Virus record (IMG/VR): IMGVR_UViG_3300021255_000128
Coordinates: 1 to 64,000 of that record
Direction: 5' to 3' (one strand)
Source of the DNA: a virus
Taxonomy: Duplodnaviria > Heunggongvirae > Uroviricota > Caudoviricetes
DNA: 64,000 bases
Shown: positions 1 through 64,000 of the stretch, piece after piece
Layout: every line of letters starts with the position of its first letter
Numbering within the stretch: position 1 is the first letter of the stretch
The notes under the pieces: generated by a model
The model's input: the letters and a program-made list of their open reading frames with translations, nothing else
Databases searched by the model: none
What the model was told of the DNA's origin: nothing
Translations under genes and position numbers: made by a program

Positions 1-435
1 GCCTTTACGCAGGATAGAGGCGAAACCTTTGAATTCTTCGATGGAGAAGTATTCGAACTTGTTCCTCAGAACAAGGTCAGATTCGCTCCTAAGAAGTTTG
101 ATGGAGGTGTGGCATTGTCAATGTCCATCATTCGTGGTGGAATGATTGACTGGATGCCAATCGCCATATTGCGTAGGACTACTGGTCTCGTCGAGGAGAG
201 AGAACTTCTCTCCAAAGAGAATGAGATTGGTAATCCGCTTCGTGCACAGATGAGTGATATTGCCCGTATCACTCTTCTGTACGAACTCGTTGGTGCGAAG
301 AAAATCCGCGCCAATGTAGTCAACGGTCTCCATCAGAACCGTTATGAGCGTGGCAAGTCTCCGATCTACGATTCTCCTAACATGGAGGAGAAGGATCGCA
401 GACCTCTGCGTGCATACAGATTCAATCTGGTTTAA
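1..435 (+). CDS. C-terminal part of a gene entering from upstream; hypothetical, possibly abundant or structural protein
   Basis: Open frame from base 1 (frame of ORF 109..435). GC clearly higher than the surroundings. Strong intrinsic terminator follows directly. Confidence 0.5.
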   Translation, partial: AFTQDRGETFEFFDGEVFELVPQNKVRFAPKKFDGGVALSMSIIRGGMIDWMPIAILRRTTGLVEERELLSKENEIGNPLRAQMSDIARITLLYELVGAKKIRANVVNGLHQNRYERGKSPIYDSPNMEEKDRRPLRAYRFNLV

Positions 436-444
436 TTAGATAAG

Positions 445-476
445 AGCCCTGTGTAAAAGCAGGGCTTTTATTTTTC
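445..476 (+). terminator. rho-independent terminator
   Basis: GCCCTG-N8-CAGGGC hairpin followed by a T-run. Confidence 0.7.
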
Positions 477-528
477 CTTTGGGAACTAAGACCCTAACAA
501 ACAATTAACAACAAATACTAAAAGAAAA

Positions 529-1098
529 ATGGCAAAAAATGTAAAAATTAACAATCTTCCGGAGCTGTATCAGGCTAATATCCGTAAACCGGAAGTTGTG
601 ACGTTGGATCAGCTTAAGGAGGTCAACGTCATTTTTGAGGGATACACTCCGCAGGTTGGAGATATCTATCGTTTCCCTGTACTTGAGGAAATGAAGTTCA
701 TGTCTCAGCCTGTCCGTACCGATGGTAACGGTAAGGTGTATTTCGTGAGCGCTCAGCTTGAGCGTGGTGGTGTTGTCACCGACACTTGGTTCAATCTTGG
801 TTTCCTTGCCAAGCGTGATGTCAATCAGGTTCCTGTCAACCCGACTTGGTACGCTCTCGGCAATGCTCAGGCTCGTGCTGCAGCTCTCGCCAAGATGGGT
901 GAGATCAAGGCCACCGGTTCCGTTGAGATCAATGTGCCTGTGTTCGACCGTGTAGCCAATCGCAACAAGGTTGTTCCCACGCTGGATCCTGCTACCGGTC
1001 TGCAGATGATTGACGAGTTCGGTACTGCGATGACTCATGTTGAGACTCGCAAGCAGAACTGCGTCGTTATCACGCCGTATGCTCCGGAGGGCAAGTAA
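529..1098 (+). CDS. hypothetical protein (higher-GC, likely highly expressed)
   Basis: 189-aa ORF with an atypically high-GC codon style and TGG tryptophans. An 11-bp perfect hairpin terminator follows. Confidence 0.6.
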   Translation: MAKNVKINNLPELYQANIRKPEVVTLDQLKEVNVIFEGYTPQVGDIYRFPVLEEMKFMSQPVRTDGNGKVYFVSAQLERGGVVTDTWFNLGFLAKRDVNQVPVNPTWYALGNAQARAAALAKMGEIKATGSVEINVPVFDRVANRNKVVPTLDPATGLQMIDEFGTAMTHVETRKQNCVVITPYAPEGK

Positions 1099-1107
1099 TC
1101 TTCCAAA

Positions 1108-1150
1108 TATAGTCACCGTGTACGGGCAATTACGCGGTGACTATATTTAT
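1108..1150 (+). terminator. rho-independent terminator
   Basis: TATAGTCACCG ... CGGTGACTATA 11-bp stem followed by a T-rich tract. Confidence 0.65.
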
Positions 1151-1537
1151 TGATTCCTTGGTTCTACAATTAAAGTCTCAAATCCCAATTCATTTAAGGC
1201 AGGTAAAGGGTATTGAGTACTTGAAACTGATGGAGTAAACTTCGGAATCGTGGATAAATTTCCAATCCCATAAAGAGTGAAATCGATATGGGGTTCTCAT
1301 AAAAACGTACAATAGTGTTTCTTTGTTCGCCATATTGGTTATTAGTCAGTTAGTTAGTAGTAACTCCAGTTTGTACGTTCTGGAGTTTTATAATTTGGCA
1401 TTTTGTGTTTAATTCGTTTTTTATAGGTTTGGGATTTAATTCATTTTTTTATAGATCCAATTCTGTCGTGAGATAAAATTGGATAAAATGCTCGTGTCGT
1501 CTAGCGATCTAGGACATCTGTCTCTCCGACCGATAAC

Positions 1538-1562
1538 TGTGGTTTGAATCCACACGCGAGTA
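1538..1562 (+). other. tRNA-like 3' fragment (T-arm plus acceptor strand) without a foldable anticodon arm
   Basis: TGTGG-TTTGAAT-CCACA T-arm followed by CGCGAGT-A. The upstream GCTCGTG can pair as an acceptor strand, but no anticodon stem forms. Confidence 0.3.
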
Positions 1563-1629
1563 CTAGTTTGTGTTAGTTGTGTATTGCAAAAAAACCCACA
1601 GCCTTATTCGGGTTGTGGGTTTTGATTTT

Positions 1630-2259
1630 CTAAAATTCAAAACTAACTTTTTCTTCTTTTCCTTCTTTGATATCAAGACGTCTTCTAAGTTCTTTAACTT
1701 CTTTTTGTAAGTCATTATAATTAGCACGAAGCTCTTGAATATCATCCGTATTGGATACAACTTGTTCAGTGATCTTTTTGGCCCATAAACCAAATTGTCC
1801 AAGTTTTTGCATATCGAAAGACATTTCTCGAATAGTAAGTCCTGCATCATCTTTGTAATGAGTTAATGATGTTGATAAATATCCAGATTCTTCAAGAATT
1901 CTATTATATTTTTTAACAGTAGGTCTACTAAGTCCTGTTAATTCAGCTAGTTCTGAATCAGAATAATGTGTGATTGCAACTTGTTGATCTTTATCATATA
2001 AAGTTTTTTGGATTTTCATAAAATATTCTTTAACTTTGGGAGGAAGTTTCATATCTAAAAATTCTTCACTGAACATTTCAAATTGATCTGTTTCAGGTGG
2101 GAAATAATATAGATTAGATGTTCCGATCCTTCGAGTTACTTGAATTAATCCAAAACTCTCTAAACGGTGTAGAGAATCATTAATAAAAGTTGTAGATAGA
2201 CCAGTAAGATCTTTCAGAGTAACCATTGATGGATAGCAAGTTCTAGTTTTCTTATTCAT
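1630..2259 (-). CDS. winged-helix DNA-binding protein (RepA-like initiator or transcription regulator)
   Basis: Only convincing minus-strand gene. Two HTH-like segments (for example LAELTGLSRPTVKKYNRILEESGYL). Faces the iteron array at 2429-2521. Confidence 0.5.
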   Translation of the reverse strand: MNKKTRTCYPSMVTLKDLTGLSTTFINDSLHRLESFGLIQVTRRIGTSNLYYFPPETDQFEMFSEEFLDMKLPPKVKEYFMKIQKTLYDKDQQVAITHYSDSELAELTGLSRPTVKKYNRILEESGYLSTSLTHYKDDAGLTIREMSFDMQKLGQFGLWAKKITEQVVSNTDDIQELRANYNDLQKEVKELRRRLDIKEGKEEKVSFEF

Positions 2260-2428
2260 GTGTCTTTTGACCTGTGCAAAGACTAGTTGATCACACCATT
2301 CTAATTTGGTTCAATCAAAATTTTGAGGAATTTCTGTATGTTTCATAAGCATTAAAAATTTTTGTTTAACATTATAATGCAAAGTTATAAAATATTTTTC
2401 AAATAAACAAAAAGTTAAACAAAAAAAT

Positions 2429-2521
2429 TCGCGTAATGCCCCTAAAAAATGGCGGTATGCCTATGAAAAATGGCGCAATACCCCTGAAAAATCGCGTAAT
2501 GCCTATGAAAAATCACGGTAT
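2429..2521. repeat. iteron array: four ~21-bp direct repeats (AAAAATGGCGGTATGCCTATG-like), followed by an AT-rich tract with TTTATAAAGA x2
   Basis: Direct repeats read from the sequence. They lie next to the 5' end of the minus-strand wHTH gene. Confidence 0.6.
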
Positions 2522-3299
2522 ATAACTATATTTATATATATTTATAAAGATTTATAAAGATTTAACTCAAACTATATTTATGCGCGAGGCGCAAAATTAA
2601 AAATCCAATATACTCAAAACATTTAAAACACAACTAACAATGAGCAAGAAATCTGCTTGGAAACAGTTTTGCCAAGACTGTGCAAATCATTTTGACAGAA
2701 AAACCCTTATAATGGGGTTACCACAATCCTCCAATCCATTTAAGATGAAGAAACACGCTAAAACTACTGGGAATTCTCCCAGTCCGAACAAGTTTTAGTA
2801 TTAACCTATATAATTATACGCGCGCGTAAGAAACAATTCTAGTATATGAAAACACGTTTTATTAACATTCAGCGGTGGGAAACCATCGTCACCGAAGAAG
2901 GTAAAGAGAAAAAGCAGAAAATTAATCTGCGAGTCAGAATTAATAATGCCATTCCGTTCTCACATTTTATGTGTGAAGGAAATAGAAGGGGCTAGGTTCT
3001 AAAATTTTTGGGTTGATTGGTAGAACGAGGGAGAGCGGAGTCTCCCATTCCCTCGGGATTCCTACAGTCGGTATTCAATGTTGAAATCTCGCTACAAAAC
3101 GCGGATACATTGTTTAGCTGTATTCTATCCAATCAATCCAAAAATAATCATTCTATAATCCATTTAAGAGTGAATTTATCATTTATATTCCCCATTTTTC
3201 CAGTATTTTTAAAATACTTCATAGTTCTCTCTTTATTTGGATATCTTATACAATTATATACAAAAGACATATTACTATAAGTTTAACATTTAAAAAATT

Positions 3300-3680
3300 G
3301 GTAAAATTGAGTTTGTTGCAAAATTATATTGTCTTTTGTATAGGGTCTTGTTAATCCAGATGTACCAACGTACACAAAATGAAGTGCAGAGCTGTGCGCT
3401 ATCATTAAACTGAGTTCTTTTATATACTGTTATAAAGTTGAAATAGCTTTACTTCGAAGATTTCAACTTTCATTCTCAATGCTAAACCGAGCGCAGAAAA
3501 CTACTACCTGGTATTTGATACTATCGGACTAGAGTAGGACCTCATTGAATCTAATGGAGAGTGGCGATAAGTCCAAGTTGAGTGCCATTGTAACAAACTT
3601 GGTTAGTAAGTAGATGAGAAAATCCTTGATGTTACGTATGAGTCAGGTCATTGAGAATTTTTAATTCCCATTGGAGTGAA
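3300..3680 (+). ncRNA. structured RNA with group-I-intron-like P7 (R-like TCGGACTAGAG, S-like GCGATAAGTCCAAG)
   Basis: GGACT/AGTCC can pair as P7. The region is non-coding and hairpin-rich. Boundaries are approximate. Confidence 0.35.
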
Positions 3681-3900
3681 ATCCTTTGGGAGTTCTAATT
3701 TAAAACAATTTATTATGTGTGCAACAGAAGAAGATATCAAAATGCTCGCTGAACTGAGAGCACAACTCGATCCCTCAAAAGAAATCTCTATTCCCAGGTC
3801 TGTACTTGAAGATGTTTGTGAGTATTGTGAATGTATGGGAATTTATGATGACCTTGGAAATTATGGAGATTTCTATTACAAAATTAAACAGCTCTTGTAA
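3676..3900 (+). CDS. hypothetical small protein
   Basis: 74-aa ORF with a TAA stop. Confidence 0.35.
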   Translation: MKSFGSSNLKQFIMCATEEDIKMLAELRAQLDPSKEISIPRSVLEDVCEYCECMGIYDDLGNYGDFYYKIKQLL

Positions 3901-3911
3901 AACTATTAGGT

Positions 3912-4346
3912 ATGAAATTTATTAAACAACTTTCTGAAGATGAGTTTGTTGTCAAGATGGGACCTGAGGATGGTAATAGAACGCGTAGAATTATTCTTGC
4001 TCATGATTATCTTCAACTCCAAGGCTTGGATTGGTATTGTACTGATTTGAGTAACTTGGATGCTCCTTGGGCATTTGGTAACGTAATTAATGTACAATCC
4101 AATATTCAGATTCCCATACGAATGGCACAAGATATGCTTGAAAAGGTTCTTACTTCAAATCGTAAGTATCTTAAGAAAGAGCATCTAATTTGTGATGGAA
4201 AACCTAATTATCGAGATCCAAATGGATTGTCATACTGTTATATTGACGATAATGGTAAAAAGATGATTGCGTTTTTCAATAGAGAAACATGTGAATATAT
4301 ACACATGGAGCAATCTATATATAATGCAATTAAAAATCCAGAATAA
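3912..4346 (+). CDS. hypothetical protein
   Basis: 144-aa ORF. Confidence 0.45.
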   Translation: MKFIKQLSEDEFVVKMGPEDGNRTRRIILAHDYLQLQGLDWYCTDLSNLDAPWAFGNVINVQSNIQIPIRMAQDMLEKVLTSNRKYLKKEHLICDGKPNYRDPNGLSYCYIDDNGKKMIAFFNRETCEYIHMEQSIYNAIKNPE

Positions 4347-4440
4347 ATCAACTCTGTAATAATAAATAAAAATCCAAAGACTGAGTTTTCAGAATCTTGG
4401 TGATGATCAATAGAGGTGTACAACTCTACAAAACATTTGT

Positions 4441-4500
4441 TCCTTGGCTTGATAACCAAGGCTCCTGCTAAGCATGATGCAGGCTAACATGATTGGAGTA
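4441..4500 (+). ncRNA. conserved two-hairpin RNA element, copy 1
   Basis: CCTTGG-CTTGATAA-CCAAGG then CTGCTAAGCATGATGCAG-GCTAACA. Copy 2 at 5842-5900 has compensatory changes in both stems. Confidence 0.5.
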
Positions 4501-4692
4501 ATATTGCAGTAATAATATCAAGAGATGAGCGTCAGTAGCATAAGTTGCACATAAATATTGGAATTGCGATTTGGAAAGTCCAATAATGCGCTTGATATTA
4601 GCTAGGCTAGGGGTAACCGATTAACAACCCTATTATTTAACTCTAGAAAGAGTGATATCAATCTAGAGTTCCAATATTAAAATATTATTACT

Positions 4693-5127
4693 ATGATTAA
4701 GTTGACTATTGAAGGTAAAGTTTATAACAAATTTGAATGTATTCTTAATAATAGTTATAGAGCAACTGACCTCTTGAGAATGTTATCCTCAATTCCCACA
4801 AACGAAACTTATTCAGTGAAAACTATCAAAATCGAAACTGATGTTGATCTTGTAGGAAAAGAGTATGATGTTTGTGACAATAGTTATTGTATCAATCTTG
4901 CCAATGGAAAGAGTGCTCAATTAATACAGAAAGTTGGACATTATTATAGTCCCGATGAAAATGAAAAGGGTGCAAGGTTTTTCATTGTCAAAGAACCTTA
5001 TATTGCAAAGGTAGATGTACCTTTAATTGGTGGTTTTTATATTATTTTTGTTAATGTGGTATCCACAAAAACAGGAAATATTTATAGAGTTATCTATAGT
5101 GAAGGTTGTGTTTATCATGAAAATTGA
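4693..5127 (+). CDS. hypothetical protein
   Basis: 144-aa ORF ending in TGA. It may read through 8 codons to TAA if TGA is decoded. Confidence 0.45.
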   Translation: MIKLTIEGKVYNKFECILNNSYRATDLLRMLSSIPTNETYSVKTIKIETDVDLVGKEYDVCDNSYCINLANGKSAQLIQKVGHYYSPDENEKGARFFIVKEPYIAKVDVPLIGGFYIIFVNVVSTKTGNIYRVIYSEGCVYHEN

Positions 5128-5147
5128 TTTAATAATCAAAAGATAAG

Positions 5148-5510
5148 ATGTGCTTAACAATTCATCCCAAACACAAACATTTTGGTTTATATATTGCCAA
5201 AAGAGCAAAAAGAGACATTGTTGTATACAAAGTTTTAAATAATAACAATACTTCTGATTGTAGAGAATATCAATATAAAAAGGGTTATAATTATCCTGAA
5301 AAGAAAGGATCAATTATTCAAAGAAACCCAGAAATTGGTGAAGGATTTTTGCATGCTCTTGTAGAAGATAAATATTGTATATATCTTTGGCTTGAAAGCG
5401 GTGAAAAGGTTGTAAGAATGGTAATTCCAAAAGGTACTTGGTACTTTGCAGGAATTTCTACATATTTAGGAACACATGATGTTTGTGCAACCTGTTTGAG
5501 ATACGATTAA
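5148..5510 (+). CDS. small protein, paralogue family A (with 6307..6687 and 8780..9208)
   Basis: Shared MC- start, basic N-terminus, G.GFLHA and IP.G motifs across the three ORFs. Confidence 0.5.
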   Translation: MCLTIHPKHKHFGLYIAKRAKRDIVVYKVLNNNNTSDCREYQYKKGYNYPEKKGSIIQRNPEIGEGFLHALVEDKYCIYLWLESGEKVVRMVIPKGTWYFAGISTYLGTHDVCATCLRYD

Positions 5511-5841
5511 TTTAAAATTTTATTCTTAACCACAACTCATTGAAACAAAGTGGAGCTTCATCACCTCGACTTGGAATACATAAGTGTGAAATGTGTAAAA
5601 AATGAAGGCTGTTAAAGCTACAATAATTGGGTGATTCCCATGCGGTTAAGAATTTTTTTAAGTAATAGGCTCACTATTTGTTTAATGGCTGTTCGTAAGT
5701 AGGGCACTTGTTGCTAACCATTAATATAAATAGTAGAATCCCTATTTTAAATCCAGAGCCGCTCTGATGTCTTATCAGGAGGCGGAGAACTGGTGGTGGT
5801 CAAAATAGTGTCGCATCCAGACATAAGTACTATTTGCAACA

Positions 5842-5900
5842 CCTTATTTCCTTAGCTTGACAACTAAGGCTCTCACTAGGCATTGATGTGAGCTAACAGT
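5842..5900 (+). ncRNA. conserved two-hairpin RNA element, copy 2
   Basis: CCTTAG-CTTGACAA-CTAAGG then CTCACTAGGCATTGATGTGAG-GCTAACA. Covaries with copy 1. Confidence 0.5.
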
Positions 5901-6211
5901 GTTGTATCATACATGCAGTAACGGATTCTTTATAGTTCTGCGGAACGATGATTAAAGATGATGGCTAGGTTGGTAACCAAATAACCATAAATAATATAAA
6001 ACAAATCAAAGGGCACTCAGGAATGAAGATTCCTTGCAAATACTCGCTTAAAGCCACTATCACGGTTTGCGCAATAGATGATAGTTGAATTATTTAGTGA
6101 AGGACATATAACTATAAAGATAGTGATCATATGCTTTATAGGAAGTTGTTCGGAAGAGTAGAAAAATAATCCGTAAAAAGCTACTTGAGAGTTGATTTGT
6201 TTTATATTTTT

Positions 6212-6285
6212 GCTCGGTTCGAATAGTGGTTTAATTCCCAGCCCTTTCAAGGCTGAAACGTTGGGTCCGATTCCCACACCGAGTA
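6212..6285 (+). tRNA. tRNA-Glu (anticodon TTC)
   Basis: Hand-folded cloverleaf: acceptor GCTCGGT/ACCGAGT, D GAAT/ATTC, anticodon stem CAGCC/GGCTG with loop CTTTCAA. One mismatch in the T stem. Confidence 0.65.
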
Positions 6286-6306
6286 CTAATTTTAAAATAT
6301 AACAAT

Positions 6307-6687
6307 ATGTGCTTTTTCAGTAAAACAAAGAAATTAAAAAGAGCTATAAGACCTATAAGAGTCTATAAATGGCTTAATAGTCGTAATCAATCGCCTTTTT
6401 ATGATTATGAGTATCAAAAAGGACTAAATGTTGCAAAAGGAAAAATACTTGAAATAGAGAAATATCCATATTATTCCTTTGGACAAGGAATGCTTCATGC
6501 ATTTAAAGATGATGATCATTTCGATATAATTAAGATGTATATTCCAATTGGTGCAAAATATAATGATAATGGTGCAATGGTAGTCGGTGATGTTGATTGT
6601 AGAGATCAAATCATATCTACAAAACTTTATTGGCCTAAAAACAAATTTGAAAAATGGTGGTATAATTTAATTAGCAAAAAATATTAA
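6307..6687 (+). CDS. small protein, paralogue family A
   Basis: See 5148..5510. Confidence 0.5.
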   Translation: MCFFSKTKKLKRAIRPIRVYKWLNSRNQSPFYDYEYQKGLNVAKGKILEIEKYPYYSFGQGMLHAFKDDDHFDIIKMYIPIGAKYNDNGAMVVGDVDCRDQIISTKLYWPKNKFEKWWYNLISKKY

Positions 6688-6689
6688 TT

Positions 6690-6965
6690 ATGGTACTATT
6701 AATAATCCTATTAGTTTTATCACTATTTGCAGTTATTTTCTGTTCTATTATGTTACATAACGAACCGGAAAATAATAGTTGGGTTGCACCAATCGTTGTA
6801 GCAGCTTTTATTATTGGAGTAACATTTTCATTAATTGCTTATGAAATAACGCCCCATAATCAGTTTAAAACAGATATTCTTCCACAAGTAGATACTGTAA
6901 TTACATACACATCATTAACAAAACAGTTCGATACAACTTATATTTATACATTTAAAAATGAGTAA
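6690..6965 (+). CDS. small membrane protein
   Basis: Hydrophobic N-terminal helix. Confidence 0.45.
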   Translation: MVLLIILLVLSLFAVIFCSIMLHNEPENNSWVAPIVVAAFIIGVTFSLIAYEITPHNQFKTDILPQVDTVITYTSLTKQFDTTYIYTFKNE

Positions 6966-7383
6966 GTTTTATTCAAGTCTTGATAAGACTCATATCAAAT
7001 TAAAAATTAAAAAAGAATCTACAATCGTCGATGAAAAGAATCATCGAGTAATTCACATTATTGATTGGGAGCTTGATATTTCTGATTTAATAAATATCCT
7101 ATTTTGGGGTATTCATAAGGATGAAGTGAATCTTTATGGTAGAGCAAAAGGTGTAGCTGTTTGTCATCCTGAAGATAAATTCGATCCTGAAATTGGTAAG
7201 AAATTAGCTCGTGCAATTGCAGAATCTAATGCTTACCATAATGCTGCTACAAGAATTCGTAAGCGTTTACGACAGCTTAATAAAATCGTTAATCAAATTT
7301 CCAATATTGGAGCGGATTTTATCATCAAAGCAAAAGATATTGAAATTCATAACAAAGAGTATCAAGATTCATTAATCAAATAA
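6958..7383 (+). CDS. hypothetical protein
   Basis: 141-aa ORF. Confidence 0.5.
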   Translation: MSKFYSSLDKTHIKLKIKKESTIVDEKNHRVIHIIDWELDISDLINILFWGIHKDEVNLYGRAKGVAVCHPEDKFDPEIGKKLARAIAESNAYHNAATRIRKRLRQLNKIVNQISNIGADFIIKAKDIEIHNKEYQDSLIK

Positions 7384-7384
7384 T

Positions 7385-8203
7385 ATGAAAAAGTTTATTT
7401 TCTTCATTGCAGCGATTTTCGTTGCACTTTCTGTAAGCAGTTGTGCTTGCTCTGTTATCGACAATTCAGAAGTCGGTATTAAGTTTAACAAGTTCAGTCT
7501 TACTGATCAGGGTAAGCTTCAGGCAGAGCCTGTAACAGGATGGATTTTCTATAATGGAATTACCCAGAAGGTTTTCAAGTATCCGGTTTTTATCCAGCGA
7601 GTGGATTATGATCCTTTTACTGTAACTACCAAGGATGCTGCTATTTTCTCAATGGATCCTGTTCTTGCATATCAGCTTAATCGTGATAAGGCCACTGATG
7701 TATTTACAAAGTATCGTAAGCCTCTTCGTGATATTGAAGCAGGTTATATGCGTACTTGTATTTATGACGCATATCGTATTACAGCAAATAATTATACTTC
7801 AGACGAATTAATGGCGTCACGTGCTAAATTTGAATCAGAAGTACGTGCAATGCTTGATAAGAGTCTTGGAGATGAAGGATTCATTGTTCAGGAATTTACT
7901 TCACAGATTGATCCTCCAGAATCTCTTCGTAGGATGATTGACTCCAAGAATGAGGCAGTACAAGCCAGTCTTAAGGCTGAAAATCTAGTAAAGGAGGCAG
8001 AAGCTAATGCTAAAATCGCTGTAGCAAAAGCACGAGGAGAAGCAGATGCTATGAAGATTCAGGCAGATGGTGAAGCATATTACAATCGAACAGTTGCTGC
8101 ATCATTGAATGAACTTCTTGTTCGTCAGTATGCAATTGAAAAATGGAATGGTGAGCTTCCTACTTATAATGGAGGACAGACACCGTTTATTAGTGTAAAG
8201 TAA
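7385..8203 (+). CDS. SPFH/band-7 (prohibitin/HflKC-like) domain lipoprotein
   Basis: Signal peptide with lipobox LSVSSC. SPFH-like core followed by an Ala/Glu/Lys-rich coiled coil typical of the family. Confidence 0.7.
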   Translation: MKKFIFFIAAIFVALSVSSCACSVIDNSEVGIKFNKFSLTDQGKLQAEPVTGWIFYNGITQKVFKYPVFIQRVDYDPFTVTTKDAAIFSMDPVLAYQLNRDKATDVFTKYRKPLRDIEAGYMRTCIYDAYRITANNYTSDELMASRAKFESEVRAMLDKSLGDEGFIVQEFTSQIDPPESLRRMIDSKNEAVQASLKAENLVKEAEANAKIAVAKARGEADAMKIQADGEAYYNRTVAASLNELLVRQYAIEKWNGELPTYNGGQTPFISVK

Positions 8204-8205
8204 CT

Positions 8206-8478
8206 ATGTCTTTCTTTGATTATCTTTTGACTATCTTTGTTTGTATTCTCTTTATTTGTATGTTCGTTTTTCTTACAGAAGATGAATGGGGAGAGAAACC
8301 AAAGATTTATTCTAAAGGATACATAATCTTATTCGGATTAGCATCATTTATTCCTTATTTTAATGCATTTCTTGCTATGGCATTAATGTTCATGTATATA
8401 GTGCTTAGAGCAAGTGGTGTATTAAAGCTCAAACGTACTAAATTTACTGAAAAATGGTTTGGTGTAACCGATGATTAA
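8206..8478 (+). CDS. small integral membrane protein
   Basis: Two or three hydrophobic segments. Confidence 0.5.
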   Translation: MSFFDYLLTIFVCILFICMFVFLTEDEWGEKPKIYSKGYIILFGLASFIPYFNAFLAMALMFMYIVLRASGVLKLKRTKFTEKWFGVTDD

Positions 8479-8779
8479 CGACCACGAACCGCACTATCCG
8501 TTGGAGATCGGGAAAGTACGTTTAGGTGACTCCTAAACCTCTGTAAAATTGTCTCGTCAACAGGCCGTTAATAAAGCATGTAAACATGTCGTATACCAGA
8601 AGCGTTAGGAAGGAAAGATATAAGACTGATAGCACTCGCTTATATTGGATTAAAAGAAGTTGTAGTCTGATAATAAATAAACAGCAAATTTCATCTGCAG
8701 TGAAATGGGATTTTTAGCTCTGTCCCGGAGCATATATAGAGGTGTATCCCCTCTGTCTTATACACAGTAGAAAGGGTAA

Positions 8780-9208
8780 TTGGTCGCATGTGGGATCATT
8801 CCCCACCACCTCTACAAAAACATTAAAATTCTTATTATGTGTTTAACTATTGATTTAAAGAAACATCCAGATCTTAAGCCAATCAAATTGGATAAAGATT
8901 TGATAGTTCGTAAATATCTTTGTAATAAAAACGACGTACCTGGTTATTACAGAAAACGTTTCATGACAAAATATGTAACTCCTTTTATGTATGTACGGGT
9001 ACACTTTTTATTCGGAAAAGCTATTCTTAGAGCGAAATTAGGCGAAGTGGATTCTGAAATTTATGAAGGAATTCATTCTACGACGGTTTATATCTATTCG
9101 GATCATCTTATTGAACATAAAGCTATTATTCCTAAAGGTTCTTTAGTATACTATGGAACGAATGGAGATATAGTTTCAAATAAGTTAATAATTTTTAAAA
9201 ATAAGTAA
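8780..9208 (+). CDS. small protein, paralogue family A
   Basis: See 5148..5510. Confidence 0.5.
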   Translation: MVACGIIPHHLYKNIKILIMCLTIDLKKHPDLKPIKLDKDLIVRKYLCNKNDVPGYYRKRFMTKYVTPFMYVRVHFLFGKAILRAKLGEVDSEIYEGIHSTTVYIYSDHLIEHKAIIPKGSLVYYGTNGDIVSNKLIIFKNK

Positions 9209-9720
9209 AATAATCTTAGATTTGAAACATTAATAACTATGAGTAAGACTCACAAAAGTCCAACCATTTGAAGGGTTGCTTATTTATGTGATAATATCTT
9301 AATAAATGTCGTAGATGAAAGTAGTTTGTGCATAGTTTCAAATCTAAGATTTTAAAATAAATATAAAAAAGTATTCCGGGATTGGCGAAATAGGTAAACG
9401 CAACAGACTTTGTGGAAATAAAAGAGCTATGAGGTGATGAGCACCTAAAACGAAAGTTTTAGTGTGAATGCTGGCTAACTCGGTGAAGGTATCAGCCTTA
9501 TAAATGATAATAACGCCGAACTAAATTGAATACAAATATTCATAAATGCGTAGAGACTATACACCAGCCACCTAAGTTCATTTGAATATGGTGAAGACAT
9601 AGTCCACAAGCTGTATTGGCTCACAGCTTCGAAAATCTGTCGAATCTTAAAAGATTCTTTCGAGTTCGATTCTCGAATCCCGGACGAATTCATACCAAAA
9701 ATTATTTGGAATATTCAAAA
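9209..9720 (+). ncRNA. group-I-intron-like ribozyme core 1
   Basis: P4-like CTAACTCGGTGAAGG; R-like GCGTAGAGACTATACA; P3' CCAGCC pairing with upstream GCTGG; P8 hairpin CACC..GGTG; S-like AAGACATAGTCC (P7 GACTA/TAGTC). A 17-bp inverted repeat lies at 9213-9229 / 9334-9350. Confidence 0.5.
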
Positions 9721-9839
9721 TTTTTAACTATCTTTGTGTATTAAAAATAAGTTTAATTTGAAAATGATTTGGTATGAAACAATGAAAAAATTTAGAAGAA
9801 TTAAAACAATGAGTTAGTGAATGCGATACAATCGCAGAA

Positions 9840-10781
9840 TTGTGTAGAAAATTAGAATTACAACCAAAAGGGGGTAATTATAATACTGTAAAAGCAATTA
9901 TTGAAGAAAACGGATTAGATATTTCTCATTTTAAAGGAAAGCATTCAGTTGTAAGAAAAAAGGGCATTTCTAGAATTAATTTATCTGATGTTTTAGAGGG
10001 AAACGTTGTATATGGTAATTCTAACGCACTTAAGGAAAGATTAATTAAAACAGAAGTAAAAGAAAGAAAGTGTGAGTGCTGTGGAAATACAATGTGATTA
10101 GGTCTACCAATTCCATTAGAACTCCATCATAAAAATGGAGATCATTATGATAATCACTTACAAAATTTAGAGTTACTTTGTCCTAACTGTCATGCACTTA
10201 CAGATTCATATCGTGGTAGAAAAATAGATAAAGAACTAGAAGATATAACAGAAGATGTTCAAGAATCCATAAATAAGTTAAAGGAAAAAGAACGTATTAG
10301 AGCTGAAGAAGTTTATAAGAATCATCTAAAAAATGGTGATATTGCAAAACCAAAAGCTACAATGAAAATCAAAAAACCTAAGTATTGTGAATATTGTGGT
10401 AAAGAAATTATCGGTAGAGGATCTAAATATTGCTCACACGAATGTGCATCAAATGCTGCTAAACAAAATATTGTATATGACGCAGATACATTATTAGAAC
10501 AAAGTAAAACTGTACAATCATTAATAGCATTAGCTAAATTATACAATATTACAGATAATGCTCTTAAAAAACATCTTGTTCGATTAAATATTTATGATGA
10601 AATTCGTGCAAATTTTAAATCTAAAACGAAAACTGTTTTGCAATTTGATTCTGATAACAATTTTATAAAAGAATGGGTCTCTGCAAAAGAAGCAGCAGAA
10701 GAGTTAAATCTTCAAAAAAGTAAAATTTTAGCTACGTGCAGAGGTGAACAAAAATCATCTGGTGGATTTGTTTGAAAATAT
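9840..10781 (+). CDS. HNH homing endonuclease with in-frame TGA read as Trp
   Basis: ORFs 9840..10097 and 10362..10775 share a frame and are separated only by TGA. No other stop lies between them. Contains HHKNG...LLCPNCH (HNH), C-terminal CxxC and DNA-binding-like modules. Confidence 0.75.
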
Positions 10782-10789
10782 AAAGAATA

Positions 10790-11450
10790 ATATAATATAA
10801 ACCATTAAGAAAACTAGTAAACAAGACGGTAGCTGTAATCAAGCTTATAGTTCAAATAACAAGAGAACAAAATGTTGCTAGAATTTGAAAGTGCACAACT
10901 TAATGGTTATTTGACTTCGTAGCATAATGGATAATGCAACAGACTTCTTAAAAGGAGTGCTATAGTTGAAAGATTATAGTAGAACCTCCCTAATTCGGTG
11001 AAAGCTAAGTGAATGATGAAAGCAAGATTGTACAGCCAACTCCCAGAAATGGGGAACTATGAAGCAGTTCTTAATGTGTGTACACTCATTTATATGCCAA
11101 TACCGAGCCAATGTTATTAGCAAGGATGACATCTCGAAAGAGTTCAGAAAATAAAAGTCGGAGCTATAGACAGTGTGTAGAGACTATACAGGAGGAATCT
11201 AAGTTGAAATTATTTTATTGTAATTGCAGCCGCCTATTCAATTAGGATAAAACGGAAACGAAGAACAATAAAGTATCTTGCAAGATTTCAATATGGTTAA
11301 GATAGAGTCCAGACCACAAACAGGTATGTAGATATAGGGCTAAACTCCTTATTTGCAACTGGTAGTGAAAACTATAGTGGTAAGCTAATCTGTAGATTGC
11401 GCGTTCGAGTCGCGCCGAAGTCACTAATAACAACTAATAACAATTAATAA
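10790..11450 (+). ncRNA. group-I-intron-like ribozyme core 2 (homologous to core 1)
   Basis: CCTCC-CTAATTCGGTGAAAG (P3/P4), R-like GTGTAGAGACTATACA, P3' GGAGG, S-like TTAAGATAGAGTCC. Shares the 14-nt R segment GTAGAGACTATACA exactly with core 1. Confidence 0.5.
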
Positions 11451-11469
11451 CAACTAAAAATAAACAAAA

Positions 11470-12282
11470 ATGAATAGAGAAGAAGCAATTAAGATACTTA
11501 AATATCGACACGACATTTCGCTACCTTTCGAGAGGGAAGCCCTTGAAACCCTCATTCCTGAATTCAAGGAGAGCGAAGATGAGAGAATAAGAAAAGAACT
11601 GGTGGTTGAATTTCAATGTTGGGAAGGTATTCCAGAAACTAAAAGAAGACAATATCTTGCTTACCTCGAAAAGCAGAAAGAGCAGAAGCCCGCAGATGAG
11701 CAATTCCCTCCGCTTGAAGGATTAGATGCAATTAAGGCTAAATACTACGATGATGGCTTCAAAAACGGATTTGATGAGGGTGTAGCATCCGTAAAGCCCA
11801 CTTGGAGCGTGGAGGATGAAAGTATGCACACAAGAATTATGGGTATTCTTGGAAAATGCTTAATTGGTGAGTTACCAAAAGAATGTAAAGAGGAACTTAA
11901 CTGGTTAAGAGACCTGCCAATCCGTTTAAATCTTCAACCAAAGCAGGAATGGAACGAAGAAAAAGAAAGAGCTTATCAAAAAGAAATATCCTATTTTCCA
12001 AAGATTACAAAAAACATTCCCCAGTCTCATTGGGAGCCCAGTGAGGAAGAACTTGTTGCATTAAAGCGTGTAGGAGGTATACTTCGTGATTATGGACATT
12101 CTGAGTTAGCAAAAATGGTCTTTATGATTGAAGGGAAATTAGCAAATCTGGCTGTTCTCAATAAATCAATATGGAAATCAAGTAAGGAACAATTAGAAGC
12201 ATTGAGAATTGCTATGGATAGAAACGACAGTGTCGGTTATAATTTAAATCAACTCTACGAACAACTCAAGAAACTGATGTAA
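11470..12282 (+). CDS. hypothetical protein
   Basis: 270-aa ORF rich in charged residues. Confidence 0.55.
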   Translation: MNREEAIKILKYRHDISLPFEREALETLIPEFKESEDERIRKELVVEFQCWEGIPETKRRQYLAYLEKQKEQKPADEQFPPLEGLDAIKAKYYDDGFKNGFDEGVASVKPTWSVEDESMHTRIMGILGKCLIGELPKECKEELNWLRDLPIRLNLQPKQEWNEEKERAYQKEISYFPKITKNIPQSHWEPSEEELVALKRVGGILRDYGHSELAKMVFMIEGKLANLAVLNKSIWKSSKEQLEALRIAMDRNDSVGYNLNQLYEQLKKLM

Positions 12283-12577
12283 AACCATAGGGTGTGGAAA
12301 ATTGAGGAGGAGCAGAAAACGTCCGAGATGGCGCTCACCGTGAGTACACACCCTCTTAATTGATTTATATATGATAGTAAACATTCAAAAGATATACAGA
12401 GTTGTTTGTGACGATAACTATCAAAGGACAACTCCAGAGACTTATTGGACTAAAGACAAGCAAGAGTGCGAGTCTTATATTCAAAATAGTTATTATAAAC
12501 ATTGTTTACGTATTGAAGAAGCGGTATTAACCGACAAGGTATTACCAGTAAATGGAATACGTTAAACGAGCTTTGAT

Positions 12578-12853
12578 ATGAAATATATTGATGTAGATAA
12601 ACTGAAAGAAGTAGTTGATAGGGTTTATAATCAGTATGTATATGATTATGGTCTATCTGCTGCTGGTTCAAATATGAGGTGGATATATAATGCTATCGAC
12701 TCTCTCCAGCAAGAAATGTGGAAACCAAGCGAGGAGCAGATCACCGCAGCAAAATCAGCTTATTCTGTCTTAAAATCACACGATACCTGGGGTGAAGATG
12801 AGCATCTTCCAATACTAATGTCACTTATTAACGACCTTCAAAAACTACTTTAG
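12578..12853 (+). CDS. small protein, paralogue family B (IDSLQQE motif)
   Basis: NAIDSLQQE motif shared with 12856..13209. Confidence 0.45.
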   Translation: MKYIDVDKLKEVVDRVYNQYVYDYGLSAAGSNMRWIYNAIDSLQQEMWKPSEEQITAAKSAYSVLKSHDTWGEDEHLPILMSLINDLQKLL

Positions 12854-12855
12854 TC

Positions 12856-13209
12856 ATGATAAGATACATTCCCGCAAAAAAACTGATTGAATATATAAAA
12901 AGCCGAAGAGATGGCGCACTCGAGAGACAAAAAAATCTTGAAAGGATAGGGCAGGAGACTGTCCTAAATGAAATGATTGCAGCAGAACTTAATAGGCTCA
13001 TTTCTTTCATCGACTCTCTCCAGCAGGAGCAGCCGGAGGTGGACTTGGAAAAATTCACCGAAAAGATAAAGACTTTCCAAGGAAGATATAAGCATCCCGA
13101 AATCGTATCAATAAAAGGCGCTATGTCGTTTATGGCAAGGATGTTCTATCAGTATCCTAATGTGGCAAGGCGGTGGTACGAGCAACTACCAAAAGTAACA
13201 ATGGACTAA
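12856..13209 (+). CDS. small protein, paralogue family B
   Basis: SFIDSLQQE motif. Confidence 0.45.
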   Translation: MIRYIPAKKLIEYIKSRRDGALERQKNLERIGQETVLNEMIAAELNRLISFIDSLQQEQPEVDLEKFTEKIKTFQGRYKHPEIVSIKGAMSFMARMFYQYPNVARRWYEQLPKVTMD

Positions 13210-13231
13210 CACAAGAAATGAGGACAAGTAA

Positions 13232-13477
13232 ATGGAACAAGAAACATTATTCAATCTTCTCACGGGACAATATGGTGAAATCCTCGAAACCCATGCAATG
13301 TGGGAGTGCATTTCCGCTCTTGGTATAAAGCCGTTCAAAGATGGGAATCAGTGGTGCTTCCTTTACGGTGAGAACATTCAAGAAGGCATCTGTGGCTTTG
13401 GCGACACTATATTCAAAGCCGCATGGGATTTTTACACAAATATCAAAACGGAAGAAGCAAGGAGGGAGGACAAGTAA
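13232..13477 (+). CDS. small protein ending ..REDK (tandem EDK array, member 1)
   Basis: Preceded by GAGGACAAGTAAATG. Its own end is ...AGGGAGGACAAGTAAATG, overlapping the next start. Confidence 0.45.
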   Translation: MEQETLFNLLTGQYGEILETHAMWECISALGIKPFKDGNQWCFLYGENIQEGICGFGDTIFKAAWDFYTNIKTEEARREDK

Positions 13478-13813
13478 ATGGGAAAAAGATTGATCATAAT
13501 AATTATCGCGACAGTATTTATTGCTGCATGCATTTGTGCGAATTTCGTGAACAGAACGGAACAGCCGCACAAAGTTTTATCAATCGACAAGATTGAAGCA
13601 ACAGAAGGAAATTCGGATGGATTCAACACAAGAATATACTACCAGGTCTCTACGGATAAAGGCGCATTCCATATTAGAACAGAAGGACTAAACGCGGCAC
13701 CACAATGCGCTGGTATAAAAAAAGATTCGACCTATGTCCTTGTAACAAGAGGAATAAGTGTGCCTATTATTGGTGTTTATCCTTGTATCATAGAAATCAA
13801 AGAGGACAAGTAA
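13478..13813 (+). CDS. small secreted or membrane protein ending ..KEDK (member 2)
   Basis: N-terminal hydrophobic segment. Same 3' junction motif. Confidence 0.45.
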   Translation: MGKRLIIIIIATVFIAACICANFVNRTEQPHKVLSIDKIEATEGNSDGFNTRIYYQVSTDKGAFHIRTEGLNAAPQCAGIKKDSTYVLVTRGISVPIIGVYPCIIEIKEDK

Positions 13814-14029
13814 ATGAGTTGGTATTGGATTGTTTTATTGGTGATATTCTACATAGTGATGTGGACTATTACGTCTACTATATTTTCACGGGTGTTCGAA
13901 AATTCTGATGAGGAAAGAATGTTAGTGGGTCTATTCTGGCCTTTAGCCTTACTTATTAGTCCTATTTTTATTATATACATTATTGTTGAAAAAATTGTTG
14001 ATATATACGGATATAGGGAGGACAAGTAA
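13814..14029 (+). CDS. small membrane protein ending ..REDK (member 3)
   Basis: Two hydrophobic helices. Same junction motif. Confidence 0.45.
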   Translation: MSWYWIVLLVIFYIVMWTITSTIFSRVFENSDEERMLVGLFWPLALLISPIFIIYIIVEKIVDIYGYREDK

Positions 14030-14221
14030 ATGAATGGATGGAGATTTACAAAAGTATGGCAGGTTGACCATAAACTTGTTATTGCTGATACTGTCGATGA
14101 GGCAGTAGAATTATTCAAGGCCTATATGGGGAAAGATTATTCTGATGAGCCTTATGAGATAAGGCGTATTGGAACAAATACAGCAATGTGTGACCATAAT
14201 GCTTTAATAAATGAAGACTAA
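14030..14221 (+). CDS. small protein (member 4)
   Basis: 63-aa ORF ending in TAA. Confidence 0.4.
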   Translation: MNGWRFTKVWQVDHKLVIADTVDEAVELFKAYMGKDYSDEPYEIRRIGTNTAMCDHNALINED

Positions 14222-14223
14222 GT

Positions 14224-14397
14224 ATGGCATATTTTCCAGCACATTGTGACTATAATTGCATAGAATGTTCGCAGAACAAATGTGGATGGTGTATATTTCG
14301 TGACTGCCCAACAGGAGGTGAATCGGTAACAGTTACAACTCATCCAGCAACTATAAACCCTTACAATTATTCGACAACAATAAAAGAGGACAAATAA
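14224..14397 (+). CDS. small Cys-rich (zinc-ribbon-like) protein ending ..KEDK (member 5)
   Basis: Below the ORF-track size cutoff. CDYNCIECSQNKCGWCIFRDC. Ends GAGGACAAATAAATG. Confidence 0.4.
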   Translation: MAYFPAHCDYNCIECSQNKCGWCIFRDCPTGGESVTVTTHPATINPYNYSTTIKEDK

Positions 14398-14688
14398 ATG
14401 GAAGCGCCGGATAAGATTTATGTAGCAGAATCACTTATAAAGACACCATATGGAAATGAGTGGTCTCCTACATCTTACGTATCAAGAGAAAACACTGAAT
14501 ACATCCGCAAGGATGTGGTTGATGAAACGATCAAGACTGCTGAAGATCACGCGTATTTTGCAGGACAAGAAAAACTGCGAGAGAAACTGATGGAATGGGC
14601 AAAATCCGAAAAAGAAAAATGTTCTAGTGAAACACATCCTTATGCCATGTTTATGAATGCATTAATTAAAAAACTTAATTCGGTTTAA
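14398..14688 (+). CDS. small protein (member 6)
   Basis: 96-aa ORF. Confidence 0.45.
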   Translation: MEAPDKIYVAESLIKTPYGNEWSPTSYVSRENTEYIRKDVVDETIKTAEDHAYFAGQEKLREKLMEWAKSEKEKCSSETHPYAMFMNALIKKLNSV

Positions 14689-15253
14689 ATGATATGGTTA
14701 GTATGTGGAGTAATAATTTTAATTATTGGATTAATAATTAATTATTATCGCTGTTATATTGAAAAATAATGGAACCTTATGAAATATTAGCGCTTATTCT
14801 CGGTTTAATTGTTTGTATCGGATTAGATAGAGTTTATCGTTTATTTAAAGATATTAAAGAAAACGGAATATTAAACCAAATAGAATATACAATAACTGAT
14901 GATAATATTCAGAATATTGTTGGAATTGTATTAACAGAATTAGAAAAGAAGAAAAATGTTAACAATGCAACAGAGGAGAAGTTACAATCTCCAGATTCTT
15001 AATGCATTACATGGCATTGTAGAAACATATCCAGATCTTAGATTTGGACAGATAATAGAGTGCTTTGCTAAAGATAAAGATATTGATTTCTTTAATGAAG
15101 AACCCGATTCTATTTATACTCGAATTATAAATAAATTAAATGAAACCAGATATTAAAGATCCAGATGTCATTGGATGGCAGGTAATTAATATGATGTTTC
15201 CTCCTGATGATCAACCAAATCTTGCTGAAATTGATGATCAAGAGGAAAATAAT

Positions 15254-15328
15254 GGGAGCGTAGCGTAGTTGGTTTAGCGCATCTGACTTACATTCAGAGG
15301 GTCACGTGTTCGAATCACGTCGTTCCCA
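15254..15328 (+). tRNA. tRNA-Val (anticodon TAC)
   Basis: Acceptor GGGAGCG/CGTTCCC (one G-U), D GCGT/GCGC, anticodon stem TCTGA/TCAGA with loop CTTACAT, T ACGTG-TTCGAAT-CACGT. Confidence 0.8.
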
Positions 15329-15480
15329 CAAAATTATTTTAATCATGAAAGAAAAAATATATGCTTTAGTTGCTCAAGGAGTTTTAACTAAAGAACAAGC
15401 TGATGCTGTATGGGATGTAATATGGCATTATGACCAAGATGATGAAGAAATATTAATTTCATTATCAGAATGTATATAAT

Positions 15481-15672
15481 ATGGAAGATAAAGAATTTTC
15501 TTTTGATACTAATATTATTTTAGCATCTTTTATTATCCTATTAGTTGCAAAACTTGTAGGATGGATTAGTTGGTCTTGGTGGTGGATATTTGCTCCATTT
15601 TGGCTTCTAGCTTTAATTTCTATTATTATTGTAGTTGTTCACAAATTCATCTTTTTTATTAAAAATAAATGA
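15481..15672 (+). CDS. small Trp-rich membrane protein
   Basis: WISWSWWWIF motif. Its TGA stop overlaps the ATG of the next paralogue (ATGA). Confidence 0.45.
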   Translation: MEDKEFSFDTNIILASFIILLVAKLVGWISWSWWWIFAPFWLLALISIIIVVVHKFIFFIKNK

Positions 15673-15833
15673 ATTTTGGTTTATGTGATATATTAGTTTT
15701 AATATTTATAATATTAAGATTATGTAATATTATTGACTGGGCATGGTATTGGATAATATCTCCATATTGGATATATTATTTTTTAGTATTACTGTCTGGT
15801 GCAATTAAAGCTATCTTTGACTGGTTTAAATAA
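15669..15833 (+). CDS. small Trp-rich membrane protein (paralogue of 15481)
   Basis: WAWYWIISPYW motif. Below the track cutoff. Confidence 0.4.
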   Translation: MNFGLCDILVLIFIILRLCNIIDWAWYWIISPYWIYYFLVLLSGAIKAIFDWFK

Positions 15834-16260
15834 AATTTCCATTGTATTTTTATTAAAGTACATGTTCCAAATTGTTAAAATTATGCAATCCTACGAACGT
15901 AGAATGAAACGTGGTACTCTTGGTGCAAAGCACAAGACTACCAAAAATCGTAAAGGTCAGCAGTATCGTATGCAGCTGATTACAATGTCCAATGTAGCTT
16001 CTGATGCAAATCAGAAACTTAACAAAACTCTATTCCACTATAATCCCGATTTTTAATATGGAAAAGCTTTATGGACTTTATTGTGTGATTTCTAACAAGA
16101 CTGTTAGAAGGAACGAAAAGAAATATAAGCGTTTCAAAAAGGATGGTGTTCCTGGAACTCTTGTAAAGACCAATCGTGGTTATTTTATCGATGGAAGAGA
16201 AGTCGATAAGAAATCCGTAGATACTTTCTTTGCTTTGTATAAAGCAAAGTAAATAATATT

Positions 16261-16375
16261 TGGGCAGTCGTCTAATGGTTAGGACACGTAAGTTTAGTAA
16301 TGATTCATTACTTACAATCTCGTTAACTGTTATCCTGTGGAGATCGTGATTTAGGTTCGAATCCTAGCTGCCCGA
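16261..16375 (+). ncRNA. tRNA-like gene with oversized central region (~115 nt)
   Basis: Good acceptor (TGGGCAG/CTGCCCG), D arm (GTCT-AATGGTTA-GGAC) and T arm (TTAGG-TTCGAAT-CCTAG). Between them lie two 5-bp stems, each enclosing 18 nt (GTAAG..CTTAC and ATCTC..GAGAT), instead of a 7-nt anticodon loop. Confidence 0.4.
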
Positions 16376-16623
16376 CTAATTTTAAAACAAATAATTATGA
16401 TTATATTTATTACAATAATATTACTTTTAATAGCGTGGCTATTATTATATATCGCATTATATCCAAGAGTCGGATATACTTATAAAGATGATTATCAGAA
16501 TTTAGTTAGAATAACTAATGTAAATGGATTTATTGTTACACTTGTTTACATTTTAGATGATGGACAAGAAGTAACAAGTCCTCAAAACTGGGATCTAATT
16601 GAATTTATAAAAACTTTTAGTCT

Positions 16624-17340
16624 ATGGAAGACATATTAATATGTCCTGATGTTCATTGTCGTAACTTCTATAAGCCTGTTTTAGAAATTAAAGATAAATA
16701 TATTATATTTCTTGGAGATTATCTTGATCCTTATCCTCAGGAAGGTTTTTCTTTTGAGAATGGATTAGCTAATCTTGAAGAGATTATTGATTTTAAAAAG
16801 CAAAGTCCTGATAGAGTTACATTGTTATTAGGAAATCACGATTTTAACGCATTATGGAAAATGAACTGGGCTTCTAGGCATAACTATAAGTTTCAGAACG
16901 ATTCTCATGTACTGTTTGAAGATAATTTAGATCTATTCGAACCCTATAAAGTCATAGGAAATATTTTATTTACTCATGCTGGAGTTTCTGAAGGATGGTA
17001 CAAAGAACATAATATTAGCAATATTATTGATTTCCTTGATAATCAGTGGAATTTATTCATTAATGGACCATTAGGTCCTTTTGAAGAATCATATCTTCCA
17101 ATTTTTGATTGTGGTCGTTCTAGAGGAGGATATGCTCCTTATGGAGGTATTTTCTGGCATGATGAATATGAATCGTATTGGACCAATCCAATAGATTATA
17201 CCCAGATCTATGGACATACGCAATTAGAAAGACCTGGAAAGATTGTAAACTATGTACAAGAAGGTAAACCAATGTATTGTTGTGATTCCAGAGCTATATT
17301 TGAATATAAAAATAATCAATTAACACGATATGAAAATTAA
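16624..17340 (+). CDS. calcineurin-like metallophosphoesterase
   Basis: PDVHC, GDYLD and GNHD motifs. Confidence 0.7.
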   Translation: MEDILICPDVHCRNFYKPVLEIKDKYIIFLGDYLDPYPQEGFSFENGLANLEEIIDFKKQSPDRVTLLLGNHDFNALWKMNWASRHNYKFQNDSHVLFEDNLDLFEPYKVIGNILFTHAGVSEGWYKEHNISNIIDFLDNQWNLFINGPLGPFEESYLPIFDCGRSRGGYAPYGGIFWHDEYESYWTNPIDYTQIYGHTQLERPGKIVNYVQEGKPMYCCDSRAIFEYKNNQLTRYEN

Positions 17341-17755
17341 TTTTACAAAAGAACACCTCGCTCAACTCAAGGCAAATATTGCTGAGTTAGTTCTTAATGG
17401 AACTATTATTACGGGTCCTTATGGACAGAATTATGATATTTTTAATATCGTAAATACGCTTTCTATTGCGTCTCTTCGTACAATTTCTGGATTTCTTCAG
17501 AAGAAGAAAGCAAGTCTTTCTGCTGATGACGAATGGGTAGAAAATCCTCATAAAGCAGAAGTTGAAGAACTCACGTTTATCACTGATACAATCTCTCTTG
17601 TTATAGGCTATAAGCTTAAGAATATTGAGATTGAAGACAATCGTCGTGAGAAAGCTCGTCTTGAGAAACAGCTTAATGAGCTTAAGGAATCTCAGAAGAG
17701 TCCTGCAGAACTCATTGCTGAACTCGAGGCAAAGATCACTGCAATTGATGCATAA
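17330..17755 (+). CDS. coiled-coil protein
   Basis: C-terminal heptad-like charged repeats. Confidence 0.45.
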   Translation: MKINFTKEHLAQLKANIAELVLNGTIITGPYGQNYDIFNIVNTLSIASLRTISGFLQKKKASLSADDEWVENPHKAEVEELTFITDTISLVIGYKLKNIEIEDNRREKARLEKQLNELKESQKSPAELIAELEAKITAIDA

Positions 17756-17785
17756 TATTTATTGTAGATACATTTAATGTAACTT

Positions 17786-19606
17786 ATGGTACAAGTAGAA
17801 TTTAATAAGAAGCAAGAAAATCCTTTCTATAAGCTTCAACATTGTCTTTCTATCTTCCAAGGAACTTCAATTACTGAAGGTTTACTTGATCGAGCCTGGC
17901 TTGAGGTTAGAGATGACAAAATAAAGAAAGAGATGTTTTATTCTCTTCTGTTTTCTATTGGAGATATTACCAATCGAGAGCATAATATCTTCCATAATAA
18001 GAAGATAGATTCTGGTGGTCAGGCAAGACGTTCAGAATTCTTTACTATTATGAATTGGATGATTAAAACAGATTACGAACAATTCAAGAAATTCCTTTTT
18101 GCAGGATTGTTTGATGAATATACTTGTTTTGATCATCTTTTCAAGAATAGAGTTCAAACCGCTCCAAAGACAAATCGAATAATTGCTGTTTATTCGATGC
18201 TTTCTAACGAGAAATATCGTCATGATCTTTCTGATTATGTGGTTAGCATTGTAAATGGCAAGAATCCATTTAAGAAGCAGCTTGTTGCAAAGTTTTTGAC
18301 GCTTCCTCGATTGGGCAAAAGAAGTAATCACAAGCAAATGATGGAGCCGACATTTAAGGCAATGAAGGATAAAGCATTGTTCTTAAAGGAAGTTTCTGAT
18401 AAGCTTGGATGGGAATATATCTTTACTAACAATTTCTGCAATTTTATTGGTTATCGTCACTGGAGAAAGGATTATAATTCTGATCTCGAGTCCGTTCTTT
18501 TCTCTACTGGAAAGATTAATGACTTTGATCAGGTAAGCTTTGTAGAATGGCTTGATAAACTTCCATCTCAGGCAAGATTCCGGGTTAAGAATCGTATATT
18601 CTATTCAAAGGATGCAAATGAAAACCTTAAGTGGAAGAAATTCCAGGATTGGTATACATCTTGGGAGAAATCTAAGGAATGTGCTCAAGCTGAACAGCGA
18701 GTTCTTCAGGAGAAGGTGAGACAGGGAATTGCTTCTATTGAAGATAAGGTCCGCCTAGAACAAGTAAAGAAAGAGGCAAAGGTTAATACTGGCGCTACTA
18801 ACTTTGATTCACTTTATCAGGAAATTCTTCGCGGAAATCCTGATAAATTGAAACTAGAAGCATTTGTTCAGAATAAGGTTAATCTTCCTTTCAATTTCTT
18901 AACTATTGTTGATGAGTCTGGTTCAATGCAGGGTGCACCATTCAATTTTGCAACATTCTTGGCTTCTGTACTTTTGTATAAGAATCCCGATGATATTGCG
19001 AGGAATTTGATTGGATTATTTGCTAATGAATCTAGATTTGTTTCAGCAATTGATAAAAGAGCATCAAGTATGCCTAATTCTTTCTGGACAAGAGCTACTG
19101 TAGCAGATATAGTTCCTGAACCATTTATTGTTCCAGAGATGAGTTTCTACGACAATTATCGGAGAATTTCAACATATCTCAGAACAATTTTTAGAAGTGG
19201 TGGAACTCATATTAATTCATTAGCTACAAGACTTAAAGAAATTTACTCAAGTAATCCTGAACTTATAGATGAACTTGCTAATTATCCTGTGTGGGTAATT
19301 TGTAGTGATGGAGACTTAAATAATAGTTTCTATGCTAGAGATTCAATTCTTGAACTTCAGCACGCTTGTAAGCAATACTTAGGTTTTGTTCCTTATCTTG
19401 TGATTATTGAGATTCAAAATTGGAATAACTATAATATCAATCATTTTGCAGATCTTGATCAGGTAATGTATATTCCTGGAAAGGTTGAACTGATTGAGCA
19501 AATGTTATCTAATTTTAGAGATATTGATGTCTTTGATGTCTATACTCCACTTCTCTCAATTTACCGAAGTAATAGATACGAATTAGTTAGAAATAATGTA
19601 ATTTAA
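17786..19606 (+). CDS. large vWA-domain protein
   Basis: MIDAS-like LTIVDESGSMQG. 606 aa. Confidence 0.55.
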   Translation: MVQVEFNKKQENPFYKLQHCLSIFQGTSITEGLLDRAWLEVRDDKIKKEMFYSLLFSIGDITNREHNIFHNKKIDSGGQARRSEFFTIMNWMIKTDYEQFKKFLFAGLFDEYTCFDHLFKNRVQTAPKTNRIIAVYSMLSNEKYRHDLSDYVVSIVNGKNPFKKQLVAKFLTLPRLGKRSNHKQMMEPTFKAMKDKALFLKEVSDKLGWEYIFTNNFCNFIGYRHWRKDYNSDLESVLFSTGKINDFDQVSFVEWLDKLPSQARFRVKNRIFYSKDANENLKWKKFQDWYTSWEKSKECAQAEQRVLQEKVRQGIASIEDKVRLEQVKKEAKVNTGATNFDSLYQEILRGNPDKLKLEAFVQNKVNLPFNFLTIVDESGSMQGAPFNFATFLASVLLYKNPDDIARNLIGLFANESRFVSAIDKRASSMPNSFWTRATVADIVPEPFIVPEMSFYDNYRRISTYLRTIFRSGGTHINSLATRLKEIYSSNPELIDELANYPVWVICSDGDLNNSFYARDSILELQHACKQYLGFVPYLVIIEIQNWNNYNINHFADLDQVMYIPGKVELIEQMLSNFRDIDVFDVYTPLLSIYRSNRYELVRNNVI

Positions 19607-19702
19607 TTTGCATTATTAAAAATTAATTTTTATCTTTGCAATCTTAATCCTCTGTTGTGTGATAATAGCAGAGGGTTCCATAAGACACTTACAACGTTTT
19701 AT

Positions 19703-19790
19703 AATTTTTTACACGAGTTCGAGTCTCGTATTGTTCACCATTTTTTCGAACGATTCGCCTAGTGGTTTTGGCAAAATTATAAGTGTCTTT
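19703..19790 (+). ncRNA. candidate permuted/split tRNA: 3' half (anticodon 3' strand, T arm, acceptor 3' strand, CCA) upstream of 5' half (acceptor 5' strand, D arm, anticodon 5' strand)
   Basis: 3' half: AATTT, ACGAG-TTCGAGT-CTCGT, ATTGTTC-A-CCA (19703-19740). After TTTTTT, the 5' half: GAACGAT-TC-GCC-TAGTGGTTTT-GGC-A-AAATT (19748-19778). The acceptor strands pair 7/7 (one G-U) and AAATT/AATTT pair 5/5. Confidence 0.4.
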
Positions 19791-19919
19791 TTATTTTTGA
19801 TTTAAGCCCTACTATTCCCTGGTTAATGTAAAAGATTATTCTTCACAAGCGCGCAGTCTAAGATTAATCATTTTAATCAAAGTAGTAGGTAGAAATATAA
19901 TATGTCACATACAATACTA

Positions 19920-19992
19920 ACTGTTTTAGCTCATTAGGTAGAGCGTCCGACTTATAATCAGAATGCAGTTGGTTCGATTCCAACAAACACTT
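19920..19992 (+). tRNA. tRNA-like, anticodon TAT (Ile-AUA type), imperfect
   Basis: D GCTC/GAGC and T GTTGG-TTCGATT-CCAAC are good. There is one C-C mismatch in the acceptor stem and one C-A in the anticodon stem. Loop is CTTATAA. Confidence 0.4.
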
Positions 19993-20318
19993 ATTTTGTG
20001 ACATAGACTTATAAAGGAGGGTGAGGGAGTGGCAAATCCCATCTATTGTAATGGGTCAGAAGTTGATCGCGGGTGACCGAATAATAAAGGATTAACGCCA
20101 TTGAACGATAGGAAAGTAGGTATGTAGCTACGATATAAAATGAATCCTACACTCACGGACTTCCGGGTTTCTTAAAGTCTTTCCTCCGGCTGATGAAATA
20201 AGACTTTTTAAGACCTTTCTTCCATTTTATATAAAATGTAACTTACAACTGTAAAACGTTCGCTGAATCGTATATCAGCTCCATGAAATTAGTATTACTT
20301 TTAAGTTACATTTAAAAT

Positions 20319-20390
20319 TGAGGCGTCATATAAAGGTTAATATACAGGATTTTGGTTCCTGGAATGTTGGTTCGATTCCAGCCGCCTCAA
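20319..20390 (+). tRNA. tRNA-Gln (anticodon TTG)
   Basis: Acceptor TGAGGCG/CGCCTCA, D ATAT/ATAT, anticodon stem CAGGA/TCCTG with loop TTTTGGT, T GTTGG-TTCGATT-CCAGC. Confidence 0.7.
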
Positions 20391-20398
20391 CTAAACAT

Positions 20399-20577
20399 AG
20401 CGGGATGATAGCAGTGGTAGCTAGACAGTCTCAATACAGTTTAACTCACTGTAACGAGTTAGTCTAATAGGTGCAAGTAGTGGACACCGGTGAATGGGTA
20501 ATTTGCCGAGCGTAGGTGCAAGTCCTACATTAGACTCTAAGCTGTAGGTCCCTGGTTCGATCCCAGGTCCCGCTACC
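20399..20577 (+). ncRNA. tRNA-like gene with ~100-nt central insertion and encoded CCA
   Basis: Acceptor AGCGGGA/TCCCGCT-A-CCA, D arm TAGC-AGTGGTA-GCTA, T arm CCTGG-TTCGATC-CCAGG. The middle contains ACAGT[18 nt]ACTGT and a long helix AGTCTAATAGG/CCTACATTAGACT. Confidence 0.4.
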
Positions 20578-20791
20578 ATTATGATACTTATAATACTATA
20601 TTAAAACAATAATCTTTTAAATTATGTAGTTGAAACAAGTATCATTGAAACTTAATATTTTAATGTGAAACAAAGTATCTAAAGACGTTTAGAGAAACGA
20701 AGTAACCGGGTTTGGCTACAACCACACTGGAAGAAACCAAAAAGCACAGTGTTTAAAGAGGTACCTGGGAACAGAAACCCTCTTTATTTAT

Positions 20792-20865
20792 GGGCCAGTA
20801 GCTCCAATTGGTAGAGCGCTAGATTTGCATTCTAGTTGTTGTGGGTTCGAATCCCATCCGGTCCA
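20792..20865 (+). tRNA. tRNA-Ala (anticodon TGC)
   Basis: G3-U70 pair present. Anticodon stem CTAGA/TCTAG with loop TTTGCAT. T GTGGG-TTCGAAT-CCCAT. Confidence 0.75.
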
Positions 20866-20869
20866 CAAT

Positions 20870-20943
20870 GGAGGTATGGTTTGAATGGTTACAATGCCGG
20901 CTTGTCACGCCGTGCGGTACGGGTTCGAATCCCGTTATCTCCG
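20870..20943 (+). tRNA. tRNA-Asp (anticodon GTC)
   Basis: Acceptor GGAGGTA/TATCTCC. Anticodon loop TTGTCAC. T ACGGG-TTCGAAT-CCCGT. Confidence 0.7.
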
Positions 20944-20950
20944 CTGGAAA

Positions 20951-21025
20951 GCGTTCATGGCGCAATTGGTTTAGCGCAACAGATTTTTAATCTGTGGGTT
21001 TCGGGTTCAAGTCCCGATGAACGCA
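20951..21025 (+). tRNA. tRNA-Lys (anticodon TTT)
   Basis: Acceptor GCGTTCA/TGAACGC, D GCGC-AATTGGTTTA-GCGC, anticodon stem ACAGA/TCTGT with loop TTTTTAA, T TCGGG-TTCAAGT-CCCGA. Confidence 0.85.
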
Positions 21026-21049
21026 CTATTTAATAAATAATAAAACAAA

Positions 21050-21535
21050 ATGAAGAATTTTTCTATTAAAATTGGTTCTCGCGAACACTGGATTAGCCGT
21101 TCTATGGCAGTTGTTGGATTTATAATCTGTGTTACTCGTAATACGATTTATGTTCTTGCAAATAAACGTGGTAATGGTGCACCTGATTATCAAGGTTTAT
21201 GGAATTGTCCTTGTGGATACCTTGATTATAACGAAACCTTAAAAGAAGGATGTGCACGAGAAATATACGAGGAAACTAACTTTAAAATTGATCCAGAACT
21301 ATTAAATCTTTGGAGTATTAATGATGATCCAAAAGATAGTTCTCGTCAAAATGTTACTTTTAGGTTTTTTGCTAAAGTTAATGATTCTGCATTAATTCAA
21401 CATATTTATGCTAAAGGACAAGAACAAGATGAAGTAGCAGATTGTATGTGGATCAATGTAAATGATATTGATAAGTATGAATGGGCATTTAATCATAAAC
21501 AACTTATCAAAGATTTACTATGTTATTTTAAATAA
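21050..21535 (+). CDS. NUDIX hydrolase
   Basis: Nudix box GYLDYNETLKEGCAREIYEETN (G.5E.7REUxEExGU pattern). Confidence 0.75.
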   Translation: MKNFSIKIGSREHWISRSMAVVGFIICVTRNTIYVLANKRGNGAPDYQGLWNCPCGYLDYNETLKEGCAREIYEETNFKIDPELLNLWSINDDPKDSSRQNVTFRFFAKVNDSALIQHIYAKGQEQDEVADCMWINVNDIDKYEWAFNHKQLIKDLLCYFK

Positions 21536-21542
21536 AAGTATA

Positions 21543-21749
21543 ATGATTACAATAATTATAATAATATTACTTGCAGTAATTGCCTGTATCGTAACATATA
21601 AAGAGGGTGAACTTCATGAACTTCATAAAACAAGAGCTGCTTTCGAGCATTATCTTGAAGCGCATGAATCCCTTAAAGAAGTTCTTGGTCCCGGTATAGA
21701 AGCTGCAAAAAATCTTGTCGATCAACTGGAAGAAGACGATAAAATATAA
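21543..21749 (+). CDS. small membrane protein
   Basis: Hydrophobic N-terminus. Start refined from track ORF 21462..21749. Confidence 0.4.
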   Translation: MITIIIIILLAVIACIVTYKEGELHELHKTRAAFEHYLEAHESLKEVLGPGIEAAKNLVDQLEEDDKI

Positions 21750-22335
21750 TATCTTTGGGCCTGACTAGAATTGAACGATATGAGATTGATAGAATAACAT
21801 GTACGAGCTGAACAACTCGTTTATCAACTATTCAAACAAATAAATTCCAAAAATCTTATTTCCGAAATTCGTAACAAGGTTATGGATTTCTGCAATAGTA
21901 TTGTAAATTTCTTTGCTCCTGAAGCAAGTTTTGCAATAGCTATCGCCTAGTTTCTTAATTCTATAAAAATTAAGTGGTGGAGATGGGGTGTCAAACTCCG
22001 TTAAATAATGCTGGGAACTCGCTAAACTGCTACCAGGGAAGATGAATGATGAGAATAGCCTTTTTTGCTGAGTATATTTATACTATCGTTTTACAAGGAA
22101 TGTTAAAACCAGCTAAACATGTAAATAATTATTCTATTGATACGTAGACGTGACTGAAGTGCGAATCTTCACAGGTCCACTATATTGGGATGTCGTATAA
22201 AGGTAATTACGATTGGCTGTTAACCAATTTATCACAGTTCAAGTCTGTGCGTCCCAGCAAATATGGAGGTATAGCAAAGATGGTCTATGCGGTGGACTGA
22301 AAATAAAAAGATTTTATTTATCGATTAATTAAAAA
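21750..22335 (+). ncRNA. possible group-I-like structured RNA upstream of an HNH gene
   Basis: GTCCAC / GTGGAC potential P7 (ACAGGTCCACTATA ... AAGATGGTCTATGCGGTGGAC). Weak. Confidence 0.25.
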
Positions 22336-22338
22336 ATT

Positions 22339-22809
22339 ATGCCAAACGCTTATTATAAATTAAAAACTAAAGAAGAACTTCAAGATTTGCTTGACAAATG
22401 TAATACACTTGCAGAATTTATGCGGGAATTAGGTTATTCTGGAAATAGAGGAAATTCAATTAATGGTTTAAAATTGTACTTAGACAAATTGGGTTTGGAT
22501 TATTCAAAATACTCTGTTCATAGTATTTATGCACATGAACATCCCAAATGAAAACTTGAAGACCTATTAACAGAAAACTGTTCTTATTCAAATCATACTA
22601 GATTAAAGGAACGACTTATTAAAGCAAATCTTTTGGAAACAAAATGTGCGATTTGTGGTATTAGTGAGTGATTAGGACAACCATTAGTTTTACAATTAGA
22701 TCATATTAATGGTAATAATAGAGATAATCGAATAGAAAATTTAAGATTACTTTGTCCTAATTGTCATTCTCAGACTGAAACATTTTGTCATAAAAATAGA
22801 AATATTTAA
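22339..22809 (+). CDS. HNH homing endonuclease with in-frame TGA codons
   Basis: Track ORF 22339..22551 ends in TGA and the frame continues to TAA at 22807. CAICGISE(W)LGQP...LDHINGNNRDNRIENLRLLCPNCH. N-terminal domain resembles that of the 9840 gene. Confidence 0.7.
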
Positions 22810-22859
22810 TTTATAATAATATATGATTCACTGCCTCCACAATTTTTAATATTTAAAAT

Positions 22860-23192
22860 ATGACTCTAAAATTATATAAGAAACTTACAAGATGGTACTT
22901 TAAATATCATAATGTTGAGTATTTTATCAATATGCCAAATACATTAAATACTTTAGAAGAAATAATGAATAAGACTAAAGTATTATATGTTAAACTTAAT
23001 TTTAATGATTCGTTTTGTGAGAATATTATAGGATTACACAAATGGGACGATTTATATTATACAAATTATCCTTTACATTTACTAATATTAATGTTTAATA
23101 AAGGATGTGAAGACGAACGTTTTTATGTTCCTTATGATTTAAGAGATTTACTTTCAAAATGTAATAGTATAATAATAGAAGCTGTTCATTAA
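22860..23192 (+). CDS. hypothetical protein
   Basis: 110-aa ORF. Confidence 0.4.
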   Translation: MTLKLYKKLTRWYFKYHNVEYFINMPNTLNTLEEIMNKTKVLYVKLNFNDSFCENIIGLHKWDDLYYTNYPLHLLILMFNKGCEDERFYVPYDLRDLLSKCNSIIIEAVH

Positions 23193-23286
23193 AGCTTAAA
23201 GTTATCTATATTTTACCTATATAGAGACAGTATGACATAGAGGTAAACATGTGATCATACAAGGCCCGTTAGCTTTGCGGGTGTGA

Positions 23287-23359
23287 GGATTCTTAGCTCA
23301 GTTGGTAGAGCACTTGACTGAAGATCAAGGTGTGCGTAGTTCGATTCTGCGAGAATCCG
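23287..23359 (+). tRNA. tRNA-Phe (anticodon GAA)
   Basis: Acceptor GGATTCT/AGAATCC, D GCTC-AGTTGGTA-GAGC, anticodon stem CTTGA/TCAAG with loop CTGAAGA. Confidence 0.85.
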
Positions 23360-23375
23360 CAAAAATTAGAAGATT

Positions 23376-23467
23376 GGGAATGTAACGGCGCAGGTCTGTA
23401 AAATCTGTCCTTTATAATCTGCCGTATTGGTTTAAGGTAAAGCGGTTCGAATCCACTCATTCCCACA
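23376..23467 (+). ncRNA. atypical tRNA-like element with Tyr-type anticodon hairpin (loop CTGTAAA) but no normal D arm
   Basis: Acceptor GGGAATG/CATTCCC-A, T AGCGG-TTCGAAT-CCACT (one mismatch), hairpin CAGGT-CTGTAAA-ATCTG directly after pos 9. An extra ~33 nt precedes the T arm. Confidence 0.35.
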
Positions 23468-23487
23468 AACAATTAAATTATTTATGA

Positions 23488-23889
23488 ATGACTAATAAGC
23501 AACTAGGAAGAATTGGATTAAGTATGGCCATAAACTATTTTACAATTGCCGGTTATACTGTTTCTTTACCAATTAATGATACGCAATGATATGATTTAAT
23601 TATAGAAAAAGATGGAGTTATCGAAACAGTTCAATGTAAATGTACAGATACTGATGAGGGAAGTATTGATTTAAGAAGTAAAGGAGGAACAAATGGAGGT
23701 GTTTATGACAATGTTATAGAACATGAACAATTAAATTGATTATTTTGTGTTGATAAAAATAGAAAATGCTTTTTAATTCCGGTTAAAGATTTAATTGGTA
23801 ATAATGTCCACCATTCCATTCGTTTAAGATATGAAAAAACTGTAAACGGACAGGGTTTTCAAACATTTCCTTATTTATTAAATATTTAA
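23488..23889 (+). CDS. putative PD-(D/E)XK-type endonuclease with two in-frame TGA codons
   Basis: WYDLIIEKDG...ETVQCK reads as a D-E-K motif. Sits between tRNA-like elements. Trp fits at both TGA positions. Confidence 0.45.
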
Positions 23890-23907
23890 TAAATCCTCAA
23901 CAGGACT

Positions 23908-23932
23908 GGGAGTTCGATTCTCTCTCTTCCCA
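23908..23932 (+). other. orphan tRNA 3' fragment (T arm plus acceptor strand)
   Basis: GGGAG-TTCGATT-CTCTC-TCTTCCC-A directly after the endonuclease ORF. No matching 5' half was found. Confidence 0.35.
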
Positions 23933-23941
23933 CAGATAATT

Positions 23942-24028
23942 GGAGAGTTGGCCGAGTGGTTGATGGCACCAGTCTTGAAAACTGGCTTACTCTTAGGGGT
24001 AACGGGGGTTCAAATCCCTCACTCTCCG
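23942..24028 (+). tRNA. tRNA-Ser (anticodon TGA), type II
   Basis: Acceptor GGAGAGT/ACTCTCC-G, D GCC-GAGTGGTTGAT-GGC, anticodon stem CCAGT/ACTGG with loop CTTGAAA, long variable arm, T GGGGG-TTCAAAT-CCCTC. Confidence 0.85.
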
Positions 24029-24047
24029 CAAAAATAATTTAATATGT

Positions 24048-24314
24048 ATGAAAGGAATAGATTTAATTAGAGAAGAGAGAGAAAAACAAATTGTTAAACA
24101 CAATTATGATAGAAATCATGACAACTCTCACAGAAATAAAGAACTTTTATTTGGGGCTCTTGCCTATTTAAAATCTTCAATTTATGGTACTGAAGTAGGC
24201 CGTAAAGATTGGCCTTTTGAAAATAAATATTGGCATCCTGAAGGATACATTGACTGCTTGAAAAAAGCAGGTGCATTTATTGCTGCTGAATTAGATAGAT
24301 TAGATTGTAATTAA
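24048..24314 (+). CDS. hypothetical protein
   Basis: 88-aa ORF. Confidence 0.4.
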   Translation: MKGIDLIREEREKQIVKHNYDRNHDNSHRNKELLFGALAYLKSSIYGTEVGRKDWPFENKYWHPEGYIDCLKKAGAFIAAELDRLDCN

Positions 24315-24315
24315 T

Positions 24316-25431
24316 ATGAAACAACCTACAAGAACTTTACCACAAACTGTAAAGTTATTTCCTAAATCTTGGTCAGAAGTTCTTCATGACAATATTCCTG
24401 ATAATTTTTATAATTTATCTTGGGAACAAAAATATAAAAATTGTAAATCATATAATAGTACATATTATTGTTCCAATAAAGATGGTAGAATTTTCTTTGG
24501 ATTGCGAACAAAAACAATATGTAGAGCTGGAACCAAATTTTATCCAAAAATTGATTGGGCCGATACCATTGTAATAGATGGAAGGAAAATATCGATTCAC
24601 AAATTAACTTTTGCTGGAATATCTAAGTTTGTATCTATTATTGGAATAAATTTAGAATTTGCTCACAATCTTCCTGTAAATTTAAGAAGGTACTTATTCA
24701 AAGAATGTGTTATTGCAGACATTCTTCGTAAAAAAGTCTATAATGAAGAAACTTTATGTAAATGTGTTCTTTCCAAAATATATCATTTAAAGGGATTTGA
24801 TTGGAAACTATTTTTCCATTATAACAACTGTATAAATTATTTATCAATTCCTGATCTTCAAGCGTTTACAAAAGATTTAGCAAAAAGTATAAGTGTTCTA
24901 GTTCATGAAGGGGAATATTATAATCCAGCTTACAGAGATTTATTGGATTGTGCTGTTCAATTAAATGAAATTGTAGATTTTACTTGGTCTCAAAAGAGAA
25001 TTAAAGAAGAACATCAACGGCAAATCAACGAGTTAAATCGTAAAGAAATTGAAGCAAAAGAACAAGTTCCTGTATTTGATGTATGTTTAGATGAACCACA
25101 TATTCATATGTTAAATACGGAAAAAGAAGTATTTCTTGAAGGAACTAATATGCACCATTGTCTATATAAGTGTTATTGGAATCGAATCAAATCTAAAGAT
25201 TATATAGCTTTCCATATGTCTGTTCCGCAAGATTGTACATTTAGTTTTAAAGTACTTAATAATAAAGTTGTATTAGATCAAGCATTTCTTGCCTACGATA
25301 GACAAATTTCAGACATAACTAAAGCAGCAATTGTAGATTTCCAGAACAGAAATGAAGCAGATTTATACAAATTACTTACTGGAGAATACAAAGCTTGTTG
25401 GCCACCTGAAGAAATAGATTTACCTTACTGA
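24316..25431 (+). CDS. hypothetical protein
   Basis: 371-aa ORF. Ends in TGA, with TAA nine codons further on overlapping the next start. Confidence 0.5.
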   Translation: MKQPTRTLPQTVKLFPKSWSEVLHDNIPDNFYNLSWEQKYKNCKSYNSTYYCSNKDGRIFFGLRTKTICRAGTKFYPKIDWADTIVIDGRKISIHKLTFAGISKFVSIIGINLEFAHNLPVNLRRYLFKECVIADILRKKVYNEETLCKCVLSKIYHLKGFDWKLFFHYNNCINYLSIPDLQAFTKDLAKSISVLVHEGEYYNPAYRDLLDCAVQLNEIVDFTWSQKRIKEEHQRQINELNRKEIEAKEQVPVFDVCLDEPHIHMLNTEKEVFLEGTNMHHCLYKCYWNRIKSKDYIAFHMSVPQDCTFSFKVLNNKVVLDQAFLAYDRQISDITKAAIVDFQNRNEADLYKLLTGEYKACWPPEEIDLPY

Positions 25432-25447
25432 ACATTAGAAATTAACC

Positions 25448-25711
25448 ATGATTAATGCAGAACAAGCGCATCAAATGGCCCAGATGAGAAATCGTGATTT
25501 ATGGGTTAATGATGAAATAAACAAAATATTTAAATTAATTGAAGAATCTGCCAAAAAAGGTTTACATGAATGTAAAATTAATATAACTTTTAAAGGTGCA
25601 GAAGATCTTTACGAAGTATCTACTATGCTTTGCATGATTGCAAATGTATTAGAAGATAATGGGTTTGAGCATTATGTTACCTTGGAAGGTGAATTAGTCA
25701 TTCAATGGTAA
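25448..25711 (+). CDS. hypothetical protein
   Basis: 87-aa ORF. Confidence 0.45.
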   Translation: MINAEQAHQMAQMRNRDLWVNDEINKIFKLIEESAKKGLHECKINITFKGAEDLYEVSTMLCMIANVLEDNGFEHYVTLEGELVIQW

Positions 25712-25723
25712 TATAAACGGAAT

Positions 25724-25799
25724 AGGGTAGTGCGGTAGTTGGTCACCGGCCACATTTGGGATGTGGACATTCACGCAGGTTCGAGTCCTGTCTACCCTA
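25724..25799 (+). tRNA. tRNA-Pro (anticodon TGG)
   Basis: Acceptor AGGGTAG/CTACCCT, D CGGT/ACCG, anticodon stem CCACA/TGTGG with loop TTTGGGA, T GCAGG-TTCGAGT-CCTGT. Confidence 0.7.
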
Positions 25800-25937
25800 C
25801 AGTAAATGCACAATTTTTGGCGCTTTACCAGAGAAATCTAAGGTAGAAGACGTTTTAAACGGGTAGGCTAACCGTCCTGCGAGGGTCGAAATTGTATTAA
25901 ATTTAAAGTTAATGATACTTACAATGCTATAAAACAA

Positions 25938-26008
25938 TATAAATTCGTCTAGTGGTTGGACACAATTTTTGGGTAATTGCAACATAGGTTCGATTCCTAT
26001 ATTTATTA
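25938..26008 (+). tRNA. second tRNA-like with anticodon TGG; weak all-AT acceptor stem
   Basis: D GTC-TAGTGGTTG-GAC, anticodon stem CAATT/AATTG with loop TTTGGGT, T ATAGG-TTCGATT-CCTAT. Mismatch at acceptor pair 1-72. Confidence 0.35.
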
Positions 26009-26025
26009 GTTAAGTATCATATAAT

Positions 26026-26097
26026 AGAGCTATCATCTAATGGTTAGGATCCCACGCTGATAACGTGGACATTCTGGTTCAAATCCAGGTGGCTCTA
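26026..26097 (+). tRNA. tRNA-Ile (anticodon GAT)
   Basis: Acceptor AGAGCTA/TGGCTCT, anticodon stem CCACG/CGTGG with loop CTGATAA, T TCTGG-TTCAAAT-CCAGG. Confidence 0.7.
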
Positions 26098-26150
26098 CAA
26101 TTATAAAGCATATTCTGAAGAAAAAAACTCCATTTGTAATTTAAAATTAT

Positions 26151-26222
26151 GCCCCATTAGTATAAAGGTTATTATAAGTGATTTGTAATCTCTAGATGAT
26201 CGTTCGATTCGGTCATGGGGCT
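26151..26222 (+). tRNA. tRNA-Thr (anticodon TGT)
   Basis: Acceptor GCCCCAT/ATGGGGC perfect. Anticodon stem AGTGA/TCTCT (one U-U) with loop TTTGTAA. T GATCG-TTCGATT-CGGTC. Confidence 0.6.
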
Positions 26223-26411
26223 CAAAAAATTATGGTTTATATTAAACGAAATAAAGATAAAAGATTCAATGCCAAATGGATTGTTGTAAATAGTAAGCTT
26301 AAAAGTAGAGATTTAGTTGAAACTTTTGGTGATGCTATTCGATTCTTTCTTTGGCATTTAGGTGTTCCTGCAAGAATTATATTTAAAAAAATCTACTCTG
26401 CAACACAATAA
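26196..26411 (+). CDS. hypothetical small protein (overlaps the 3' end of tRNA-Thr; start uncertain)
   Basis: 71-aa ORF from the track. Confidence 0.3.
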   Translation: MIVRFGHGAQKIMVYIKRNKDKRFNAKWIVVNSKLKSRDLVETFGDAIRFFLWHLGVPARIIFKKIYSATQ

Positions 26412-26552
26412 TAAGCCCTAAGTACATGGGAACGAAGATAGGAAGGCCTCTTCAAGAATGCTTACTTTCCTCCAAATCGTAGGTTGGCACAGTTACGTCT
26501 CTGAGGTTATTCTAAAAGACGATTTTAATTTTAACTTTTAATTTTATTTATT

Positions 26553-27263
26553 ATGGCAAAATTAGACAAAATTGATTCAAACTTAATTAAAGAAATTATT
26601 AAAAGAAGTAAAAGTTGAGAAAACGTTTGTACTAACTTAGGATTATGTAATAATTCATACAATAATAAGTGACTAAAATCATTTGTAGAAAGAGAAAATT
26701 TAAATGTGTCTCATTTTATAAAAAGATTAACAAAACGTCAATATGAATTAAATCCTAAAGTGTGTAAGAATTGTGGTAAAATAATACCGTGAGAGCATAG
26801 AGAAAATGAATATTGTTCTAGTAGTTGCGCGGCACAAATTACAAACTTAGGTCAACGAAGAGTTCATTCTAATAGATTTTGTAAAAATTGTGGTAAAGAA
26901 TTACTTTCGTCACAAAAGAAATATTGTTCAATGGATTGTCAGCAAGAGTTTGAACAGAAAGAATATATTCAACGATGAAAAGATGGATTAGAAACTGGAT
27001 TATCTGGTAAGTACGGAATAAGTGAAAGACTTAGAAGATATTTCTTTGATAAATATAATTGTAAATGTCAAAACTGTGGATGAGGAGAAGAAAACCCCAT
27101 AACACATAAAATACCATTACAGTTACATCATATTGATGGAGATTGTACAAACAATAGAGAGGAAAATCTTAAATTACTTTGCCCCAATTGTCATGCATTA
27201 ACTGAAAATTTTGGTAGCTTAAATAAAAACGCTACTCGTATTGATAATAGAAAAAGGTATTAA
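26553..27263 (+). CDS. HNH homing endonuclease with 5 in-frame TGA codons
   Basis: Continuous frame if TGA is sense. Repeated CxxC zinc-finger pairs and C-terminal LQLHHIDGDCTNNREENLKLLCPNCH. Confidence 0.7.
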
Positions 27264-27270
27264 AAGTATT

Positions 27271-27348
27271 GCGGTATTAGTGTAGTTGCTGGTGCACGTC
27301 AGATTTCCAATCTGAAGGCTTGCGTGGGTTGGAATCCCACATACCGCT
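27271..27348 (+). tRNA. tRNA-Gly (anticodon TCC)
   Basis: Acceptor GCGGTAT/ATACCGC, D GTGT/GCAC, anticodon stem TCAGA/TCTGA with loop TTTCCAA, T GTGGG-TTGGAAT-CCCAC. Confidence 0.75.
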
Positions 27349-27424
27349 CAAAGTAGTAATTTTACTACAATCAATTTTGTCTTAAACAGCGTTGTCGTGA
27401 GATACCGCTGTTATTTTTATTTAT

Positions 27425-27513
27425 GTCGAGGTGTCCGAATGGTAAGGGCCAGGTCTGCAAAACCTAGGAGAGTAGTGAATACTTTGGAGGTTCGAATCCT
27501 CTTCTCGACTCCA
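27425..27513 (+). tRNA. type II (long variable arm) tRNA with anticodon GCA by my fold; isotype uncertain; CCA encoded
   Basis: Acceptor GTCGAGG/TCTCGAC-T-CCA, D TCC-GAATGGTAA-GGG, anticodon stem (C)AGGT/ACCT(A) with loop CTGCAAA, variable arm with AGTA/TACT stem, T GGAGG-TTCGAAT-CCTCT. Confidence 0.55.
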
Positions 27514-27541
27514 ACTACAGCACATTTAAATTAATTAATTT

Positions 27542-28564
27542 ATGAACAAGATTTTAGTTTACACTTCAAACCTCAAAAGTAAGCCTAAGAGTCTTACTGA
27601 TGTTATTAATTTCGCAAAAGAGAACGATAAGTTCCGTATTTGCAATGTTGGGCTTAATGCTCATCTTGGAAACGTTAAGCCTGGTGATAATATTATCACA
27701 GGTAAAGGCAATTCCATTTATGTAATTAAGGCTTTTGATCAGGAGATTGAGAATCTCTCTGGCGAAGATCGTAATTACATTGATAATCTTACTCGCAATT
27801 ATGATATCAAGAAGGTTGGTATCACGAGTGTTTCTGCCGTTATTAAGTACGGTGATTGGTGCAAATTTGCAAAACCGCTTCTCAATGAAGCAAATAATAA
27901 CAAAACAACGATGAATAATAATTCTATTAAGGGTTTCTCCGCCCGTCTTAAGGAGATGTTTATGCCTTCTGAGGCAAAGGATGTTCGTATTGCAACTGAT
28001 GGTAACATCTGTGTAGCTACTTCTAATGGTTATGTTGCCATTGGCGCTGATAATACTCTGGTTTCTTATCCTGAGGAGTTGACTCTGGATCTGCCCGTGT
28101 TTATCGTAAGTAAGCCTATTGATCAGCTTAAGGTTGGTGACGTTATTGCTCGTGACCGTAGCTATGCTAAGGTTAAGTCTATCGCTGATAACAAGATTGG
28201 TGTTATTAGTTATAGCGGTAACGGTTCTCAGGTTTATCCGATCAAGGACTTCCTTCTTGGCCAGTCTGTAGTACGTGTTGTTATATCCCTTGCCGGTTCT
28301 ATCAACGGTTCTATCAATCCTATGGTACTTCTTGCCCTGAGCCAGGATAAGAAGCAAGATTCTTTGCTCCCTCTTCTGCTTATGAGTCAGAATGGTGGTG
28401 CCCTTGGTGCTAACCCTATGCTTATGTATGCAATGATGGGAGATGGTGAGATGGATATGAAGAGTCTCTTCATGATGTCCGCTCTTTCTGGTGGTGCAAA
28501 TCCGTTTGCAAACCTCTTTGGTCAACCTGCTGCTCAGGTTGCAGAACCTGGTGCAAAGGCCTAA
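27542..28564 (+). CDS. hypothetical protein (higher GC, Met/Leu/Gly-rich low-complexity C-terminus)
   Basis: 340-aa ORF. Codon style like the other high-GC genes. Strong terminator follows. Confidence 0.6.
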   Translation: MNKILVYTSNLKSKPKSLTDVINFAKENDKFRICNVGLNAHLGNVKPGDNIITGKGNSIYVIKAFDQEIENLSGEDRNYIDNLTRNYDIKKVGITSVSAVIKYGDWCKFAKPLLNEANNNKTTMNNNSIKGFSARLKEMFMPSEAKDVRIATDGNICVATSNGYVAIGADNTLVSYPEELTLDLPVFIVSKPIDQLKVGDVIARDRSYAKVKSIADNKIGVISYSGNGSQVYPIKDFLLGQSVVRVVISLAGSINGSINPMVLLALSQDKKQDSLLPLLLMSQNGGALGANPMLMYAMMGDGEMDMKSLFMMSALSGGANPFANLFGQPAAQVAEPGAKA

Positions 28565-28576
28565 ATATAATACAAA

Positions 28577-28619
28577 TCCCCTGAGAGAAAGCTGTAGTTC
28601 TTTCAGGGGATTTTTTTTA
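28577..28619 (+). terminator. rho-independent terminator
   Basis: CCCCTGA ... TCAGGGG hairpin followed by T9. Confidence 0.7.
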
Positions 28620-28625
28620 TTTATT

Positions 28626-29345
28626 ATGGAACTAAAATATTTGAATTACGATACTACGTATTCTGTAAATGTAAACGGACGCCAATACAATTTTAACCAC
28701 GAAGCGTGTTTTAGTGATGTATTCAAAAGAATAACTATTACATGTAATGATTTGTGTGTTTATACAATTTGGATAAACCGTTCAGAAGAATATGTAAGAA
28801 GTAGTAACCATGATAATTATTGTTTTCTTACTCCAGAAGAACTTCGTAATCATATTAAAATAGTAAAAAGGCTTTTTGATTTTAAGTATTCTATTAAAGC
28901 TTTTGAAGATCATTATGAAGTAACGATAACAATACAAGGTCCAAAAATACGACATAAATATCTACTTACTTGGATTAGATATACGTACGAATGTCCAATG
29001 AATGTAATGTTTGTTGATATAAATCTACTTAAAAAGGAAAAATTATTTAAGTTTACATCTAAGGCAAACTTATTCTTATTACTTTCTTATGCAAGTGGAA
29101 GTTGGCACCATTATAGAGACATTCATTGTATACCAGAAGGTAATTCTGGTAGATTTTTAACCAATGACGAATTGGCAAATCGTCTTTTCAAGAAGATTTG
29201 TTTAAATGACATTTATACTGGTTCATATAATTTTAGATTTAATGTTCCTGCAGTCTATGACACGGATATAAACAAAATTATTAATACTTATCCAGAACGT
29301 CGTAGTATTTACATAGATAAATATTTAAAATATATAAAGAAATGA
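28626..29345 (+). CDS. hypothetical protein
   Basis: Start refined to the ATG at 28626. TGA stop overlaps the next start (ATGA). Confidence 0.5.
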   Translation: MELKYLNYDTTYSVNVNGRQYNFNHEACFSDVFKRITITCNDLCVYTIWINRSEEYVRSSNHDNYCFLTPEELRNHIKIVKRLFDFKYSIKAFEDHYEVTITIQGPKIRHKYLLTWIRYTYECPMNVMFVDINLLKKEKLFKFTSKANLFLLLSYASGSWHHYRDIHCIPEGNSGRFLTNDELANRLFKKICLNDIYTGSYNFRFNVPAVYDTDINKIINTYPERRSIYIDKYLKYIKK

Positions 29346-29956
29346 AAGTTTATGTAGTTGGTCCTGCAACACACTATACAAACTTTATGTCGAATGTAGA
29401 ATTAACAGACGATATAAAAAAGGCAAAAGTAATTCTTTTTACAGGTGGAGAAGATGTAGATCCATCTATCTACGGTAAAAGAAAACATCCAGAAACGCAT
29501 AGTAATCTTAAACGAGATCTTAAAGAAAAAGAAATCTTTGAAAAGATTCGTCCTGATCAACTAGCTGTGGGAGTCTGCCGTGGATCTCAGCTTCTCTGTG
29601 CTTTAAATGGTGGAAATCTTGTTCAGGATTGTAGTGGACACGCACTATATACAACACACCCTATCTATAGTTTTGAAGGAGACATGGTCTATGAAATAAC
29701 GTCTACACATCATCAGATGCAATATCCTTTTGATTTACCTAATAATGAATATCAAATTTTGTATTATGGTGTAGATGGAAGAGATTTTCGAGGTGATGGT
29801 ATTGACAGTAGATATTTAAATGGATGTAATCCCGAAATTGTTTTATACAAAAGACCTGGATTACCTAAATGTCTTGCAATTCAAGGACATCCTGAAATGA
29901 TTCCAAATAGTCCTGTTGCAAAAATGTTAGATAAATTAATCAAATCATTATGTTAA
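29342..29956 (+). CDS. class-I glutamine amidotransferase-like / peptidase C26 (gamma-glutamyl hydrolase-like)
   Basis: Nucleophile elbow GVCRGSQLL and C-terminal QGHPE (His-Glu) motif typical of GATase1/C26. Confidence 0.65.
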   Translation: MKVYVVGPATHYTNFMSNVELTDDIKKAKVILFTGGEDVDPSIYGKRKHPETHSNLKRDLKEKEIFEKIRPDQLAVGVCRGSQLLCALNGGNLVQDCSGHALYTTHPIYSFEGDMVYEITSTHHQMQYPFDLPNNEYQILYYGVDGRDFRGDGIDSRYLNGCNPEIVLYKRPGLPKCLAIQGHPEMIPNSPVAKMLDKLIKSLC

Positions 29957-30741
29957 TTACAGATTTTACAATTGGAGCTGATCCAGAATTATTTATTGTT
30001 AATTCTAAAACTGGAAAGGTTGTATCATCAATTGGATTGATTCCTGGTGTTAAGGGAGATCCTTATGTTGATGAATGTATGCCTAGAGGATTTGGCCTTG
30101 AAACAGATAATATTCTTGCAGAATTTAACATCCCTGTTTGTAAGACTAAAGAAGAATTTGTCAATAGTATAGAGTGGATGAAGAATTATATTCGTAGTTT
30201 CATTCAAGCTAAAGATCCAGATCTTGATATTAAATGTTCTGCAAGTGAAATAGTTGATGATGATCAACTTCAGAGTGATGAGGCAAAACTTTTTGGATGT
30301 TCTATAGATTATAATGTTTATACAGAGTCTGCAAATCCTAAACCGAAGGGCGAAACAACTAATCTTAGAAGTGCAGGAATGCATATTCATTGTGGGTATG
30401 ATGGATATAATACGAATACATCATTAGAGTTAATTAGGTTATTTGATTTGTTTATTGGAGTCCCTTCTGTACTTTTTGATGAAGATAAACGAAGAAGAGA
30501 TCTTTATGGAAAAGCTGGAGCATTTAGACTTACACCATATGGGTTTGAATATCGAGTACTTTCTAGTTACATGATGTCTTCTGTAGAACTTCTGGAGAAA
30601 GTATGGGCTCAAATTATTCATGCACTATATGCATTTAATCATGGAATTAGATGTAGAGATACTAATTCTGTAATTAATGCAATAAATAATAGTGATAAAA
30701 AATTAGCAAAATTACTTTGCACAAAATATAATCTTTTATAA
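29950..30741 (+). CDS. putative amidoligase-like protein (GS/GCS2-like fold)
   Basis: IGADPELF, GLETDN..AEFNIP, AGMHIHCG and GFEYRV motifs parallel those of the 32003 gene. Confidence 0.4.
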   Translation: MLITDFTIGADPELFIVNSKTGKVVSSIGLIPGVKGDPYVDECMPRGFGLETDNILAEFNIPVCKTKEEFVNSIEWMKNYIRSFIQAKDPDLDIKCSASEIVDDDQLQSDEAKLFGCSIDYNVYTESANPKPKGETTNLRSAGMHIHCGYDGYNTNTSLELIRLFDLFIGVPSVLFDEDKRRRDLYGKAGAFRLTPYGFEYRVLSSYMMSSVELLEKVWAQIIHALYAFNHGIRCRDTNSVINAINNSDKKLAKLLCTKYNLL

Positions 30742-30743
30742 AA

Positions 30744-32015
30744 ATGTGTGGAATATTTGGTATTGTTAGAGAACATCCTGCACAATTTGATTATTCTACG
30801 TTTTGCACACTAGGTATTGCCAACGATTCAAGAGGTGGTGATTCATGTGGTGTATTTATTGATGGAAGTGTTGAGTATGGTATAAAAGATGAGAAGTTAT
30901 TTCAAGACTTTTTTACAAAGAGTGTAGTTTTACAAAATACACATTATTCAACAATTGCATTAGGCCATTGTAGAAAAGCTTCGATCGGAGCAATTAATAT
31001 GAGCACCGCTCAACCAGTTGTAATACAAAATGAAAATAATGAAACTGAATTTGTAGTTCTTCATAATGGAACTATTCATAACTATCAAGATCTTGCTGAA
31101 AAGTATATTCCTGATGTAGACATTAAAGGAATGACTGATAGTCAAGTAATGGCTAGGATCTTCTATTATAAAGGTTATGATGTTCTTGAAGAATATACAG
31201 GTGGTGCTGTATTTTTCATTGTAGATTATCGTGAAGATAAGCCGAGAATAATGTTCTTTAAAGGTGCTTCTAAGAAATACATTAGTGATTTGGAGCTTAC
31301 TGAAGAACGTCCATTATACTTCTGTATTACAGATGATGAAATGGTGTTTTCATCAATTCCCTCATACTTATTAGCACTTCGACCTGATGCAATTTTGTAT
31401 ACTCCTGCAGAAAATGTTCTTGGCGAATTCAAAAACGGAAAACCTGTTGCTATTAAAAAGTATGATCGTAGTGACTGTTTACAACAGAAACTAGGAGGTT
31501 ATTATAATACAACACCTGTAGCAAAATATATGGATTATTTGATGTATAATGCTAATGGATGTTTTCATACAGTTTCCTTCAAAAGAATTAGTGGTGAATA
31601 CTTTATATCAAGTTGGGGTGGTGTATATGAAGGTAAACCTGGTTATTTAGCAACTGAAAAGTTATATCTATTTAACGGTATTCCATTTTTTGATAAGAAA
31701 TATTATGATTTTGTATGTAAATATTTCAGGAAGTCAAATAAAGATATAGATGAATTTACAAAAGACAATGAATACTTAATTAGATATTTAAGTGTTTATC
31801 GTTTATATGTAAAGGATGGAGTTTTATATCTTTTAAAGGAACCTGATATATTAGAACCGTATACGGGTGATTTATCTCCTATTGGGGGTACCAGAACAAG
31901 AAAATATAAAAACGGAACATTTGTTTGTGAGATATATGAACCATATCATCACCCAACAAATAATAGCGTTACAGAAGTAAACTTAAAAGCACTTAAAAAC
32001 TTATGGAAGCTATAA
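30744..32015 (+). CDS. class-II (Ntn) glutamine amidotransferase domain protein with unknown C-terminal domain
   Basis: N-terminal MCGIFG with catalytic Cys2 and a GAT-II-like core. No PP-loop SGGxDS seen, so not asparagine-synthase or QueC-like. Confidence 0.65.
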   Translation: MCGIFGIVREHPAQFDYSTFCTLGIANDSRGGDSCGVFIDGSVEYGIKDEKLFQDFFTKSVVLQNTHYSTIALGHCRKASIGAINMSTAQPVVIQNENNETEFVVLHNGTIHNYQDLAEKYIPDVDIKGMTDSQVMARIFYYKGYDVLEEYTGGAVFFIVDYREDKPRIMFFKGASKKYISDLELTEERPLYFCITDDEMVFSSIPSYLLALRPDAILYTPAENVLGEFKNGKPVAIKKYDRSDCLQQKLGGYYNTTPVAKYMDYLMYNANGCFHTVSFKRISGEYFISSWGGVYEGKPGYLATEKLYLFNGIPFFDKKYYDFVCKYFRKSNKDIDEFTKDNEYLIRYLSVYRLYVKDGVLYLLKEPDILEPYTGDLSPIGGTRTRKYKNGTFVCEIYEPYHHPTNNSVTEVNLKALKNLWKL

Positions 32016-33232
32016 ACGAGTTTACTGGATTAAAAATCTCTAGTCGAATTGTTCGATTTGTAACAGACATTGTAGAAAATATTCTAATTTATGGATATAC
32101 AAATTCATCTAAAGATTTAAGTGAGGGGTTGTTTATCATGGCTGATGGAAACTCTGTCACATCATATTATGATCCTAATCACTTACACTTAGATTGGAGT
32201 CCATATTTTCAGAAGTATTACTGTCTTTTATATGATTGTAAAGATAATCCCAGTTTCTTAATTGATGTATCTAAGTCATTAAAACCTGGAGTATACAGTT
32301 ATTCCTTTGAACGAAAATACGAAGCTGTTCAAAACTTTAAATTGTTTGATAATAAACAATTGAAGATTGAATCGGAAGAATTTCCTATCGCAAAGCATGT
32401 TAAACGTACAATTGGAATAGAATTTGAAACATCTTTGGGATATATTTCAGAAAGAGACTGTTTTAATTATGGATTAATTCCATTAAGAGATGGTTCTATT
32501 TCAGGAATTGAATATTCAACTGTTATATTACAAGGAAACTCCGGATTTAATCTTTTAAAGAAACAGTTAGATTTACTTCGAAATTATACTCATTTTAATA
32601 AAGAGTGCTCACTTCATATTCATTTTGGTAATTTCCCTCTTGATGTAACCAAGATATCTCGACTTTACTCAATATTGTTGAGAATTCAAGACCAGATGGA
32701 ATGGTATGTTCCAGCATTAACATTCCGTACAAATGAATATAAAGCAAATGGAAAATCTTATTGTAAGAAATTGCCTGAATTTGCTAGCTTTGATCAAATG
32801 TTTTATAATTTTACAAGTATGGCATTTTTCGGGAGTTTTGTACAACCACATCCAGATGATTTAACTAGAACTCATAAGTGGAATGTTCACTCTCGTTATT
32901 ATTGGTGTAATTTTGTAAATCTTCTGTGCTACAATGTTAATAAGACAGTAGAGTTTAGATTTTTACGTCCAACTTATAATCTTGAGAAGATATTGACTTG
33001 GATTTATATTCTTAATGGTATTTTAACTTATGCGGAAGGTAACGGTAAAATACAGGGTATTGATTTAAAATATATCTTGAATTCTGTTTATCCTACTGAT
33101 ACTGCAAACATACTACATTATGAATGTACAAAGTTAGTATCTCTTCAGAAAGCTCAATATGATAATGGCGATTTGATTGGTGCAGATCTTACGTTAGAGA
33201 ATAGATTTTTTGAATCTAATAAAATTATTTAA
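32003..33232 (+). CDS. putative amidoligase (Amidoligase_2/GCS2-like)
   Basis: TIGIEFET, RDGSISGIEYST, ECSLHIHFG and TVEFRFL motifs resemble glutamine-synthetase-like COOH-NH2 ligases. Confidence 0.5.
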   Translation: MEAINEFTGLKISSRIVRFVTDIVENILIYGYTNSSKDLSEGLFIMADGNSVTSYYDPNHLHLDWSPYFQKYYCLLYDCKDNPSFLIDVSKSLKPGVYSYSFERKYEAVQNFKLFDNKQLKIESEEFPIAKHVKRTIGIEFETSLGYISERDCFNYGLIPLRDGSISGIEYSTVILQGNSGFNLLKKQLDLLRNYTHFNKECSLHIHFGNFPLDVTKISRLYSILLRIQDQMEWYVPALTFRTNEYKANGKSYCKKLPEFASFDQMFYNFTSMAFFGSFVQPHPDDLTRTHKWNVHSRYYWCNFVNLLCYNVNKTVEFRFLRPTYNLEKILTWIYILNGILTYAEGNGKIQGIDLKYILNSVYPTDTANILHYECTKLVSLQKAQYDNGDLIGADLTLENRFFESNKII

Positions 33233-33254
33233 TATGTACTGATTTTGATAGTAT

Positions 33255-33305
33255 AGCGCATCGTTTTATGGTAACTTTAAGAGGTTCGAATCCTTTGATG
33301 CGCTC
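33255..33305 (+). ncRNA. mini tRNA-like element (acceptor-like stem enclosing a T-arm-like hairpin; no anticodon arm)
   Basis: AGCGCATC ... GATGCGCT 8-bp stem. Internal AGAGG-TTCGAAT-CCTTT. Confidence 0.35.
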
Positions 33306-33322
33306 TAATTTATTTTATAATT

Positions 33323-33592
33323 ATGGAAAAAAGTATGTTTTTTAAAGCGGGACTTATAATAGTCTTACTTTTGGTAATTTGTTATTGTATTGCAATCCCT
33401 ATTGTAAAAGAAAGAGAAAAAGCTTCTCAATTTTATAACGTTGTATATCATACCGGTGATATAAGTATTGAATACAACGATGTAACAAACCTATATTATG
33501 ATAAAGTTGGAATATATTTTACAACTTGTGATAGTACAACTGTTATATTAAGTGGAGGAGCTGTTGAGATTATACCTTTAGATTTAGATTAA
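33323..33592 (+). CDS. small membrane-anchored protein
   Basis: N-terminal hydrophobic helix. Confidence 0.4.
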   Translation: MEKSMFFKAGLIIVLLLVICYCIAIPIVKEREKASQFYNVVYHTGDISIEYNDVTNLYYDKVGIYFTTCDSTTVILSGGAVEIIPLDLD

Positions 33593-33594
33593 TT

Positions 33595-34209
33595 ATGATA
33601 ACAAAATTTAGTGGAAATAATTTATTTCTGACTTCAGATACACATTTCGGACATCAAAATATCCTTAGATTATGCGAACGTCCGTTTGATACAATAGAAG
33701 AACACGATCAAAAACTTATTGAAAATTGGAATTCTGTTGTAGGTCCAGAAGATACTGTATTCCATCTTGGAGATTTCTGTTTTGGTGGAGCTCAAAAATG
33801 GAAAGAGATACGTGACCAATTAAATGGTCATATAATTCTTATCTTGGGTAATCACGACATTAAGAATGCATCTCAAGGTATGTTAACGATGTTTGATTAT
33901 GTGTCCCAACAAATGCGAATTCAAATAGATGGTAGGAATGTTTATTTGAATCATTTTCCGTTTCTAACATTTGCTCATTGGAATCCAGAGGTGTATCAAC
34001 GTGATGCATTAACTTTTGCACTTTCTGGACATACTCATATTCGTAAGGGTAATACCGGATTTGATGCACAATTCACTTCTTTATATAAACCTACGCAATA
34101 TGATGTAGGTGTTGATTTAAATGATTACAAACCTGTTCCTTGGAAAGAGGTTAATAGGCGAATTCAATATCAAATAGATCATCATTGTAATTTGACTAAT
34201 TGGATGTAA
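33595..34209 (+). CDS. calcineurin-like metallophosphoesterase
   Basis: SDTHFGH, GDF and GNHD motifs. Confidence 0.7.
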   Translation: MITKFSGNNLFLTSDTHFGHQNILRLCERPFDTIEEHDQKLIENWNSVVGPEDTVFHLGDFCFGGAQKWKEIRDQLNGHIILILGNHDIKNASQGMLTMFDYVSQQMRIQIDGRNVYLNHFPFLTFAHWNPEVYQRDALTFALSGHTHIRKGNTGFDAQFTSLYKPTQYDVGVDLNDYKPVPWKEVNRRIQYQIDHHCNLTNWM

Positions 34210-34646
34210 TTATGACCCAAGAAGAGAAAGAATTATTATTTAAAGATCTTTGTGCAAGATTACCTTATGGAGCTAAAGGATTACATAGAGGACAGGTTCA
34301 TGAACTTTTTACTATTGATGGTAGAGAAGTAAATAGTGCTTGTATACAAGTGGACGGTTATGATGCCTGGTTTCCTGTAGAAACATTCATACCATATCTT
34401 CGTCCAATGTCAAGTATGACTGAGGAAGAAAGAAAAGAATATGAATCATTTTTTAGTATTGGTGAATATTCTTGTGGAGGCTCTCTTTATGGAGAAGAAT
34501 ACGAATACATCAATGATGATTATGACGATATAATGCAATCAGTATCCTTGATAGATTGGCTTAATGCTCATCATTTCGACTATCGTGGATTGATTGAGAA
34601 ATCGTTGGCTATAATTGCTCCAGTAGATATATATAAAACTGAATAG
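34200..34646 (+). CDS. hypothetical acidic protein
   Basis: 148-aa ORF. Confidence 0.45.
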   Translation: MDVIMTQEEKELLFKDLCARLPYGAKGLHRGQVHELFTIDGREVNSACIQVDGYDAWFPVETFIPYLRPMSSMTEEERKEYESFFSIGEYSCGGSLYGEEYEYINDDYDDIMQSVSLIDWLNAHHFDYRGLIEKSLAIIAPVDIYKTE

Positions 34647-34648
34647 CT

Positions 34649-34864
34649 ATGATTAATAAGTTAACTCAAAGACACTGTTATGATAGTGTTGAGGATTACA
34701 AAAACTATGTAATCAAATGCCCATGTTGTGAAACTATCATGAATTTTGGAAAAGATGATGTATATAAAGATGAAGATGATATGTGTATTCATCATGAATA
34801 TATAGATTGTCCAGAATGTAATGAAAAGATTCAATTGGATGATGATTTTTATTTTGGATATTAG
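34649..34864 (+). CDS. small zinc-ribbon protein
   Basis: CPCC ... CPEC Cys pairs. Confidence 0.45.
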   Translation: MINKLTQRHCYDSVEDYKNYVIKCPCCETIMNFGKDDVYKDEDDMCIHHEYIDCPECNEKIQLDDDFYFGY

Positions 34865-34866
34865 AT

Positions 34867-35280
34867 ATGATTGTCGAAGATTACGTCTCTTTTGAAACCG
34901 CCAAATTATTGAAAGAGAAAGGGTTTGACTCTGAAAATGTAAGCGAGTTTGGCGGTTACTATTTTGATTACAATCATAACGGACAAAATGTGGGAATTGT
35001 TAATGAATCAATGATGCTTAATAAAACCCTTGAAGATTGGGAGTATTTACGTCCCACTCTCCAAATGGCAATGAAATGGTTGAGAGAAGTGTACAATGTC
35101 TTTATTGATATATCATCACGATTTTCTAAAAATGCAGATAAGGATGTGTGCTTCTCATATAGTTGTAAAAAACTTATAAGCACATATAAAAGCTCTTATG
35201 AAATTGGAGATGGAGAATGGCCGAATTATGAAGAAGCTTGTGAAGCTGCGATTAAATATTGTCTTGAAAAATTAATTTAG
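34867..35280 (+). CDS. hypothetical protein
   Basis: 137-aa ORF. Confidence 0.45.
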   Translation: MIVEDYVSFETAKLLKEKGFDSENVSEFGGYYFDYNHNGQNVGIVNESMMLNKTLEDWEYLRPTLQMAMKWLREVYNVFIDISSRFSKNADKDVCFSYSCKKLISTYKSSYEIGDGEWPNYEEACEAAIKYCLEKLI

Positions 35281-35282
35281 TT

Positions 35283-35654
35283 ATGACACGAGAAGAAGCA
35301 AGAAAACATCTTATAGACTGGATTAACTATGTTAATGATCCGAGCCTAGTAGCATTTATAAACGAACCGTGTAGTAGTGAGGAAATTTTAGAAGCTATGA
35401 TAATCGATGCAGAAGCTCTCTCTCAATATTCCCTTCCTGAAGATCTTGATGAAGCGGCAAATAGTTATGCTTCCAAAACAGAGTGTGCTGTTGTTGCGTG
35501 TAGAGGTTTTAAAGCTGGAGCTAAGTGGATGGCGTGGCAGGGATATATAAAAGAAGGAATTGCACGTCCAGATGATCGCGAAATCTGGGTTGATCTTACT
35601 GATACCGATATTAAAGATGGTGATAAAGTAATAGTTCAAATCCGAAAGAAATAA
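35283..35654 (+). CDS. hypothetical protein
   Basis: 123-aa ORF. Confidence 0.45.
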   Translation: MTREEARKHLIDWINYVNDPSLVAFINEPCSSEEILEAMIIDAEALSQYSLPEDLDEAANSYASKTECAVVACRGFKAGAKWMAWQGYIKEGIARPDDREIWVDLTDTDIKDGDKVIVQIRKK

Positions 35655-35656
35655 GC

Positions 35657-35839
35657 TATGAGTAACAATCCATACAAAGACTACTATGATGCTATGTCCA
35701 GCGGTGATGAATGGGCCGGCATTCGGGCAGTAAAAGCATCAAAAAGAATTAAGGAAATTAAAGAAATTGCTTCATGGAATGGTATCTCCGAAGAAGCAGT
35801 AATGGCCCAAATGTCAAACAACGAAATGGGAGGATAATA
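35657..35839 (+). CDS. hypothetical small protein
   Basis: 60-aa ORF (MSNNPYKDYYDAM...) found by hand translation. Not in the ORF track. Confidence 0.35.
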
Positions 35840-36453
35840 TGAAAATACCATTTGATATCAAATACCGTGACAAGATTGAGTCCGGTAAGTATAAGGTGAA
35901 GACCAGAGATGGATGTCCAGTAAGGATTATTTGTTGGGACAGAGTAGACGTTCAACCTGTTGTTGCCCTAATTAGTGGCAAAGACGGAACAGAATTTACC
36001 GGTGAATTCACGATAGAAGGAAACTATTGGCTAAGCAAAATGGAATCTCATAAAGATCTTTTCGTCGTAATCCAAGATCCTGAGATGAGCAAGTTTGAGA
36101 AGGCAGTATCAAAATATCGTCCTCAGTCAGATACTTTGGAAACCATTCAACGCATTGCCGCTGAACTTCTTTCCCTTGCACGGAATGAATTTAATAAACA
36201 GATAGAGAACGATTATCGAGAAATTATTCACAATGCCTATGAAAAAGGTAAAACTGATACCTTGAGGGACTTGCCGAGGTGGAAGATTTGGAGTAATGGT
36301 GCCTGTGGGAATAGTGAAGGGTATCCAATTGCACTTGTTCATCGAGGTTGTGGATTTAATTTAGTCAGTACCCTTGGTATTGACGGAGAGAAGTACATAA
36401 TGCTTTCTGATCTTGAGAAATTACCCGGATTTAAGGAGGAAAACCATGAGTAG
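35839..36453 (+). CDS. hypothetical protein
   Basis: 204-aa ORF. Confidence 0.5.
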   Translation: MKIPFDIKYRDKIESGKYKVKTRDGCPVRIICWDRVDVQPVVALISGKDGTEFTGEFTIEGNYWLSKMESHKDLFVVIQDPEMSKFEKAVSKYRPQSDTLETIQRIAAELLSLARNEFNKQIENDYREIIHNAYEKGKTDTLRDLPRWKIWSNGACGNSEGYPIALVHRGCGFNLVSTLGIDGEKYIMLSDLEKLPGFKEENHE

Positions 36454-36664
36454 AGCAGAAGACGCAGCATTTAAGGCTGAATCTGGAACATCTTATAGCG
36501 AACGTGTTTATCGCGATGCTTTTCTTGATGGCTATGAGCAGTCCAATAAAGACGTCATATCCCTCATCGAATCCCGCATCGGAGAAATCCTGGGGGATGC
36601 CCAGCCAGCTCCGGTCTTAAGAGCAGAATTAAGAGAACTGATCAATAAAATCAAAGAGAAATGA
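36450..36664 (+). CDS. hypothetical small protein
   Basis: Start refined to MSRAEDAA. Confidence 0.4.
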
Positions 36665-37089
36665 AAGCAAAATTATTAAACCATCTCACTGTTGGCATGC
36701 TCAATATAGTTGGCGACTATGGACATGTTATTCCAGACGAAGAAGTCGAGGTGTTGTGTGGTCCGTTCATATCGACAATCGGTAATTCTCCGATGCTTGC
36801 TTGGTGTCTTTGCGAAGCGAAAGATGGACGTAAATACTACATAGAAGCGACAAATCTTCAAAAGTTAGAACCTTCACTGGAAGATTGGACAAAAGGTGTC
36901 GGGAAGATATTCTCCACACCTGTCGATTTGGACGCTTTTCGCAGGGAGGCGGCTAAAGACATACTTGCAGGATTTGCCGGATCAGTAATGAGGGATGATG
37001 AAATTCTTGAAGATAAAACGGTCAAAGACCTCGTTAAAACTGCGGTAATGTGGACCGACGAACTAATCAAACAGCTTAAAGAAAAATAA
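36661..37089 (+). CDS. hypothetical protein
   Basis: 142-aa ORF. Confidence 0.45.
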   Translation: MKAKLLNHLTVGMLNIVGDYGHVIPDEEVEVLCGPFISTIGNSPMLAWCLCEAKDGRKYYIEATNLQKLEPSLEDWTKGVGKIFSTPVDLDAFRREAAKDILAGFAGSVMRDDEILEDKTVKDLVKTAVMWTDELIKQLKEK

Positions 37090-37597
37090 TTTTTTTATTT
37101 CAATCTTTTTAGTTATATTTGTATGAATTTTTCAACGTTTTCTAAATCGTCATTAATAGCATACCTTAAATATTTTACAACAATGCTATGTCATAAAGAA
37201 GACAAAAATGTAATTAACTTTTTAGAAGATTGTAAAAAAGAATTAAGTAAAAGAAATTAACCTGGCAAGGTTGCATACGTTCAATAGCGTATTATGTTTA
37301 AAACCATTCCGTAGTATAATCAACACAATATTGTTGAGGACGTAAGCCAGACAACGGAAAAAAGGGCTATAATAAGAGTAGAAACCTGAGCCCTTGAACC
37401 TGACTCGCTGGAGGGAGTACGTACGGGAAACCTCAAAACTTTAATCCAGTTGAAAGGTGACAGACCACGGGGTAATTCCCTAGGAGTGCAGTAGACTACT
37501 AAACGTTTTAACTGGTGTGTATGGGACTGGGTAGACCATACTCCGTAATTATTGTAAATCGGACGTAATATCAGACCGCGTAAGAGTCTGGTTTTAA

Positions 37598-37682
37598 CTC
37601 CCAGTGGCGCAATTGGCGAGACGCGCATGTCTTAGGAACATGTACATTAGAAACACTGTAAGTCCGAATCTTACCTGGGAGA
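37598..37682 (+). tRNA. tRNA-Leu (anticodon TAG), type II
   Basis: Acceptor CTCCCAG/CTGGGAG-A, D GCG-CAATTGGCGAGA-CGC, anticodon stem CATGT/ACATG with loop CTTAGGA, long variable arm, T GTAAG-TCCGAAT-CTTAC. Confidence 0.7.
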
Positions 37683-37697
37683 CAAATATTTAATAAT

Positions 37698-38318
37698 ATG
37701 AAAATAGTTGATAATTTTGATCTCTTTCGAGAGAAAATGAATTGGAATTCACCCGATGAATTCTATTTCGTACAAATTCTTATTAGAGGAAAAGATGGAC
37801 ATACGGAACCAGGAGTAAATGGGAATAATAAGAATAGATTGATTAAGATTTATACGGTTAGATCTTTAGAGGATTTAAATAAGTTTGAACCTGAAATTAA
37901 ATCTATTTGTGAAGCCATTAATGGGAGAGCGTATATCCATCCTACTAAAAGGAGTTTTAATGAAGTTGCAGATGAATGTTTACGTGTAACTACTGATGTT
38001 TATCTTTCTAAAACAAATAATGTAGGATTAAAAGCAGCATATTCTACAGCTTGCGGAAAATCATTTATATCATCTGATAAGAAATTTATTATTGATTTGG
38101 ATGACGACGATGTTAATAAAAAAGATGAAATTATTGAATTTATAGAATATCATTGTGAACCATTTAATTGTATAAAATATCAATATGATGTTCCAACTGC
38201 ACACGGTATTCATTTAATAACGCGTGCGTTTAATCGTCAGAAATTTTGTGAGCATTTTCCAGGAATAGATGTTCATACAAATAATCCGACATTGCTATAC
38301 TTTAAATGTTTAAATTAA
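37698..38318 (+). CDS. hypothetical protein
   Basis: 206-aa ORF. Confidence 0.5.
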   Translation: MKIVDNFDLFREKMNWNSPDEFYFVQILIRGKDGHTEPGVNGNNKNRLIKIYTVRSLEDLNKFEPEIKSICEAINGRAYIHPTKRSFNEVADECLRVTTDVYLSKTNNVGLKAAYSTACGKSFISSDKKFIIDLDDDDVNKKDEIIEFIEYHCEPFNCIKYQYDVPTAHGIHLITRAFNRQKFCEHFPGIDVHTNNPTLLYFKCLN

Positions 38319-38759
38319 TCTCCTAACAATATAAGGCACTTACAATACAAAATTGCTATTGATTCGATCAATTACTTAATATTTAACAACTCTATGCTGG
38401 TCATAGCGTGCGACACGCGTTAGTTTCCGTATCTAAAATACGTTATTTAAGTGGCTTGTAAGTGAAAAGTAACTTTCAGTGCCTTTTTAGATTTATTTTA
38501 ACAATATTTTTAAATCAAATGCCTAAGGTATCTGATTATGAACTTGAACATTTATCTGATAATGAATCTAATTTTCAGAAAGTTCGTAGTAAAAAACCTA
38601 AATCTTTAAAAGAACCAAAATACCCGGATAAAAAGAAAAATCGGGAAAAGAAAATTGACTTTTGAGATTTAGAAGAAAAAGAGTTTTAAAAGTTAATGAT
38701 ACATACAAATAAAAATCATTTATATTGCATTAATATTACTTGATTTGTATCATAAATAT

Positions 38760-38831
38760 GTGGTTGTTACGCCAGTGGTAAGCGGACAGATTGTGGCTCT
38801 GTTGAGATCGGTTCGATTCCGATACAATCAC
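38760..38831 (+). tRNA. tRNA-His (anticodon GTG) with G-1
   Basis: Extra 5' G pairs with discriminator C. Anticodon stem ACAGA/TCTGT with loop TTGTGGC. T ATCGG-TTCGATT-CCGAT. Confidence 0.75.
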
Positions 38832-38853
38832 CCAATCATTAAATTAAAGTTAT

Positions 38854-39135
38854 ATGTTTGAAAAAATAAAAAATATATTTAAATATAAAGAACCTGTAAA
38901 ATCTACACCTCTTAAAACATTGAGAGATGTAGATTTTTTTGATACTGTTTGGGTTAAAGATAAATCTGGAATTGTTTATGAAGGTTGGATTTATGATAAG
39001 ACTAGAAAGCATCTTATCGTAACAGCTGTTACAGAGGAAGGTATATATAAAGACTATCGATTTATTACAAATAAATGTAATAGAACTGTAACAGAAATTG
39101 AACAAAATCATAATATTTTATATTTTAACAAATAA
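38854..39135 (+). CDS. hypothetical small protein
   Basis: 93-aa ORF. Confidence 0.4.
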   Translation: MFEKIKNIFKYKEPVKSTPLKTLRDVDFFDTVWVKDKSGIVYEGWIYDKTRKHLIVTAVTEEGIYKDYRFITNKCNRTVTEIEQNHNILYFNK

Positions 39136-39326
39136 TGGTTGCTGGAGACATTGTATACTTTCCATATAAAAATGGATTTATAAGATATAAAATTAGAAAA
39201 ATTATGGAAGACACTTTATTAGTACTTACATATAAAAGTGATGTAATGAATTGTATTCCTATTGATGATGTATTAACAACAGAACAATTTACAAAAATAT
39301 ATAAAAATGAAAAAATCTATGAGTAG
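39135..39326 (+). CDS. hypothetical small protein
   Basis: 63-aa ORF. Confidence 0.35.
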   Translation: MVAGDIVYFPYKNGFIRYKIRKIMEDTLLVLTYKSDVMNCIPIDDVLTTEQFTKIYKNEKIYE

Positions 39327-40407
39327 TTTTGATAGGTATTACATATCTCCTGCATTAGTTTCTGATATAGAACATCGCTCAGAGTGTGTACCTTATTATA
39401 ACGCTTTTTATTCTGATGAACAAGGTGGTTGGTGTTTAAGTGGAGCTCATCTTCCAATCTTTGTTGCACCAATGGCATGTATTATTGATGAACATAATTA
39501 CATGAAATTTGATAATGAAGGATTAAATCCAATTATTCCAAGAACTGTTGATTTTCAGAAGAGACTTGAAATAATGAAACAGATGATTTGGATTGCTGTT
39601 GGATTAGATGAATTGGATTGGATTATTGATAATTATGAGCATTTTGATTCAGAGGTTTATATTTGTGTGGACATTGCAAATGGGCACATGAGAAAACTTC
39701 TTGATAAATGTAAGCAAGCAAAGCTTAAATTTGGACAAAATCTAAATTTAATGGCTGGTAATATTGCAAATCCATATACATATATAGAATATGCGAAAGC
39801 TGGCATTGATTATGTTAGATGCACTATTGGTGATGGACAAGCTTGTGCTACTGCTGATCTAACAGGAATTAGTCAGAATACACCAGAATTTATTAATGTT
39901 ATTAAAAAAATTAAAACATCGATTACAGAAAATTTTATAGAAAATAAAGAATATCTTTCTATTCCTAAAATTGTAATTGATGGCGGTATTTCTAAAATTA
40001 GAGACATTGTTATTGCCCTTGCCCTTGGTGCTGATTATGTAATGTGTGGAAAGATTTTTGCTCAATCTGAAGAAGCTTGTGGAGAAATCTTTGAAAAATT
40101 AATACCTGTAACAAGAGAGGAAATTTGTGATACATGTATTCCGAAAAAGATTAATACAGTAACTGTATCAGAATGGATTCCTGGAAGAATGTATTATGGA
40201 ATGTCTACACAGCGCGCTCAAAAAGAAATGGGAAACAAGCGATTAAAATCTTCTGAAGGTTATGAATATTGGGTTCCTATTGAATATAAACTTTCGGATT
40301 GGGTAAAACAATTTGTTGATGTGATAGCTTCTACAATGAGTTATTGTAATTGTACTCAACTTGGAGAATTTATTGGAAAAGTCGCTTGGCTTGAATATAA
40401 AAAATAA
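39307..40407 (+). CDS. IMP dehydrogenase/GMP reductase family TIM-barrel protein (GuaC-like)
   Basis: VDIANGH (cf. DTAHGH), catalytic-loop-like TIGDGQACATADLTG, and IVIDGGISKIRDIVIALALGADYVMCG (cf. IADGGI..GDI.KALAAGA..VM.G). Confidence 0.6.
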   Translation: MKKSMSSFDRYYISPALVSDIEHRSECVPYYNAFYSDEQGGWCLSGAHLPIFVAPMACIIDEHNYMKFDNEGLNPIIPRTVDFQKRLEIMKQMIWIAVGLDELDWIIDNYEHFDSEVYICVDIANGHMRKLLDKCKQAKLKFGQNLNLMAGNIANPYTYIEYAKAGIDYVRCTIGDGQACATADLTGISQNTPEFINVIKKIKTSITENFIENKEYLSIPKIVIDGGISKIRDIVIALALGADYVMCGKIFAQSEEACGEIFEKLIPVTREEICDTCIPKKINTVTVSEWIPGRMYYGMSTQRAQKEMGNKRLKSSEGYEYWVPIEYKLSDWVKQFVDVIASTMSYCNCTQLGEFIGKVAWLEYKK

Positions 40408-40464
40408 ATTTGGAAAATTAAAATATTTTTCGTAACTTTGTTTTATGATACTTATAATCCTAAT

Positions 40465-40544
40465 TAATTGTTGGTTCGAATCCAACTTCTGCTTTATCTT
40501 AGCTGAATGGCGAAATTGGTTTACGCGAATGACTTGAAATCATT
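40465..40544 (+). ncRNA. second candidate permuted/split tRNA (T arm plus acceptor 3' strand, then acceptor 5' strand, D arm and anticodon arm with loop CTTGAAA)
   Basis: GTTGG-TTCGAAT-CCAAC-TTCTGCT-T (40470-40494), a 6-nt spacer, then AGCTGAA-TG-GCG-AAATTGGTTTA-CGC-G-AATGA-CTTGAAA-TCATT. The acceptor strands pair 6/7. No T arm follows the 5' half and no 5' half precedes the 3' half. Confidence 0.35.
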
Positions 40545-40620
40545 TTTTATTAATAAGTATCATTTAAAAATAACTGTTTGTCTCAACAGTAAAATGAGAT
40601 GTTAGCATTCATAGTGTTCC

Positions 40621-40660
40621 TCAACGCAATGCGCATTAAAGCGTTGAGGAATTTTCTATG
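40621..40660 (+). other. strong hairpin (9-bp stem CCTCAACGC/GCGTTGAGG) upstream of an HNH gene
   Basis: Inverted repeat read from the sequence. Terminator or processing-site candidate. Confidence 0.4.
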
Positions 40661-40699
40661 AAGAAGAAAGAGACTTATTAAATAATTAAATTGTTATGA

Positions 40700-41563
40700 A
40701 TGTTAACAAAAGATGATTTAACTCCAGAATTATTACAAAAAGAATTTGATTCTGGACTTTGACACATTGAAATAGGAGAAAAATATCATGTGTCATCAAG
40801 AACTATTTATGATTACGTTAAGAAATGAAATCTAAACGTTCCTCGTAAAAATAAAAAGAAAGAGGTTATAAAATTTGTATGTAAAAATTGTGGCAAAGAA
40901 TTTACTAAACTTGAACCAGAGGGTATTTGTTGAAACTGTAAACAAAAAAGAGATACTTTAGTAAACCAAGTACCTATTGAAAATAATAGTAATAGTAAAT
41001 ATCTTACAAATGTTTTAAAATTAAGAGCTGAAGGTTTATCTTATAAAAAGATTGCTGAAAAACTTGGGTGTAGTACATCAACGATATCTTATTTGTTATC
41101 AGATAAAACTAGAGAAAAACGCAAAGTACGATTAGAAAAATATAAAGACAATTGATATTTTTATTTAAAAAGACGTTTATCTGATTTTAGAACTAGAACT
41201 CCTGGCAATAATGTGACAATTAAGTGTGTCGATTGAAAAATAAAATTACAAAAAGGAATACAACGATTTAAAAATAGAAATAATATTATGCCTACGACAA
41301 ATTTTACATACAAAGATGTTCTTGATAAATTTGGAACAGTTGTTCAATGTGAACTAACCGGTAGAACAATTGATTTAACCAAAGATGATTACAATATTGA
41401 TCATATTATACCAGTTTCAAAAGGTGGTACAAATAATTTAGATAATTTAGCTTTTACCACTCCTGAAGCAAATGCTGCCAAAAATGGGCTTACCAATGAA
41501 GAGTTTGTAGCATTATGTAAAGAGGTTTGTGAACATTTTGGGTATACGGTAGTAAAAAATTAA
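40700..41563 (+). CDS. HNH endonuclease with HTH domain and 6 in-frame TGA codons
   Basis: LuxR/sigma-like HTH LSYKKIAEKLGCSTSTISYLL. HNH DHIIPVSKGGTNNLDNLAFTTPEANAAKNG. The frame is continuous only if TGA is sense. Confidence 0.7.
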
Positions 41564-41580
41564 TATAACATAAAAATATT

Positions 41581-41657
41581 CGTCTTGTCGTCCAATGGAA
41601 TTAGGACAGCTGTCTTCAAAATAGCCAATCAGGGTTTGAGTCCTTGCAAGACGACCA
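41581..41657 (+). tRNA. opal suppressor tRNA (anticodon TCA, reads UGA); Trp-like; CCA encoded
   Basis: Acceptor CGTCTTG/CAAGACG-A-CCA, D GTCC-AATGGAATTA-GGAC, anticodon stem GCTGT/ATAGC (one G-U) with loop CTTCAAA, T CAGGG-TTTGAGT-CCTTG. Confidence 0.75.
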
Positions 41658-41670
41658 TTAAAGTAATAAT

Positions 41671-42141
41671 ATGCCTGTAAATTACGATCAAAAATATAAA
41701 GAATTAACGAGTGGTCTTTTAAAATGTGTAGAACCATTGTCGGATAAATATTCCGAACTGTCTGGATTTGAGAAATGTGTTATAGTACTTAGATTAAATG
41801 AATATTCATACAGGGATATTCAATTAAAATTAGGAATGCCCGCTAAAAAATTAATTCGAGAAGTATTATTGAAAGTAAATCCAGAATTAATTAATACAGA
41901 ACAATTAAGAAAAATAAGAACTACTCCTGAATTACGAATCAAAGGAATTCTTGAAGCAAATAATGTTTGGGAATTTGATTTGGATGAATTTGGTGAATCT
42001 GTATTTGAAATAAAAAATGGTGAATTGTGGTTCACTGATGAATCAGGTTATTCATCTAAAATTAAAGGATATGATGAAAGAACTCAAAGGAGTATTCTAA
42101 AAAATATTAGTGATATTTTACATCTTGGAATTGAAGTTTAA
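41671..42141 (+). CDS. hypothetical protein
   Basis: 156-aa ORF. Confidence 0.5.
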   Translation: MPVNYDQKYKELTSGLLKCVEPLSDKYSELSGFEKCVIVLRLNEYSYRDIQLKLGMPAKKLIREVLLKVNPELINTEQLRKIRTTPELRIKGILEANNVWEFDLDEFGESVFEIKNGELWFTDESGYSSKIKGYDERTQRSILKNISDILHLGIEV

Positions 42142-42316
42142 TATGGAAATTTTATTTATTTATTCGATTCCTTGTATCATAAGTTTTTTACTTATGAATC
42201 AATGTTATAAGAAAAAATTGTTAGATTATCCAATGCTTTCTGCATTAAGTTGTATTATTCCTTTTGTAAATTGGATTGGATTAATATGTTTTATATGTAA
42301 ATTAATAAATGGTTAA
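42110..42316 (+). CDS. small membrane protein
   Basis: Hydrophobic. Confidence 0.4.
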   Translation: MIFYILELKFNMEILFIYSIPCIISFLLMNQCYKKKLLDYPMLSALSCIIPFVNWIGLICFICKLING

Positions 42317-43895
42317 TGAATTAAAGTTTGGGAAATATGCGAAAGATTCTCTTCTAGCAGGAATGTCAAAAATTGCTGAAGCAGTTGGATCAACTCTTGG
42401 TCCAAAAGGAAAATGTGTAATTCTCGATAATTATTCTAACGGTCTTCCACATGTGACTAAAGATGGAGTCACAGTTGCAAAAAATATTTTTCTTGAAAAT
42501 AAATTTGAAAATGTTGGTGCAACTTTACTAAAACAAGCTGCATTAAATACCGTACGCTCTGTTGGTGATGCAACTACATCTTCAACAGTTTTAGCATATA
42601 AGATGGTAGCTAATGCATACCCAATGCTTGAAGGACACAATTTGTCGTTAATTAAAAAAGGTATATCTAAAGCAGCAACCCACGTTCAAGAAACTATTCA
42701 AAATTCTTCAATGCCTGTTAATTGGGAGGAATTAGAAAAAATTGCAACAATTTCTGCAAATAATGATATAGAAATAGGAAAAATTGTAGCAGATGCTTTT
42801 AATAAAGTTGGATTGGATGGTGTAATTACGGTTGAAGAATCTCCAAACAATAAAACAACAATTGATATTATTAATGGTATGCAATTTGATCGAGGGTTTG
42901 AATCACACTGGTTTATTACAGATAAATCTAAGGGCGAATGTGTTCTTGAAAATCCATTAATTCTTATAACTGATCAAAAAGTACAATTAACTAGAGAAAT
43001 TCTTCCTGCTGCAGAATATTGTGCAAAAAATGGCAGAGCCATGTTAATTATTGCACAAGATTTCGATGATGAAGTTGTTCAAAATCTTCGAATAAATCAT
43101 CTTCAAGGAAATATTAAATGTTGTCTTGTAAAAGCACCATCGTTTGGAGATTATAGAAAATATGTTTTAGATGATTTAGCATTACTTACAAATGCAAAAT
43201 TAGCTACATATGACAATGGAATCGAACTACAAAAAGTAGACGGTTCTATGCTTGGATCTTGTGGTAAAGTAGTAATTACTAAAGATTCTACTACAATTTT
43301 AAACGGTGCTGGTGATGCAAAACTTATAGCAGAACGAGTTTCAGAAATTAAAACTCTTTTATCAACACTTCAATCTGGAGAAGAAGTTTTACAAAAATTT
43401 CATAAAGAACGTATTGCTCGTTTAGTTGGTGGAATTTGTTCAATTAAAGTTGGAGCTACTTCTGAACTTGAAATGAAAGAAAAGAAAGATAGAGTTGATG
43501 ATGCTGTTTGTGCAACAAGAGCTGCTTGTGAAGAAGGTATTGTTCCTGGTGGAGGAATTACATTTATGAAGGCATTTTTAACTATGCCTACAAGTGATGT
43601 TCGTGATGAACAGATTGGAATAGATATTATTAAAAACGCATTAACATCTGTATTTGATAAGATTGTTGATAACGCAGGTTACAATCCAAGAGAAATTGGA
43701 CAACAAGTATATCCTGAAGATAATATATCTTGGAATGCTGATACAGAAAAATATGAAAACTTCCTTGATGCTGGAATAATTAATCCTGCTAAGGCTGACA
43801 GACTTGCATTTGAAAATGCAATAGGTGTACTAAATATGTTTATTTCTACTAATTGTATAATTACAGAAAAAGATGTGTTTGCAGAAATTAAATAA
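42309..43895 (+). CDS. groEL-like: GroEL-like chaperonin (Cpn60 family)
   Basis: N-terminus aligns motif-for-motif with GroEL (KFG..A..LL.G...AEAVGSTLGPKG..V.LD......P.VTKDGVTVAK.I.LE.KFEN.GA.LLK). Length 528 aa. Confidence 0.85.
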   Translation: MVNELKFGKYAKDSLLAGMSKIAEAVGSTLGPKGKCVILDNYSNGLPHVTKDGVTVAKNIFLENKFENVGATLLKQAALNTVRSVGDATTSSTVLAYKMVANAYPMLEGHNLSLIKKGISKAATHVQETIQNSSMPVNWEELEKIATISANNDIEIGKIVADAFNKVGLDGVITVEESPNNKTTIDIINGMQFDRGFESHWFITDKSKGECVLENPLILITDQKVQLTREILPAAEYCAKNGRAMLIIAQDFDDEVVQNLRINHLQGNIKCCLVKAPSFGDYRKYVLDDLALLTNAKLATYDNGIELQKVDGSMLGSCGKVVITKDSTTILNGAGDAKLIAERVSEIKTLLSTLQSGEEVLQKFHKERIARLVGGICSIKVGATSELEMKEKKDRVDDAVCATRAACEEGIVPGGGITFMKAFLTMPTSDVRDEQIGIDIIKNALTSVFDKIVDNAGYNPREIGQQVYPEDNISWNADTEKYENFLDAGIINPAKADRLAFENAIGVLNMFISTNCIITEKDVFAEIK

Positions 43896-44604
43896 ATACG
43901 ATGTTTATGCAACATCGGATTTACATGGAATTCTACCAAAAATAGATACTCCTTTTGATTTATTACTTCTTGCAGGAGATTTAGTGAATCTTTATATGCA
44001 AAGAGATATGGGAGATACTATAGAATGGTATGAAGGTCCATTTGTAAATTGGATTAATACTCTTCCATTTAAAGATGAAAGCGGTAAAGTTCTTTGGATT
44101 GCGGGAAATCATGAAGTTGGTTGGGAAAAACTTGTTCCAGAAGGAAGAAGAAAAATTGCAAACCATATGACAGAATTAACTAATGGTAGAGCAATTTATC
44201 TTGAAGACGATTTATACGATTTTAATGGTATAAAAGTGTATGGAACACCATGGTGTAAAATCTTTGGAAATTGGGCATTTATGAAAAATGAGGACGGTTT
44301 AAAAGAAGTTTATTCTCAAATTCCAGAGGATGTAGATATTCTTTTAACACATGATGCTCCATACGGAACTTCAGATTTATGTTTTGAATGGATAGCTTGG
44401 GGAAAAACTCCATATCACATAGGTAATAAACCACTAAGAGATATAATTATTGAAAAATGTCCTGATTTTAATTTACATGGACATCTTCATTCAGCAAATC
44501 ATGCTGAAGAAGTACTTAATAATACTAAAGTTTTTAACGTTAGTTTAGTTGATGAAGCTTATAAGGAGGCATATTCTCCTTTATATCTAGAAATAATAAA
44601 ATAA
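43873..44604 (+). CDS. calcineurin-like metallophosphoesterase
   Basis: SDLHG, AGDLV, GNHE and GHLH motifs. Confidence 0.7.
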   Translation: MCLQKLNKYDVYATSDLHGILPKIDTPFDLLLLAGDLVNLYMQRDMGDTIEWYEGPFVNWINTLPFKDESGKVLWIAGNHEVGWEKLVPEGRRKIANHMTELTNGRAIYLEDDLYDFNGIKVYGTPWCKIFGNWAFMKNEDGLKEVYSQIPEDVDILLTHDAPYGTSDLCFEWIAWGKTPYHIGNKPLRDIIIEKCPDFNLHGHLHSANHAEEVLNNTKVFNVSLVDEAYKEAYSPLYLEIIK

Positions 44605-44609
44605 AAATT

Positions 44610-44966
44610 ATGGGTATTAAGTATTATTATTCCGCTCCGACACAGATTCGGTGCGGATTTTTTATCGCAGATGCAGAAGGTAATTGGCTTAATGATCTTC
44701 CCATTAAGTCCATGTTAGTGAAAAACCTTCCTAGAGTTGTTATTTGTAGCATTCTTGATGGAAATAAGCTTTCCTTTGGATTTGCTACATGTTCAAGTAA
44801 AGAACAATATTGTAAGAAACGTGGGCAACGTATTGCTTATGCACGTGCTATTGGAAAACCTTACAAAGTTGTAGAACTTGAAGACATTAAAACAATTCAC
44901 GATGTTTCTGCTCAAGTAATAGATGAGATTTTTGATCTCGAAACAAAGCGCATTTACGGAGTTTAA
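44610..44966 (+). CDS. hypothetical protein
   Basis: 118-aa ORF. Confidence 0.5.
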   Translation: MGIKYYYSAPTQIRCGFFIADAEGNWLNDLPIKSMLVKNLPRVVICSILDGNKLSFGFATCSSKEQYCKKRGQRIAYARAIGKPYKVVELEDIKTIHDVSAQVIDEIFDLETKRIYGV

Positions 44967-45104
44967 TGTTTCACATAATAATTCGTGGTAAAATTGAATC
45001 TGAAAATAAAGAATTTGCAGAAGAATTAGATAAATTTATATCTGAACATAATAAACTTGATGGAAAGATATATGTTTATGAAATATCTAAAATAAAATCA
45101 GAAA

Positions 45105-45497
45105 ATGATTAAAATTGAAGAGAGATATATACCTATTTACCATCAATTAGTTTATTTTATATTAGGTGATCCGTATGAGGTTCAAGATTATCTTACAGAT
45201 GTGTATAGGGATAATTTTGAATTTAATCCTCAAACAGCCAATGCTGTAGTATTACATAATCATTTAACCAGTTGAATTTGATTTGATCATAAGAATATTA
45301 CAGTTCCTATAATAGCTCATGAATTAGATCATGCTGTATTTGATTTAATGATAGATCTTGGCTTAGAGTTAACAGATCAAGAAGCATTTTGCTATTTAGA
45401 TGAATGATTAATGGAACAATGTGTAGATATATTTGTTATACAGATGGCTCCTATCAATCTAGTAGAGGATCAGGAGGATGAGCAAGCATCATCTTAG
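45105..45497 (+). CDS. putative zinc metallopeptidase (HExxH) with 3 in-frame TGA codons
   Basis: IIAHELDHAVFDL. ORF is continuous only with TGA as sense. Ends at TAG. Confidence 0.45.
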
Positions 45498-45871
45498 ATG
45501 AAAATGAACAAGTTATAACAAAATTATATCAGGGTAAAACCCATACAACAAATAATCGTATGGAATTAACAGCTGTTCTTGAAACATTAAAATATTTTAA
45601 AGAGCCAACTGATATAACAATTGTTTCAGATTCACAATATGTAATCGGAGGAATTAATGGTTCTGCTAAAAAATGAATCGAAGATTCTGATTTAACTAAA
45701 AAGAATTTAGATCTTTGGTTTCAAGTTGTTGAATTACTTGAAAAACACAAAGTTACAACAATTTGAACCAAAGGTCATATTGGAAACAAATGAAACGAAG
45801 AAGCGGATCGTTTGTGTGTGTTTGCAGCACAATGTTATAATTTAGAGAGAGATGTATGAACTATCGAATAA
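45419..45871 (+). CDS. rnh: ribonuclease H (RNase HI-like), 4-5 in-frame TGA codons
   Basis: MCRYICYTDGS...GSGG(W)ASII, TAVLETL, SDSQYV, DLWF, TTI(W)TKGH, NEEADRL. TGA falls where E. coli RNase HI has aromatic or Trp residues. Confidence 0.8.
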
Positions 45872-46227
45872 GATTTAAAAAATTAGGATCAAATTGGTAT
45901 CCTGATATAGAGCACAATGATCCATATTCTTTAATATTGGATGAAAAGATTGAAAAAACTTTAGATTTGTTTAATAAAAGTAAATCTGGAGTAATAGACA
46001 TTAATTTTTGGGAAACATATACTGTAATAGATAATGCTACCATCATATTTAATGATTCAGATATATTGCGTTATCTAACAACAGATGATGATTTTGATAT
46101 TGAGTTTTATGTTGATGATCATCAATATGTAATATCTTCTAATTTATTTTATTTATTAGAAGCAAATTATAATTTTAATTTCCATAAATCTTTTTATAGA
46201 ATTGAAATACTTGATAGAGCAATTTAG
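45856..46227 (+). CDS. hypothetical protein
   Basis: 123-aa ORF. Confidence 0.4.
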   Translation: MNYRIRFKKLGSNWYPDIEHNDPYSLILDEKIEKTLDLFNKSKSGVIDINFWETYTVIDNATIIFNDSDILRYLTTDDDFDIEFYVDDHQYVISSNLFYLLEANYNFNFHKSFYRIEILDRAI

Positions 46228-46346
46228 ATGGGAAGGTAAAAGTTACTACCATCTTATTAATAGTAAGATTTTTAATTCTGATAAATTTATTAAAGAACGA
46301 TCTTATTCTAAAGGAAATTCATACTTTAAGATAACAAAATTAGAGG

Positions 46347-46862
46347 ATGAAGTTCAAAAACCAAGAAGAAAAAGAGGATAAAGTATTAATTTCTAAAGAA
46401 CTATATTCTGCTTTTTCAGATATTTTACAAATTGAGGAAGAAAAACTTGCACTTGTTGAAGCTGCAAAAATGTATTCTTTTATACATGGAAACATGAATG
46501 AAAAGAAATTCTTTAAATACTTGTTTGAAAAGTGTTTAGAAAATAAGTACTGTATTCTTGCTCATTTATACATGAATGAAGCACCTTCTCCAGAAAGAAC
46601 TATACATTCTATTAATTTGAAGAATTTTGAAAACTCCGAGAAATTCTTTGAATTGTTAGCATCAGCAGAAGATGATTATGTAAATATTTTAACTTCTGCT
46701 ATAAATATAGCATATAAAGATTATAATTGGGAGATGCTTATATATCTATTAAAGAAACTTGAATCTGTTGATCATTTGTGTTGTAGAGCATATGAAGCTG
46801 TTAAAAATGGAAATGATCCACTAACTTTAATTCCATGCGAACAACATTCTTCGGAGAAGTAG
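46347..46862 (+). CDS. hypothetical protein
   Basis: 171-aa ORF with TAG stop. Confidence 0.5.
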   Translation: MKFKNQEEKEDKVLISKELYSAFSDILQIEEEKLALVEAAKMYSFIHGNMNEKKFFKYLFEKCLENKYCILAHLYMNEAPSPERTIHSINLKNFENSEKFFELLASAEDDYVNILTSAINIAYKDYNWEMLIYLLKKLESVDHLCCRAYEAVKNGNDPLTLIPCEQHSSEK

Positions 46863-47151
46863 TTGCTACACAACCAGGGCAATATAAGATGTACGTGTTT
46901 AAAAATTTGGATGAACAGGATAGCAGTTTATTAAGATATTTTACTGTTACACAACCTCCAAATTGAAATATAGAAGATCTTGATATTGGTGACAAAGGTT
47001 ATGTAGAATGTGAATATGTTAATGCTGGAGATTCATATTATCAAGTTTCTACTCAGGAAATACAAACGTATAATTATACCGTTTGTTATTTATTAAATTT
47101 TATAAAACAAAAACCTAAAATAACTAATAAAGATTTTAAATTTTAAAGATT

Positions 47152-48003
47152 ATGAGTGATTTACAAGAAAAGTTGACACAGGCATTTGACGATCGAGATA
47201 AAGATATCAATCGTTGAACTTGAAAAATGTCTAATGGTACGGAAATAAAAATGGTTGACATGACATACGATCAACTTCAAAGAGCATATTGACATGTAAT
47301 TGATATGCTTTATAATAAAGATCCGTATCATCCTGGTGTACAACGTAAAAGAGATCAAGTAAGACGAATGTGGGATTGTGCTAATACAGAATTACTACTT
47401 CGTTATATTCTGCATGAATGTAGAGTTGATATTCTTAAAACAAATAAAGATTTACTTGATTTTATAAGTGCTCATAAAAGAGAGCATGGACTGAAAAATT
47501 CAGATACTGTTGATAAGATTTTTACTGGATTACCTGATGTATTTAGTTCTGTTACAATAGATATGTTGTTATCAGCTTGTCTAGATTCTTTAGATGCTTT
47601 TAATAGAAGATTGATTTCTGATAAATTTATTTTATCTTTAGGAATTTGACTTACTGAAGATGAAAAGAAAGATTTGACAGAATATGATAGTAATGGTAGA
47701 TATCGTAGTAAAAAGGATGTTATTAAGGAAAGATTGTTTTTGAATAATAATGTCGAATTACGATTTAATCCTCAAGGTTTGTCTTATAATGAATTTAGAT
47801 CAATTGTTCGATTAGAAGGAAGACCTAAATTCTCAAACATTCCTACTAATACTATAACTTTACTTCGAGATAAACTATTGTTACTATTGGATCATGATTT
47901 GGAATATCATATTAATCGTTGAAGTGTGCTAAAGGAAAAGATTGAAGCTGTCGCAATGCAGAACAATTTTATTCTAAAGCCTAGAGATGATAATCAAAGG
48001 TAA
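47152..48003 (+). CDS. hypothetical protein with 6 in-frame TGA codons
   Basis: Track ORFs 47305..47649 and 47674..47922 and the upstream ATG at 47152 share one frame, interrupted only by TGA. Confidence 0.5.
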
Positions 48004-49891
48004 AACGGCATTTGTTTATGATATTGAAGTATTTCCTAATTTCTTTAGTGTTGCAATAAAAAATACTGAATCTGGTAACATTCGTACATTTCAAATTTCA
48101 GAATGACAAAATGATATTGGAACAATAATACAATTATTTTTAAATCAAAATATATATTGAGTTGGATATAACTCAATTCATTATGATGCTCCAATTATAT
48201 CATATATTATTCTCAATTATCAAAAATTATCATCACAACCAGTTTGATTAACAAATCAGGAATTAAAACGATTCAGTGATTTAATCATTGAATCAAAAAC
48301 ATCTGCTTCATGAAAGAAATATAAATACGCTAATTTATTTGCAAATCTTGATTTATTAACAATGATGTTTGCAGAAAAATTACGAGTTTCATTAAAAGCA
48401 CTACAAGTAACAATGGAATATCGTAATGTTGAAGAGTATGATGGTAATTTTAATGATTTTCTTCCAAAGTCAGATGTAGAAAAATTAATTAATTATAATA
48501 TTAATGATATTTTATCAACTGAAGAACTTTTAAATAGGTTAAAAGGAGAAATTGATCTTCGTTTGGGAATAGAATCAAGTCTTGGTGTAAACGTATTAAA
48601 CCAGGATGGTGTTAATCTTGGTGTAGAAGTTATTAAAAACAGTTATTTGAAAGATACTGGAAAATCTTGATATGAAATTAAGGATTTAAGAAGTCCGTGT
48701 CATGAAGTAGATTTAAAAGATATCTATTTCGATTTTATAAATTTTAAAACACCATTATTTCAAGAGTTTTATAAAGAACTTTATAATACTCATATCAATC
48801 TCGACACAGAAAAACTTAAAAAGACAGCAGAACGATGAAAGAAAACGCTTAGAGTAAATGATCTTGAAATAACATATTCTTTAGGAGGTATTCATACTAA
48901 AAATAAACCAGAAATCTATAAAACAGATGATAAATGAATTGTTGTAGATTCGGATTGTGCCTCGATGTATCCAAGTGCTATTATAAATTTTGGATTGTAT
49001 CCTCAACATCTCGGACCAGAGTTTTTAAGAACCTATAAGAAGATTCGTGAGGACAGAATTAAAGCTAAACACAATGGCGACAAAATCATGAATCAAACTT
49101 ATAAATTAGCACTTAATGGTATTTCTGGAATGCTACAAAATGAGTATAGTTGATGCTATGATCCAAAAACAGTTATAAGACTCCGATTGAATTGTCAAGC
49201 AATGTTATTAATGCTTACAGAACGTTTAATAATGCTTGGATGTCGTATTGGACAACTTAATACAGATGGTGCATTATATTTAGCTCCTAGAGACAAATTT
49301 AATGATGTAATGCAAACCTGTAAAGAGTGAGAGGAAGAAACACAATTTCAGTTAGAGCATGAATACTTTGAAGTATTTTATCAATATGCTGTAAATGATT
49401 ATATAGGCGTGTATAAAGGTTATTCTGAATCACATGATCCCAAGTTAATAAAGACAAAAGGATTATTTATTCGTGAACCAATTCTTGGCAAAGGAATGGC
49501 GCCTCAAATTATTGCGGAAGCATTAGTACAGTATTTTGTAAATAATGTTCCAGTAAATGATACGTTATATAACTGTAATGACATTAAGAAGTTTTTAACG
49601 TTTCAAAAAGTAAGTCGAGATTTTAGTGTTGAATATAATGGTCAACTTTTAACGCACATTAACCGATATTATATGTCCATTAATGGACATAAAATTCGTA
49701 AATGTAAAATCGATGAAAACGGTAAACGATATGATTATGAGGATATGTGTGCAACTTCTGGAGTTACCTTGTTTAATGTATTAGAAGATATATCTCCAAA
49801 AGACGCTAAAATTAATTATAGTTGATACCGTAATGAAATATATAAAATAATTTATGCTATTGAGGATAGCTTAAATCCAAAATTATTCTAA
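47987..49891 (+). CDS. polB: family-B DNA polymerase with 3'-5' exonuclease domain; all 10 Trp codons are TGA
   Basis: Exo motif FVYDIEVFPN, exo II-like YNSIHYDAPI, Pol motif A DSDCASMYPSAI, motif C-like QLNTDGALY. Continuous 634-codon frame only when TGA is sense. Confidence 0.8.
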
Positions 49892-50814
49892 TGAAATTAG
49901 ATTTAAACTTATTAAAGAGAGCGCTGTCAATAAATCATCCGTCTAAAAAAGAATGGCCAATGTTATCATTTATAATAAATGAATGCTATAAAATTGGAGG
50001 ACTTTCTTTTGAACAAGATGGATATTGTAATATCTTTATAACCAAAAATACATCTAACCCTGATTATTATCCTTGTGTTGTTTGTCATACAGATCACGTT
50101 GTATCTTGTGACAACAAAGAGGTTAAAATTAAAAATAATAAAATATGGGGTAGAGATAAAATAACTGGAAAACAAACGGCTCTTGGTGCAGATGATACTA
50201 ATGGTATTTGCTGTGCAATTCAGTTATTAAAAGAAATTCCTGATTTAAAAGTTTGTTTTACTACAGAAGAAGAAGTTGGATTTTTAGGAGCGGATTATGC
50301 TTCTGATAATGTAGATTTTTTCTATAATGTAGCTTATATGATACAAGCTGATAGACATGGAAAATCTGACCTTATTACTTATACAAATGGTATTTATTCT
50401 GCATCAGAAATATGGTTGCAAGAAATATCTGGTATAATGGCTGAATATGGTTATAAAGAAGAATATGGATTAGGGACAGATATTGGTGTTCTTGCTGAAA
50501 AATTGCAATTATCTGGTGTAAATATTTCTTGTGGTTATTATGAAGAACATAAAGTTACAGAATATACTATTATACCAGAACTACAGAATTGTTTAAATTT
50601 TATGGAAGCAATTCTAAAGACAGTTCCTCTTGATAAACAATATGAAATTAAGATTGATTATAAGGCGTATAATAAATACTTTGATTATGAGCCTAGTTAT
50701 AGACAACCTTCTAATAATTATTTTGATGATTATCCTAGAGATGAATATGACTATTTAGCTTGTGATCATTGTCAGTCTTATGATTGTATGAATTGTAAAA
50801 TATATCCAATGTAA
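49891..50814 (+). CDS. M42/M20-like metallopeptidase-family protein (standard code, TGG only)
   Basis: CHTDHV, LGADDTNGI and EEEVGFLGA motifs. C-terminal Cys-rich tail. Confidence 0.5.
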   Translation: MKLDLNLLKRALSINHPSKKEWPMLSFIINECYKIGGLSFEQDGYCNIFITKNTSNPDYYPCVVCHTDHVVSCDNKEVKIKNNKIWGRDKITGKQTALGADDTNGICCAIQLLKEIPDLKVCFTTEEEVGFLGADYASDNVDFFYNVAYMIQADRHGKSDLITYTNGIYSASEIWLQEISGIMAEYGYKEEYGLGTDIGVLAEKLQLSGVNISCGYYEEHKVTEYTIIPELQNCLNFMEAILKTVPLDKQYEIKIDYKAYNKYFDYEPSYRQPSNNYFDDYPRDEYDYLACDHCQSYDCMNCKIYPM

Positions 50815-52033
50815 ATGGATAGAACAGAACGACAAAAACTCTGTTTAAAACGATGATTAAACTCTGGAGGCAAAGCAAGTATTGAGGCTTGCACAGGGTT
50901 TCGGAAAAACTAGAGTAGCTTTAAATCTTATAGATGCATTTACTGCTAAAAATCCAGAAGCTCAGACATTAGTAGTTGTTCCTACTCAAATCCTCAAAGA
51001 TCAATGAATACAACAAATCGATGAAAGAGGATTAGGATTAAATGCTAGAGTTGAGATAATTAATTCAGTTATTAAATTGGATTGGATTTGTGATCTTCTT
51101 GTAGTAGATGAGGTTCATGTTTGTGGAAGTGATACTTTTCAAAGAGTGTTTCAATGTGTAAATTATAAGTTTATTCTTTGTTTAACTGGAACAATGGAAC
51201 GATTGGATATGAGACATCTTCTCATTGAAAAATTTGCTCCAATTTGTGATAGAGTTACAATTGAAGAAGCGGAACAAAATGGATGAGTGTCTCCACATAA
51301 AGAATACCTTGTACTATTAAATGTAGATCTTACTGAATATAATGAATGGACTCGTAAATTTAATAATTATTTTTCTTATATGAATTATGATTTTTCATTA
51401 GGTATGAAGTTAGCAACAGATCCAATTTTTAGAAATTCATGAGCTAAAACAATGGGATTGGATTCTAAAAAGACAGCTGCTATTGCAATGGATTGGATGA
51501 GAATGATGAAAAATCGAAAGAATTTTATTCAAAATCATCCTAAAAAGTTAGAAGTTGCAAAGAAAATAATTGAAGCAAGAAAGGATAAAAAGATAATGAC
51601 CTTTTCTGCTACAATTAAACAAGCAGAGTCTTTTGGATTTGGATATGTAGTTCATTCTGATAAAAAATCAAAAGAAAATAAGGAAACACTTGAAGCGTTT
51701 AACAATGCTGAATCTGGAGTTTTACACTCCTCAAAAGCATGTAATACTGGATTGGATTTAAAAGGAATTAACTGTGAAATCATTATGAACACAGATTCTT
51801 CCAAAATCAAAAAAGTACAAACTGTTGGAAGAAGTTTAAGATTTGAGCAAGGTAAAACCGCTGAAATTTTTACACTTGTTTTGGCAGGTACACAAGAAGT
51901 AAAATGATTTACGAATAGTAAAGCATCTAAAGTAATAACAATTAATGAAGATCAGTTAGATAAAATACTAGCTGGTGAAAATATTGAAACTCGGGAAAGA
52001 AATTATTCCGAAAATTTAACATTTAGATTTTAA
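50815..52033 (+). CDS. SF2 (DEAD/DEVH-box) helicase; needs a +1 frame change near 50897-50903 plus 4 TGA as Trp
   Basis: Frame 1 MDRTERQ...IEACTGF, then frame 2 FGKTRVAL... together give motif I ACTGFGKT across the GGGTTTC homopolymer junction. DEVH box VVDEVH. Motif VI TVGRSLR. Confidence 0.6.
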
Positions 52034-52127
52034 CAGTTTCAGCCTAAAGGTATTTAAAGTACTATGGAACGTTAAATTAATCACTTAATTTAACAATAAT
52101 TTGGAACTAGACACAATTTTAAATCTA

Positions 52128-52697
52128 ATGATATCATATAGACTCACTGCTGACGAACTCCTATTGGTTTATTTAACGTTTCTAGCCCAAGAGGAGGAAG
52201 GACATCCTGAGTTTTTAGCAAAGTGATTTTCTAATGGTGGCGGGTCTAAACTAAAAGGATTATTTGAATCCTTGAAAGAAAAAGGTATTATTCATAAAGA
52301 TTATAATCCGGAATCATATAATCCAGACGATATAGAATTTAATAAAAATTTTCTAAAAGGATGAGTTAAGAATTCTGGAGAACTTGGAAAGGAATTATTT
52401 GAAGCATACCCTCCTTTTCTAACAATACAAGGAAGAACTTATCCACTTAAAAACATCGCAAAGAAATTTAATTCTTTAGATGATTTTTTCTTCCATTATA
52501 GTAGCCAAATAAAACACAATCCGGAAAAACATAAGGAAATTATGGAAATATTAGATTGAGCAAAAGCAAATAATAAAATTACTAGTGGTATTTTAGAATT
52601 TGTTTGTAGTAATGGATGGGATAGCTTAAAATATCTTAAAGAGCATCCACAAGAGGGTCAAGTGGAAAGTACATTTAATGTATATGAAAGTATTTAA
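52128..52697 (+). CDS. hypothetical replication-module protein with 3 in-frame TGA codons
   Basis: 189-aa frame continuous with TGA as sense. Confidence 0.45.
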
Positions 52698-53830
52698 TGA
52701 CAGATCTTGATCTTCTTTGAACTCTCATAGATAAAGGTAAAAAGGGTGATAACGTAGGTATTTCTTCGGGATTATCTAAATTAGATAAATTAATAGGAGG
52801 TATTCAGCCGCACCGATATTATTTATGTGGTGCAGCTTCATCTGTAGGTAAAACAGCCTTTATTCTCTTTATTATGTATAACATTTTAAAGAATGAAGAT
52901 AAAAAACGTCCTGTATATTTTCAATATTATAGTTTGGAAATTGGAGCAGATGTTTTACTTGCAAAATTGATGGGATTGTATTGTGCAGAAGAATTTGGAA
53001 TTTATTTAACAATAAATGATATTTTATCTTTTGAACATCCGATTTCAGATGAATATTATGAATACCTAAAACAAGCTAAAAAATGACTTTCAACCGTTAC
53101 AGAATATATAGATATTGTTGATACGAATGTTAGCGCTGATGTTTTATATGCTCGCACTTGTAAATTTGCAGAAACAATTGGCCATTTCGAAGTAATTGAT
53201 GGTAAAAAAGTTTTTATAGCAGATAATCCAAATGCTATAATTATTGGAGTCATTGATCATTTTGCATTAATGAATGTACAAGCTGGAAGAACACTAAAAC
53301 AAGAAATTGATTTAGCATCTTCTTATATGGTAACTTTAAAACGAAAATTACCGTTATCTTGATTTGCATTAATGCAACAAAATAGAGCTTCATCTGATAT
53401 CGAACGTCGTAAATTAGATTTGAGCGAACCAGGTCTTAATGATTTAAAAGATAGTGGTTCACCAAGTCAGGATTCAGACGTTGTGATGCAATTATTTTAT
53501 CCATTTAGAGAGAAGCTAGCTACGTATCGCGGTTATCGAATTCTTGGTGAAAACGGAATTGGACAAAACCATAGATCCTTAATTTTAAGTAAAAATCGTT
53601 ATGGTATTGCTAATCAGGTAATAAATCTTGGTTTTTATGGTTCTGTAGGATGGTGAATTCAACTTCCACCTCCAGAAAAAATTACGGATTATACACAATT
53701 TCATTCTGAAAATGGAAACATACCTTTAAAAAATAAAAAAGAAACATTAATAGAAGATGATTCTACTCCACAACGAGTAGATGAGAAAAAGCCTATAAAA
53801 TTTAATTTTAATGGCTATCGAATTACCTAA
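52697..53830 (+). CDS. DnaB-like replicative helicase (RecA-fold C-terminal domain), 5 in-frame TGA codons
   Basis: Walker A GAASSVGKT, IGVIDHFALM and QQNRASSDIERR...DLKDSGSPSQDSDVVMQLFYPF typical of DnaB/gp4-type helicases. Confidence 0.7.
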
Positions 53831-54554
53831 AACAAAAGTTAAGGCAGAATTACAGGATCCTAAGTACTTAATTGTATTTGGGCGTCCGAAAATCGGGAAG
53901 TCAACAGCCCTTGCTGCCCTTCCAAACAATCTTATAGTTGATCTTGAAAGTGGTTATAAGTATATTGATGCTCTTAAAGTCGAAGCAAATAATTTAAATG
54001 ATTTAAAGGAAATTGCAATAGCTATAAAAGAAGCTGGTTGCCCATATAAATATCTCACACTTGATACTATTACAAAACTAGAAGAAATTGTAAAACCTTT
54101 AGCATTAAAGCTATATCTCGATACTCCAGCTGGTAGTAAATTTACCGGTAAAGATGTTTTAGATGCACCAATGGGAGCTGGATATAGTAAAATTAGAGAA
54201 GCTATTGAGATGATAATCGATATGTTTCAGAAGGTTGTACCAAATATTATTTTAGTATGCCATGTTAAAGATTCTGCCGTAGCTAACAGTGATGTAACTG
54301 CAAAAGTTATTGATTTAACTGGTAAAACTGGTAGAGTACTAGCATCTAGATCAGATGCAATTGGATATTTATATAGAGATGATTTCTCTAATTCAATTTT
54401 AAGCTTTAATAGTAATGATAAATTTGTAGAATGTGGTTCTAGACCAGAACATCTTCGCAATAAGGATATTGTTCTTGGAGAAATGCAAGATGATGGAACC
54501 ATTATTTATCATTGGGAACGTATATTCCCATCAGAATCCACTAATAATGCTTAA
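53811..54554 (+). CDS. P-loop ATPase (AAA_24 / Sak4-like recombination ATPase), standard code
   Basis: LIVFGRPKIGKST Walker A. Size and context with the exonuclease and helicases. Confidence 0.55.
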   Translation: MAIELPKTKVKAELQDPKYLIVFGRPKIGKSTALAALPNNLIVDLESGYKYIDALKVEANNLNDLKEIAIAIKEAGCPYKYLTLDTITKLEEIVKPLALKLYLDTPAGSKFTGKDVLDAPMGAGYSKIREAIEMIIDMFQKVVPNIILVCHVKDSAVANSDVTAKVIDLTGKTGRVLASRSDAIGYLYRDDFSNSILSFNSNDKFVECGSRPEHLRNKDIVLGEMQDDGTIIYHWERIFPSESTNNA

Positions 54555-54831
54555 AATATCATTTGTTTTTGATGAAACATCTGGAGCAGTATCCAATGTA
54601 AAAGTGGACGGATATAAACCAAAAATCAAGGAAGTAAATGCTCCTTGTACAGATGTTGATCTTGAAGTACAAGAAAACAAACTCAAGTTGTCTAAAAATG
54701 CATTACAAAAACTTAATGCAAAAGCAGATGACAGAATATCAATTCAGTATTGACAAGAAGGTATAGGTAAATCTGTACCTATTATTGGAAAAGCTGAAAT
54801 GTTCACCGATAGATTAGATGGTAAAAAATAA
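54547..54831 (+). CDS. small protein with one in-frame TGA
   Basis: 94-aa frame. Confidence 0.35.
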
Positions 54832-54925
54832 GAAATTAATATATTTTCTTGTAAAAATTAAAAAATTTCCGTACATTTGTAATGTAAAATATAAGATTTT
54901 AGAATAAATATGAAAATTATAATGT

Positions 54926-56047
54926 ATGGATAAAACAGAACAAATTTTAAATTTAGTAAAAACAACAGAGTTAAATATAACAGATATTGCAAAAAAAGTT
55001 GAATTATCAAAAGAAGATGTTATAAAAATTCTTATACATAACGAATATTATAGACTTGCCGATAATCCAAGAGCAAAATTTTTTTCTGTTAAGAAACTGC
55101 ATGACGCTGCTATTGATTATATAAATAATTTTAATGGAACGTTATCAATTAATACATTCATTAAAGAACGAGGTGTAGAAGCACAAGTTTTTAGGGAATA
55201 TATTAGGAAATGATATCCAGATAATCAAGCTATAAGATACAGCCGATATAATGCAACAATATTTGATAATATAGATACAGAAGAAAAAGCGTATTGACTT
55301 GGATTTATTTTTGCCGATGGATACATTACAGATCCTGAAACATCAACATCACATCGTTATAAATTTGAATTATCTTTATCAAGTAAAGATGAGGAACATT
55401 TAAGAAAATTTGCAAGATTCGTTGATTTTACTGGTGCAATTGAGCATAGAACAATTAAATCTTGTCCTACTGGAAATAAAAACTCGTATCCGACTGTAAG
55501 AATTATATTGAACGGTCAGCATTTATGAGAAACATTAAATTCTTATGGATGTACTCCAAGAAAAAGTCTTACACTTAAATTTCCAGATATATCTATATTT
55601 AAAAATATGTCTTTGATTCGACATTTTATTCGTGGATATTTTGATGGAGATGGTACAATTGGTATTTATGACTCAAAGGGCTGTTATAATGGAAAAGAGT
55701 ATAATTATAGTCATAACAAATGTCAATGTGGAATGTTGGGCACACAGGAATTTCTAAGCACTATGTGTAAGTACTTACCTTTTGATAATAAAATTTCTTT
55801 ACACGGTAATGAAAAACATCCATGCAATGCTTATAATATTCAATTTGTATGTAAAGAAGCGTTTGCTATTGCATTTTATTTATATTATAAAAGTTCTGTT
55901 TATTTAGATAGAAAATATGTCAAATTTTTAGAATATTGCCGTTTATATAAGGAATTATATAAAATATTAGAGGGCAGTATCGGGGAAGACTGTGATGTTG
56001 ATCCCGAGCTAATTAAATCTATTACGAAAGGAGATTTAATAGCGTAA
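54926..56047 (+). CDS. double-motif LAGLIDADG homing endonuclease with 3 in-frame TGA codons
   Basis: LGFIFADGYI and IRGYFDGDGTI motifs. Track ORFs 54926..55213 and 55607..56047 share a frame. Confidence 0.75.
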
Positions 56048-56153
56048 CGCGTAGGTCTTGAATAAATATAATAGACCCAAGAGTGTCCTCTACCCCAACT
56101 GAAATAAGTGGGTAAAAAGGTACGCTGAACTACGAAGAAACGAATTCGTAGAA

Positions 56154-56429
56154 ATGTGTATAAAAAGACACATGATAACAAAATTGAATCGATTAACTAA
56201 AGTCGGTACTGTTTCATTTAGAGGAGAAAAGCGTACAACGTTACTTGAGTTTGGAACGTATTTTAATTTAGAAGAATTTAAAGATGGAATTTGGAAACTT
56301 GTTTCTATTAAAATAGAAGAGAATAAAGATGATCTTTCTGAGGAACAAGAAGATGCAGAAGCTTTAAATGATTCTGAAATTGATAAAGAGATAGAAAATA
56401 TTATGGCAGACGATGATCTGCCCTTTTAA
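56154..56429 (+). CDS. small acidic protein
   Basis: 91-aa ORF. Confidence 0.4.
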   Translation: MCIKRHMITKLNRLTKVGTVSFRGEKRTTLLEFGTYFNLEEFKDGIWKLVSIKIEENKDDLSEEQEDAEALNDSEIDKEIENIMADDDLPF

Positions 56430-56448
56430 CATATAATAAAGTTATACT

Positions 56449-57138
56449 ATGGGAATGTTTAATTTAGGCTCTACCACCGGCCTTTCTGAAGGTGGTAAGT
56501 TTCTTAGTGCTGGTATTCACAATGCAAAGTTTAATGGATTGGCTTTAAGTGAAATTACATCTCAAAAAGATGGTACTGTTTATAATACTATGCAGTTAAC
56601 ACTTAATGTTGATGGTTATGGTGATTTTGTTCATAATTTCTTTGAGCCTACATCTACGGAAAGAACCCAGTCTCAATTTGGAGAAAATCCTTCACAGGTA
56701 GAACAGTTTATGGTAGCCCTTCGTCAAATTCTTGATGCTCTTGATCCTGCAATTGGTGAAGCTATTGATAACGATAACGTAGTCGTTCAGGGTAAGAAGA
56801 TTAATATTGGGAACATGGACTTTGGTCCACTTGTAAGACTCTGTGCCGTTCTTACTAAACCTTATATTGGAAAGGAAGTTGAAGTAAAGCTTGTTCCTCA
56901 GTCTAATGGATTTAACAGTATTCCTGGTTTCCCTGCAAAGATTAATCGTGCTGGTGCTCTTGGAATTGCTACTAGATTTATTGGTCACGATCTTTCTCTT
57001 TCTCAGAGCGAACAGAGAAGAATTGAACAGGCTCAGAACAATCGACCTACAAACATGGCAACATCTGTAAGTAATACAACACTTGACGGTGTAGCAGATG
57101 CTCTTGGCGTTAATACTAGTACAGATCTTCCATTTTAG
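56449..57138 (+). CDS. hypothetical protein (higher GC)
   Basis: 229-aa ORF, codon style like other high-GC genes. Confidence 0.5.
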   Translation: MGMFNLGSTTGLSEGGKFLSAGIHNAKFNGLALSEITSQKDGTVYNTMQLTLNVDGYGDFVHNFFEPTSTERTQSQFGENPSQVEQFMVALRQILDALDPAIGEAIDNDNVVVQGKKINIGNMDFGPLVRLCAVLTKPYIGKEVEVKLVPQSNGFNSIPGFPAKINRAGALGIATRFIGHDLSLSQSEQRRIEQAQNNRPTNMATSVSNTTLDGVADALGVNTSTDLPF

Positions 57139-57144
57139 TAATTA

Positions 57145-58149
57145 ATGAAATTTTCATTAGAGCCAATCACGATAACAAAGGAATTAATTTTAAATAGAAT
57201 TCCTGAAGAACAGATTATGGAACACTATTTAGGCGTAAAAATTCAAAAAGGTCTATTTAGAAGTCCCCTTAGAAAAGATCAGAAACCAACTGCGAGTTTC
57301 TATAGAGATCGACGTGGTAGGTTAATAATGAAAGATTTTTCTGGAGCATTTAGTGGCGACTGTTTTGCAGTTGTCATGGAACGATTCCAGTGTAGTTATT
57401 ATATGGCTCTTCAAATAATAGCAAATGATTTCGGAATAATTCGACGTAACGATTTAACTAAACATAAACCAAAAATCGAATATTCCGGAATCAAATTTGA
57501 AGAGAAAGAATCTGCTAAAATTCAAATAAAAACTCGTGATTTTACAGAAGATGAATTAAATTGATGGTTAAAATACGGAATCACTAAACAAACTCTTGAA
57601 AAATTTAGAGTTTATCCTGTAGATGCTGTATGATTAAACGATCAATTATTTTATCAAAATTTAGATAAAAAACCTGTATTTGGATATTATGGAGGAATAA
57701 AGAATGGACTCGAACAATGAAGAATTTATTTTCCAGGCAATACAAGATACAAGTTTATATCTAATTGAAAACAAGAACAAATTCAAGGAGCGCATATGCT
57801 TTCTAAAGAAGGTGGTGATTACATTATAATTACAAAGTCTTTAAAAGATGTTATGGCTTTATATGAATTTGGAGTACCTGCAATAGCACCATGTTCTGAA
57901 AATTTATTTGTTACTAAAGCTCAATATGAACAATTAAAAAAGCATTATAAACATATATATGTTTATTATGATAACGATTTACCTGGTGTTCAAGCCATGC
58001 GAAAAATACATAAACAGTTTCCAGAAGTAACCTGTATAATGTTACATAGAGAAGATGCAAAGGATTTTTCTGATTATAGAAAAGCCTTTGGTTATAAAAA
58101 GACTTTGGAATTGGTTAATAAAGCAAAAGAATACTATGGCGAAACGTAA
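57145..58149 (+). CDS. DnaG-like primase (zinc-binding-like N-terminus plus TOPRIM-like core), 4 in-frame TGA codons
   Basis: FRSPLRKDQKPTASFY...GDCFAVV resembles the primase zinc-binding region. ITKSLKDVMALYEFG..AIAP.SE is TOPRIM-like. Track ORFs 57145..57564 and 57796..58149 are in-frame. Confidence 0.5.
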
Positions 58150-58462
58150 AAAAGAAATCGAACTTCCAACTGAAGAAGATATTGAAAAAAAGCCAAAAAG
58201 AAGAGGAATTGGAGCGAGAAATAAGGCTAGAGGTAACGAATATGAATGTAGAATTGCAAAAGAACTTCGAGAATTAGGATTTACAGGAGTTGTTACATCA
58301 CGTAGTGAATCTAAAAGAACAGATGATAATAAAGTTGATTTAATTGATACAGAGCATCGTTTGCCTTTTAATATTCAACTTAAACGTACTCAAACTACCC
58401 CTCAATATTTTAAAATTCGAGAAGAATCTACAGTTGATCCAGAATCATTTGTTTTAATTTGA
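58136..58462 (+). CDS. small basic protein, possible nuclease; ends in TGA
   Basis: MAKRKKEIEL...RGNEYECRIAKELRELGF...DLIDTEH. Confidence 0.35.
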   Translation: MAKRKKEIELPTEEDIEKKPKRRGIGARNKARGNEYECRIAKELRELGFTGVVTSRSESKRTDDNKVDLIDTEHRLPFNIQLKRTQTTPQYFKIREESTVDPESFVLI

Positions 58463-58602
58463 AATAAACAGGAGAAAGCAAACGTGAACTTTTTATCGGT
58501 AGGTGAAGTAGTCATGCTTGATAAAAAGACATTTTATAAACTAATTAAACCTTATGCAAAATCCGAGAGCGAATAACTTTCGGATTTTTAGTATATTATC
58601 GT

Positions 58603-58797
58603 ATGAAACAATTTAAGATTGCAGTTAGCACACCTGATAGAGCAATCATTATTCCAATGGAGTATGATGATCAACAGGATGTTGTAGAAATTAAAGAATT
58701 ACAGGTAGAACCTGTTCCTGATAAAGACGAGGACCTTTCTAAGGACCCCGCATTTTTTATTGTACAAAAAATATTAAAAGCGTTTTATAATGACTAA
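58603..58797 (+). CDS. hypothetical small protein
   Basis: 64-aa ORF. Confidence 0.35.
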   Translation: MKQFKIAVSTPDRAIIIPMEYDDQQDVVEIKELQVEPVPDKDEDLSKDPAFFIVQKILKAFYND

Positions 58798-60133
58798 ATT
58801 ATATCCTTTCTTAAGTGGAACATTACGTCAGATTATTTCAGAACTTGTTCAGAAACAAAATCCTATTGCAAAAGAAATATTAAGAATTGATACGGATGTT
58901 GAGGATACATTAAGAGTTTATAATTATATACCAGCAAATCTACGTGAGAAAATCATTGAAAAAGTTATTAATCCATCTTTAACTGGAGAGGTGTCAATGA
59001 TTTCTATAAGAGTTGGAGGTGAAGATCCGAATGTGTCATTTCTTCCTAAAGATAAAGAGCCAGAATATACTCCCGATGGAACTTGGGCTAGAAGAAATAG
59101 ACAAGAAGGAAAACCAGCTCGAATATTTCAGAAGGCTATAGTAAAGGAATTTAAACAACAAGAATGGGAAATATTTTCCAATCTTTTTAAAGCAGAAGTT
59201 TGTAATTGTAATAATTTTGAATTAGTATCTGGAGAAGACATTCGTAAATGGTATTTTGAAGCAAATTATTATGATTGTAAGGGAACTCTTGGAAATAGTT
59301 GTATGCGTTATGAAAGTGCGCAAGACTATTTTGATGTCTATGTAGATAAGGCGAAAATGCTTATCACAAAGAAAGCTGGTAAATTAACCGGTCGTGCAAT
59401 TGTATGGGAAATTGATGAAAATACAACAATTCTTGATAGAGTTTATACGTGTTTTGATTATTTGTATAATTGTTTCATCGATTATGCTAAAGAAAACAAA
59501 TGGATTATCAGAGAAGATAATTCTCTTTTACATACTGGGGATGAACAATATTGGTTAGTTCCTGAAGACAATTATACTACTTCGAGACATCTTTCCTTTA
59601 AAATAAAACTAGACAAGGATTATGAATTCTTCCCTTATGTAGATTCGTTTAGATACTATAACCAAACTGGAAATTATCTAACAACAGAGCTTTCTGAATG
59701 CGCATTGGATAGTACCGATGGTGATTATTGCAGATGTTCTGTTCAATGTGATCATTGTGGAAGAACATTCTTTGGTTACGATGACGATGATTTACCTGAC
59801 GAACTTCATTGGTCTGAATGGTCTGATGAATATTTATGTGATGATTGTTGTTTTTGGTCTGATAGATTAGAACAGTATATCCCAAATTCAGTAGAACACG
59901 TCTTTGTACACACAGGATCTATAGCGGGAGACAATGTACCTCTATGTGAGATAGAATCTGATATTGTTAGTAATCCTGAAGAAGCAGAAAACATTGAAGA
60001 TCCTATTGTAATCATAGACGAAAAGTACTATTATTTAAACGAATGTAAAAATATAATTGCATTCAGTTTTGATAAAAATTGTTATGTTTTAGTATCATCT
60101 CCTCAAGGTACAAACAGACCAGCTGATATTTGA
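58790..60133 (+). CDS. hypothetical Cys-rich protein
   Basis: 447-aa ORF. C-terminal Cys clusters (CRCSVQCDHCGRTF..., CDDCCFW). Confidence 0.5.
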   Translation: MTKLYPFLSGTLRQIISELVQKQNPIAKEILRIDTDVEDTLRVYNYIPANLREKIIEKVINPSLTGEVSMISIRVGGEDPNVSFLPKDKEPEYTPDGTWARRNRQEGKPARIFQKAIVKEFKQQEWEIFSNLFKAEVCNCNNFELVSGEDIRKWYFEANYYDCKGTLGNSCMRYESAQDYFDVYVDKAKMLITKKAGKLTGRAIVWEIDENTTILDRVYTCFDYLYNCFIDYAKENKWIIREDNSLLHTGDEQYWLVPEDNYTTSRHLSFKIKLDKDYEFFPYVDSFRYYNQTGNYLTTELSECALDSTDGDYCRCSVQCDHCGRTFFGYDDDDLPDELHWSEWSDEYLCDDCCFWSDRLEQYIPNSVEHVFVHTGSIAGDNVPLCEIESDIVSNPEEAENIEDPIVIIDEKYYYLNECKNIIAFSFDKNCYVLVSSPQGTNRPADI

Positions 60134-60167
60134 GTAGATGTAGGGAACCGAATCTTTTCTTATAATT

Positions 60168-60926
60168 ATGCAGATGCGATATGATCTAATTCCAACTAGA
60201 GGAATTGAGGAAGTACACAAAGTTTTAAATTCTAAACTAGAAGATCACTGTCCAGGAGAGTGGAAACAAGGTTTATCCTGGACAAGTGTTCTTTCTAATT
60301 TAAAGAAACATTTACTTGATTTTGAAAAAGGTACTGATTTCCTACAAGACGGTACTCTTTCAATTGCACATGTTGCGGCAGATGCATTAATGCTTGCCGA
60401 ATACTTTTCTATCAATCCTGCTGGAGATGATAGACAATTTTTACCAATAAATAAACCGATTGTAGCGTTAGACATTGACGATGTTTGTTTAGATTTTATT
60501 GGTGGATTTGAAAAGAAAACCGGAATCAAATGTAATGATTACTGGAATGGTACATATGAGATGCGATCTAAGTTAGATGAACTTTCTAAAGATGAAGAGT
60601 TTTGGACAACTTTGGAAACAAAACATATGCCTACATTTGAACCAGATCTTTATATTACAAGTCGTTCTATTCCAGTAGAATGGACTAAGAAAAATCTGGA
60701 ACGAAACGGTTTTCCATGTGCACCAGTTTATTGTGTTCCTTGGAATGAAAGCAAGGTTCAATTAATGAAAGAACACAATGTTTCAATACTTATTGATGAC
60801 AAATTTGCTAATTACAAAGACGCAATTGATAACGGAGTTTTCTGCTATTTAATGGATGCTCCGCACAATAAATATTATAATGTAGGACATCGTAGAATTT
60901 ACGATTTAAATCTTTCTATAAAATAA
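60168..60926 (+). CDS. putative nucleotide-processing fusion: MazG-like N-terminal region plus HAD-type 5'(3')-deoxyribonucleotidase-like C-terminus
   Basis: HAD motif I IVALDIDDVCLDF in the C-terminal half. N-terminal helical region is MazG-like only weakly. Confidence 0.4.
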   Translation: MQMRYDLIPTRGIEEVHKVLNSKLEDHCPGEWKQGLSWTSVLSNLKKHLLDFEKGTDFLQDGTLSIAHVAADALMLAEYFSINPAGDDRQFLPINKPIVALDIDDVCLDFIGGFEKKTGIKCNDYWNGTYEMRSKLDELSKDEEFWTTLETKHMPTFEPDLYITSRSIPVEWTKKNLERNGFPCAPVYCVPWNESKVQLMKEHNVSILIDDKFANYKDAIDNGVFCYLMDAPHNKYYNVGHRRIYDLNLSIK

Positions 60927-61252
60927 TGAGTAATTTATATGAAAAGCTTATCCTTTCAAAGAATCCAAAGCTCAAAGAGGAAGATCTTGAAATGCTTGAT
61001 AAGCTGCATAAAGAATTTGATGTAATTGGAATATATGATAAAGTTTTTGACTATGATATAGAAACAATATTATCTTGGCTTATTGTGAACAAATTACCTT
61101 ATGACTGTGCTTCTCGAATGGTCACTCATAATTTTCAATTATATTATCCAATCGTATGTGTTGAAAATGGGAAAGTAAAACCTGTTTTAGACAATGATAT
61201 GATTGCACAATTAACAGTAAAAATGAATCAGTTATTGGGATATGCGAGTTAA
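60926..61252 (+). CDS. hypothetical protein
   Basis: 108-aa ORF. Confidence 0.45.
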   Translation: MSNLYEKLILSKNPKLKEEDLEMLDKLHKEFDVIGIYDKVFDYDIETILSWLIVNKLPYDCASRMVTHNFQLYYPIVCVENGKVKPVLDNDMIAQLTVKMNQLLGYAS

Positions 61253-62297
61253 ATTTTCAGATTTTGAGATTATTCCAGTAACGAGATCGATAAAACGACT
61301 GGATATTAGCGATGAAGAATATTTCAGTTCTAAGTATCGTGATTATATTAGTAATAGCCGTTTAAAATACATAAATCCAACTGAAAACGGTACACCTGGA
61401 CTTTATAAAGCTCCTCCTAGATTTACAACTCAGAGTTTAAAAATAGGAAGTGCTCTTCATGAAATGTTATTACAACCCGATTCATTTACATTGCTTCCAA
61501 AGATGGGTAGACCTACAGCAAAGTTAGGAGATGTAGTAGAAATGGTCTACAATCTTGAAAAAGATGGAATGGATAGGATTGAAGCTATTAGAAAAGCCTG
61601 TAATGATGTTGGATATTATGTGAATCAGATAGATAAGAAAATTCCTATGATTATTGAAAAAGGAATTCCGTTTTGGGAAGCACTTGATGCACCAAGATGG
61701 AAAGATGCAAGTAAGGAAGAAATTTTATTATCTGATTCCGATTATGATGTTGTATCAGGATGTTTAGAATCTTGTTACAACAACGATCAAATTATGAATA
61801 AACTTCATCCAACCAATAAATCCGGAAAGCCAATTGAATCATATAACGAAATTGCATTTTTTATTGATTTTCTTGTAATATATAAAGGAAAAGAATCTAA
61901 AAAGCTAAAATTTAAAATGAAAGCTGATAATTACACCGTTGATACAGACAGTAAAAGAATCACACTCAATGATGTAAAAACTACAGGTAAAGCAGCTAGA
62001 TGGTTTATGAATGAAGAATTCGGATCACTCGTACATTATCACTATTATCGTCAACTAGCTCTTTATTTATGGGTCTTAGAATTATATTGTTTGAATCAAT
62101 ATGGTGCAAGTAAAAATGCAGGTTGGACATCCGAATGTAATTTCCTTGTTGTTCAAACATTTCCCGATTATGAAAGTCAATGTTATAAATTAAATAGTTA
62201 TTGGCTTAAGAAAGGGAAACTTGAAGCGGAAGAGTTACTAAAACGTATTGCCGCTTATAAAATGTTTGGTTGGAATTCCAAAATAGAATTTGAATAA
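61242..62297 (+). CDS. putative PD-(D/E)XK exonuclease (YqaJ/lambda-exo/RecB-like)
   Basis: D...E.K-like pattern (FIDFLVIY..K ... LNDVKTTGK). Adjacent to the AAA_24 ATPase, as in phage recombination modules. Confidence 0.45.
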   Translation: MRVKFSDFEIIPVTRSIKRLDISDEEYFSSKYRDYISNSRLKYINPTENGTPGLYKAPPRFTTQSLKIGSALHEMLLQPDSFTLLPKMGRPTAKLGDVVEMVYNLEKDGMDRIEAIRKACNDVGYYVNQIDKKIPMIIEKGIPFWEALDAPRWKDASKEEILLSDSDYDVVSGCLESCYNNDQIMNKLHPTNKSGKPIESYNEIAFFIDFLVIYKGKESKKLKFKMKADNYTVDTDSKRITLNDVKTTGKAARWFMNEEFGSLVHYHYYRQLALYLWVLELYCLNQYGASKNAGWTSECNFLVVQTFPDYESQCYKLNSYWLKKGKLEAEELLKRIAAYKMFGWNSKIEFE

Positions 62298-62448
62298 AAA
62301 TTCAAAATATTTTTGGAAAATTCAAAAATTTGTTGTATCTTTGTATTACTGATTTCGAGAGATACATAGTTATAAAGAAATCAGAATCTCTTTACAAGGG
62401 ATAGAGATGGTAAAGAACCCTTATGGATTAATATGTTAAAAATTTTAA

Positions 62449-62979
62449 TTGATTATGAAGCGTTTTGAAATTAATGCTTTCTCTATTGAGGAAGCCAAGG
62501 CTAAGGCCGCTGAAATGGGTTTAACTGTTGTACGTAATGTTACTATGAGCTGGAAGAATGCAGGTTCTCCTGTTACCGATAAGTCTTTCAAGGAATTTGC
62601 AGTAGATTCTCTCCAGAGAAATCATCTTGCTAACGCAGAAGGTGTTGGTCTGATGGTTGTTGTTAGTGGTGGTTCCGCTGACACCCGTGAGCGTCCTTAC
62701 AAGTATGTCAACAATGTAGTTGAGGGTAAGAAGAATATCGAGCGTGTTTATGAGGTTCGTAGAAAGGATACAGGTGCTGTTCTTGCTACAGCTACCATGA
62801 AGGCTGATGCTGAGAAGAAAGCTAAGGCTCTTATGGCTGATGTAAAGACTGATCTTGAGTGCGTGATCGTTTATCATGTCACTGAGGGTAAGGATCTTGC
62901 TTTCACGCTGAATTATACTCCTTCTACTTCTACCAAGGAAGGTACGTATATCGTATTTGGTAATGAGCGTCAGTTCTAG
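62449..62979 (+). CDS. hypothetical protein (higher GC, likely highly expressed)
   Basis: 176-aa ORF. Terminator follows. Confidence 0.55.
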   Translation: MIMKRFEINAFSIEEAKAKAAEMGLTVVRNVTMSWKNAGSPVTDKSFKEFAVDSLQRNHLANAEGVGLMVVVSGGSADTRERPYKYVNNVVEGKKNIERVYEVRRKDTGAVLATATMKADAEKKAKALMADVKTDLECVIVYHVTEGKDLAFTLNYTPSTSTKEGTYIVFGNERQF

Positions 62980-63007
62980 TTTTAGTTAACGGCTAAGTAA
63001 GAAATAT

Positions 63008-63047
63008 AGGCCGGGTATCTTTGTGGTACTCGGCCTTATTTTTTTAT
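63008..63047 (+). terminator. rho-independent terminator
   Basis: GGCCGGGTATC...GTACTCGGCC hairpin followed by T8. Confidence 0.65.
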
Positions 63048-63059
63048 ATAAAGAAGAAT

Positions 63060-63584
63060 ATGGATTTTAGGCTTAAATTAAAAGACCGCTGGTGCGAATG
63101 ATATAAATGTTGAGTTACATTCAACTACCTGCGTGATACAGATCCTTTATTCAAGATAAGAGATAATTCCGTAGATGAATTCGGAAAACAAGATAGAGAT
63201 TTTTGTGTTTATTTTGTTTTTGATGGTGCTGGTAGAATTATTTATATTGGTAAGGGACGATATTGGCATTATGAAAAGTATGGATTTGATTTGTTTTGAG
63301 AATCTAGGCCATTTACACATGATGATTTTTTAGCGGATCAAATAACAAGTGATTGTAAGATTGGTATAATTCATTACGGTCTTACGGATTTAGAAGCAAA
63401 ACTACTTGAAGCATATTATATATTTGATGCTCTAATGCATGGGCGAACACTTACAAAAACAAAAGCACAAACATGAAACGGCTATTCACTCATAAATAAG
63501 AAGCGAGAAATGGTTTCAAATTTTTATGATGTGGCTAGCACATATTTAATTAATCGCTTATGGAGATCGATAGAGATCTATTAA
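63060..63584 (+). CDS. GIY-YIG homing endonuclease with 5 in-frame TGA codons
   Basis: CVYFVFDGAGRIIYIGKG (GIY ... YIG spacing). The frame is continuous only when TGA is sense. Confidence 0.6.
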
Positions 63585-64000
63585 TGAAGGGAAAGCCAAC
63601 GATTATTAAAGGTAAAGAATATTTACCAACATCGGATTATGTAAGTCCGTTCTTTGACGAAATGTCAAAATTTACTGATAAATTTATTATAAAGGTACAA
63701 ACTCCAAATCAAGTTACTGTAACGGATGGTGACGAAGATATGACCTATAATAGAGTTTGAATTCAGGCCGTAATGCCCGATAAATATTGCATTGACAATC
63801 ATGATGAAGTTTATAGCCTTTTATATGGATTGGATGTTAGAACACCCGTATATAAACTTTATCGTGGTACACTTAATAGAGCTTGTACAAACTTATGTGT
63901 TTTCTCTCCAGATTGGTTAGATGTACAACCAATTGAAGAAGGAAATACTTTTAAATATTCTATTAAGAATATGATGCAAAAGACGAGTGATATACAAGTT
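63560..64000 (+). CDS. hypothetical protein, partial (runs off the window end), contains an in-frame TGA
   Basis: The frame continues past TGA at 63758. Confidence 0.35.

Follow-up and report, generated by a model that had tools for sequence, protein, structure and literature searches.

The plus-strand gene at 15481..15672 ends in a TGA whose first two letters also belong to the ATG of the following gene, and it raises the question of whether TGA can still end genes in a phage that elsewhere places the same triplet at tryptophan positions. The window analyzed here, i.e., the whole 64,000-nucleotide stretch at positions 1 to 64,000 of IMG/VR record IMGVR_UViG_3300021255_000128, was tiled into 81 plus-strand genes using a coding-potential model together with maps of open reading frames (ORFs). 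The genes fall into two classes: in one, TGA encodes Trp, and in the other, TGA is found at natural C-termini.

Gene ends at TGA and the ATGA overlaps

The initial annotation had singled out the ATGA tetramers at 15669-15672 and 29342-29345 as stop/start overlaps; both are present, and the ORF structure agrees with that assignment. The tetramer by itself is uninformative, because it occurs 557 times on the plus strand of the window, and the weight of the argument is therefore carried by the ORFs. The upstream partner in the first overlap, 15481..15672, encodes a small protein of 63 amino acids with two transmembrane (TM) segments, has six TGG codons and no internal TGA, and terminates with TGA at 15670-15672. 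Its stop codon is shared with the ATG of 15669..15833 (plus strand, 54 amino acids, five TGG), a paralogous small TM gene, and the region 15481-15833 is a tandem of paralogous small membrane proteins with a common DW[SA]W[WY]W motif. The orthologue of the upstream gene in the related locus L006 has a TAA stop at approximately the same point, past its DWSWWW motif, and the tail that would be added here by readthrough, ILVYVIY, is unconserved, the close relative L003 having ILV followed by a stop. The second copy is missing from L003, where the junction reads GTGA with no ORF after it; for the window, a genuine start of the downstream paralogue within ATGA is plausible.

At the second overlap, a gene without assigned function (28626..29345, plus strand, 239 amino acids, three TGG, no internal TGA, stop TGA at 29343-29345) is followed by a Peptidase_C26/GATase-like gene on the same strand (29342..29956) whose start codon is the ATG within ATGA. 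This start is supported by the N-terminus of the encoded protein, MKVYVVG, which is conserved as MKV[YF]VVG in relatives, and by the retention of the ATGA junction in L003 (89% amino-acid identity), L004 (64%) and L001 (52%), where the L001 version is the tandem stop TGATAA. Gene order is different in L005, in which the orthologue of 28626..29345 stops at a TAA about 8 residues later, and the Peptidase_C26 gene also begins with MKV[YF]VVG but has an intergenic start of its own. The downstream gene opens a TGA-free cluster at 29342-33232, comprising Peptidase_C26, COOH-NH2 ligase, GATase_6/7 and Amidoligase_2 genes, that is retained in every relative examined and resembles a system for peptide or amide-bond modification. 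A scan of IMG/VR with the 28626..29345 protein found no relative, and one with the PcfJ-like protein described below found one locus.

Two further plus-strand genes, 24316..25431 and 4693..5127, were correctly listed by the initial annotation as ending in TGA, and a fifth such gene, 58790..60133, is added here. The first of these encodes a PcfJ-like protein of 371 amino acids, with seven TGG codons, no internal TGA and a TGA stop at 25429-25431. The family C-terminus, ...[DE]LP[YFW], is found in about 20 homologues, and the stop codon that follows it is TGA in the window and in L003, TAA in L001, L004 and L005, and TAG in L006; four-taxon parsimony suggests that TGA stops may still arise in this family. 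A tail of the form WTLEIN[HY]D is found on PcfJ-like proteins only in code-4 gene calls (P0122; compare P0121), and is a spurious product of those database calls. The predicted C-terminus of the window protein is ...EEIDLPY if TGA stops and ...EEIDLPYWTLEINHD if it is read through; for 28626..29345, the corresponding predictions are ...YLKYIKK and ...KKWKFM. The gene at 4693..5127 (144 amino acids, stop TGA at 5125-5127) terminates 10 residues past the conserved core TGNIYRV[LI]Y, or 20 if read through, and its homologues terminate 6-15 residues past the same core. The gene at 58790..60133 (plus strand, 447 amino acids, nine TGG, no internal TGA, stop TGA at 60131-60133) sits within the replication cluster, and its L002 orthologue likewise lacks internal TGA, contains 10 TGG and stops at a TGA within a non-homologous, variable tail.

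For the PcfJ-like gene, 28626..29345, 15481..15672 and 4693..5127, the C-termini of orthologues thus coincide with the TGA, which agrees with the earlier proposal that TGA also acts as a stop; conserved ends at the downstream TAA or TAG were looked for in these four genes and found in none. The comparison supports a role of TGA as a natural, family-conserved gene end in the non-recoded class. The small plus-strand gene at 38519..38689 probably provides a counter-example. It has one TGA (38663), seven codons ahead of TAA, and L002 and the distant L006 both retain this TGA and an acidic tail ending in F, apart from an in-frame length change, as would fit a sense codon; 38519..38665 was for this reason dropped as a candidate sixth TGA-ended gene. 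The near-terminal TGAs at 10773, in an HNH gene, and at 45857, in an RNase H gene, were likewise read as sense, given the further internal TGAs in each of these genes.

Counted against random expectation, as the initial annotation had proposed, the terminal codons of the 81 genes are 66 TAA, 10 TAG and 5 TGA, and TGA stops prove to be depleted about five-fold (5 of 81; p = 1.6e-8) relative to the 32.5% TGA and 19.5% TAG expected from triplet frequencies; TAG stops show no depletion relative to the same expectation. For the four TGG-rich genes whose TGA comes late, uniform placement would put all four TGAs so near the end with a probability of ~2e-6. The initial annotation had further noted that TAA or TAG follows within 4-10 codons. 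The distances from TGA to the next in-frame TAA or TAG are right for the four genes that it named (3, 7, 7 and 9 codons; 21 for 58790..60133), but this proximity goes barely beyond chance (p ~0.05): a back-up stop lies within 9 codons in four of the five TGA-ended genes and within 8-10 codons at 33-38% of control positions. At both ATGA junctions (15669 and 29342), moreover, the back-up stop falls within the following gene, whose coding sequence fixes it. Enrichment of back-up stops was dropped as evidence, being marginal.

Two gene classes and the opal suppressor tRNA

The TGA-free class comprises 64 of the 81 genes, with 11,447 codons, 166 TGG and no internal TGA, and its stops are 49 TAA, 10 TAG and the five TGA. 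The remaining 17 genes, with 4,305 codons, hold 59 in-frame TGA and 12 TGG, and every one of them stops at TAA. With TGA counted as Trp, Trp frequency is 1.45% in the TGA-free class and 1.65% in the recoded class, in which TGA accounts for ~83% of Trp codons. The heterogeneity of TGA and TGG use per gene (G = 208) exceeds the maximum of 126 obtained when Trp codons were shuffled among genes; among the 68 genes that contain Trp, 46 use TGG only, 10 use TGA only and 12 are mixed. Genes for GroEL, an IMPDH-like dehydrogenase, the amidoligase/GATase cluster, a peptidase, AAA_24, an exonuclease and a MazZ-like protein all belong to the TGA-free class. From 45 to 64 kb, the class keeps changing from gene to gene along one strand, as exemplified by the TGA-free peptidase gene directly 3' of the family-B DNA polymerase (PolB) gene, and the same genes are recoded in the relatives compared, L002, L007 and L008.

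Profile searches found no structural or lysis genes in the window, and the recoded set, all on the plus strand, consists here of the replisome and homing endonucleases. The PolB gene (47987..49891) has 10 in-frame TGA and no TGG. Within 50882..53830 lie genes for a ResIII/DEAD helicase (four TGA, three TGG), for a 189-residue protein without profile match (52128-52697; three TGA, one TGG) and for a DnaB-like helicase (four TGA, one TGG), and within 57145..58576 are those for a Toprim primase (four TGA, one TGG) and a RusA-like resolvase, whose single TGA, codon 109, falls within the profile match. The RNase H gene (45404..45871) has five TGA and one TGG, the last TGA, four codons ahead of TAA, being taken as sense. 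The seven endonuclease-type genes include, assigned by profile, one for an HNH/NUMOD-type homing endonuclease (9774..10790; four TGA, one TGG), three further HNH-type genes with TGA at 22339-22809, 26553-27263 and 40700-41563 and a PDDEXK_5-like gene with TGA at 23488-23889. A further TGA-containing gene at 54926-56047 is putatively LAGLIDADG-like, a likeness seen by eye only, and one at 63060-63584 is GIY-YIG-like, with a GIY-YIG gene at the corresponding place in L008. The presence or absence of endonuclease-type genes differs between relatives. Two more recoded ORFs, 46835-47146 and 47227-48003, contain TGA and have no profile match, and the small gene at 38519-38689, with its single TGA, completes the set of 17.

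The meaning of the internal TGAs can be read most directly from PolB. Homologues of this protein number in the thousands, and the alignment of the TGA columns took in 22 of them; five columns have Trp in 20-22 of these, and three more have Trp alongside Phe or Tyr. Since code-4 gene calling also underlies many of the aligned proteins, the DNA of relatives was checked directly. The L007 polymerase gene, whose product is 51% identical to that of the window, has no TGA and eight TGG, which makes the comparison non-circular, and the 10 TGA sites of the window correspond in it to TGG at six and to TTT or TAT at four. L002 and L008 have TGG at site 448, and the PolB genes of the more distant loci L011 and L012 contain 11 TGG and no TGA. 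Together with the conserved tRNA(UCA) described below, these matches to TGG and aromatic codons bear out the earlier statement that TGA is used as Trp elsewhere in the phage. Reading of UGA as selenocysteine was rejected, since the tRNA is ordinary (7-bp acceptor stem, short variable loop) and the TGA sites align with Trp, Phe and Tyr. Among the relatives, the L007 gene (10001-11887, eight TGG and no TGA) differs from that of L008 (10001-11911), which has one TGG and seven TGA.

A tRNA with anticodon UCA, i.e., an opal suppressor, is encoded at 41581-41657 on the plus strand. ARAGORN labels it 'SeC', but it has an ordinary cloverleaf with encoded CCA, and in Rfam it is a regular tRNA with a score of 50.7 bits; it is the one tRNA with this anticodon among 19 that ARAGORN finds in the window. 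Relatives keep a tRNA(UCA) gene at this locus, flanked in L002, L005/L007, L006 and L008 by the IMPDH-like gene and GroEL, and L009 likewise has a tRNA(UCA), upstream of PolB. Across four phages, compensatory changes are observed in 16 of 21 pairs, and the loop CUUCAAA is invariant. Judging from the residues aligned with TGA, this tRNA would be charged with Trp. The fetched loci of L001 and L004 stop short of the IMPDH-GroEL site, those of L005 and L006 yielded the tRNA, and the fetched flanks of the distant loci L011 and L012 contain no tRNA(UCA).

Several features were observed beside this gene and among the other tRNAs. Directly downstream of the suppressor tRNA, 42309-43895 encodes a phage GroEL-type chaperonin (PHROG E = 7e-138) and is TGA-free; in relatives, an AAA ATPase gene lies upstream of the GroEL-type gene. 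The Rfam scan of the window returned tRNAs, and no intron or other RNA above threshold. One of these tRNAs, at 16261-16375 (33.9 bits), is missed by ARAGORN, and its anticodon arm is extended by ~43 bases, possibly an intron. L002, whose PolB is 91% identical to that of the window, has a tRNA(UCA) at the same position but as a different molecule (4097-4189) of 93 nt, with a 22-nt extra arm that resembles a second anticodon stem-loop; a remnant of a tRNA 3' half lies directly upstream (~3960-4020). L005 encodes, in addition to its tRNA(UCA), an amber suppressor tRNA(CUA) at 13087-13158 beside tRNA-Tyr, and no in-frame TAG was found among the called genes of that locus. ARAGORN also reports tRNAs with the four-base anticodon ttgg in L003 (11623-11695) and L006 (6564-6638), the window counterpart of which (25938-26008) is called as tRNA-Pro(tgg).

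Two meanings of one codon

We consider it probable that the window derives from a partly recoded phage of a standard-code host, with a phage tRNA(UCA) and with the meanings of UGA split mainly by gene and, we infer, by time. In such a host, to which both the avoidance of TGA and the TGA stops point, RF2 would terminate at UGA, and a switch in time would follow when, later in infection, the phage tRNA(UCA) reads UGA as Trp. Genes required without the suppressor would be expected to use TGG for Trp and to lack internal TGA, as is the case for 64 of 81, and five of them would have kept a TGA stop, two in ATGA. Genes made only once the suppressor is abundant would have drifted under AT pressure to the observed ~83% TGA for Trp, and this drifted set would comprise the core of the replisome together with the selfish homing endonucleases. 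Under efficient suppression, the five TGA-ended proteins would gain 3-21 residues up to the next TAA or TAG, tails that the phage presumably tolerates. A simple switch from an early block to a late block of genes fits poorly, since the classes are interleaved gene by gene. Two observations speak against the partly recoded phage as drawn here: a PolB gene with 10 TGA needs very efficient suppression, which leaves TGA hardly usable as a stop, and the recoded set is the replisome, whereas the emphasis in the literature is on structural and lysis genes.

Part of the gene-wise pattern may be due to module exchange. L007 and L008 are 72-86% identical in neighboring genes and 54%, 41% and 56% identical in PolB, DnaB and the exonuclease, respectively; from this mosaic, we infer that the code state of a gene can arrive with an exchanged module.

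The demand of PolB for efficient suppression also speaks for an alternative that we hold to be unlikely, according to which the suppressor is active throughout with constant leakiness and the five TGA ends are leftovers of the standard code that are mostly read through, so that the short tails would always be present on the proteins and dual use would exist in an evolutionary sense only. The five-fold depletion of TGA stops next to undepleted TAG stops, the shortness of the tails (3-21 codons) and the tandem TGATAA at the conserved junction in L001 agree with such relics as well. If TGA were always well decoded, however, it would be hard to understand why 64 genes with 166 Trp codons have no internal TGA at 32% GC, and in the PcfJ-like family it is the more distant relatives that have TAA or TAG after the conserved C-terminus, TGA being confined to the pair of the window and L003. 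The same avoidance weighs against a host that reads TGA uniformly as Trp under code 4, in which TGA would never be a stop and genes would end at the downstream TAA or TAG. Public code-4 gene calls do yield plausible ORFs for every gene, and the near-terminal TGA at 38663 looks like sense; but 46 of the 68 Trp-containing genes use TGG only, whereas TGA makes up 80-90% of Trp codons in real code-4 genomes (bioRxiv 10.1101/2022.06.29.495998), the family C-termini match the TGA positions with unconserved tails behind them, and the phage brings its own tRNA(UCA). We give this reading almost no credence.

Two other accounts keep both meanings in play and place the decision elsewhere. With RF2 and tRNA(UCA) acting simultaneously on the same mRNAs, local sequence or position could select between them, and for this the juxtaposition of co-oriented neighbors might be cited, the primase and RusA-like genes with sense TGA lying beside 58790..60133 with its stop TGA. 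No distinguishing context is visible around TGA: the following base is T, A, A, A and G at the terminal codons and A (18), T (16), G (13) or C (7) at internal ones, a comparison to which five stops give no power. To our knowledge, context-dependent stop/sense codons have no bacterial precedent, and we judge this explanation very unlikely. Alternatively, the suppressor could gate the replisome rather than lysis, such that PolB, the helicases, the primase and RNase H would remain untranslated until tRNA(UCA) accumulates. Recoding would then flip in an all-or-none manner between relatives, as seen for PolB with 10 TGA and no TGG in the window and no TGA and eight TGG in L007. Since sense and stop TGAs stand in adjacent, co-oriented genes, such gating needs some feature that discriminates between them during the translation of both, and it appears doubtful to us, if less so than a rule of local context.

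Phage affiliation and comparison with known systems

Among named phages, the PolB of the window is closest to Crassvirales, with 42-44% identity to Suoliviridae and other crAss-like phages, and contigs of relatives measure 143-177 kb, several bearing names suggestive of rumen studies. The source is a candidate large crAss-like phage of the ~165 kb class; since the window does not reach the hallmark genes (TerL, MCP, portal and RNAP), membership in the family is a lead. Crass-like replication genes, the size of the relatives and the tRNA block, with 19 tRNAs in the window, match traits of the Zeta-like group. Shine-Dalgarno motifs precede 4 of 76 start sites, a scarcity that fits a Bacteroidota host; assignment of a host from metagenome-assembled genome bins holding relatives was dropped, the bins being inconsistent (Phocaeicola, Bacillota, Sphaerochaeta). 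INPHARED phages yielded no megablast match to 42309-50814. Within the window, 60168-60926 encodes a protein with a MazZ-like dATP/dGTP diphosphohydrolase domain, and L006 has an adenylosuccinate-synthetase-like gene at 8738-9781 that is possibly PurZ-like; the two genes hint at a putative 2-aminoadenine (Z-base) DNA pathway in the phage family. On the minus strand, which holds few genes, 1630-2350 encodes a replication-initiator/DnaD-like protein with an in-frame TGA near its N-terminus, and in positions 1-3900, where GC content (37%) is higher than elsewhere, coding is ill-defined.

The window is well supported as a new example of the known pattern of the partly recoded phage, and no new mechanism is called for; the general model has been published for opal- and amber-recoded phages (bioRxiv 10.1101/2021.08.26.457843; PMC7886860; bioRxiv 10.1101/2022.06.29.495998; PMC12386605). 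What the example adds is a reassigned codon that still works as a gene end within a recoded phage, backed by comparative genomics, and a recoded set that can consist of the replisome and selfish endonucleases, beyond late genes. For annotation, it means that code 11 and code 4 both fail on this genome, cutting PolB and the helicases short or adding spurious tails, and that block-based tools would overlook the gene-by-gene alternation.

Alternatively coded (TGA to Trp) phages of standard-code hosts were reportedly described by Ivanova in 2014. Borges et al. describe the alternatively coded gut and rumen phages of the Agate, Jade and Sapphire clades, and TGA-to-Trp phages with suppressor tRNAs in which 26-71% of genes are recoded, replication genes 'variably' so, a homing endonuclease prefers TGA, and TGA stops are depleted (bioRxiv 10.1101/2021.08.26.457843). 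The window resembles these phages in its in-frame TGA at Trp positions, its own tRNA(UCA), the recoding of part of the genes, TGA-rich homing endonucleases, low GC content, depleted TGA stops, large genome size and a probable link to cattle rumen-type samples. It differs in that the replisome core and homing endonucleases are recoded and interleaved with TGA-free genes, whereas Borges et al. stress structural and lysis genes. Neither an RF1 nor a TrpRS gene was seen within the window.

Zeta crAss-like phages, with genomes of 145-192 kb, have tRNA blocks, opal and amber suppression with a suppressible stop soon followed by another, polB or polA, many mobile endonucleases and a TCA suppressor (Yutin 2021, PMC7886860; PMC12386605), and dual-coded genes yield nearly identical proteins under both codes (Pfennig, Lomsadze and Borodovsky, Mgcod, bioRxiv 10.1101/2022.06.29.495998). 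The window shares with both the near-identity of proteins under either code and suppressible stops with a nearby second stop; unlike the dual-coded blocks of Mgcod, modeled at a length of at least 15 kb, its classes switch gene by gene. With code 4 of Mycoplasma and Spiroplasma and with code 25, it has in common the decoding of TGA by tRNA(UCA) and, in recoded genes, a TGA share of ~83% among Trp codons. Phages using code 25 have in-frame TGA in ~90% of their genes (Borges et al., bioRxiv 10.1101/2021.08.26.457843), whereas, unlike in such host-phage systems, most genes of the window avoid TGA wholly and five end with it.

Outside the phages, and set apart from the gene-class split seen here, are the ciliate Condylostoma and the trypanosomatid Blastocrithidia. 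In these organisms, one codon is both sense and stop, and the choice between the two depends on where it stands with respect to the mRNA 3' end; no such positional or context rule is seen in the window, where the split follows gene class. The ATGA junctions, finally, resemble the classical arrangement for translational coupling in the four-base overlap of a TGA stop with a downstream ATG, conserved at 29342, and by analogy the two genes there may be coupled. Unlike the genomes in which such coupling is classically found, that of the window also decodes TGA as Trp, and its overlap junctions comprise two ATGA as compared with five TAATG.

What the first reader, a model, noticed from the sequence alone, without database searches (positions are those of the whole stretch)
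16261..16375. tRNA-like genes with large central insertions (16261-16375, 20399-20577) and an atypical Tyr-like element (23376-23467)
All three have convincing acceptor and T arms and GG-containing D loops. The region that should be a 17-nt anticodon arm is replaced by 60-130 nt. In two of them a 5-bp stem encloses exactly 18 nt (GTAAG..CTTAC; ACAGT..ACTGT). The insertions are too short for group I introns and bacteria lack BHB splicing. They could be novel small tRNA introns, tRNA-derived regulatory RNAs or decoys.
Basis: seen in the sequence. Interest (0 to 1): 0.6.

Follow-up and report, generated by a model that had tools for sequence, protein, structure and literature searches.

The report
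Interrupted tRNA genes in a phage
The three odd "tRNA-like" stretches are real phage tRNA genes whose anticodon arms are present but broken up in three different ways, and one of them belongs to a previously undescribed, conserved class of short structured interruptions (with circularly rearranged sister genes) in a family of large rumen/gut phages.

Summary
All three elements exist, but the anticodon arm is not "replaced" in any of them.

- **E1 (16261-16375):** a tRNA with loop CUGUGGA (anticodon GUG). A 43-nt structured intervening sequence cuts the 5' strand of its anticodon stem after ACG. At least 13 related phage loci carry the same interruption, with compensatory changes in the tRNA stems. 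The insert is built from two complementary signals (AGTNNN / NNNACT-TACAA) that bracket small RNA units throughout this phage family. These signals also lie inside 35 interrupted tRNA genes, at D-loop, anticodon-stem, 31/32 and variable-region positions. They also sit at the ends of about 26 circularly permuted tRNA genes.
- **E2 (20399-20578):** tRNA-Met(CAU) carrying a recent 104-nt insertion between A35 and U36, made of a hairpin plus a nested tRNA-like unit. The closest relative lacks the insertion.
- **E3 (23376-23465):** a tRNA-Tyr(GUA) variant with an intact anticodon arm but no D arm. It came in with a PD-(D/E)XK homing-endonuclease cassette that displaced the resident tRNA-Tyr, whose 3' remnant survives at 23894-23932.

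None is a group I or bulge-helix-bulge intron. How, or whether, the inserts are removed is unknown. The evidence favours structure at the RNA level.

The parts
16261..16288 (+). E1 exon 1: acceptor 5' strand TGGGCAG, D arm GTCT-AATGGTTA-GGAC, and the outer anticodon-stem strand ACG
   Evidence: Rfam tRNA hit. Family alignment shows covarying acceptor and D stems. Coordinates.
16289..16331 (+). E1 intervening sequence (43 nt). Layout: UA, P2 5' strand AGTT (16291-94), P1 hairpin AGTAATG-ATT-CATTACT (16296-16312), motif TACTTACAA (16309-17), P2 3' strand AACT (16325-28), GTT
   Evidence: Removing it gives an ARAGORN tRNA-His(GUG) of 73 nt. P1 covaries. P2 is supported only at offsets 2 and 3: 32/40 pairs against at most 27 at any other offset. 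The motif is family-wide.
16332..16375 (+). E1 exon 2: inner anticodon stem ATC, loop CTGTGGA (anticodon GTG, 16337-39), GATCGT, variable loop, T arm TTAGG-TTCGAAT-CCTAG, acceptor 3' strand CTGCCCG, and discriminator A
20399..20433 (+). E2 exon 1: tRNA-Met 5' part ending in anticodon-loop bases CTCA (C34, A35)
   Evidence: Alignment with the L001 and L002 tRNA-Met genes. 34/34 identity to L001.
20434..20537 (+). E2 insertion (104 nt): hairpin TACAGT-TTAACTC-ACTGTA (20435-53), linker ACGAGTTA, nested tRNA-like unit (20462-20536) with a 7-bp acceptor and T arm GTAGG-TGCAAGT-CCTAC, then C
   Evidence: Absent from L001 and L002. The nested unit scores 21.8 bits on Rfam tRNA and ARAGORN calls it only at a relaxed threshold. 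This T-arm type is common in phage tRNAs.
20538..20578 (+). E2 exon 2: TAA of the anticodon loop (U36), GCTGT, T arm, acceptor 3' strand, and ACCA
23376..23465 (+). E3: tRNA-Tyr(GUA)-like gene. Acceptor GGGAATG/CATTCCC, no D arm, intact anticodon arm CAGGT-CTGTAAA-ATCTG (23391-23407), a 34-nt variable region, and T arm AGCGG-TTCGAAT-CCACT
   Evidence: Rfam alignment. The orthologue in L167 has a compensatory T-stem change (A-T to G-C) and a change in GCCGT that remains G.U-compatible. No single deletion gives a canonical tRNA.
23488..23889 (+). PD-(D/E)XK homing-endonuclease ORF (133 aa, two in-frame TGA codons read as Trp), directly downstream of E3
   Evidence: Pfam PF11645, 58.9 bits against a cut-off of 26.1. 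Homologues lie next to or inside tRNA-Tyr genes in 10 IMG/VR contigs.
23894..23932 (+). 3' remnant of the displaced resident tRNA-Tyr: variable arm, T arm and acceptor 3' strand TCTTCCC
   Evidence: Identical to the 3' part of the intact L001 tRNA-Tyr. An equivalent remnant follows the ORF in L167.
19684..19792 (+). Related context: a circularly permuted tRNA-like unit. Order: 5' signal GACACTTACAA, T arm, acceptor 3' strand + ACCA, linker, acceptor 5' strand + D arm, 3' signal AAGTGTC + T run
   Evidence: It uses the same two signals as the E1 insert.
40447..40561 (+). Related context: a second permuted tRNA unit. Order: GATACTTATAA, T arm, TTCTGCT, linker, AGCTGAA, D arm, anticodon arm AATGA-CTTGAAA-TCATT, AAGTATC

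Best explanation
The three elements are genuine tRNA-derived genes of a large (about 170 kb) bacteriophage. Each is disrupted in a different way.

**E1.** E1 is a tRNA with a Gln-type body and anticodon GUG; relatives carry UUG. A 43-nt intervening sequence cuts the 5' strand of its anticodon stem after ACG.
- The insert folds into a 4-bp helix (P2) that sits 2 and 3 nt from the two junctions, plus an apical hairpin (P1).
- The 3' strand of P1 runs into the family-wide motif ACT-TACAA.
- The two P1 strands are the same pair of complementary 'unit-end' signals that bracket ordinary tRNA genes in this phage family. They also bracket circularly permuted tRNA genes.
- Shown: the interruption is old, conserved, and constrained as RNA structure.
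- Inferred: the precursor folds as a tRNA with an extra P2-P1 arm. That arm is then either excised and the exons joined, or cut open to leave a two-piece tRNA held together by its stems, as in two-piece tmRNA. The enzyme is unknown.

**E2.** E2 is tRNA-Met(CAU) that recently acquired a hairpin plus a nested tRNA-like unit inside its anticodon.
- It is either a freshly inactivated gene or depends on the same kind of processing.
- RNase P and 3' processing of the nested unit would split it into two halves (inferred).

**E3.** E3 is a tRNA-Tyr variant without a D arm, carried by a PD-(D/E)XK homing-endonuclease cassette. The cassette overwrote the 5' two-thirds of the resident tRNA-Tyr. E3 most likely serves as the cassette's own copy of the target gene (inferred).
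For: **Identity of the elements**
- Rfam tRNA scores E1 at 33.9 bits, above gathering.
- In-silico removal of 38-45 nt directly after ACG gives default ARAGORN tRNAs in 7 of 7 family members: His GUG, Gln UUG, and some with 8-nt loops.
- The restored arm ACGGC-TTTTGGT-GCCGT is identical to that of an ordinary uninterrupted phage tRNA-Gln in L217.

**Conservation of E1**
- Ten to 13 loci from phages sharing 45-82% identity in the neighbouring 606-aa protein.
- 10 of 23 pairs show compensatory changes.
- No uninterrupted near-identical copy exists in any fetched locus.

**Structure of the insert**
- P1 covaries.
- P2 pairs only at offsets 2 and 3: 32/40 pairs with 5/10 perfect, against at most 27 pairs and at most 2 perfect at any other offset. 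The pair types are AGTT/AACT, GTTA/TAAC, ATTA/TAAT and GCT/AGC.

**Family-wide signals**
- TAC[AT]TACAA occurs 181 times on the + strand against 10 on the - strand in 463 kb.
- 35 of 181 motif sites lie inside tRNA genes that become callable after deletion. Random sites give 0-3 of 181. The positions are listed.
- Rfam at gathering reports full-length tRNA matches of 106-133 nt.
- The permuted-unit scan gives 28 hits, against 0 on the reversed sequence and 0 on the opposite strand.
- The 5' and 3' signals covary unit by unit: 58/66, 48/59, 9/9 and 7/9.
- Helix mismatches are G.T 28 against A.C 7.

**E2:**

**E3:**

**A bacterial host is indicated** by tmRNA hits of 68.6 and 72.9 bits in relatives.
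Against: - There is no RNA evidence of any kind. Removal, cutting or joining is inferred only.
- No RNA ligase, RtcB or splicing-endonuclease gene was found among about 30 window ORFs scanned. Only 64 of about 170 kb was visible.
- The distances from P1 to the junctions vary (5-9 nt and 15-19 nt).
- Several family members have 8-nt anticodon loops, a U.U mismatch or bulged T stems. That argues against ordinary decoding.
- The 5' signal also precedes protein genes without a complementary partner. It may therefore be primarily a promoter, and the inserts DNA-level cassettes.
- The units compared share descent, so the counts are not independent.
- The E2 insert has no relatives anywhere. It may simply be a disruption.
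- ARAGORN does not call E3, and Rfam scores it below gathering.
Confidence: 0.6

Rival explanations
1. DNA-level cassette model. The hairpin plus ACTTACAA is a composite terminator/promoter (PeSL-like) or a recombination site that shuffles small gene cassettes. Interrupted and permuted tRNA genes would then be by-products of that shuffling and non-functional or decaying. E2 would be a plain insertional knock-out.
For: - The motif sits at a fixed short distance upstream of tRNAs (6-15 nt) and of ORF start codons (mostly 15-18 nt), on one strand only.
- ORF units lack the complementary 3' signal.
- 3' signals are followed by T runs.
- PeSL promoter-terminator stem-loops mediate cassette shuffling in T4-type phages (PMC4122927).
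- An interrupted gene and a permuted gene are circular permutations of one another, as expected from circular DNA intermediates.
- The E2 insert is absent from the nearest relative.
Against: - Interrupted genes persist across deep divergence, with compensatory changes in stems that span the interruption. No intact alleles were found.
- P2 is anchored to both junctions.
- The leader/trailer helix shows a 4:1 excess of G.T over A.C mismatches on the sense strand. That is expected for RNA pairing, not for a DNA site.
- Acceptor halves of permuted units covary.
Confidence: 0.2
2. Unspliced tRNA-like RNAs. The elements keep their inserts and do not decode. They would act as tRNA-shaped processing signals (RNase P / RNase Z punctuation of polycistronic transcripts), as protective end structures, or as decoys for host anticodon nucleases.
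For: - E1 lies between two ORFs, in a slot where relative L001 has a different minimal acceptor + T-arm element.
- A similar mini element lies at window 33255-33304.
- Several family members have 8-nt loops and bulged T stems.
- The phage already has ordinary tRNA-Gln and tRNA-His genes.
- Many of the disrupted types are GUN-anticodon tRNAs: His, Asn, Asp, Tyr.
Against: - Canonical 7-nt loops with U33 and the ordinary tRNA-Gln loop sequence are retained in most members.
- The restored arm equals that of a normal tRNA-Gln.
- A processing signal would not need a conserved anticodon stem-loop or D arm.
Confidence: 0.15
3. Known intron classes. The inserts would be degenerate group I introns or archaeal-type bulge-helix-bulge introns.
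For: - Group I introns do occupy bacterial tRNA anticodon loops, including in Patescibacteria (PMC13011429, listed).
- PD-(D/E)XK endonucleases of the E3-linked family (Pfam PF11645) include one that I recall as encoded in a group I intron of a cyanobacterial tRNA-fMet gene. This rests on my own knowledge.
Against: - The inserts are only 38-45 nt (E1 type) or 104 nt (E2).
- Rfam gives no group I or ribozyme hit at E<=10, and none at E<=0.01 in the ORF-bearing relatives.
- The inserts end in U or C, not G. The 5' exons end in G or A, not U.
- No helix-bulge-4 bp-bulge geometry can be drawn from the sequence.
- The host is bacterial, as shown by tmRNA.
Confidence: 0.03

Closest known systems
Disrupted tRNA genes of Archaea and algae: non-canonical-position introns, split tRNAs of Nanoarchaeum equitans and Caldivirga, permuted tRNAs of Cyanidioschyzon merolae and Thermofilum (PMC3218864, PMC4390854)
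   Same: - Interruptions occur at several positions: D loop, anticodon stem, 31/32 and the variable region.
- In permuted genes the 3' half precedes the 5' half.
- Complementary flanking sequences bring the exon ends together.
   Different: - These genes are in bacteriophages of bacteria.
- The motif is a 4-bp helix plus a hairpin ending in UACUUACAA, not a bulge-helix-bulge.
- No splicing endonuclease or ligase has been identified, and processing is unproven.
Two-piece (circularly permuted) tmRNA of Alphaproteobacteria and cyanobacteria (Rfam RF04321 and RF01849)
   Same: - It is a bacterial precedent for a permuted tRNA-like gene: T arm, acceptor 3' strand, CCA, linker, acceptor 5' strand.
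- Its product works as two base-paired pieces without ligation.
   Different: - The units here are full tRNAs with D and anticodon arms.
- Many isoacceptors are affected.
- The ends are marked by a covarying helix.
PeSL promoter-terminator stem-loops of T4-type phages (PMC4122927, PMC2839356)
   Same: Short stem-loops fused to a promoter-like motif. They are repeated between small units in a large phage genome and are associated with modular shuffling.
   Different: - PeSLs lie between genes, not inside tRNA genes.
- No complementarity across a unit and no anchoring to tRNA exon junctions have been described.
- Promoter activity was not tested here.
Group I introns in bacterial and phage tRNA genes
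   Same: They interrupt the anticodon region of tRNA genes in the bacterial world.
   Different: - They are at least five times longer.
- They have a defined catalytic core, a U.G pair at the 5' splice site and a terminal G.
- None of these features is present here.
Homing endonucleases at tRNA genes: the PF11645 PD-(D/E)XK family, and T4 SegB in the tRNA region (cited in PMC4122927)
   Same: The ORF next to E3 is a PF11645 member. It lies in a tRNA cluster beside a partial duplicate of its presumed target gene.
   Different: - The ORF is free-standing rather than intron-encoded in this window.
- The linked tRNA-Tyr copy lacks a D arm.

Membership tests
tRNA (Rfam RF00005) | Score at or above the curated gathering threshold (29 bits) over the full model | tested here: met
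   E1 scores 33.9 bits over model positions 1-71, with a 56-nt insert. This applies to E1 only.
tRNA (Rfam RF00005) | The same threshold, applied to E3 and E2 | tested here: not met
   E3 scores 26.8 bits with the D arm deleted. E2 as a whole gives no hit, and its nested unit scores 21.8 bits. E2 becomes an ARAGORN tRNA-Met only after the insert is removed.
Group I intron | Conserved catalytic core detectable by the Rfam model, and a length of roughly 200 nt or more | tested here: not met
   No group I hit at E<=10 in 15000-28000 or in the element sub-ranges. The inserts are 43 and 104 nt.
Group I intron | 5' exon ends in U (U.G pair) and the intron ends in G | tested here: not met
   E1 reads ...ACG|UA...GUU|A. 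E2 reads ...CUCA|AU...CUC|U.
Archaeal/eukaryal BHB intron | Two 3-nt bulges carrying the splice sites, on opposite strands and separated by a 4-bp helix that pairs intron with 3' exon | tested here: not met
   By inspection of E1 and 9 homologues, P2 pairs intron with intron. Both linkers (2 nt and 3 nt) lie at the same end of P2.
Archaeal/eukaryal BHB intron | A host or virus encoding a tRNA splicing endonuclease | tested here: inconclusive
   None was seen among about 30 window ORFs. tmRNA in relatives points to a bacterial host. Most of the genome was not visible.
Circularly permuted tRNA gene | The 3' half (T arm + acceptor 3' strand) lies upstream of the 5' half (acceptor 5' strand + D arm) on the same strand, with complementary acceptor strands | tested here: met
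   28 hits against 0 and 0 in the controls. Window units lie at 19684-19792 and 40447-40561. This concerns sister elements, not E1-E3 themselves.
Circularly permuted tRNA gene | Maturation through a circular or two-piece RNA to a functional tRNA | not testable with these tools
   Requires RNA data.
PeSL-type promoter/terminator cassette | A stem-loop directly followed by a repeated promoter motif between small units | tested here: inconclusive
   The hairpin plus a strand-specific motif at fixed distances from genes is present. The motif is unlike the published PeSL sequences, and promoter activity was not tested.
PD-(D/E)XK homing endonuclease (Pfam PF11645) | Profile match above the curated cut-off | tested here: met
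   ORF 23488-23889 scores 58.9 bits against a cut-off of 26.1.

The most novel reading that the evidence does not exclude
This phage family may mature tRNAs by an RNA-level cut-and-join pathway not known in bacteria or their viruses. In this reading a short P2-P1 helix motif (UA, 4 bp, hairpin, UACUUACAA, 4 bp, NNU) would mark where pieces are removed and exons joined. It would give cis-splicing of interrupted genes at many positions and circularisation or two-piece assembly of permuted genes. That is a functional analogue of the archaeal bulge-helix-bulge system, using different recognition rules and an unidentified enzyme or ribozyme.
Probability: 0.3. Interest if true: 0.92.

Novelty: new variant of a known kind. 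Interest (0 to 1): 0.75.

Why it matters
Interrupted, split and permuted tRNA genes are treated as hallmarks of Archaea and a few eukaryotes. In the bacterial world, only self-splicing group I introns and two-piece tmRNA are established.

This phage family appears to keep dozens of tRNA genes interrupted at non-canonical positions or circularly permuted. All are marked by one covarying helix motif. If confirmed, that would imply one of two things:
- a new RNA processing activity, whether splicing, trimming plus ligation, or a stable two-piece tRNA; or
- a new use of tRNA-shaped RNAs by phages.

There is also a practical consequence. Standard tRNA finders miss these genes, so the tRNA repertoires and recoding capacity of large gut and rumen phages are under-counted.

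Tried and rejected
- **Close relatives in deposited phage genomes.** A near-identity search of 16000-24000 found no match.
- **A shared T-arm 17-mer in the E2 insert.** It gave more than 119 IMG/VR hits. These turned out to be an ordinary, widespread phage T-arm variant (TGCAAGT loop), not relatives of the insert.
- **Relatives of the E2 insert.** An exact 22-mer from the insert found nothing.
- **Intron-less alleles.**
  - The spliced E1 junction 19-mer is absent from IMG/VR.
  - The spliced arm of the commoner subtype hit one ordinary tRNA-Gln and three coding regions.
- **Group I, BHB and known small ribozymes.** Rejected (and inspection).
- **Brute-force deletion with a relaxed ARAGORN threshold.** It was uninformative because too many spurious calls appeared. 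I replaced it with default or strict settings and random-site controls.
- **E3 as a singly interrupted tRNA.** No deletion of 0-45 nt gives a tRNA-Tyr.
- **Function of the conserved neighbouring 606-aa ORF.** No Pfam, PHROG or PDB match.
- **RNA ligase or repair genes.** None among the roughly 30 ORFs scanned. I found two metallophosphatases, a NUDIX hydrolase, several HNH endonucleases and others.
- **Host clue from bacterial genomes.** The hairpin pattern gave only chance or coding hits, for example a repeated gene in Cryptobacteroides MAGs.
- **Literature.** No paper on phage permuted or split tRNA genes was found in the searchable library.
- **Re-permutation of permuted units.** All 26 gave ARAGORN tRNAs. 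The search space was very large, so I treat this as weak evidence.

Full report
**Setting**

The window is AT-rich (32% GC) and gene-dense on the + strand.
- ARAGORN finds 19 tRNA genes. Rfam gives a tmRNA-like match at 21757-22182.
- Several endonuclease ORFs contain in-frame TGA codons, and there is a tRNA with anticodon UCA.
- Relatives found through the neighbouring 606-aa ORF are IMG/VR phage contigs of 167-183 kb and many rumen-type metagenome contigs.
- Two relatives carry tmRNA genes above the Rfam gathering score (68.6 and 72.9 bits), so the host is bacterial.

**E2 (20399-20578)**

This is the clearest case.
- In relative L001 (82% protein identity), tRNA-Gln is followed by an ordinary tRNA-Met(CAU).
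- The window has the same tRNA-Gln followed by the same tRNA-Met, with 104 extra nucleotides between A35 and U36 of the anticodon.
- The exons are 34/34 and 34/36 identical to L001.
- Deleting 20434-20537 gives a default ARAGORN tRNA-Met of 76 nt with an encoded CCA.
- The insert consists of:
  - a hairpin (TACAGT-TTAACTC-ACTGTA);
  - an 8-nt linker;
  - a 75-nt tRNA-shaped unit with a perfect 7-bp acceptor stem. Its T arm (loop TGCAAGT) is common in phage tRNAs, but its anticodon loop is not canonical.
- No relative of the insert was found.

**E3 (23376-23465)**

E3 occupies the slot after tRNA-Phe where L001 has a normal class II tRNA-Tyr.
- The Rfam model aligns E3 with an intact anticodon arm (CAGGU-CUGUAAA-AUCUG). 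It places 5 nt where the D arm should be and 30 extra nt in the variable region, for 26.8 bits, just below gathering.
- Immediately downstream lies a 133-aa ORF with two TGA codons. It matches the PD-(D/E)XK endonuclease family PF11645.
- After the ORF comes a 39-nt stretch identical to the 3' part of the L001 tRNA-Tyr (23894-23932).
- IMG/VR contig L167 has the same arrangement:
  - an E3 copy with a compensatory T-stem change and a G.U-compatible change in a possible long-range helix, ACGGC/GYCGT;
  - the ORF at 87% identity;
  - a different 3' tRNA-Tyr remnant.
- E3 plus the endonuclease gene is therefore a mobile cassette that overwrote the 5' part of the resident tRNA-Tyr.
- No single deletion turns E3 into a canonical tRNA.
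- A cloverleaf-like fold that uses the long-range helix lies within 2-3.5 kcal/mol of the minimum free energy.
- Whether E3 is a working tRNA-Tyr is open.

**E1 (16261-16375)**

Rfam tRNA scores E1 at 33.9 bits, with 56 nt in place of 13. Homologues exist in L002, L127, L128, L133, L134, L135, L137, L138, L141, L142 and L143.
- The acceptor and D stems covary (10 of 23 pairs with compensatory changes).
- Near the 3' end of the 'insert' every member has a loop of the form YU-(U/G)UG-G-N. The window has CTGTGGA.
- Deleting 38-45 nt directly after the invariant ACG restores a 5-6 bp anticodon stem:
  - window: ACG+ATC / GATCGT;
  - L135: ACG+GAA / TTCCGT;
  - L134: ACG+GC / GCCGT.
- After that deletion ARAGORN calls all seven tested members at default settings: His GUG, Gln UUG, or 8-nt-loop variants.
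- The restored arm of the commonest subtype is identical to the arm of an ordinary phage tRNA-Gln in L217.
- All members of this lineage are interrupted. The same phages also carry a normal tRNA-Gln with the same D arm and loop.

**Structure of the E1 intervening sequence**

- It begins with UA and ends with U.
- It contains a hairpin (P1) whose stem covaries: AGTAATG/CATTACT, AGTATC/GATACT, GTATC/GATAC, and AGTATC/GGTACT with a G.U pair.
- A 4-bp helix (P2) joins the four bases that start 2 nt after the 5' junction to the four bases that end 3 nt before the 3' junction.
- That offset pair gives 32 of 40 possible pairs, with 5 of 10 sequences perfect. Every other offset combination gives at most 27 pairs and at most 2 perfect.
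- The pair types differ between lineages: AGTT/AACT, GTTA/TAAC, ATTA/TAAT and GCT/AGC.
- Both junctions are therefore held at the base of a small two-helix arm.
- This is not bulge-helix-bulge geometry, and there is no group I or ribozyme signal.

**The insert is made of family-wide signals**

The 3' strand of P1 runs into TACTTACAA.
- That motif occurs 181 times on the + strand and 10 times on the - strand in 463 kb of family sequence. Its extended consensus is TAAGTTACTTACAATATTA.
- It lies 6-15 nt upstream of 29 ordinary tRNA genes and mostly 15-18 nt upstream of ORF start codons.
- Downstream of small RNA units there is a complementary signal, AGTNNN, followed by a T run.
- The variable bases of the two signals covary unit by unit, even between neighbouring units of one genome:
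  - GATACT with AGTATC: 58/66;
  - GTTACT with AGTAAC: 48/59;
  - GACACT with AGTGTC: 9/9;
  - TTTACT with AGTAAA: 7/9.
- Mismatches in the 9-bp leader/trailer helix are G.T 28 times and A.C 7 times. This is the asymmetry expected for RNA pairing on the sense strand.
- ORF units have the 5' signal but not the partner (2 of 21).

**A wider class**

- At 35 of 181 motif sites, deleting a 20-77 nt segment that contains the motif creates a junction-spanning tRNA where none was called. Random sites give 0-3 of 181.
- The interruptions are:
  - D loop: Asn GUU, a GCU variant, Pro/Gln, Asp;
  - 5' strand of the anticodon stem: the E1 type;
  - position 31/32: Pro GGG;
  - variable region: Leu UAG.
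- Rfam at gathering threshold itself reports full-length tRNA matches of 106-133 nt in these loci.
- A second clade of IMG/VR phages shows the same pattern, including tRNA-Met genes interrupted in the D loop.
- None of the interrupted genes has an uninterrupted near-identical copy in the fetched data.
- I also scanned for the order T arm, acceptor 3' strand, 1-15 nt linker (often NCCA plus U's), complementary acceptor 5' strand, D arm.
  - It gave 28 hits on the + strand, none on the reversed sequence and none on the - strand.
  - These are circularly permuted tRNA genes, with the 5' signal in front and the 3' signal behind.
  - The window has two of them, at 19684-19792 and 40447-40561.
- Permuted Thr(UGU) units break at the same ACG|UA point as E1.
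- In the 40447-40561 unit the leader and trailer pair to form what would be the long variable arm of a Ser-type tRNA. Cleavage at the acceptor linker alone could therefore yield a two-piece tRNA.

**Interpretation**

Shown:
- E1, E2 and E3 are tRNA-derived genes that contain normal anticodon loops.
- E1 belongs to an old, conserved class whose insert has junction-anchored secondary structure.
- The strands of that structure are the covarying end signals of the family's small RNA units.

Inferred:
- The precursor folds as a tRNA with an extra arm.
- That arm is excised with exon joining, or it is opened to give a two-piece molecule.

Against a simple decoding role:
- Some members have 8-nt loops, U.U mismatches or bulged T stems.
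- No ligase or splicing nuclease was found in the visible 64 kb.

The main rival is a DNA-level promoter/terminator cassette model of the PeSL type. It explains the promoter-like placement and the recent E2 event. It does not explain the compensatory changes, the junction-anchored P2, or the G.U bias.

**Novelty**

- Searches of the available literature found archaeal and algal split and permuted tRNAs, bacterial group I tRNA introns, two-piece tmRNA and PeSLs.
- They found nothing describing short non-group-I interruptions or permuted tRNA genes in phages.
- I file the finding as a new variant of a known kind (disrupted tRNA genes).
- It carries a substantial chance of pointing to a new processing mechanism.

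Noticed in passing
window 19684-19792: A circularly permuted tRNA-like unit. Its order is: GACACTTACAA, an 18-nt leader, T arm ACGAG-TTCGAGT-CTCGT, ATTGTTC+ACCA, a U-rich linker, GAACGAT, D arm, then AAGTGTC plus a T run. L001, L002, L127 and L128 have orthologues. No clear anticodon arm.
   Followed up: partly
window 40447-40561: A second permuted tRNA unit, with a complete anticodon arm (AATGA-CTTGAAA-TCATT, anticodon UGA). Its leader and trailer pair (GATACTT/AAGTATC and ATTAAT/ATTAAT) where a class II variable arm would sit.
   Followed up: partly
window 33255-33304; L001 8511-8590: Minimal tRNA-like elements made only of an 8-bp acceptor stem, a short spacer and a canonical T arm. The L001 copy sits in the same intergenic slot as E1.
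   Followed up: no
window 21757-22182: A tmRNA-like gene (Rfam 33 bits, below gathering) with acceptor GGGCCTG/CAGGTCC and T arm TGAAG-TGCGAAT-CTTCA. Related phages score 68.6 and 72.9 bits.
   Followed up: partly
window 9774-10787, 22339-22806, 23488-23889, 26553-27260, 40700-41560, and many ORFs in 45000-64000; tRNA at 41581-41657: In-frame TGA codons are concentrated in homing-endonuclease ORFs and in the 45-64 kb block. A tRNA with anticodon UCA is present. Reading TGA as Trp lengthens the + strand ORFs from 9.4 to 13.5 thousand codons.
   Followed up: partly
IMG/VR loci L004-L122: The T arm GTAGG-TGCAAGT-CCTAC (G instead of U at position 55) occurs in more than 119 viral contigs in otherwise ordinary tRNAs. 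Several of those tRNAs have very large D-loop or variable-region expansions.
   Followed up: no
L168, L170, L171, L176 around 1400-2000: The PD-(D/E)XK endonuclease ORF lies inside a Tyr-type tRNA gene: 5' part upstream, T arm and acceptor 3' strand downstream. Rfam finds no group I intron there at E<=0.01.
   Followed up: partly
L172 1440-1500 and 1929-2012: The mirror image of the E3 arrangement. A 5' fragment of tRNA-Tyr, truncated in the anticodon loop, is followed by the endonuclease ORF and then a complete tRNA-Tyr.
   Followed up: no
L168 525-1132: A ROOL RNA (274 bits) inside a phage tRNA cluster, next to the endonuclease-bearing tRNA.
   Followed up: no
window 17786-19606 and orthologues: A conserved 606-aa ORF embedded in the tRNA arrays of all relatives. 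It has a DxSxS motif (VDESGSM) in its C-terminal half. It has no Pfam, PHROG or PDB sequence match.
   Followed up: partly
window 19994-20318 and 20579-20791: Two non-coding stretches of 200-320 nt between tRNA genes, with no Rfam match above noise (the best is a 17.5-bit alpha_tmRNA hit at 20654-20785). Unexplained.
   Followed up: no
L002 18889-18952 and 18992-19109: Weak YrlA (Y RNA-like) matches of 39 and 27 bits, both below gathering, next to tRNA-Arg and a tRNA with anticodon UUA.
   Followed up: no

What the first reader, a model, noticed from the sequence alone, without database searches (positions are those of the whole stretch)
19703..19790. Candidate permuted tRNA gene: 3' half (with CCA) lies directly upstream of the matching 5' half
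The segment ACGAG-TTCGAGT-CTCGT / ATTGTTC-A-CCA is a T arm plus acceptor 3' strand. Six bases later come GAACGAT-TC-GCC-TAGTGGTTTT-GGC-A-AAATT, an acceptor 5' strand, D arm and anticodon 5' strand. The acceptor strands are complementary 7/7 with one G-U. AAATT pairs 5/5 with AATTT located just upstream of the T arm. Chance complementarity of 12 bp in this arrangement is unlikely. Permuted tRNA genes are known only in a few algae and archaea. In a phage this could instead mark a rearrangement or integration scar.
Basis: seen in the sequence. Interest (0 to 1): 0.7.

Follow-up and report, generated by a model that had tools for sequence, protein, structure and literature searches.

The report
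Phage Y-RNA-like permuted tRNA mimic
The segment is a real, conserved small RNA gene folded like a tRNA whose two halves are swapped, but it has no anticodon. It belongs to a large, previously undescribed set of tRNA look-alikes that sit next to a Ro60-like RNA-binding protein gene in a group of large phages.

Summary
Window 19703-19790 contains a T arm, a 7-bp acceptor helix closed by a loop that starts ACCA, a D arm and a 5-bp anticodon-type stem, in permuted order.

Relatives keep the fold, with compensatory changes in 16 of 22 pairs. It is therefore neither chance nor a scar.

It is not a decoding tRNA gene. It has no anticodon loop, and ARAGORN does not call the un-permuted sequence.

The topology is that of bacterial and phage YrlA Y RNAs. 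The Rfam YrlA model hits sibling modules in relatives at 27-45 bits, about the score of a known mycobacteriophage YrlA, but it does not hit this copy.

The terminal helix is a conserved handle, 5'-NGNYACUUA-CAA...UAAGURNCN-3'. It occurs about 250 times near homologues of the 606-aa gene that ends 76 nt upstream. That protein has a helical domain plus a vWA/MIDAS domain, hits phrog_850 (the phage Ro60 family), and has Ro60 and Rsr as its best full-length fold matches.

The handle frames permuted tRNAs, normal-order tRNA-likes, plain hairpins and the protein's own 5' UTR.

Best reading: a divergent Ro60-type RNP with tRNA-mimic RNAs. Protein binding and RNase P processing are inferred, not shown.

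The parts
19682..19789 (+). The whole RNA unit, a permuted tRNA-like domain closed by a terminal helix. Proposed structure: ((((((((((...........(((((.....(((((.......)))))(((((((...........)))))))..(((..........))).))))).))))))))))
   Evidence: Sequence. Energy and helix probabilities. Consensus fold with covariation in relatives.
19682..19691 (+). Handle 5' strand AAGACACUUA. Family consensus is NGNYACUUA.
   Evidence: 205 distinct modules share it. Three outer pairs covary among AU, UA, CG and GC. Counts are 257 on the gene strand and 28 on the other strand.
19692..19702 (+). Internal-loop strand CAACGUUUUAU. It begins with the near-invariant unpaired CAA of the handle motif.
   Evidence: In the column counts, C or U then A then A follow the 5' arm in 201-205 of 205 modules.
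19703..19707 (+). 3' strand of the anticodon-type stem (AAUUU).
   Evidence: It pairs with 19774-19778. The pairs covary in relatives, for example AAUCUU/AAGAUU and UAUUUU/AAAAUA.
19708..19712 (+). Variable loop UUUAC. C19712 is placed to form the Levitt pair with G15 (G19762).
   Evidence: Read from the sequence. tRNA numbering comes from established tRNA knowledge.
19713..19729 (+). T arm: ACGAG, UUCGAGU, CUCGU, with a canonical T54-Psi55-C56-R57-A58 loop.
19730..19740 (+). Acceptor 3' strand AUUGUUC, discriminator A, and an encoded CCA.
   Evidence: The five closest orthologues carry ACCA or GCCA here. The window's ordinary tRNA genes do not encode CCA.
19741..19747 (+). U-rich closing loop UUUUUUC. 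It would be the 5' leader of an RNase P site before G19748.
   Evidence: Sequence. Cleavage is inferred by analogy with M. smegmatis YrlA (PMC4201824).
19748..19754 (+). Acceptor 5' strand GAACGAU.
   Evidence: Pairs 7/7 with 19730-19736. Acceptor helices covary across the family.
19755..19773 (+). U8-C9, the D arm (GCC, UAGUGGUUUU, GGC) with A14 and G18-G19, then A26.
19774..19778 (+). 5' strand of the anticodon-type stem (AAAUU).
19780..19789 (+). Handle 3' strand UAAGUGUCUU.
17786..19606 (+). Gene for a 606-aa protein with a helical N-terminal domain and a vWA domain carrying the MIDAS motif DESGS (residues 376-380). It is the proposed Ro60-like partner of the handle RNAs.
19607..19638 (+). 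Promoter-like TTTG, 20 nt, TATCTTTG (Bacteroidota-type -33/-7 consensus) just after the stop codon.
   Evidence: Sequence. The same TTTG...TAnnTTTG follows the gene in relatives. The consensus comes from my own knowledge and the assignment is an inference.
19649..19674 (+). G+C-rich hairpin CCUCUG...CAGAGG between the promoter and the first module.
   Evidence: Analogous hairpins of different sequence sit at the same place in relatives.
19903..20003 (+). Sibling module. The handle UGUCACAUA...UGUGACA frames a normal-order tRNA-like RNA with anticodon UAU.
20237..20310 (+). Sibling module. The handle UGUAACUUA...UAAGUUACA frames a non-tRNA hairpin cargo.
   Evidence: Conserved in L077 and L081.
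20582..20644 (+). Sibling module with an A/U-rich cargo.
   Evidence: Conserved in L001.
25913..26019 (+). Sibling module framing a tRNA-Pro(UGG)-like RNA.
38334..38456 (+). Sibling module with a complex cargo.
38697..38752 (+). Sibling module with a short cargo.
40446..40562 (+). Sibling module, a complete permuted tRNA. The break and the handle lie in the variable region and the acceptor is closed by UUAUCUU. Un-permuted, it is called tRNA-Ser(UGA).

Best explanation
The element encodes a small non-coding RNA of about 108 nt of the Y-RNA-like (YrlA-type) kind, a tRNA mimic in circularly permuted order.

Its T and D arms can form the tRNA elbow. U8-A14, G15-C48, G18/G19 with Psi55/C56, and G53-C61 are all available. 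The acceptor helix is a closed 7-bp hairpin whose loop begins ACCA. Where a tRNA has its anticodon loop, the stem continues into a conserved terminal helix, the handle, made by the 5' and 3' ends.

It is transcribed from a promoter directly after the upstream gene. It is one of at least eight handle-bearing modules in this window.

Inferred steps:
- The handle (helix ACUUA/UAAGU plus unpaired CAA) is the binding site of the adjacent 606-aa Ro60-like protein.
- The tRNA-shaped domain engages a tRNA-binding factor.
- Because the acceptor helix has the full 7 bp and an encoded NCCA, RNase P probably opens the loop before G19748. That would give a two-piece RNA with a free CCA end, as shown for Mycobacterium smegmatis YrlA.

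Shown: the fold, its conservation and covariation, the handle family, and its tight genomic linkage to the protein family.

Not shown: expression, protein binding, processing and biological role.
For: Structure:
- The RNAalifold consensus has compensatory changes in 16 of 22 pairs.
- The unbiased stem test is and ensemble probabilities are.

Topology:
- Order V, T, acceptor stem-loop, D between a 5'/3' stem is exactly what is described for YrlA (PMC4201824).

Rfam YrlA (RF02553):
- It hits sibling and orthologous-position modules in relatives with full-length alignments: L039 at 45.3 bits (E 7e-7), L082 4938-5040 at 35.5 bits, L002 4921-5032 at 35.4 bits, and L010 and L035.
- The known YrlA next to mycobacteriophage Bxz1 Ro60 scores 32.5 bits in the same library.

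Protein:
- phrog_850 is hit by 12 of 15 family members, and that family holds Bxz1 gp220, which has TROVE plus vWA_Ro60.
- The MIDAS motif DESGS is present.

Linkage:
- There are 6.18 modules per 10 kb on the gene strand around homologues. The opposite strand has 0.43 and unrelated viral loci have 0.05-0.23.
- Modules peak in the gene's own 5' UTR and in the first kb downstream.
- Distant homologues still carry a CACUUA/UAAGUG helix joined to a tRNA body next to the gene (P0209 at E 7.5e-39 and P0218 at E 8.9e-30).

CCA: it is kept in the five closest orthologues, while ordinary tRNA genes of the window lack an encoded CCA.
Against: - The window copy itself gets no YrlA hit, even in a 127-nt search.
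- All YrlA hits in relatives are below Rfam's gathering score of 69.
- The YrlA and Ro motif GNCGAAN0-1G is absent. The handle motif is different.
- The protein has no Pfam TROVE or vWA_Ro60 hit.
- hhalign against Bxz1 gp220 aligns only the vWA part, at 1.4% probability.
- One orthologue (L081) lacks CCA.
- There are no expression, binding or processing data.
Confidence: 0.6

Rival explanations
1. The handle is a protein-independent or host-factor-dependent RNA element. It could be an end-pairing clamp or processing signal that stabilises or releases small RNAs. In this reading the tRNA-shaped cargos act on their own, for example as decoys for host tRNA-targeting nucleases or modification enzymes. 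The 606-aa protein would be linked only by gene neighbourhood.
For: - The handle frames very different cargos, including plain hairpins and ordinary-looking tRNAs.
- Modules also lie up to 20 kb from the gene in the window.
- Evidence that the protein is a Ro60 homologue is incomplete.
- Anticodon triplets differ among near-identical bodies, which suits decoys.
Against: - A handle hairpin encloses or precedes the start codon of the protein gene in most relatives. The position of its 3' arm shifts, which points to selection for a handle on this mRNA.
- Modules are strongly concentrated at the gene.
- The pairing of helix and tRNA body with the protein family persists down to E 1e-30 homologues.
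Confidence: 0.22
2. It is a true permuted tRNA gene. The precursor is circularised or held together and then opened at the acceptor end to give a tRNA that works in translation, as in Cyanidioschyzon merolae and some archaea.
For: - The order is permuted, the acceptor helix is a perfect 7 bp, and ACCA is encoded.
- Many sibling modules un-permute into complete tRNAs with canonical Y-U-NNN-R-N loops. Two-piece functional tRNAs among the siblings cannot be excluded.
Against: - This element has no 7-nt anticodon loop, and the internal loop is not conserved as one in orthologues.
- ARAGORN does not call the un-permuted sequence, even with introns allowed.
- There is no bulge-helix-bulge motif at the junction.
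- No bacterial splicing endonuclease is known (stated in 10.1101/312249).
- Normal-order handle modules have acceptor helices of only about 4 bp, so the class as a whole is not built for charging.
Confidence: 0.04
3. It is a DNA-level feature: a rearrangement or integration scar in a tRNA gene, or a miniature inverted-repeat element.
For: 10-bp inverted repeats flank the unit. Phages often integrate in tRNA genes.
Against: - The same architecture with compensatory changes in four internal helices occurs in many contigs.
- Modules show strong strand bias, 257 against 28.
- G-U outnumbers A-C and C-A, 40 to 19, in handle pairs.
- The CAA motif is always on the 5' side.
Confidence: 0.02
4. It is a two-piece (permuted) tmRNA gene.
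For: T arm, acceptor 3' strand and CCA lie upstream of the acceptor 5' strand, as in permuted ssrA. A sibling module in L001 gives a weak tmRNA_permuted hit (29.6 bits, E 0.036).
Against: - ARAGORN reports no tmRNA here.
- The unit is closed after 108 nt by the handle.
- There is no tag reading frame and there are no pseudoknots.
- A full D arm is present.
- A separate tmRNA-like gene lies at 21757-22182.
Confidence: 0.01

Closest known systems
YrlA-type bacterial and phage Y RNAs with Ro60/Rsr (Chen et al. 2014, PMC4201824; Wang et al. 2018, 10.1101/312249; Thermus phage phiLo Ro60, PMC12135203)
   Same: - A terminal stem is made by the 5' and 3' ends.
- The tRNA-like domain has the order V, T arm, closed acceptor stem-loop, D arm, with no anticodon loop.
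- It is encoded on the same strand within a few hundred nt of a protein with a helical domain plus vWA/MIDAS.
- Several different Y-like RNAs occur per genome.
- A 7-bp acceptor helix, as in M. smegmatis YrlA, which RNase P cuts and which then receives CCA.
- The Rfam YrlA model recognises sibling modules at the same score level as a known phage YrlA.
   Different: - The handle motif is NGNYACUUA-CAA, not GNCGAAN0-1G.
- This copy is not hit by the YrlA model.
- The protein fails Pfam TROVE and vWA_Ro60 and is linked to Ro60 only through phrog_850 and full-length fold matches.
- CCA is genomically encoded inside the loop.
- There are at least 8 modules in this window and several per related locus (about 250 in 56 loci).
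- The handle is attached at different points of the tRNA body: the anticodon end, the variable region, the D/anticodon junction, or the acceptor end.
- A handle sits on the protein's own mRNA.
Circularly permuted tRNA genes of Cyanidioschyzon merolae, other algae and Thermofilum (Soma 2007; Maruyama 2010; Chan 2011, as cited in 10.1101/312249)
   Same: The 3' half lies upstream of the 5' half. The acceptor end is closed by an intervening sequence. The termini pair with each other.
   Different: Those genes mature through a bulge-helix-bulge splice and ligation into ordinary decoding tRNAs. Here there is no anticodon loop, no BHB motif and no known bacterial endonuclease. The terminal helix is a conserved family-wide motif.
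Two-piece tmRNA (permuted ssrA)
   Same: T arm, acceptor 3' strand and CCA come before the acceptor 5' strand. The product is probably two base-paired pieces after processing.
   Different: There is no tag ORF and there are no pseudoknots. A full D arm is present. The unit is only 108 nt.
Phage-encoded tRNAs that counter host anticodon nucleases (from my own knowledge, not tested here)
   Same: The modules cluster with a phage tRNA array. Sibling modules differ mainly in the anticodon loop.
   Different: Those are chargeable, contiguous tRNAs. These are permuted or have truncated acceptor helices and carry a protein-type handle.

Membership tests
YrlA / bacterial Y RNA | tRNA-like domain in the order V, T arm, acceptor stem-loop, D arm, enclosed by a stem formed from the 5' and 3' ends. 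| tested here: met
   compared with the description in PMC4201824 and with the RF02553 consensus structure shown.
YrlA / bacterial Y RNA | Conserved Ro-binding motif GNCGAAN0-1G near the 5' end. | tested here: not met
   No such motif lies in 19682-19702. The family-wide conserved 5' motif is ACUUA-CAA.
YrlA / bacterial Y RNA | Match to the Rfam covariance model RF02553. | tested here: not met
   The window copy has no hit at E up to 10 in 127 nt and none at E up to 1 in 14000-44000. Sibling modules in relatives hit at 27-45 bits, E down to 7e-7, all below the gathering score of 69. The known Bxz1 YrlA scores 32.5 bits.
YrlA / bacterial Y RNA | Encoded within about 4 kb of a Ro60 orthologue on the same strand. 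| tested here: inconclusive
   The element starts 76 nt after the stop codon of the 606-aa gene, on the same strand. Whether that protein is a Ro60 orthologue is only partly supported; see the Ro60 rows.
YrlA / bacterial Y RNA | Bound by Ro60/Rsr and carrying tRNA modifications (Psi55, D). | not testable with these tools
   This needs RIP, EMSA and modification mapping.
Ro60 / TROVE protein | Pfam TROVE (PF05731) and vWA_Ro60 (PF25045) domains. | tested here: not met
   The window protein has no Pfam family. Distant relatives give only weak generic VWA hits. The positive control Bxz1 gp220 hits both domains.
Ro60 / TROVE protein | Membership in the phage Ro60 profile family (phrog_850). | tested here: met
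   The window protein scores E 1.3e-4. Twelve of 15 family members hit, best E 1.4e-7. Bxz1 gp220 scores E 2.8e-140 in the same family.
Ro60 / TROVE protein | HEAT-repeat ring followed by a vWA domain with a MIDAS motif. | tested here: inconclusive
Permuted tRNA genes (algal / archaeal type) | The 3' half lies upstream of the 5' half, with complementary acceptor strands. | tested here: met
Permuted tRNA genes (algal / archaeal type) | The un-permuted sequence gives a canonical cloverleaf with a 7-nt anticodon loop. | tested here: not met
   ARAGORN makes no call for the un-permuted window element, with or without introns. Sibling 40446-40562 does pass, as tRNA-Ser(UGA).
Permuted tRNA genes (algal / archaeal type) | A bulge-helix-bulge motif at the junction of the termini. 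| tested here: not met
   The junction is a 10-bp helix next to an internal loop of 11 nt on one side and 1 nt on the other. There are no two 3-nt bulges separated by 4 bp.
Two-piece tmRNA | A tag reading frame, pseudoknots, and detection by ARAGORN or Rfam tmRNA models. | tested here: not met

The most novel reading that the evidence does not exclude
These phages carry a modular RNP system that has not been described. A divergent Ro60-like vWA protein recognises one short handle helix. That handle is grafted onto tRNA bodies at any of four positions, which creates circularly permuted, normal-order and anticodon-less tRNA mimics.

The anticodon triplets turn over rapidly between otherwise identical copies. 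One example set reads UUU, GUU, GAU, GUC and UCA in five relatives.

The system could work in either of two ways:
- It presents a diversifying panel of tRNA decoys to host tRNA-targeting defence nucleases.
- Those members with 7-bp acceptor helices are cut by RNase P into functional two-piece tRNAs. These would be the first permuted or split tRNA genes in the bacterial or phage world.
Probability: 0.2. Interest if true: 0.85.

Novelty: new variant of a known kind. Interest (0 to 1): 0.66.

Why it matters
Ro60 with Y RNA is a conserved but poorly understood RNP, and the purpose of the tRNA-like domain of bacterial Y RNAs is still an open question.

This phage lineage offers a natural experiment:
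- Hundreds of sequence-diverse modules share one short handle, with the tRNA body attached in several topologies.
- The anticodon arms are variable.
- A copy of the handle sits on the partner protein's own mRNA.

That makes three things directly testable: which part of the RNA the protein reads, which part faces the cell, and whether tRNA mimicry serves as bait for tRNA-targeting enzymes.

It also shows that tRNA-gene finders miss a sizeable class of tRNA-shaped genes in phage genomes. ARAGORN called 9 of 62 in native order and 35-44 of 62 after un-permutation.

Tried and rejected
- **Rfam.** The gathering and E-value scans of the window found nothing for the element itself.
- **ARAGORN.** It finds no tRNA or tmRNA at the site.
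- **BLAST against deposited phages.** blastn gave only tRNA matches. tblastn gave only a 59-residue vWA match to Fusobacterium phages.
- **PDB sequence searches.** Single-sequence and profile queries returned nothing.
- **Representative-library profile search.** The protein family is small and closed, with 184 representatives and no bridge to TROVE.
- **hhalign against Bxz1 gp220.** Only the vWA region aligned, at 1.4% probability.
- **afdb50 library.** It was unavailable.
- **Pattern scan of viral contigs for more AGACAC-handle copies.** Most of the 27 matches were chance hits in coding DNA. One was new (L059) and four were loci already held.
- **Pattern scan of bacterial genomes.** It returned only tRNA fragments or att-like sites, mostly in Planctomycetota MAGs, and nothing related.
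- **Locus L087, a distant homologue.** Its intergenic regions are masked with N.
- **The mechanical ORF 19659-19805 (48 aa).** It was dismissed because conservation follows helices, not codons.
- **An anticodon-like reading of the internal loop.** GUUUUAU sits before AAUUU in the window, but it is not conserved in orthologues.
- **The handle as a sigma-70-type -10 box (TACAAT).** This was rejected. Bases upstream of it covary with the 3' arm, and a Bacteroidota-type promoter lies further upstream.

Full report
**1. Observation**

The + strand between 19682 and 19789 reads as follows:
AAGACACTTA | CAACGTTTTAT | AATTT | TTTAC | ACGAG-TTCGAGT-CTCGT | ATTGTTC | A-CCA-TTTTTTC | GAACGAT | TC | GCC-TAGTGGTTTT-GGC | A | AAATT | A | TAAGTGTCTT

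Two points need correction. Seven bases, not six, separate CCA from the acceptor 5' strand.

The nucleotides that build the tRNA elbow are all in place. These are U8, A14, G15 with C48, G18-G19, the T54-Psi55-C56-R57-A58 loop, and G53-C61.

ARAGORN and Rfam report nothing here.

RNAfold gives the handle and T arm with probability near 1. The acceptor, D and anticodon-type helices come out at 0.43-0.56. The full permuted cloverleaf is 3.5 kcal/mol above the MFE.

**2. The fold is conserved**

The 606-aa ORF that ends 76 nt upstream (17786-19606) has more than 1,200 homologues in metagenomes, many on contigs of 160-180 kb. I fetched 48 viral loci plus 8 more from ENA and Logan.

The closest relatives carry the same element downstream of the gene. 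The acceptor helices differ but stay complementary:
- ATTGTTC/GAACGAT
- ATTACTC/GAGTGAT
- CTTTTCT/GGAAAAG
- TTTGACT/GGTCAAA
- CTAATCC/GGATTTG

The anticodon-type stems differ in the same way: AATTT/AAATT, AATCTT/AAGATT, TATTTT/AAAATA.

RNAalifold on 8 copies predicts the four internal helices without guidance. Sixteen of 22 pairs show compensatory changes.

This excludes chance and excludes a rearrangement or integration scar.

**3. The handle family**

The terminal helix is not private to this element. A scan for NNNN[AG]C[ACT]TA[CT]A[AC] followed within 30-320 nt by a 9-nt complement finds 257 modules on the gene strand and 28 on the other strand, in 420 kb.

The 205 distinct copies give this consensus: 5'-(A/U)G(A/U)(U/C)ACUUA-CAA(U/A)A ... 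(U)AAGU(A/G)(U/A)C(U/A)-3'. Three outer pairs covary among AU, UA, CG and GC. G-U outnumbers A-C and C-A, 40 to 19.

Module density is 6.18 per 10 kb on the gene strand near homologues. The opposite strand has 0.43 and unrelated viral loci have 0.05-0.23. Density peaks in the first kb downstream of the gene and in its 5' UTR.

In most relatives a handle 5' arm, (N)GTTACTTACAA, lies 20-35 nt before the ATG. Its complement AGTAAC lies inside codons 8-19, at shifting positions, or a complete handle hairpin precedes the ATG. In the window this feature is weak.

The window holds eight credible modules.

**4. What the handle frames**

- (a) Permuted tRNA-likes without an anticodon loop, with the handle at the anticodon end. 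The finding is one of these.
- (b) Complete permuted tRNAs with the break and the handle in the variable region. Window 40446-40562 is an example.
- (c) Permuted forms broken between the D arm and the anticodon arm.
- (d) Normal-order tRNA-likes whose acceptor helix is only about 4 bp.
- (e) Non-tRNA hairpins.

An unbiased test used 72 candidates chosen only by handle plus GTTCRA. The T stem pairs 5/5 in 68 (control 6). A 7/7 acceptor hairpin directly follows the T arm in 41 (control 4.1).

ARAGORN of 62 modules in native order. After computational un-permutation it of 62, or 44 of 62 with introns allowed. Calls start exactly at the inferred acceptor 5' strand. The finding and two of its four closest orthologues are not called, because they lack an anticodon loop.

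Among near-identical bodies the anticodon triplet differs. One set reads CUUUUAA, CUGUUAA, CUGAUAA, CUGUCAA and CUUCAAA in L013, L015, L019, L029 and L038. The Y-U-NNN-R-N loop pattern is kept throughout.

**5. The neighbouring protein**

Evidence linking it to Ro60:
- The sequence carries a MIDAS motif, DESGS, at residues 376-380.
- Distant relatives give weak VWA hits.
- Twelve of 15 family members hit phrog_850, best E 1.4e-7. The match spans the N-terminal two thirds.
- phrog_850 holds mycobacteriophage Bxz1 gp220, which has Pfam TROVE (9.4e-50) and vWA_Ro60 (4.3e-54). It also holds a DUF2828/DUF7788 protein of Fusobacterium phage Fnu1.
- Foldseek ranks 2nvo first and human Ro60 third, with full-length alignments.

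Evidence against:
- Pfam finds no domain.
- A model of residues 1-365 alone retrieves only generic alpha-solenoid proteins.
- hhalign to gp220 is uninformative.

I therefore call the protein Ro60-like, meaning a divergent member of the phage Ro60 profile family. I do not call it a demonstrated TROVE orthologue.

**6. Comparison with the known**

Chen et al. 2014 (PMC4201824) describe YrlA as a 5'/3' stem enclosing V, T, an acceptor stem-loop and D, encoded beside Ro60 in more than 250 bacteria and 22 phages. M. smegmatis YrlA has a 7-bp acceptor helix, is cut by RNase P, and acquires CCA.

Wang et al. [quoted passage not shown]

The Rfam library holds YrlA (RF02553). It scores the Bxz1 YrlA at 32.5 bits. 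It scores handle modules of my relatives at 27-45 bits with full-length alignments. One of these is the module directly downstream of the gene in L082, whose protein is 71% identical. All are below the gathering score, and the window copy is not hit.

The differences from YrlA are:
- a different handle motif, with no GNCGAA;
- a genomically encoded CCA, kept in the five closest orthologues and absent from L081, although the window's ordinary tRNA genes lack an encoded CCA;
- many modules per genome;
- several attachment topologies;
- a handle on the protein's own mRNA.

Two very distant homologues of the protein still have a CACUUA/UAAGUG helix joined to a tRNA body next to the gene. In L085 it is a permuted tRNA. 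In L086 it is a closed hairpin inside two normal-order tRNA-likes, which is the un-permuted equivalent of the finding.

**7. Mechanism**

Shown:
- a conserved, covarying, permuted tRNA-like fold with a family-wide handle;
- tight linkage to one protein family.

Inferred:
- transcription from a Bacteroidota-type TTTG-N20-TAnnTTTG promoter at 19607-19638;
- binding of the handle by the Ro60-like protein, with autoregulation through the 5' UTR handle in relatives;
- RNase P cleavage before G19748 and trimming to CCA, giving a two-piece RNA;
- engagement of a tRNA-binding partner by the tRNA-shaped domain.

The biological role is open. It could be RNA quality control or repair as proposed for Ro60, hijacking of a host nuclease as proposed for phage phiLo (PMC12135203), or decoying of tRNA-targeting defences.

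**8. Verdict**

The interpretation as a permuted tRNA gene is partly supported: the topology is right, but a decoding tRNA is not. The element is best filed as a new variant of the Y-RNA/Ro60 kind. A surrounding family of handle-tagged tRNA mimics appears undescribed; two literature searches found no report of permuted tRNA-like genes of this kind in phages.

Noticed in passing
L013 5473-5589, L015 5421-5531, L019 5370-5483, L029 5485-5593, L038 5527-5638; also normal-order modules listed: Near-identical permuted tRNA bodies, with the same handle, arms and anticodon stem ATACA/TGTAT, differ only in the anticodon triplet: UUU, GUU, GAU, GUC, UCA. The Y-U-NNN-R-N loop pattern is kept. The anticodon looks like the fastest-evolving part of these RNAs.
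   Followed up: partly
L005-L047 about 2965-3031 (gene start at 3001); window 17775-17830: In most relatives a handle 5' arm, (N)GTTACTTACAA, lies in the 5' UTR of the Ro60-like gene. It pairs with AGTAAC inside the first 8-19 codons, at shifting positions, so it encloses the ribosome-binding region and the ATG. In the window and L001 only the 5' arm is clear.
   Followed up: partly
L086 2454-3000: Two normal-order tRNA-like genes lie upstream of a very distant homologue of the protein (E 8.9e-30). Each carries a closed hairpin CTTAGTGAA-NN-TTCACTTAG in the anticodon region. This is the un-permuted equivalent of the finding. That gene is flanked by AAA-ATPase genes.
   Followed up: partly
window 21757-22182: A tmRNA-like sequence scores 33 bits on RF00023 with E 7e-10, below the gathering score of 47. 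ARAGORN does not call it. Relative L042 has a similar hit at 1752-2152.
   Followed up: no
window 16261-16375: An Rfam tRNA hit (33.9 bits) spans 115 nt and has an insertion of about 40 nt after the D arm that contains ACTTACAA and a 6-bp hairpin. ARAGORN does not call it.
   Followed up: partly
window 41581-41657: A tRNA has anticodon UCA (ARAGORN labels it SeC). It is a possible opal suppressor and hints at stop-codon recoding in this phage.
   Followed up: no
window 19801-19893: A block closed by CCCTACTAT...ATAGTAGG lies right after the element. It is nearly identical in L079 and recognisable in L081. It is probably another small structured RNA.
   Followed up: partly
window 20005-20236: An intergenic block of about 230 nt is conserved in L077 and L081. 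It has no Rfam hit at E up to 1, and its folding z-score is only -0.34. It begins with AAGGAGG plus GTG and could hold a 24-codon ORF.
   Followed up: partly
window 19649-19674 and the same position in relatives: A G+C-rich hairpin lies between the promoter-like site and the first module. Its sequence is not conserved, but loops often contain GAUA (GUGAUA, GAAAUA, UUGAUA).
   Followed up: no
window 16624-17755; L077-L084 about 1400-2990: Synteny upstream of the Ro60-like gene is conserved: a calcineurin-like metallophosphoesterase (238-247 aa), a 141-aa protein with no family hit, and sometimes a 116-155-aa protein. In L081 the phosphoesterase region carries a LAGLIDADG-type ORF. A second Metallophos gene lies at window 43873-44604.
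   Followed up: no
window 29342-33232 and 42309-43895: The window holds a cluster of glutamine amidotransferases, a phiEco32-like COOH-NH2 ligase and an amidoligase. A GroEL-type chaperonin gene lies further on.
   Followed up: no
L001 7405-7609; L001 4961-5010: A relative has a group I intron hit (51.9 bits). The T-arm and acceptor region of one of its handle modules gives a weak tmRNA_permuted hit (29.6 bits).
   Followed up: no
L092, L094, L096, L099, L101, L104, L108 (Planctomycetota MAGs): These are unrelated to the phage. Conserved sequence ...TTGACAAATACTTACAA precedes 3' halves of tRNA genes. It looks like the ends of integrated elements at tRNA att sites.
   Followed up: no
window 19687-19693: The invariant part of the handle, CUUACAA, has the form of a tRNA-Val(UAC) anticodon loop. 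The Rfam tRNA model aligns it that way in a truncated 17.7-bit hit. This may be coincidence or a vestige of origin.
   Followed up: no
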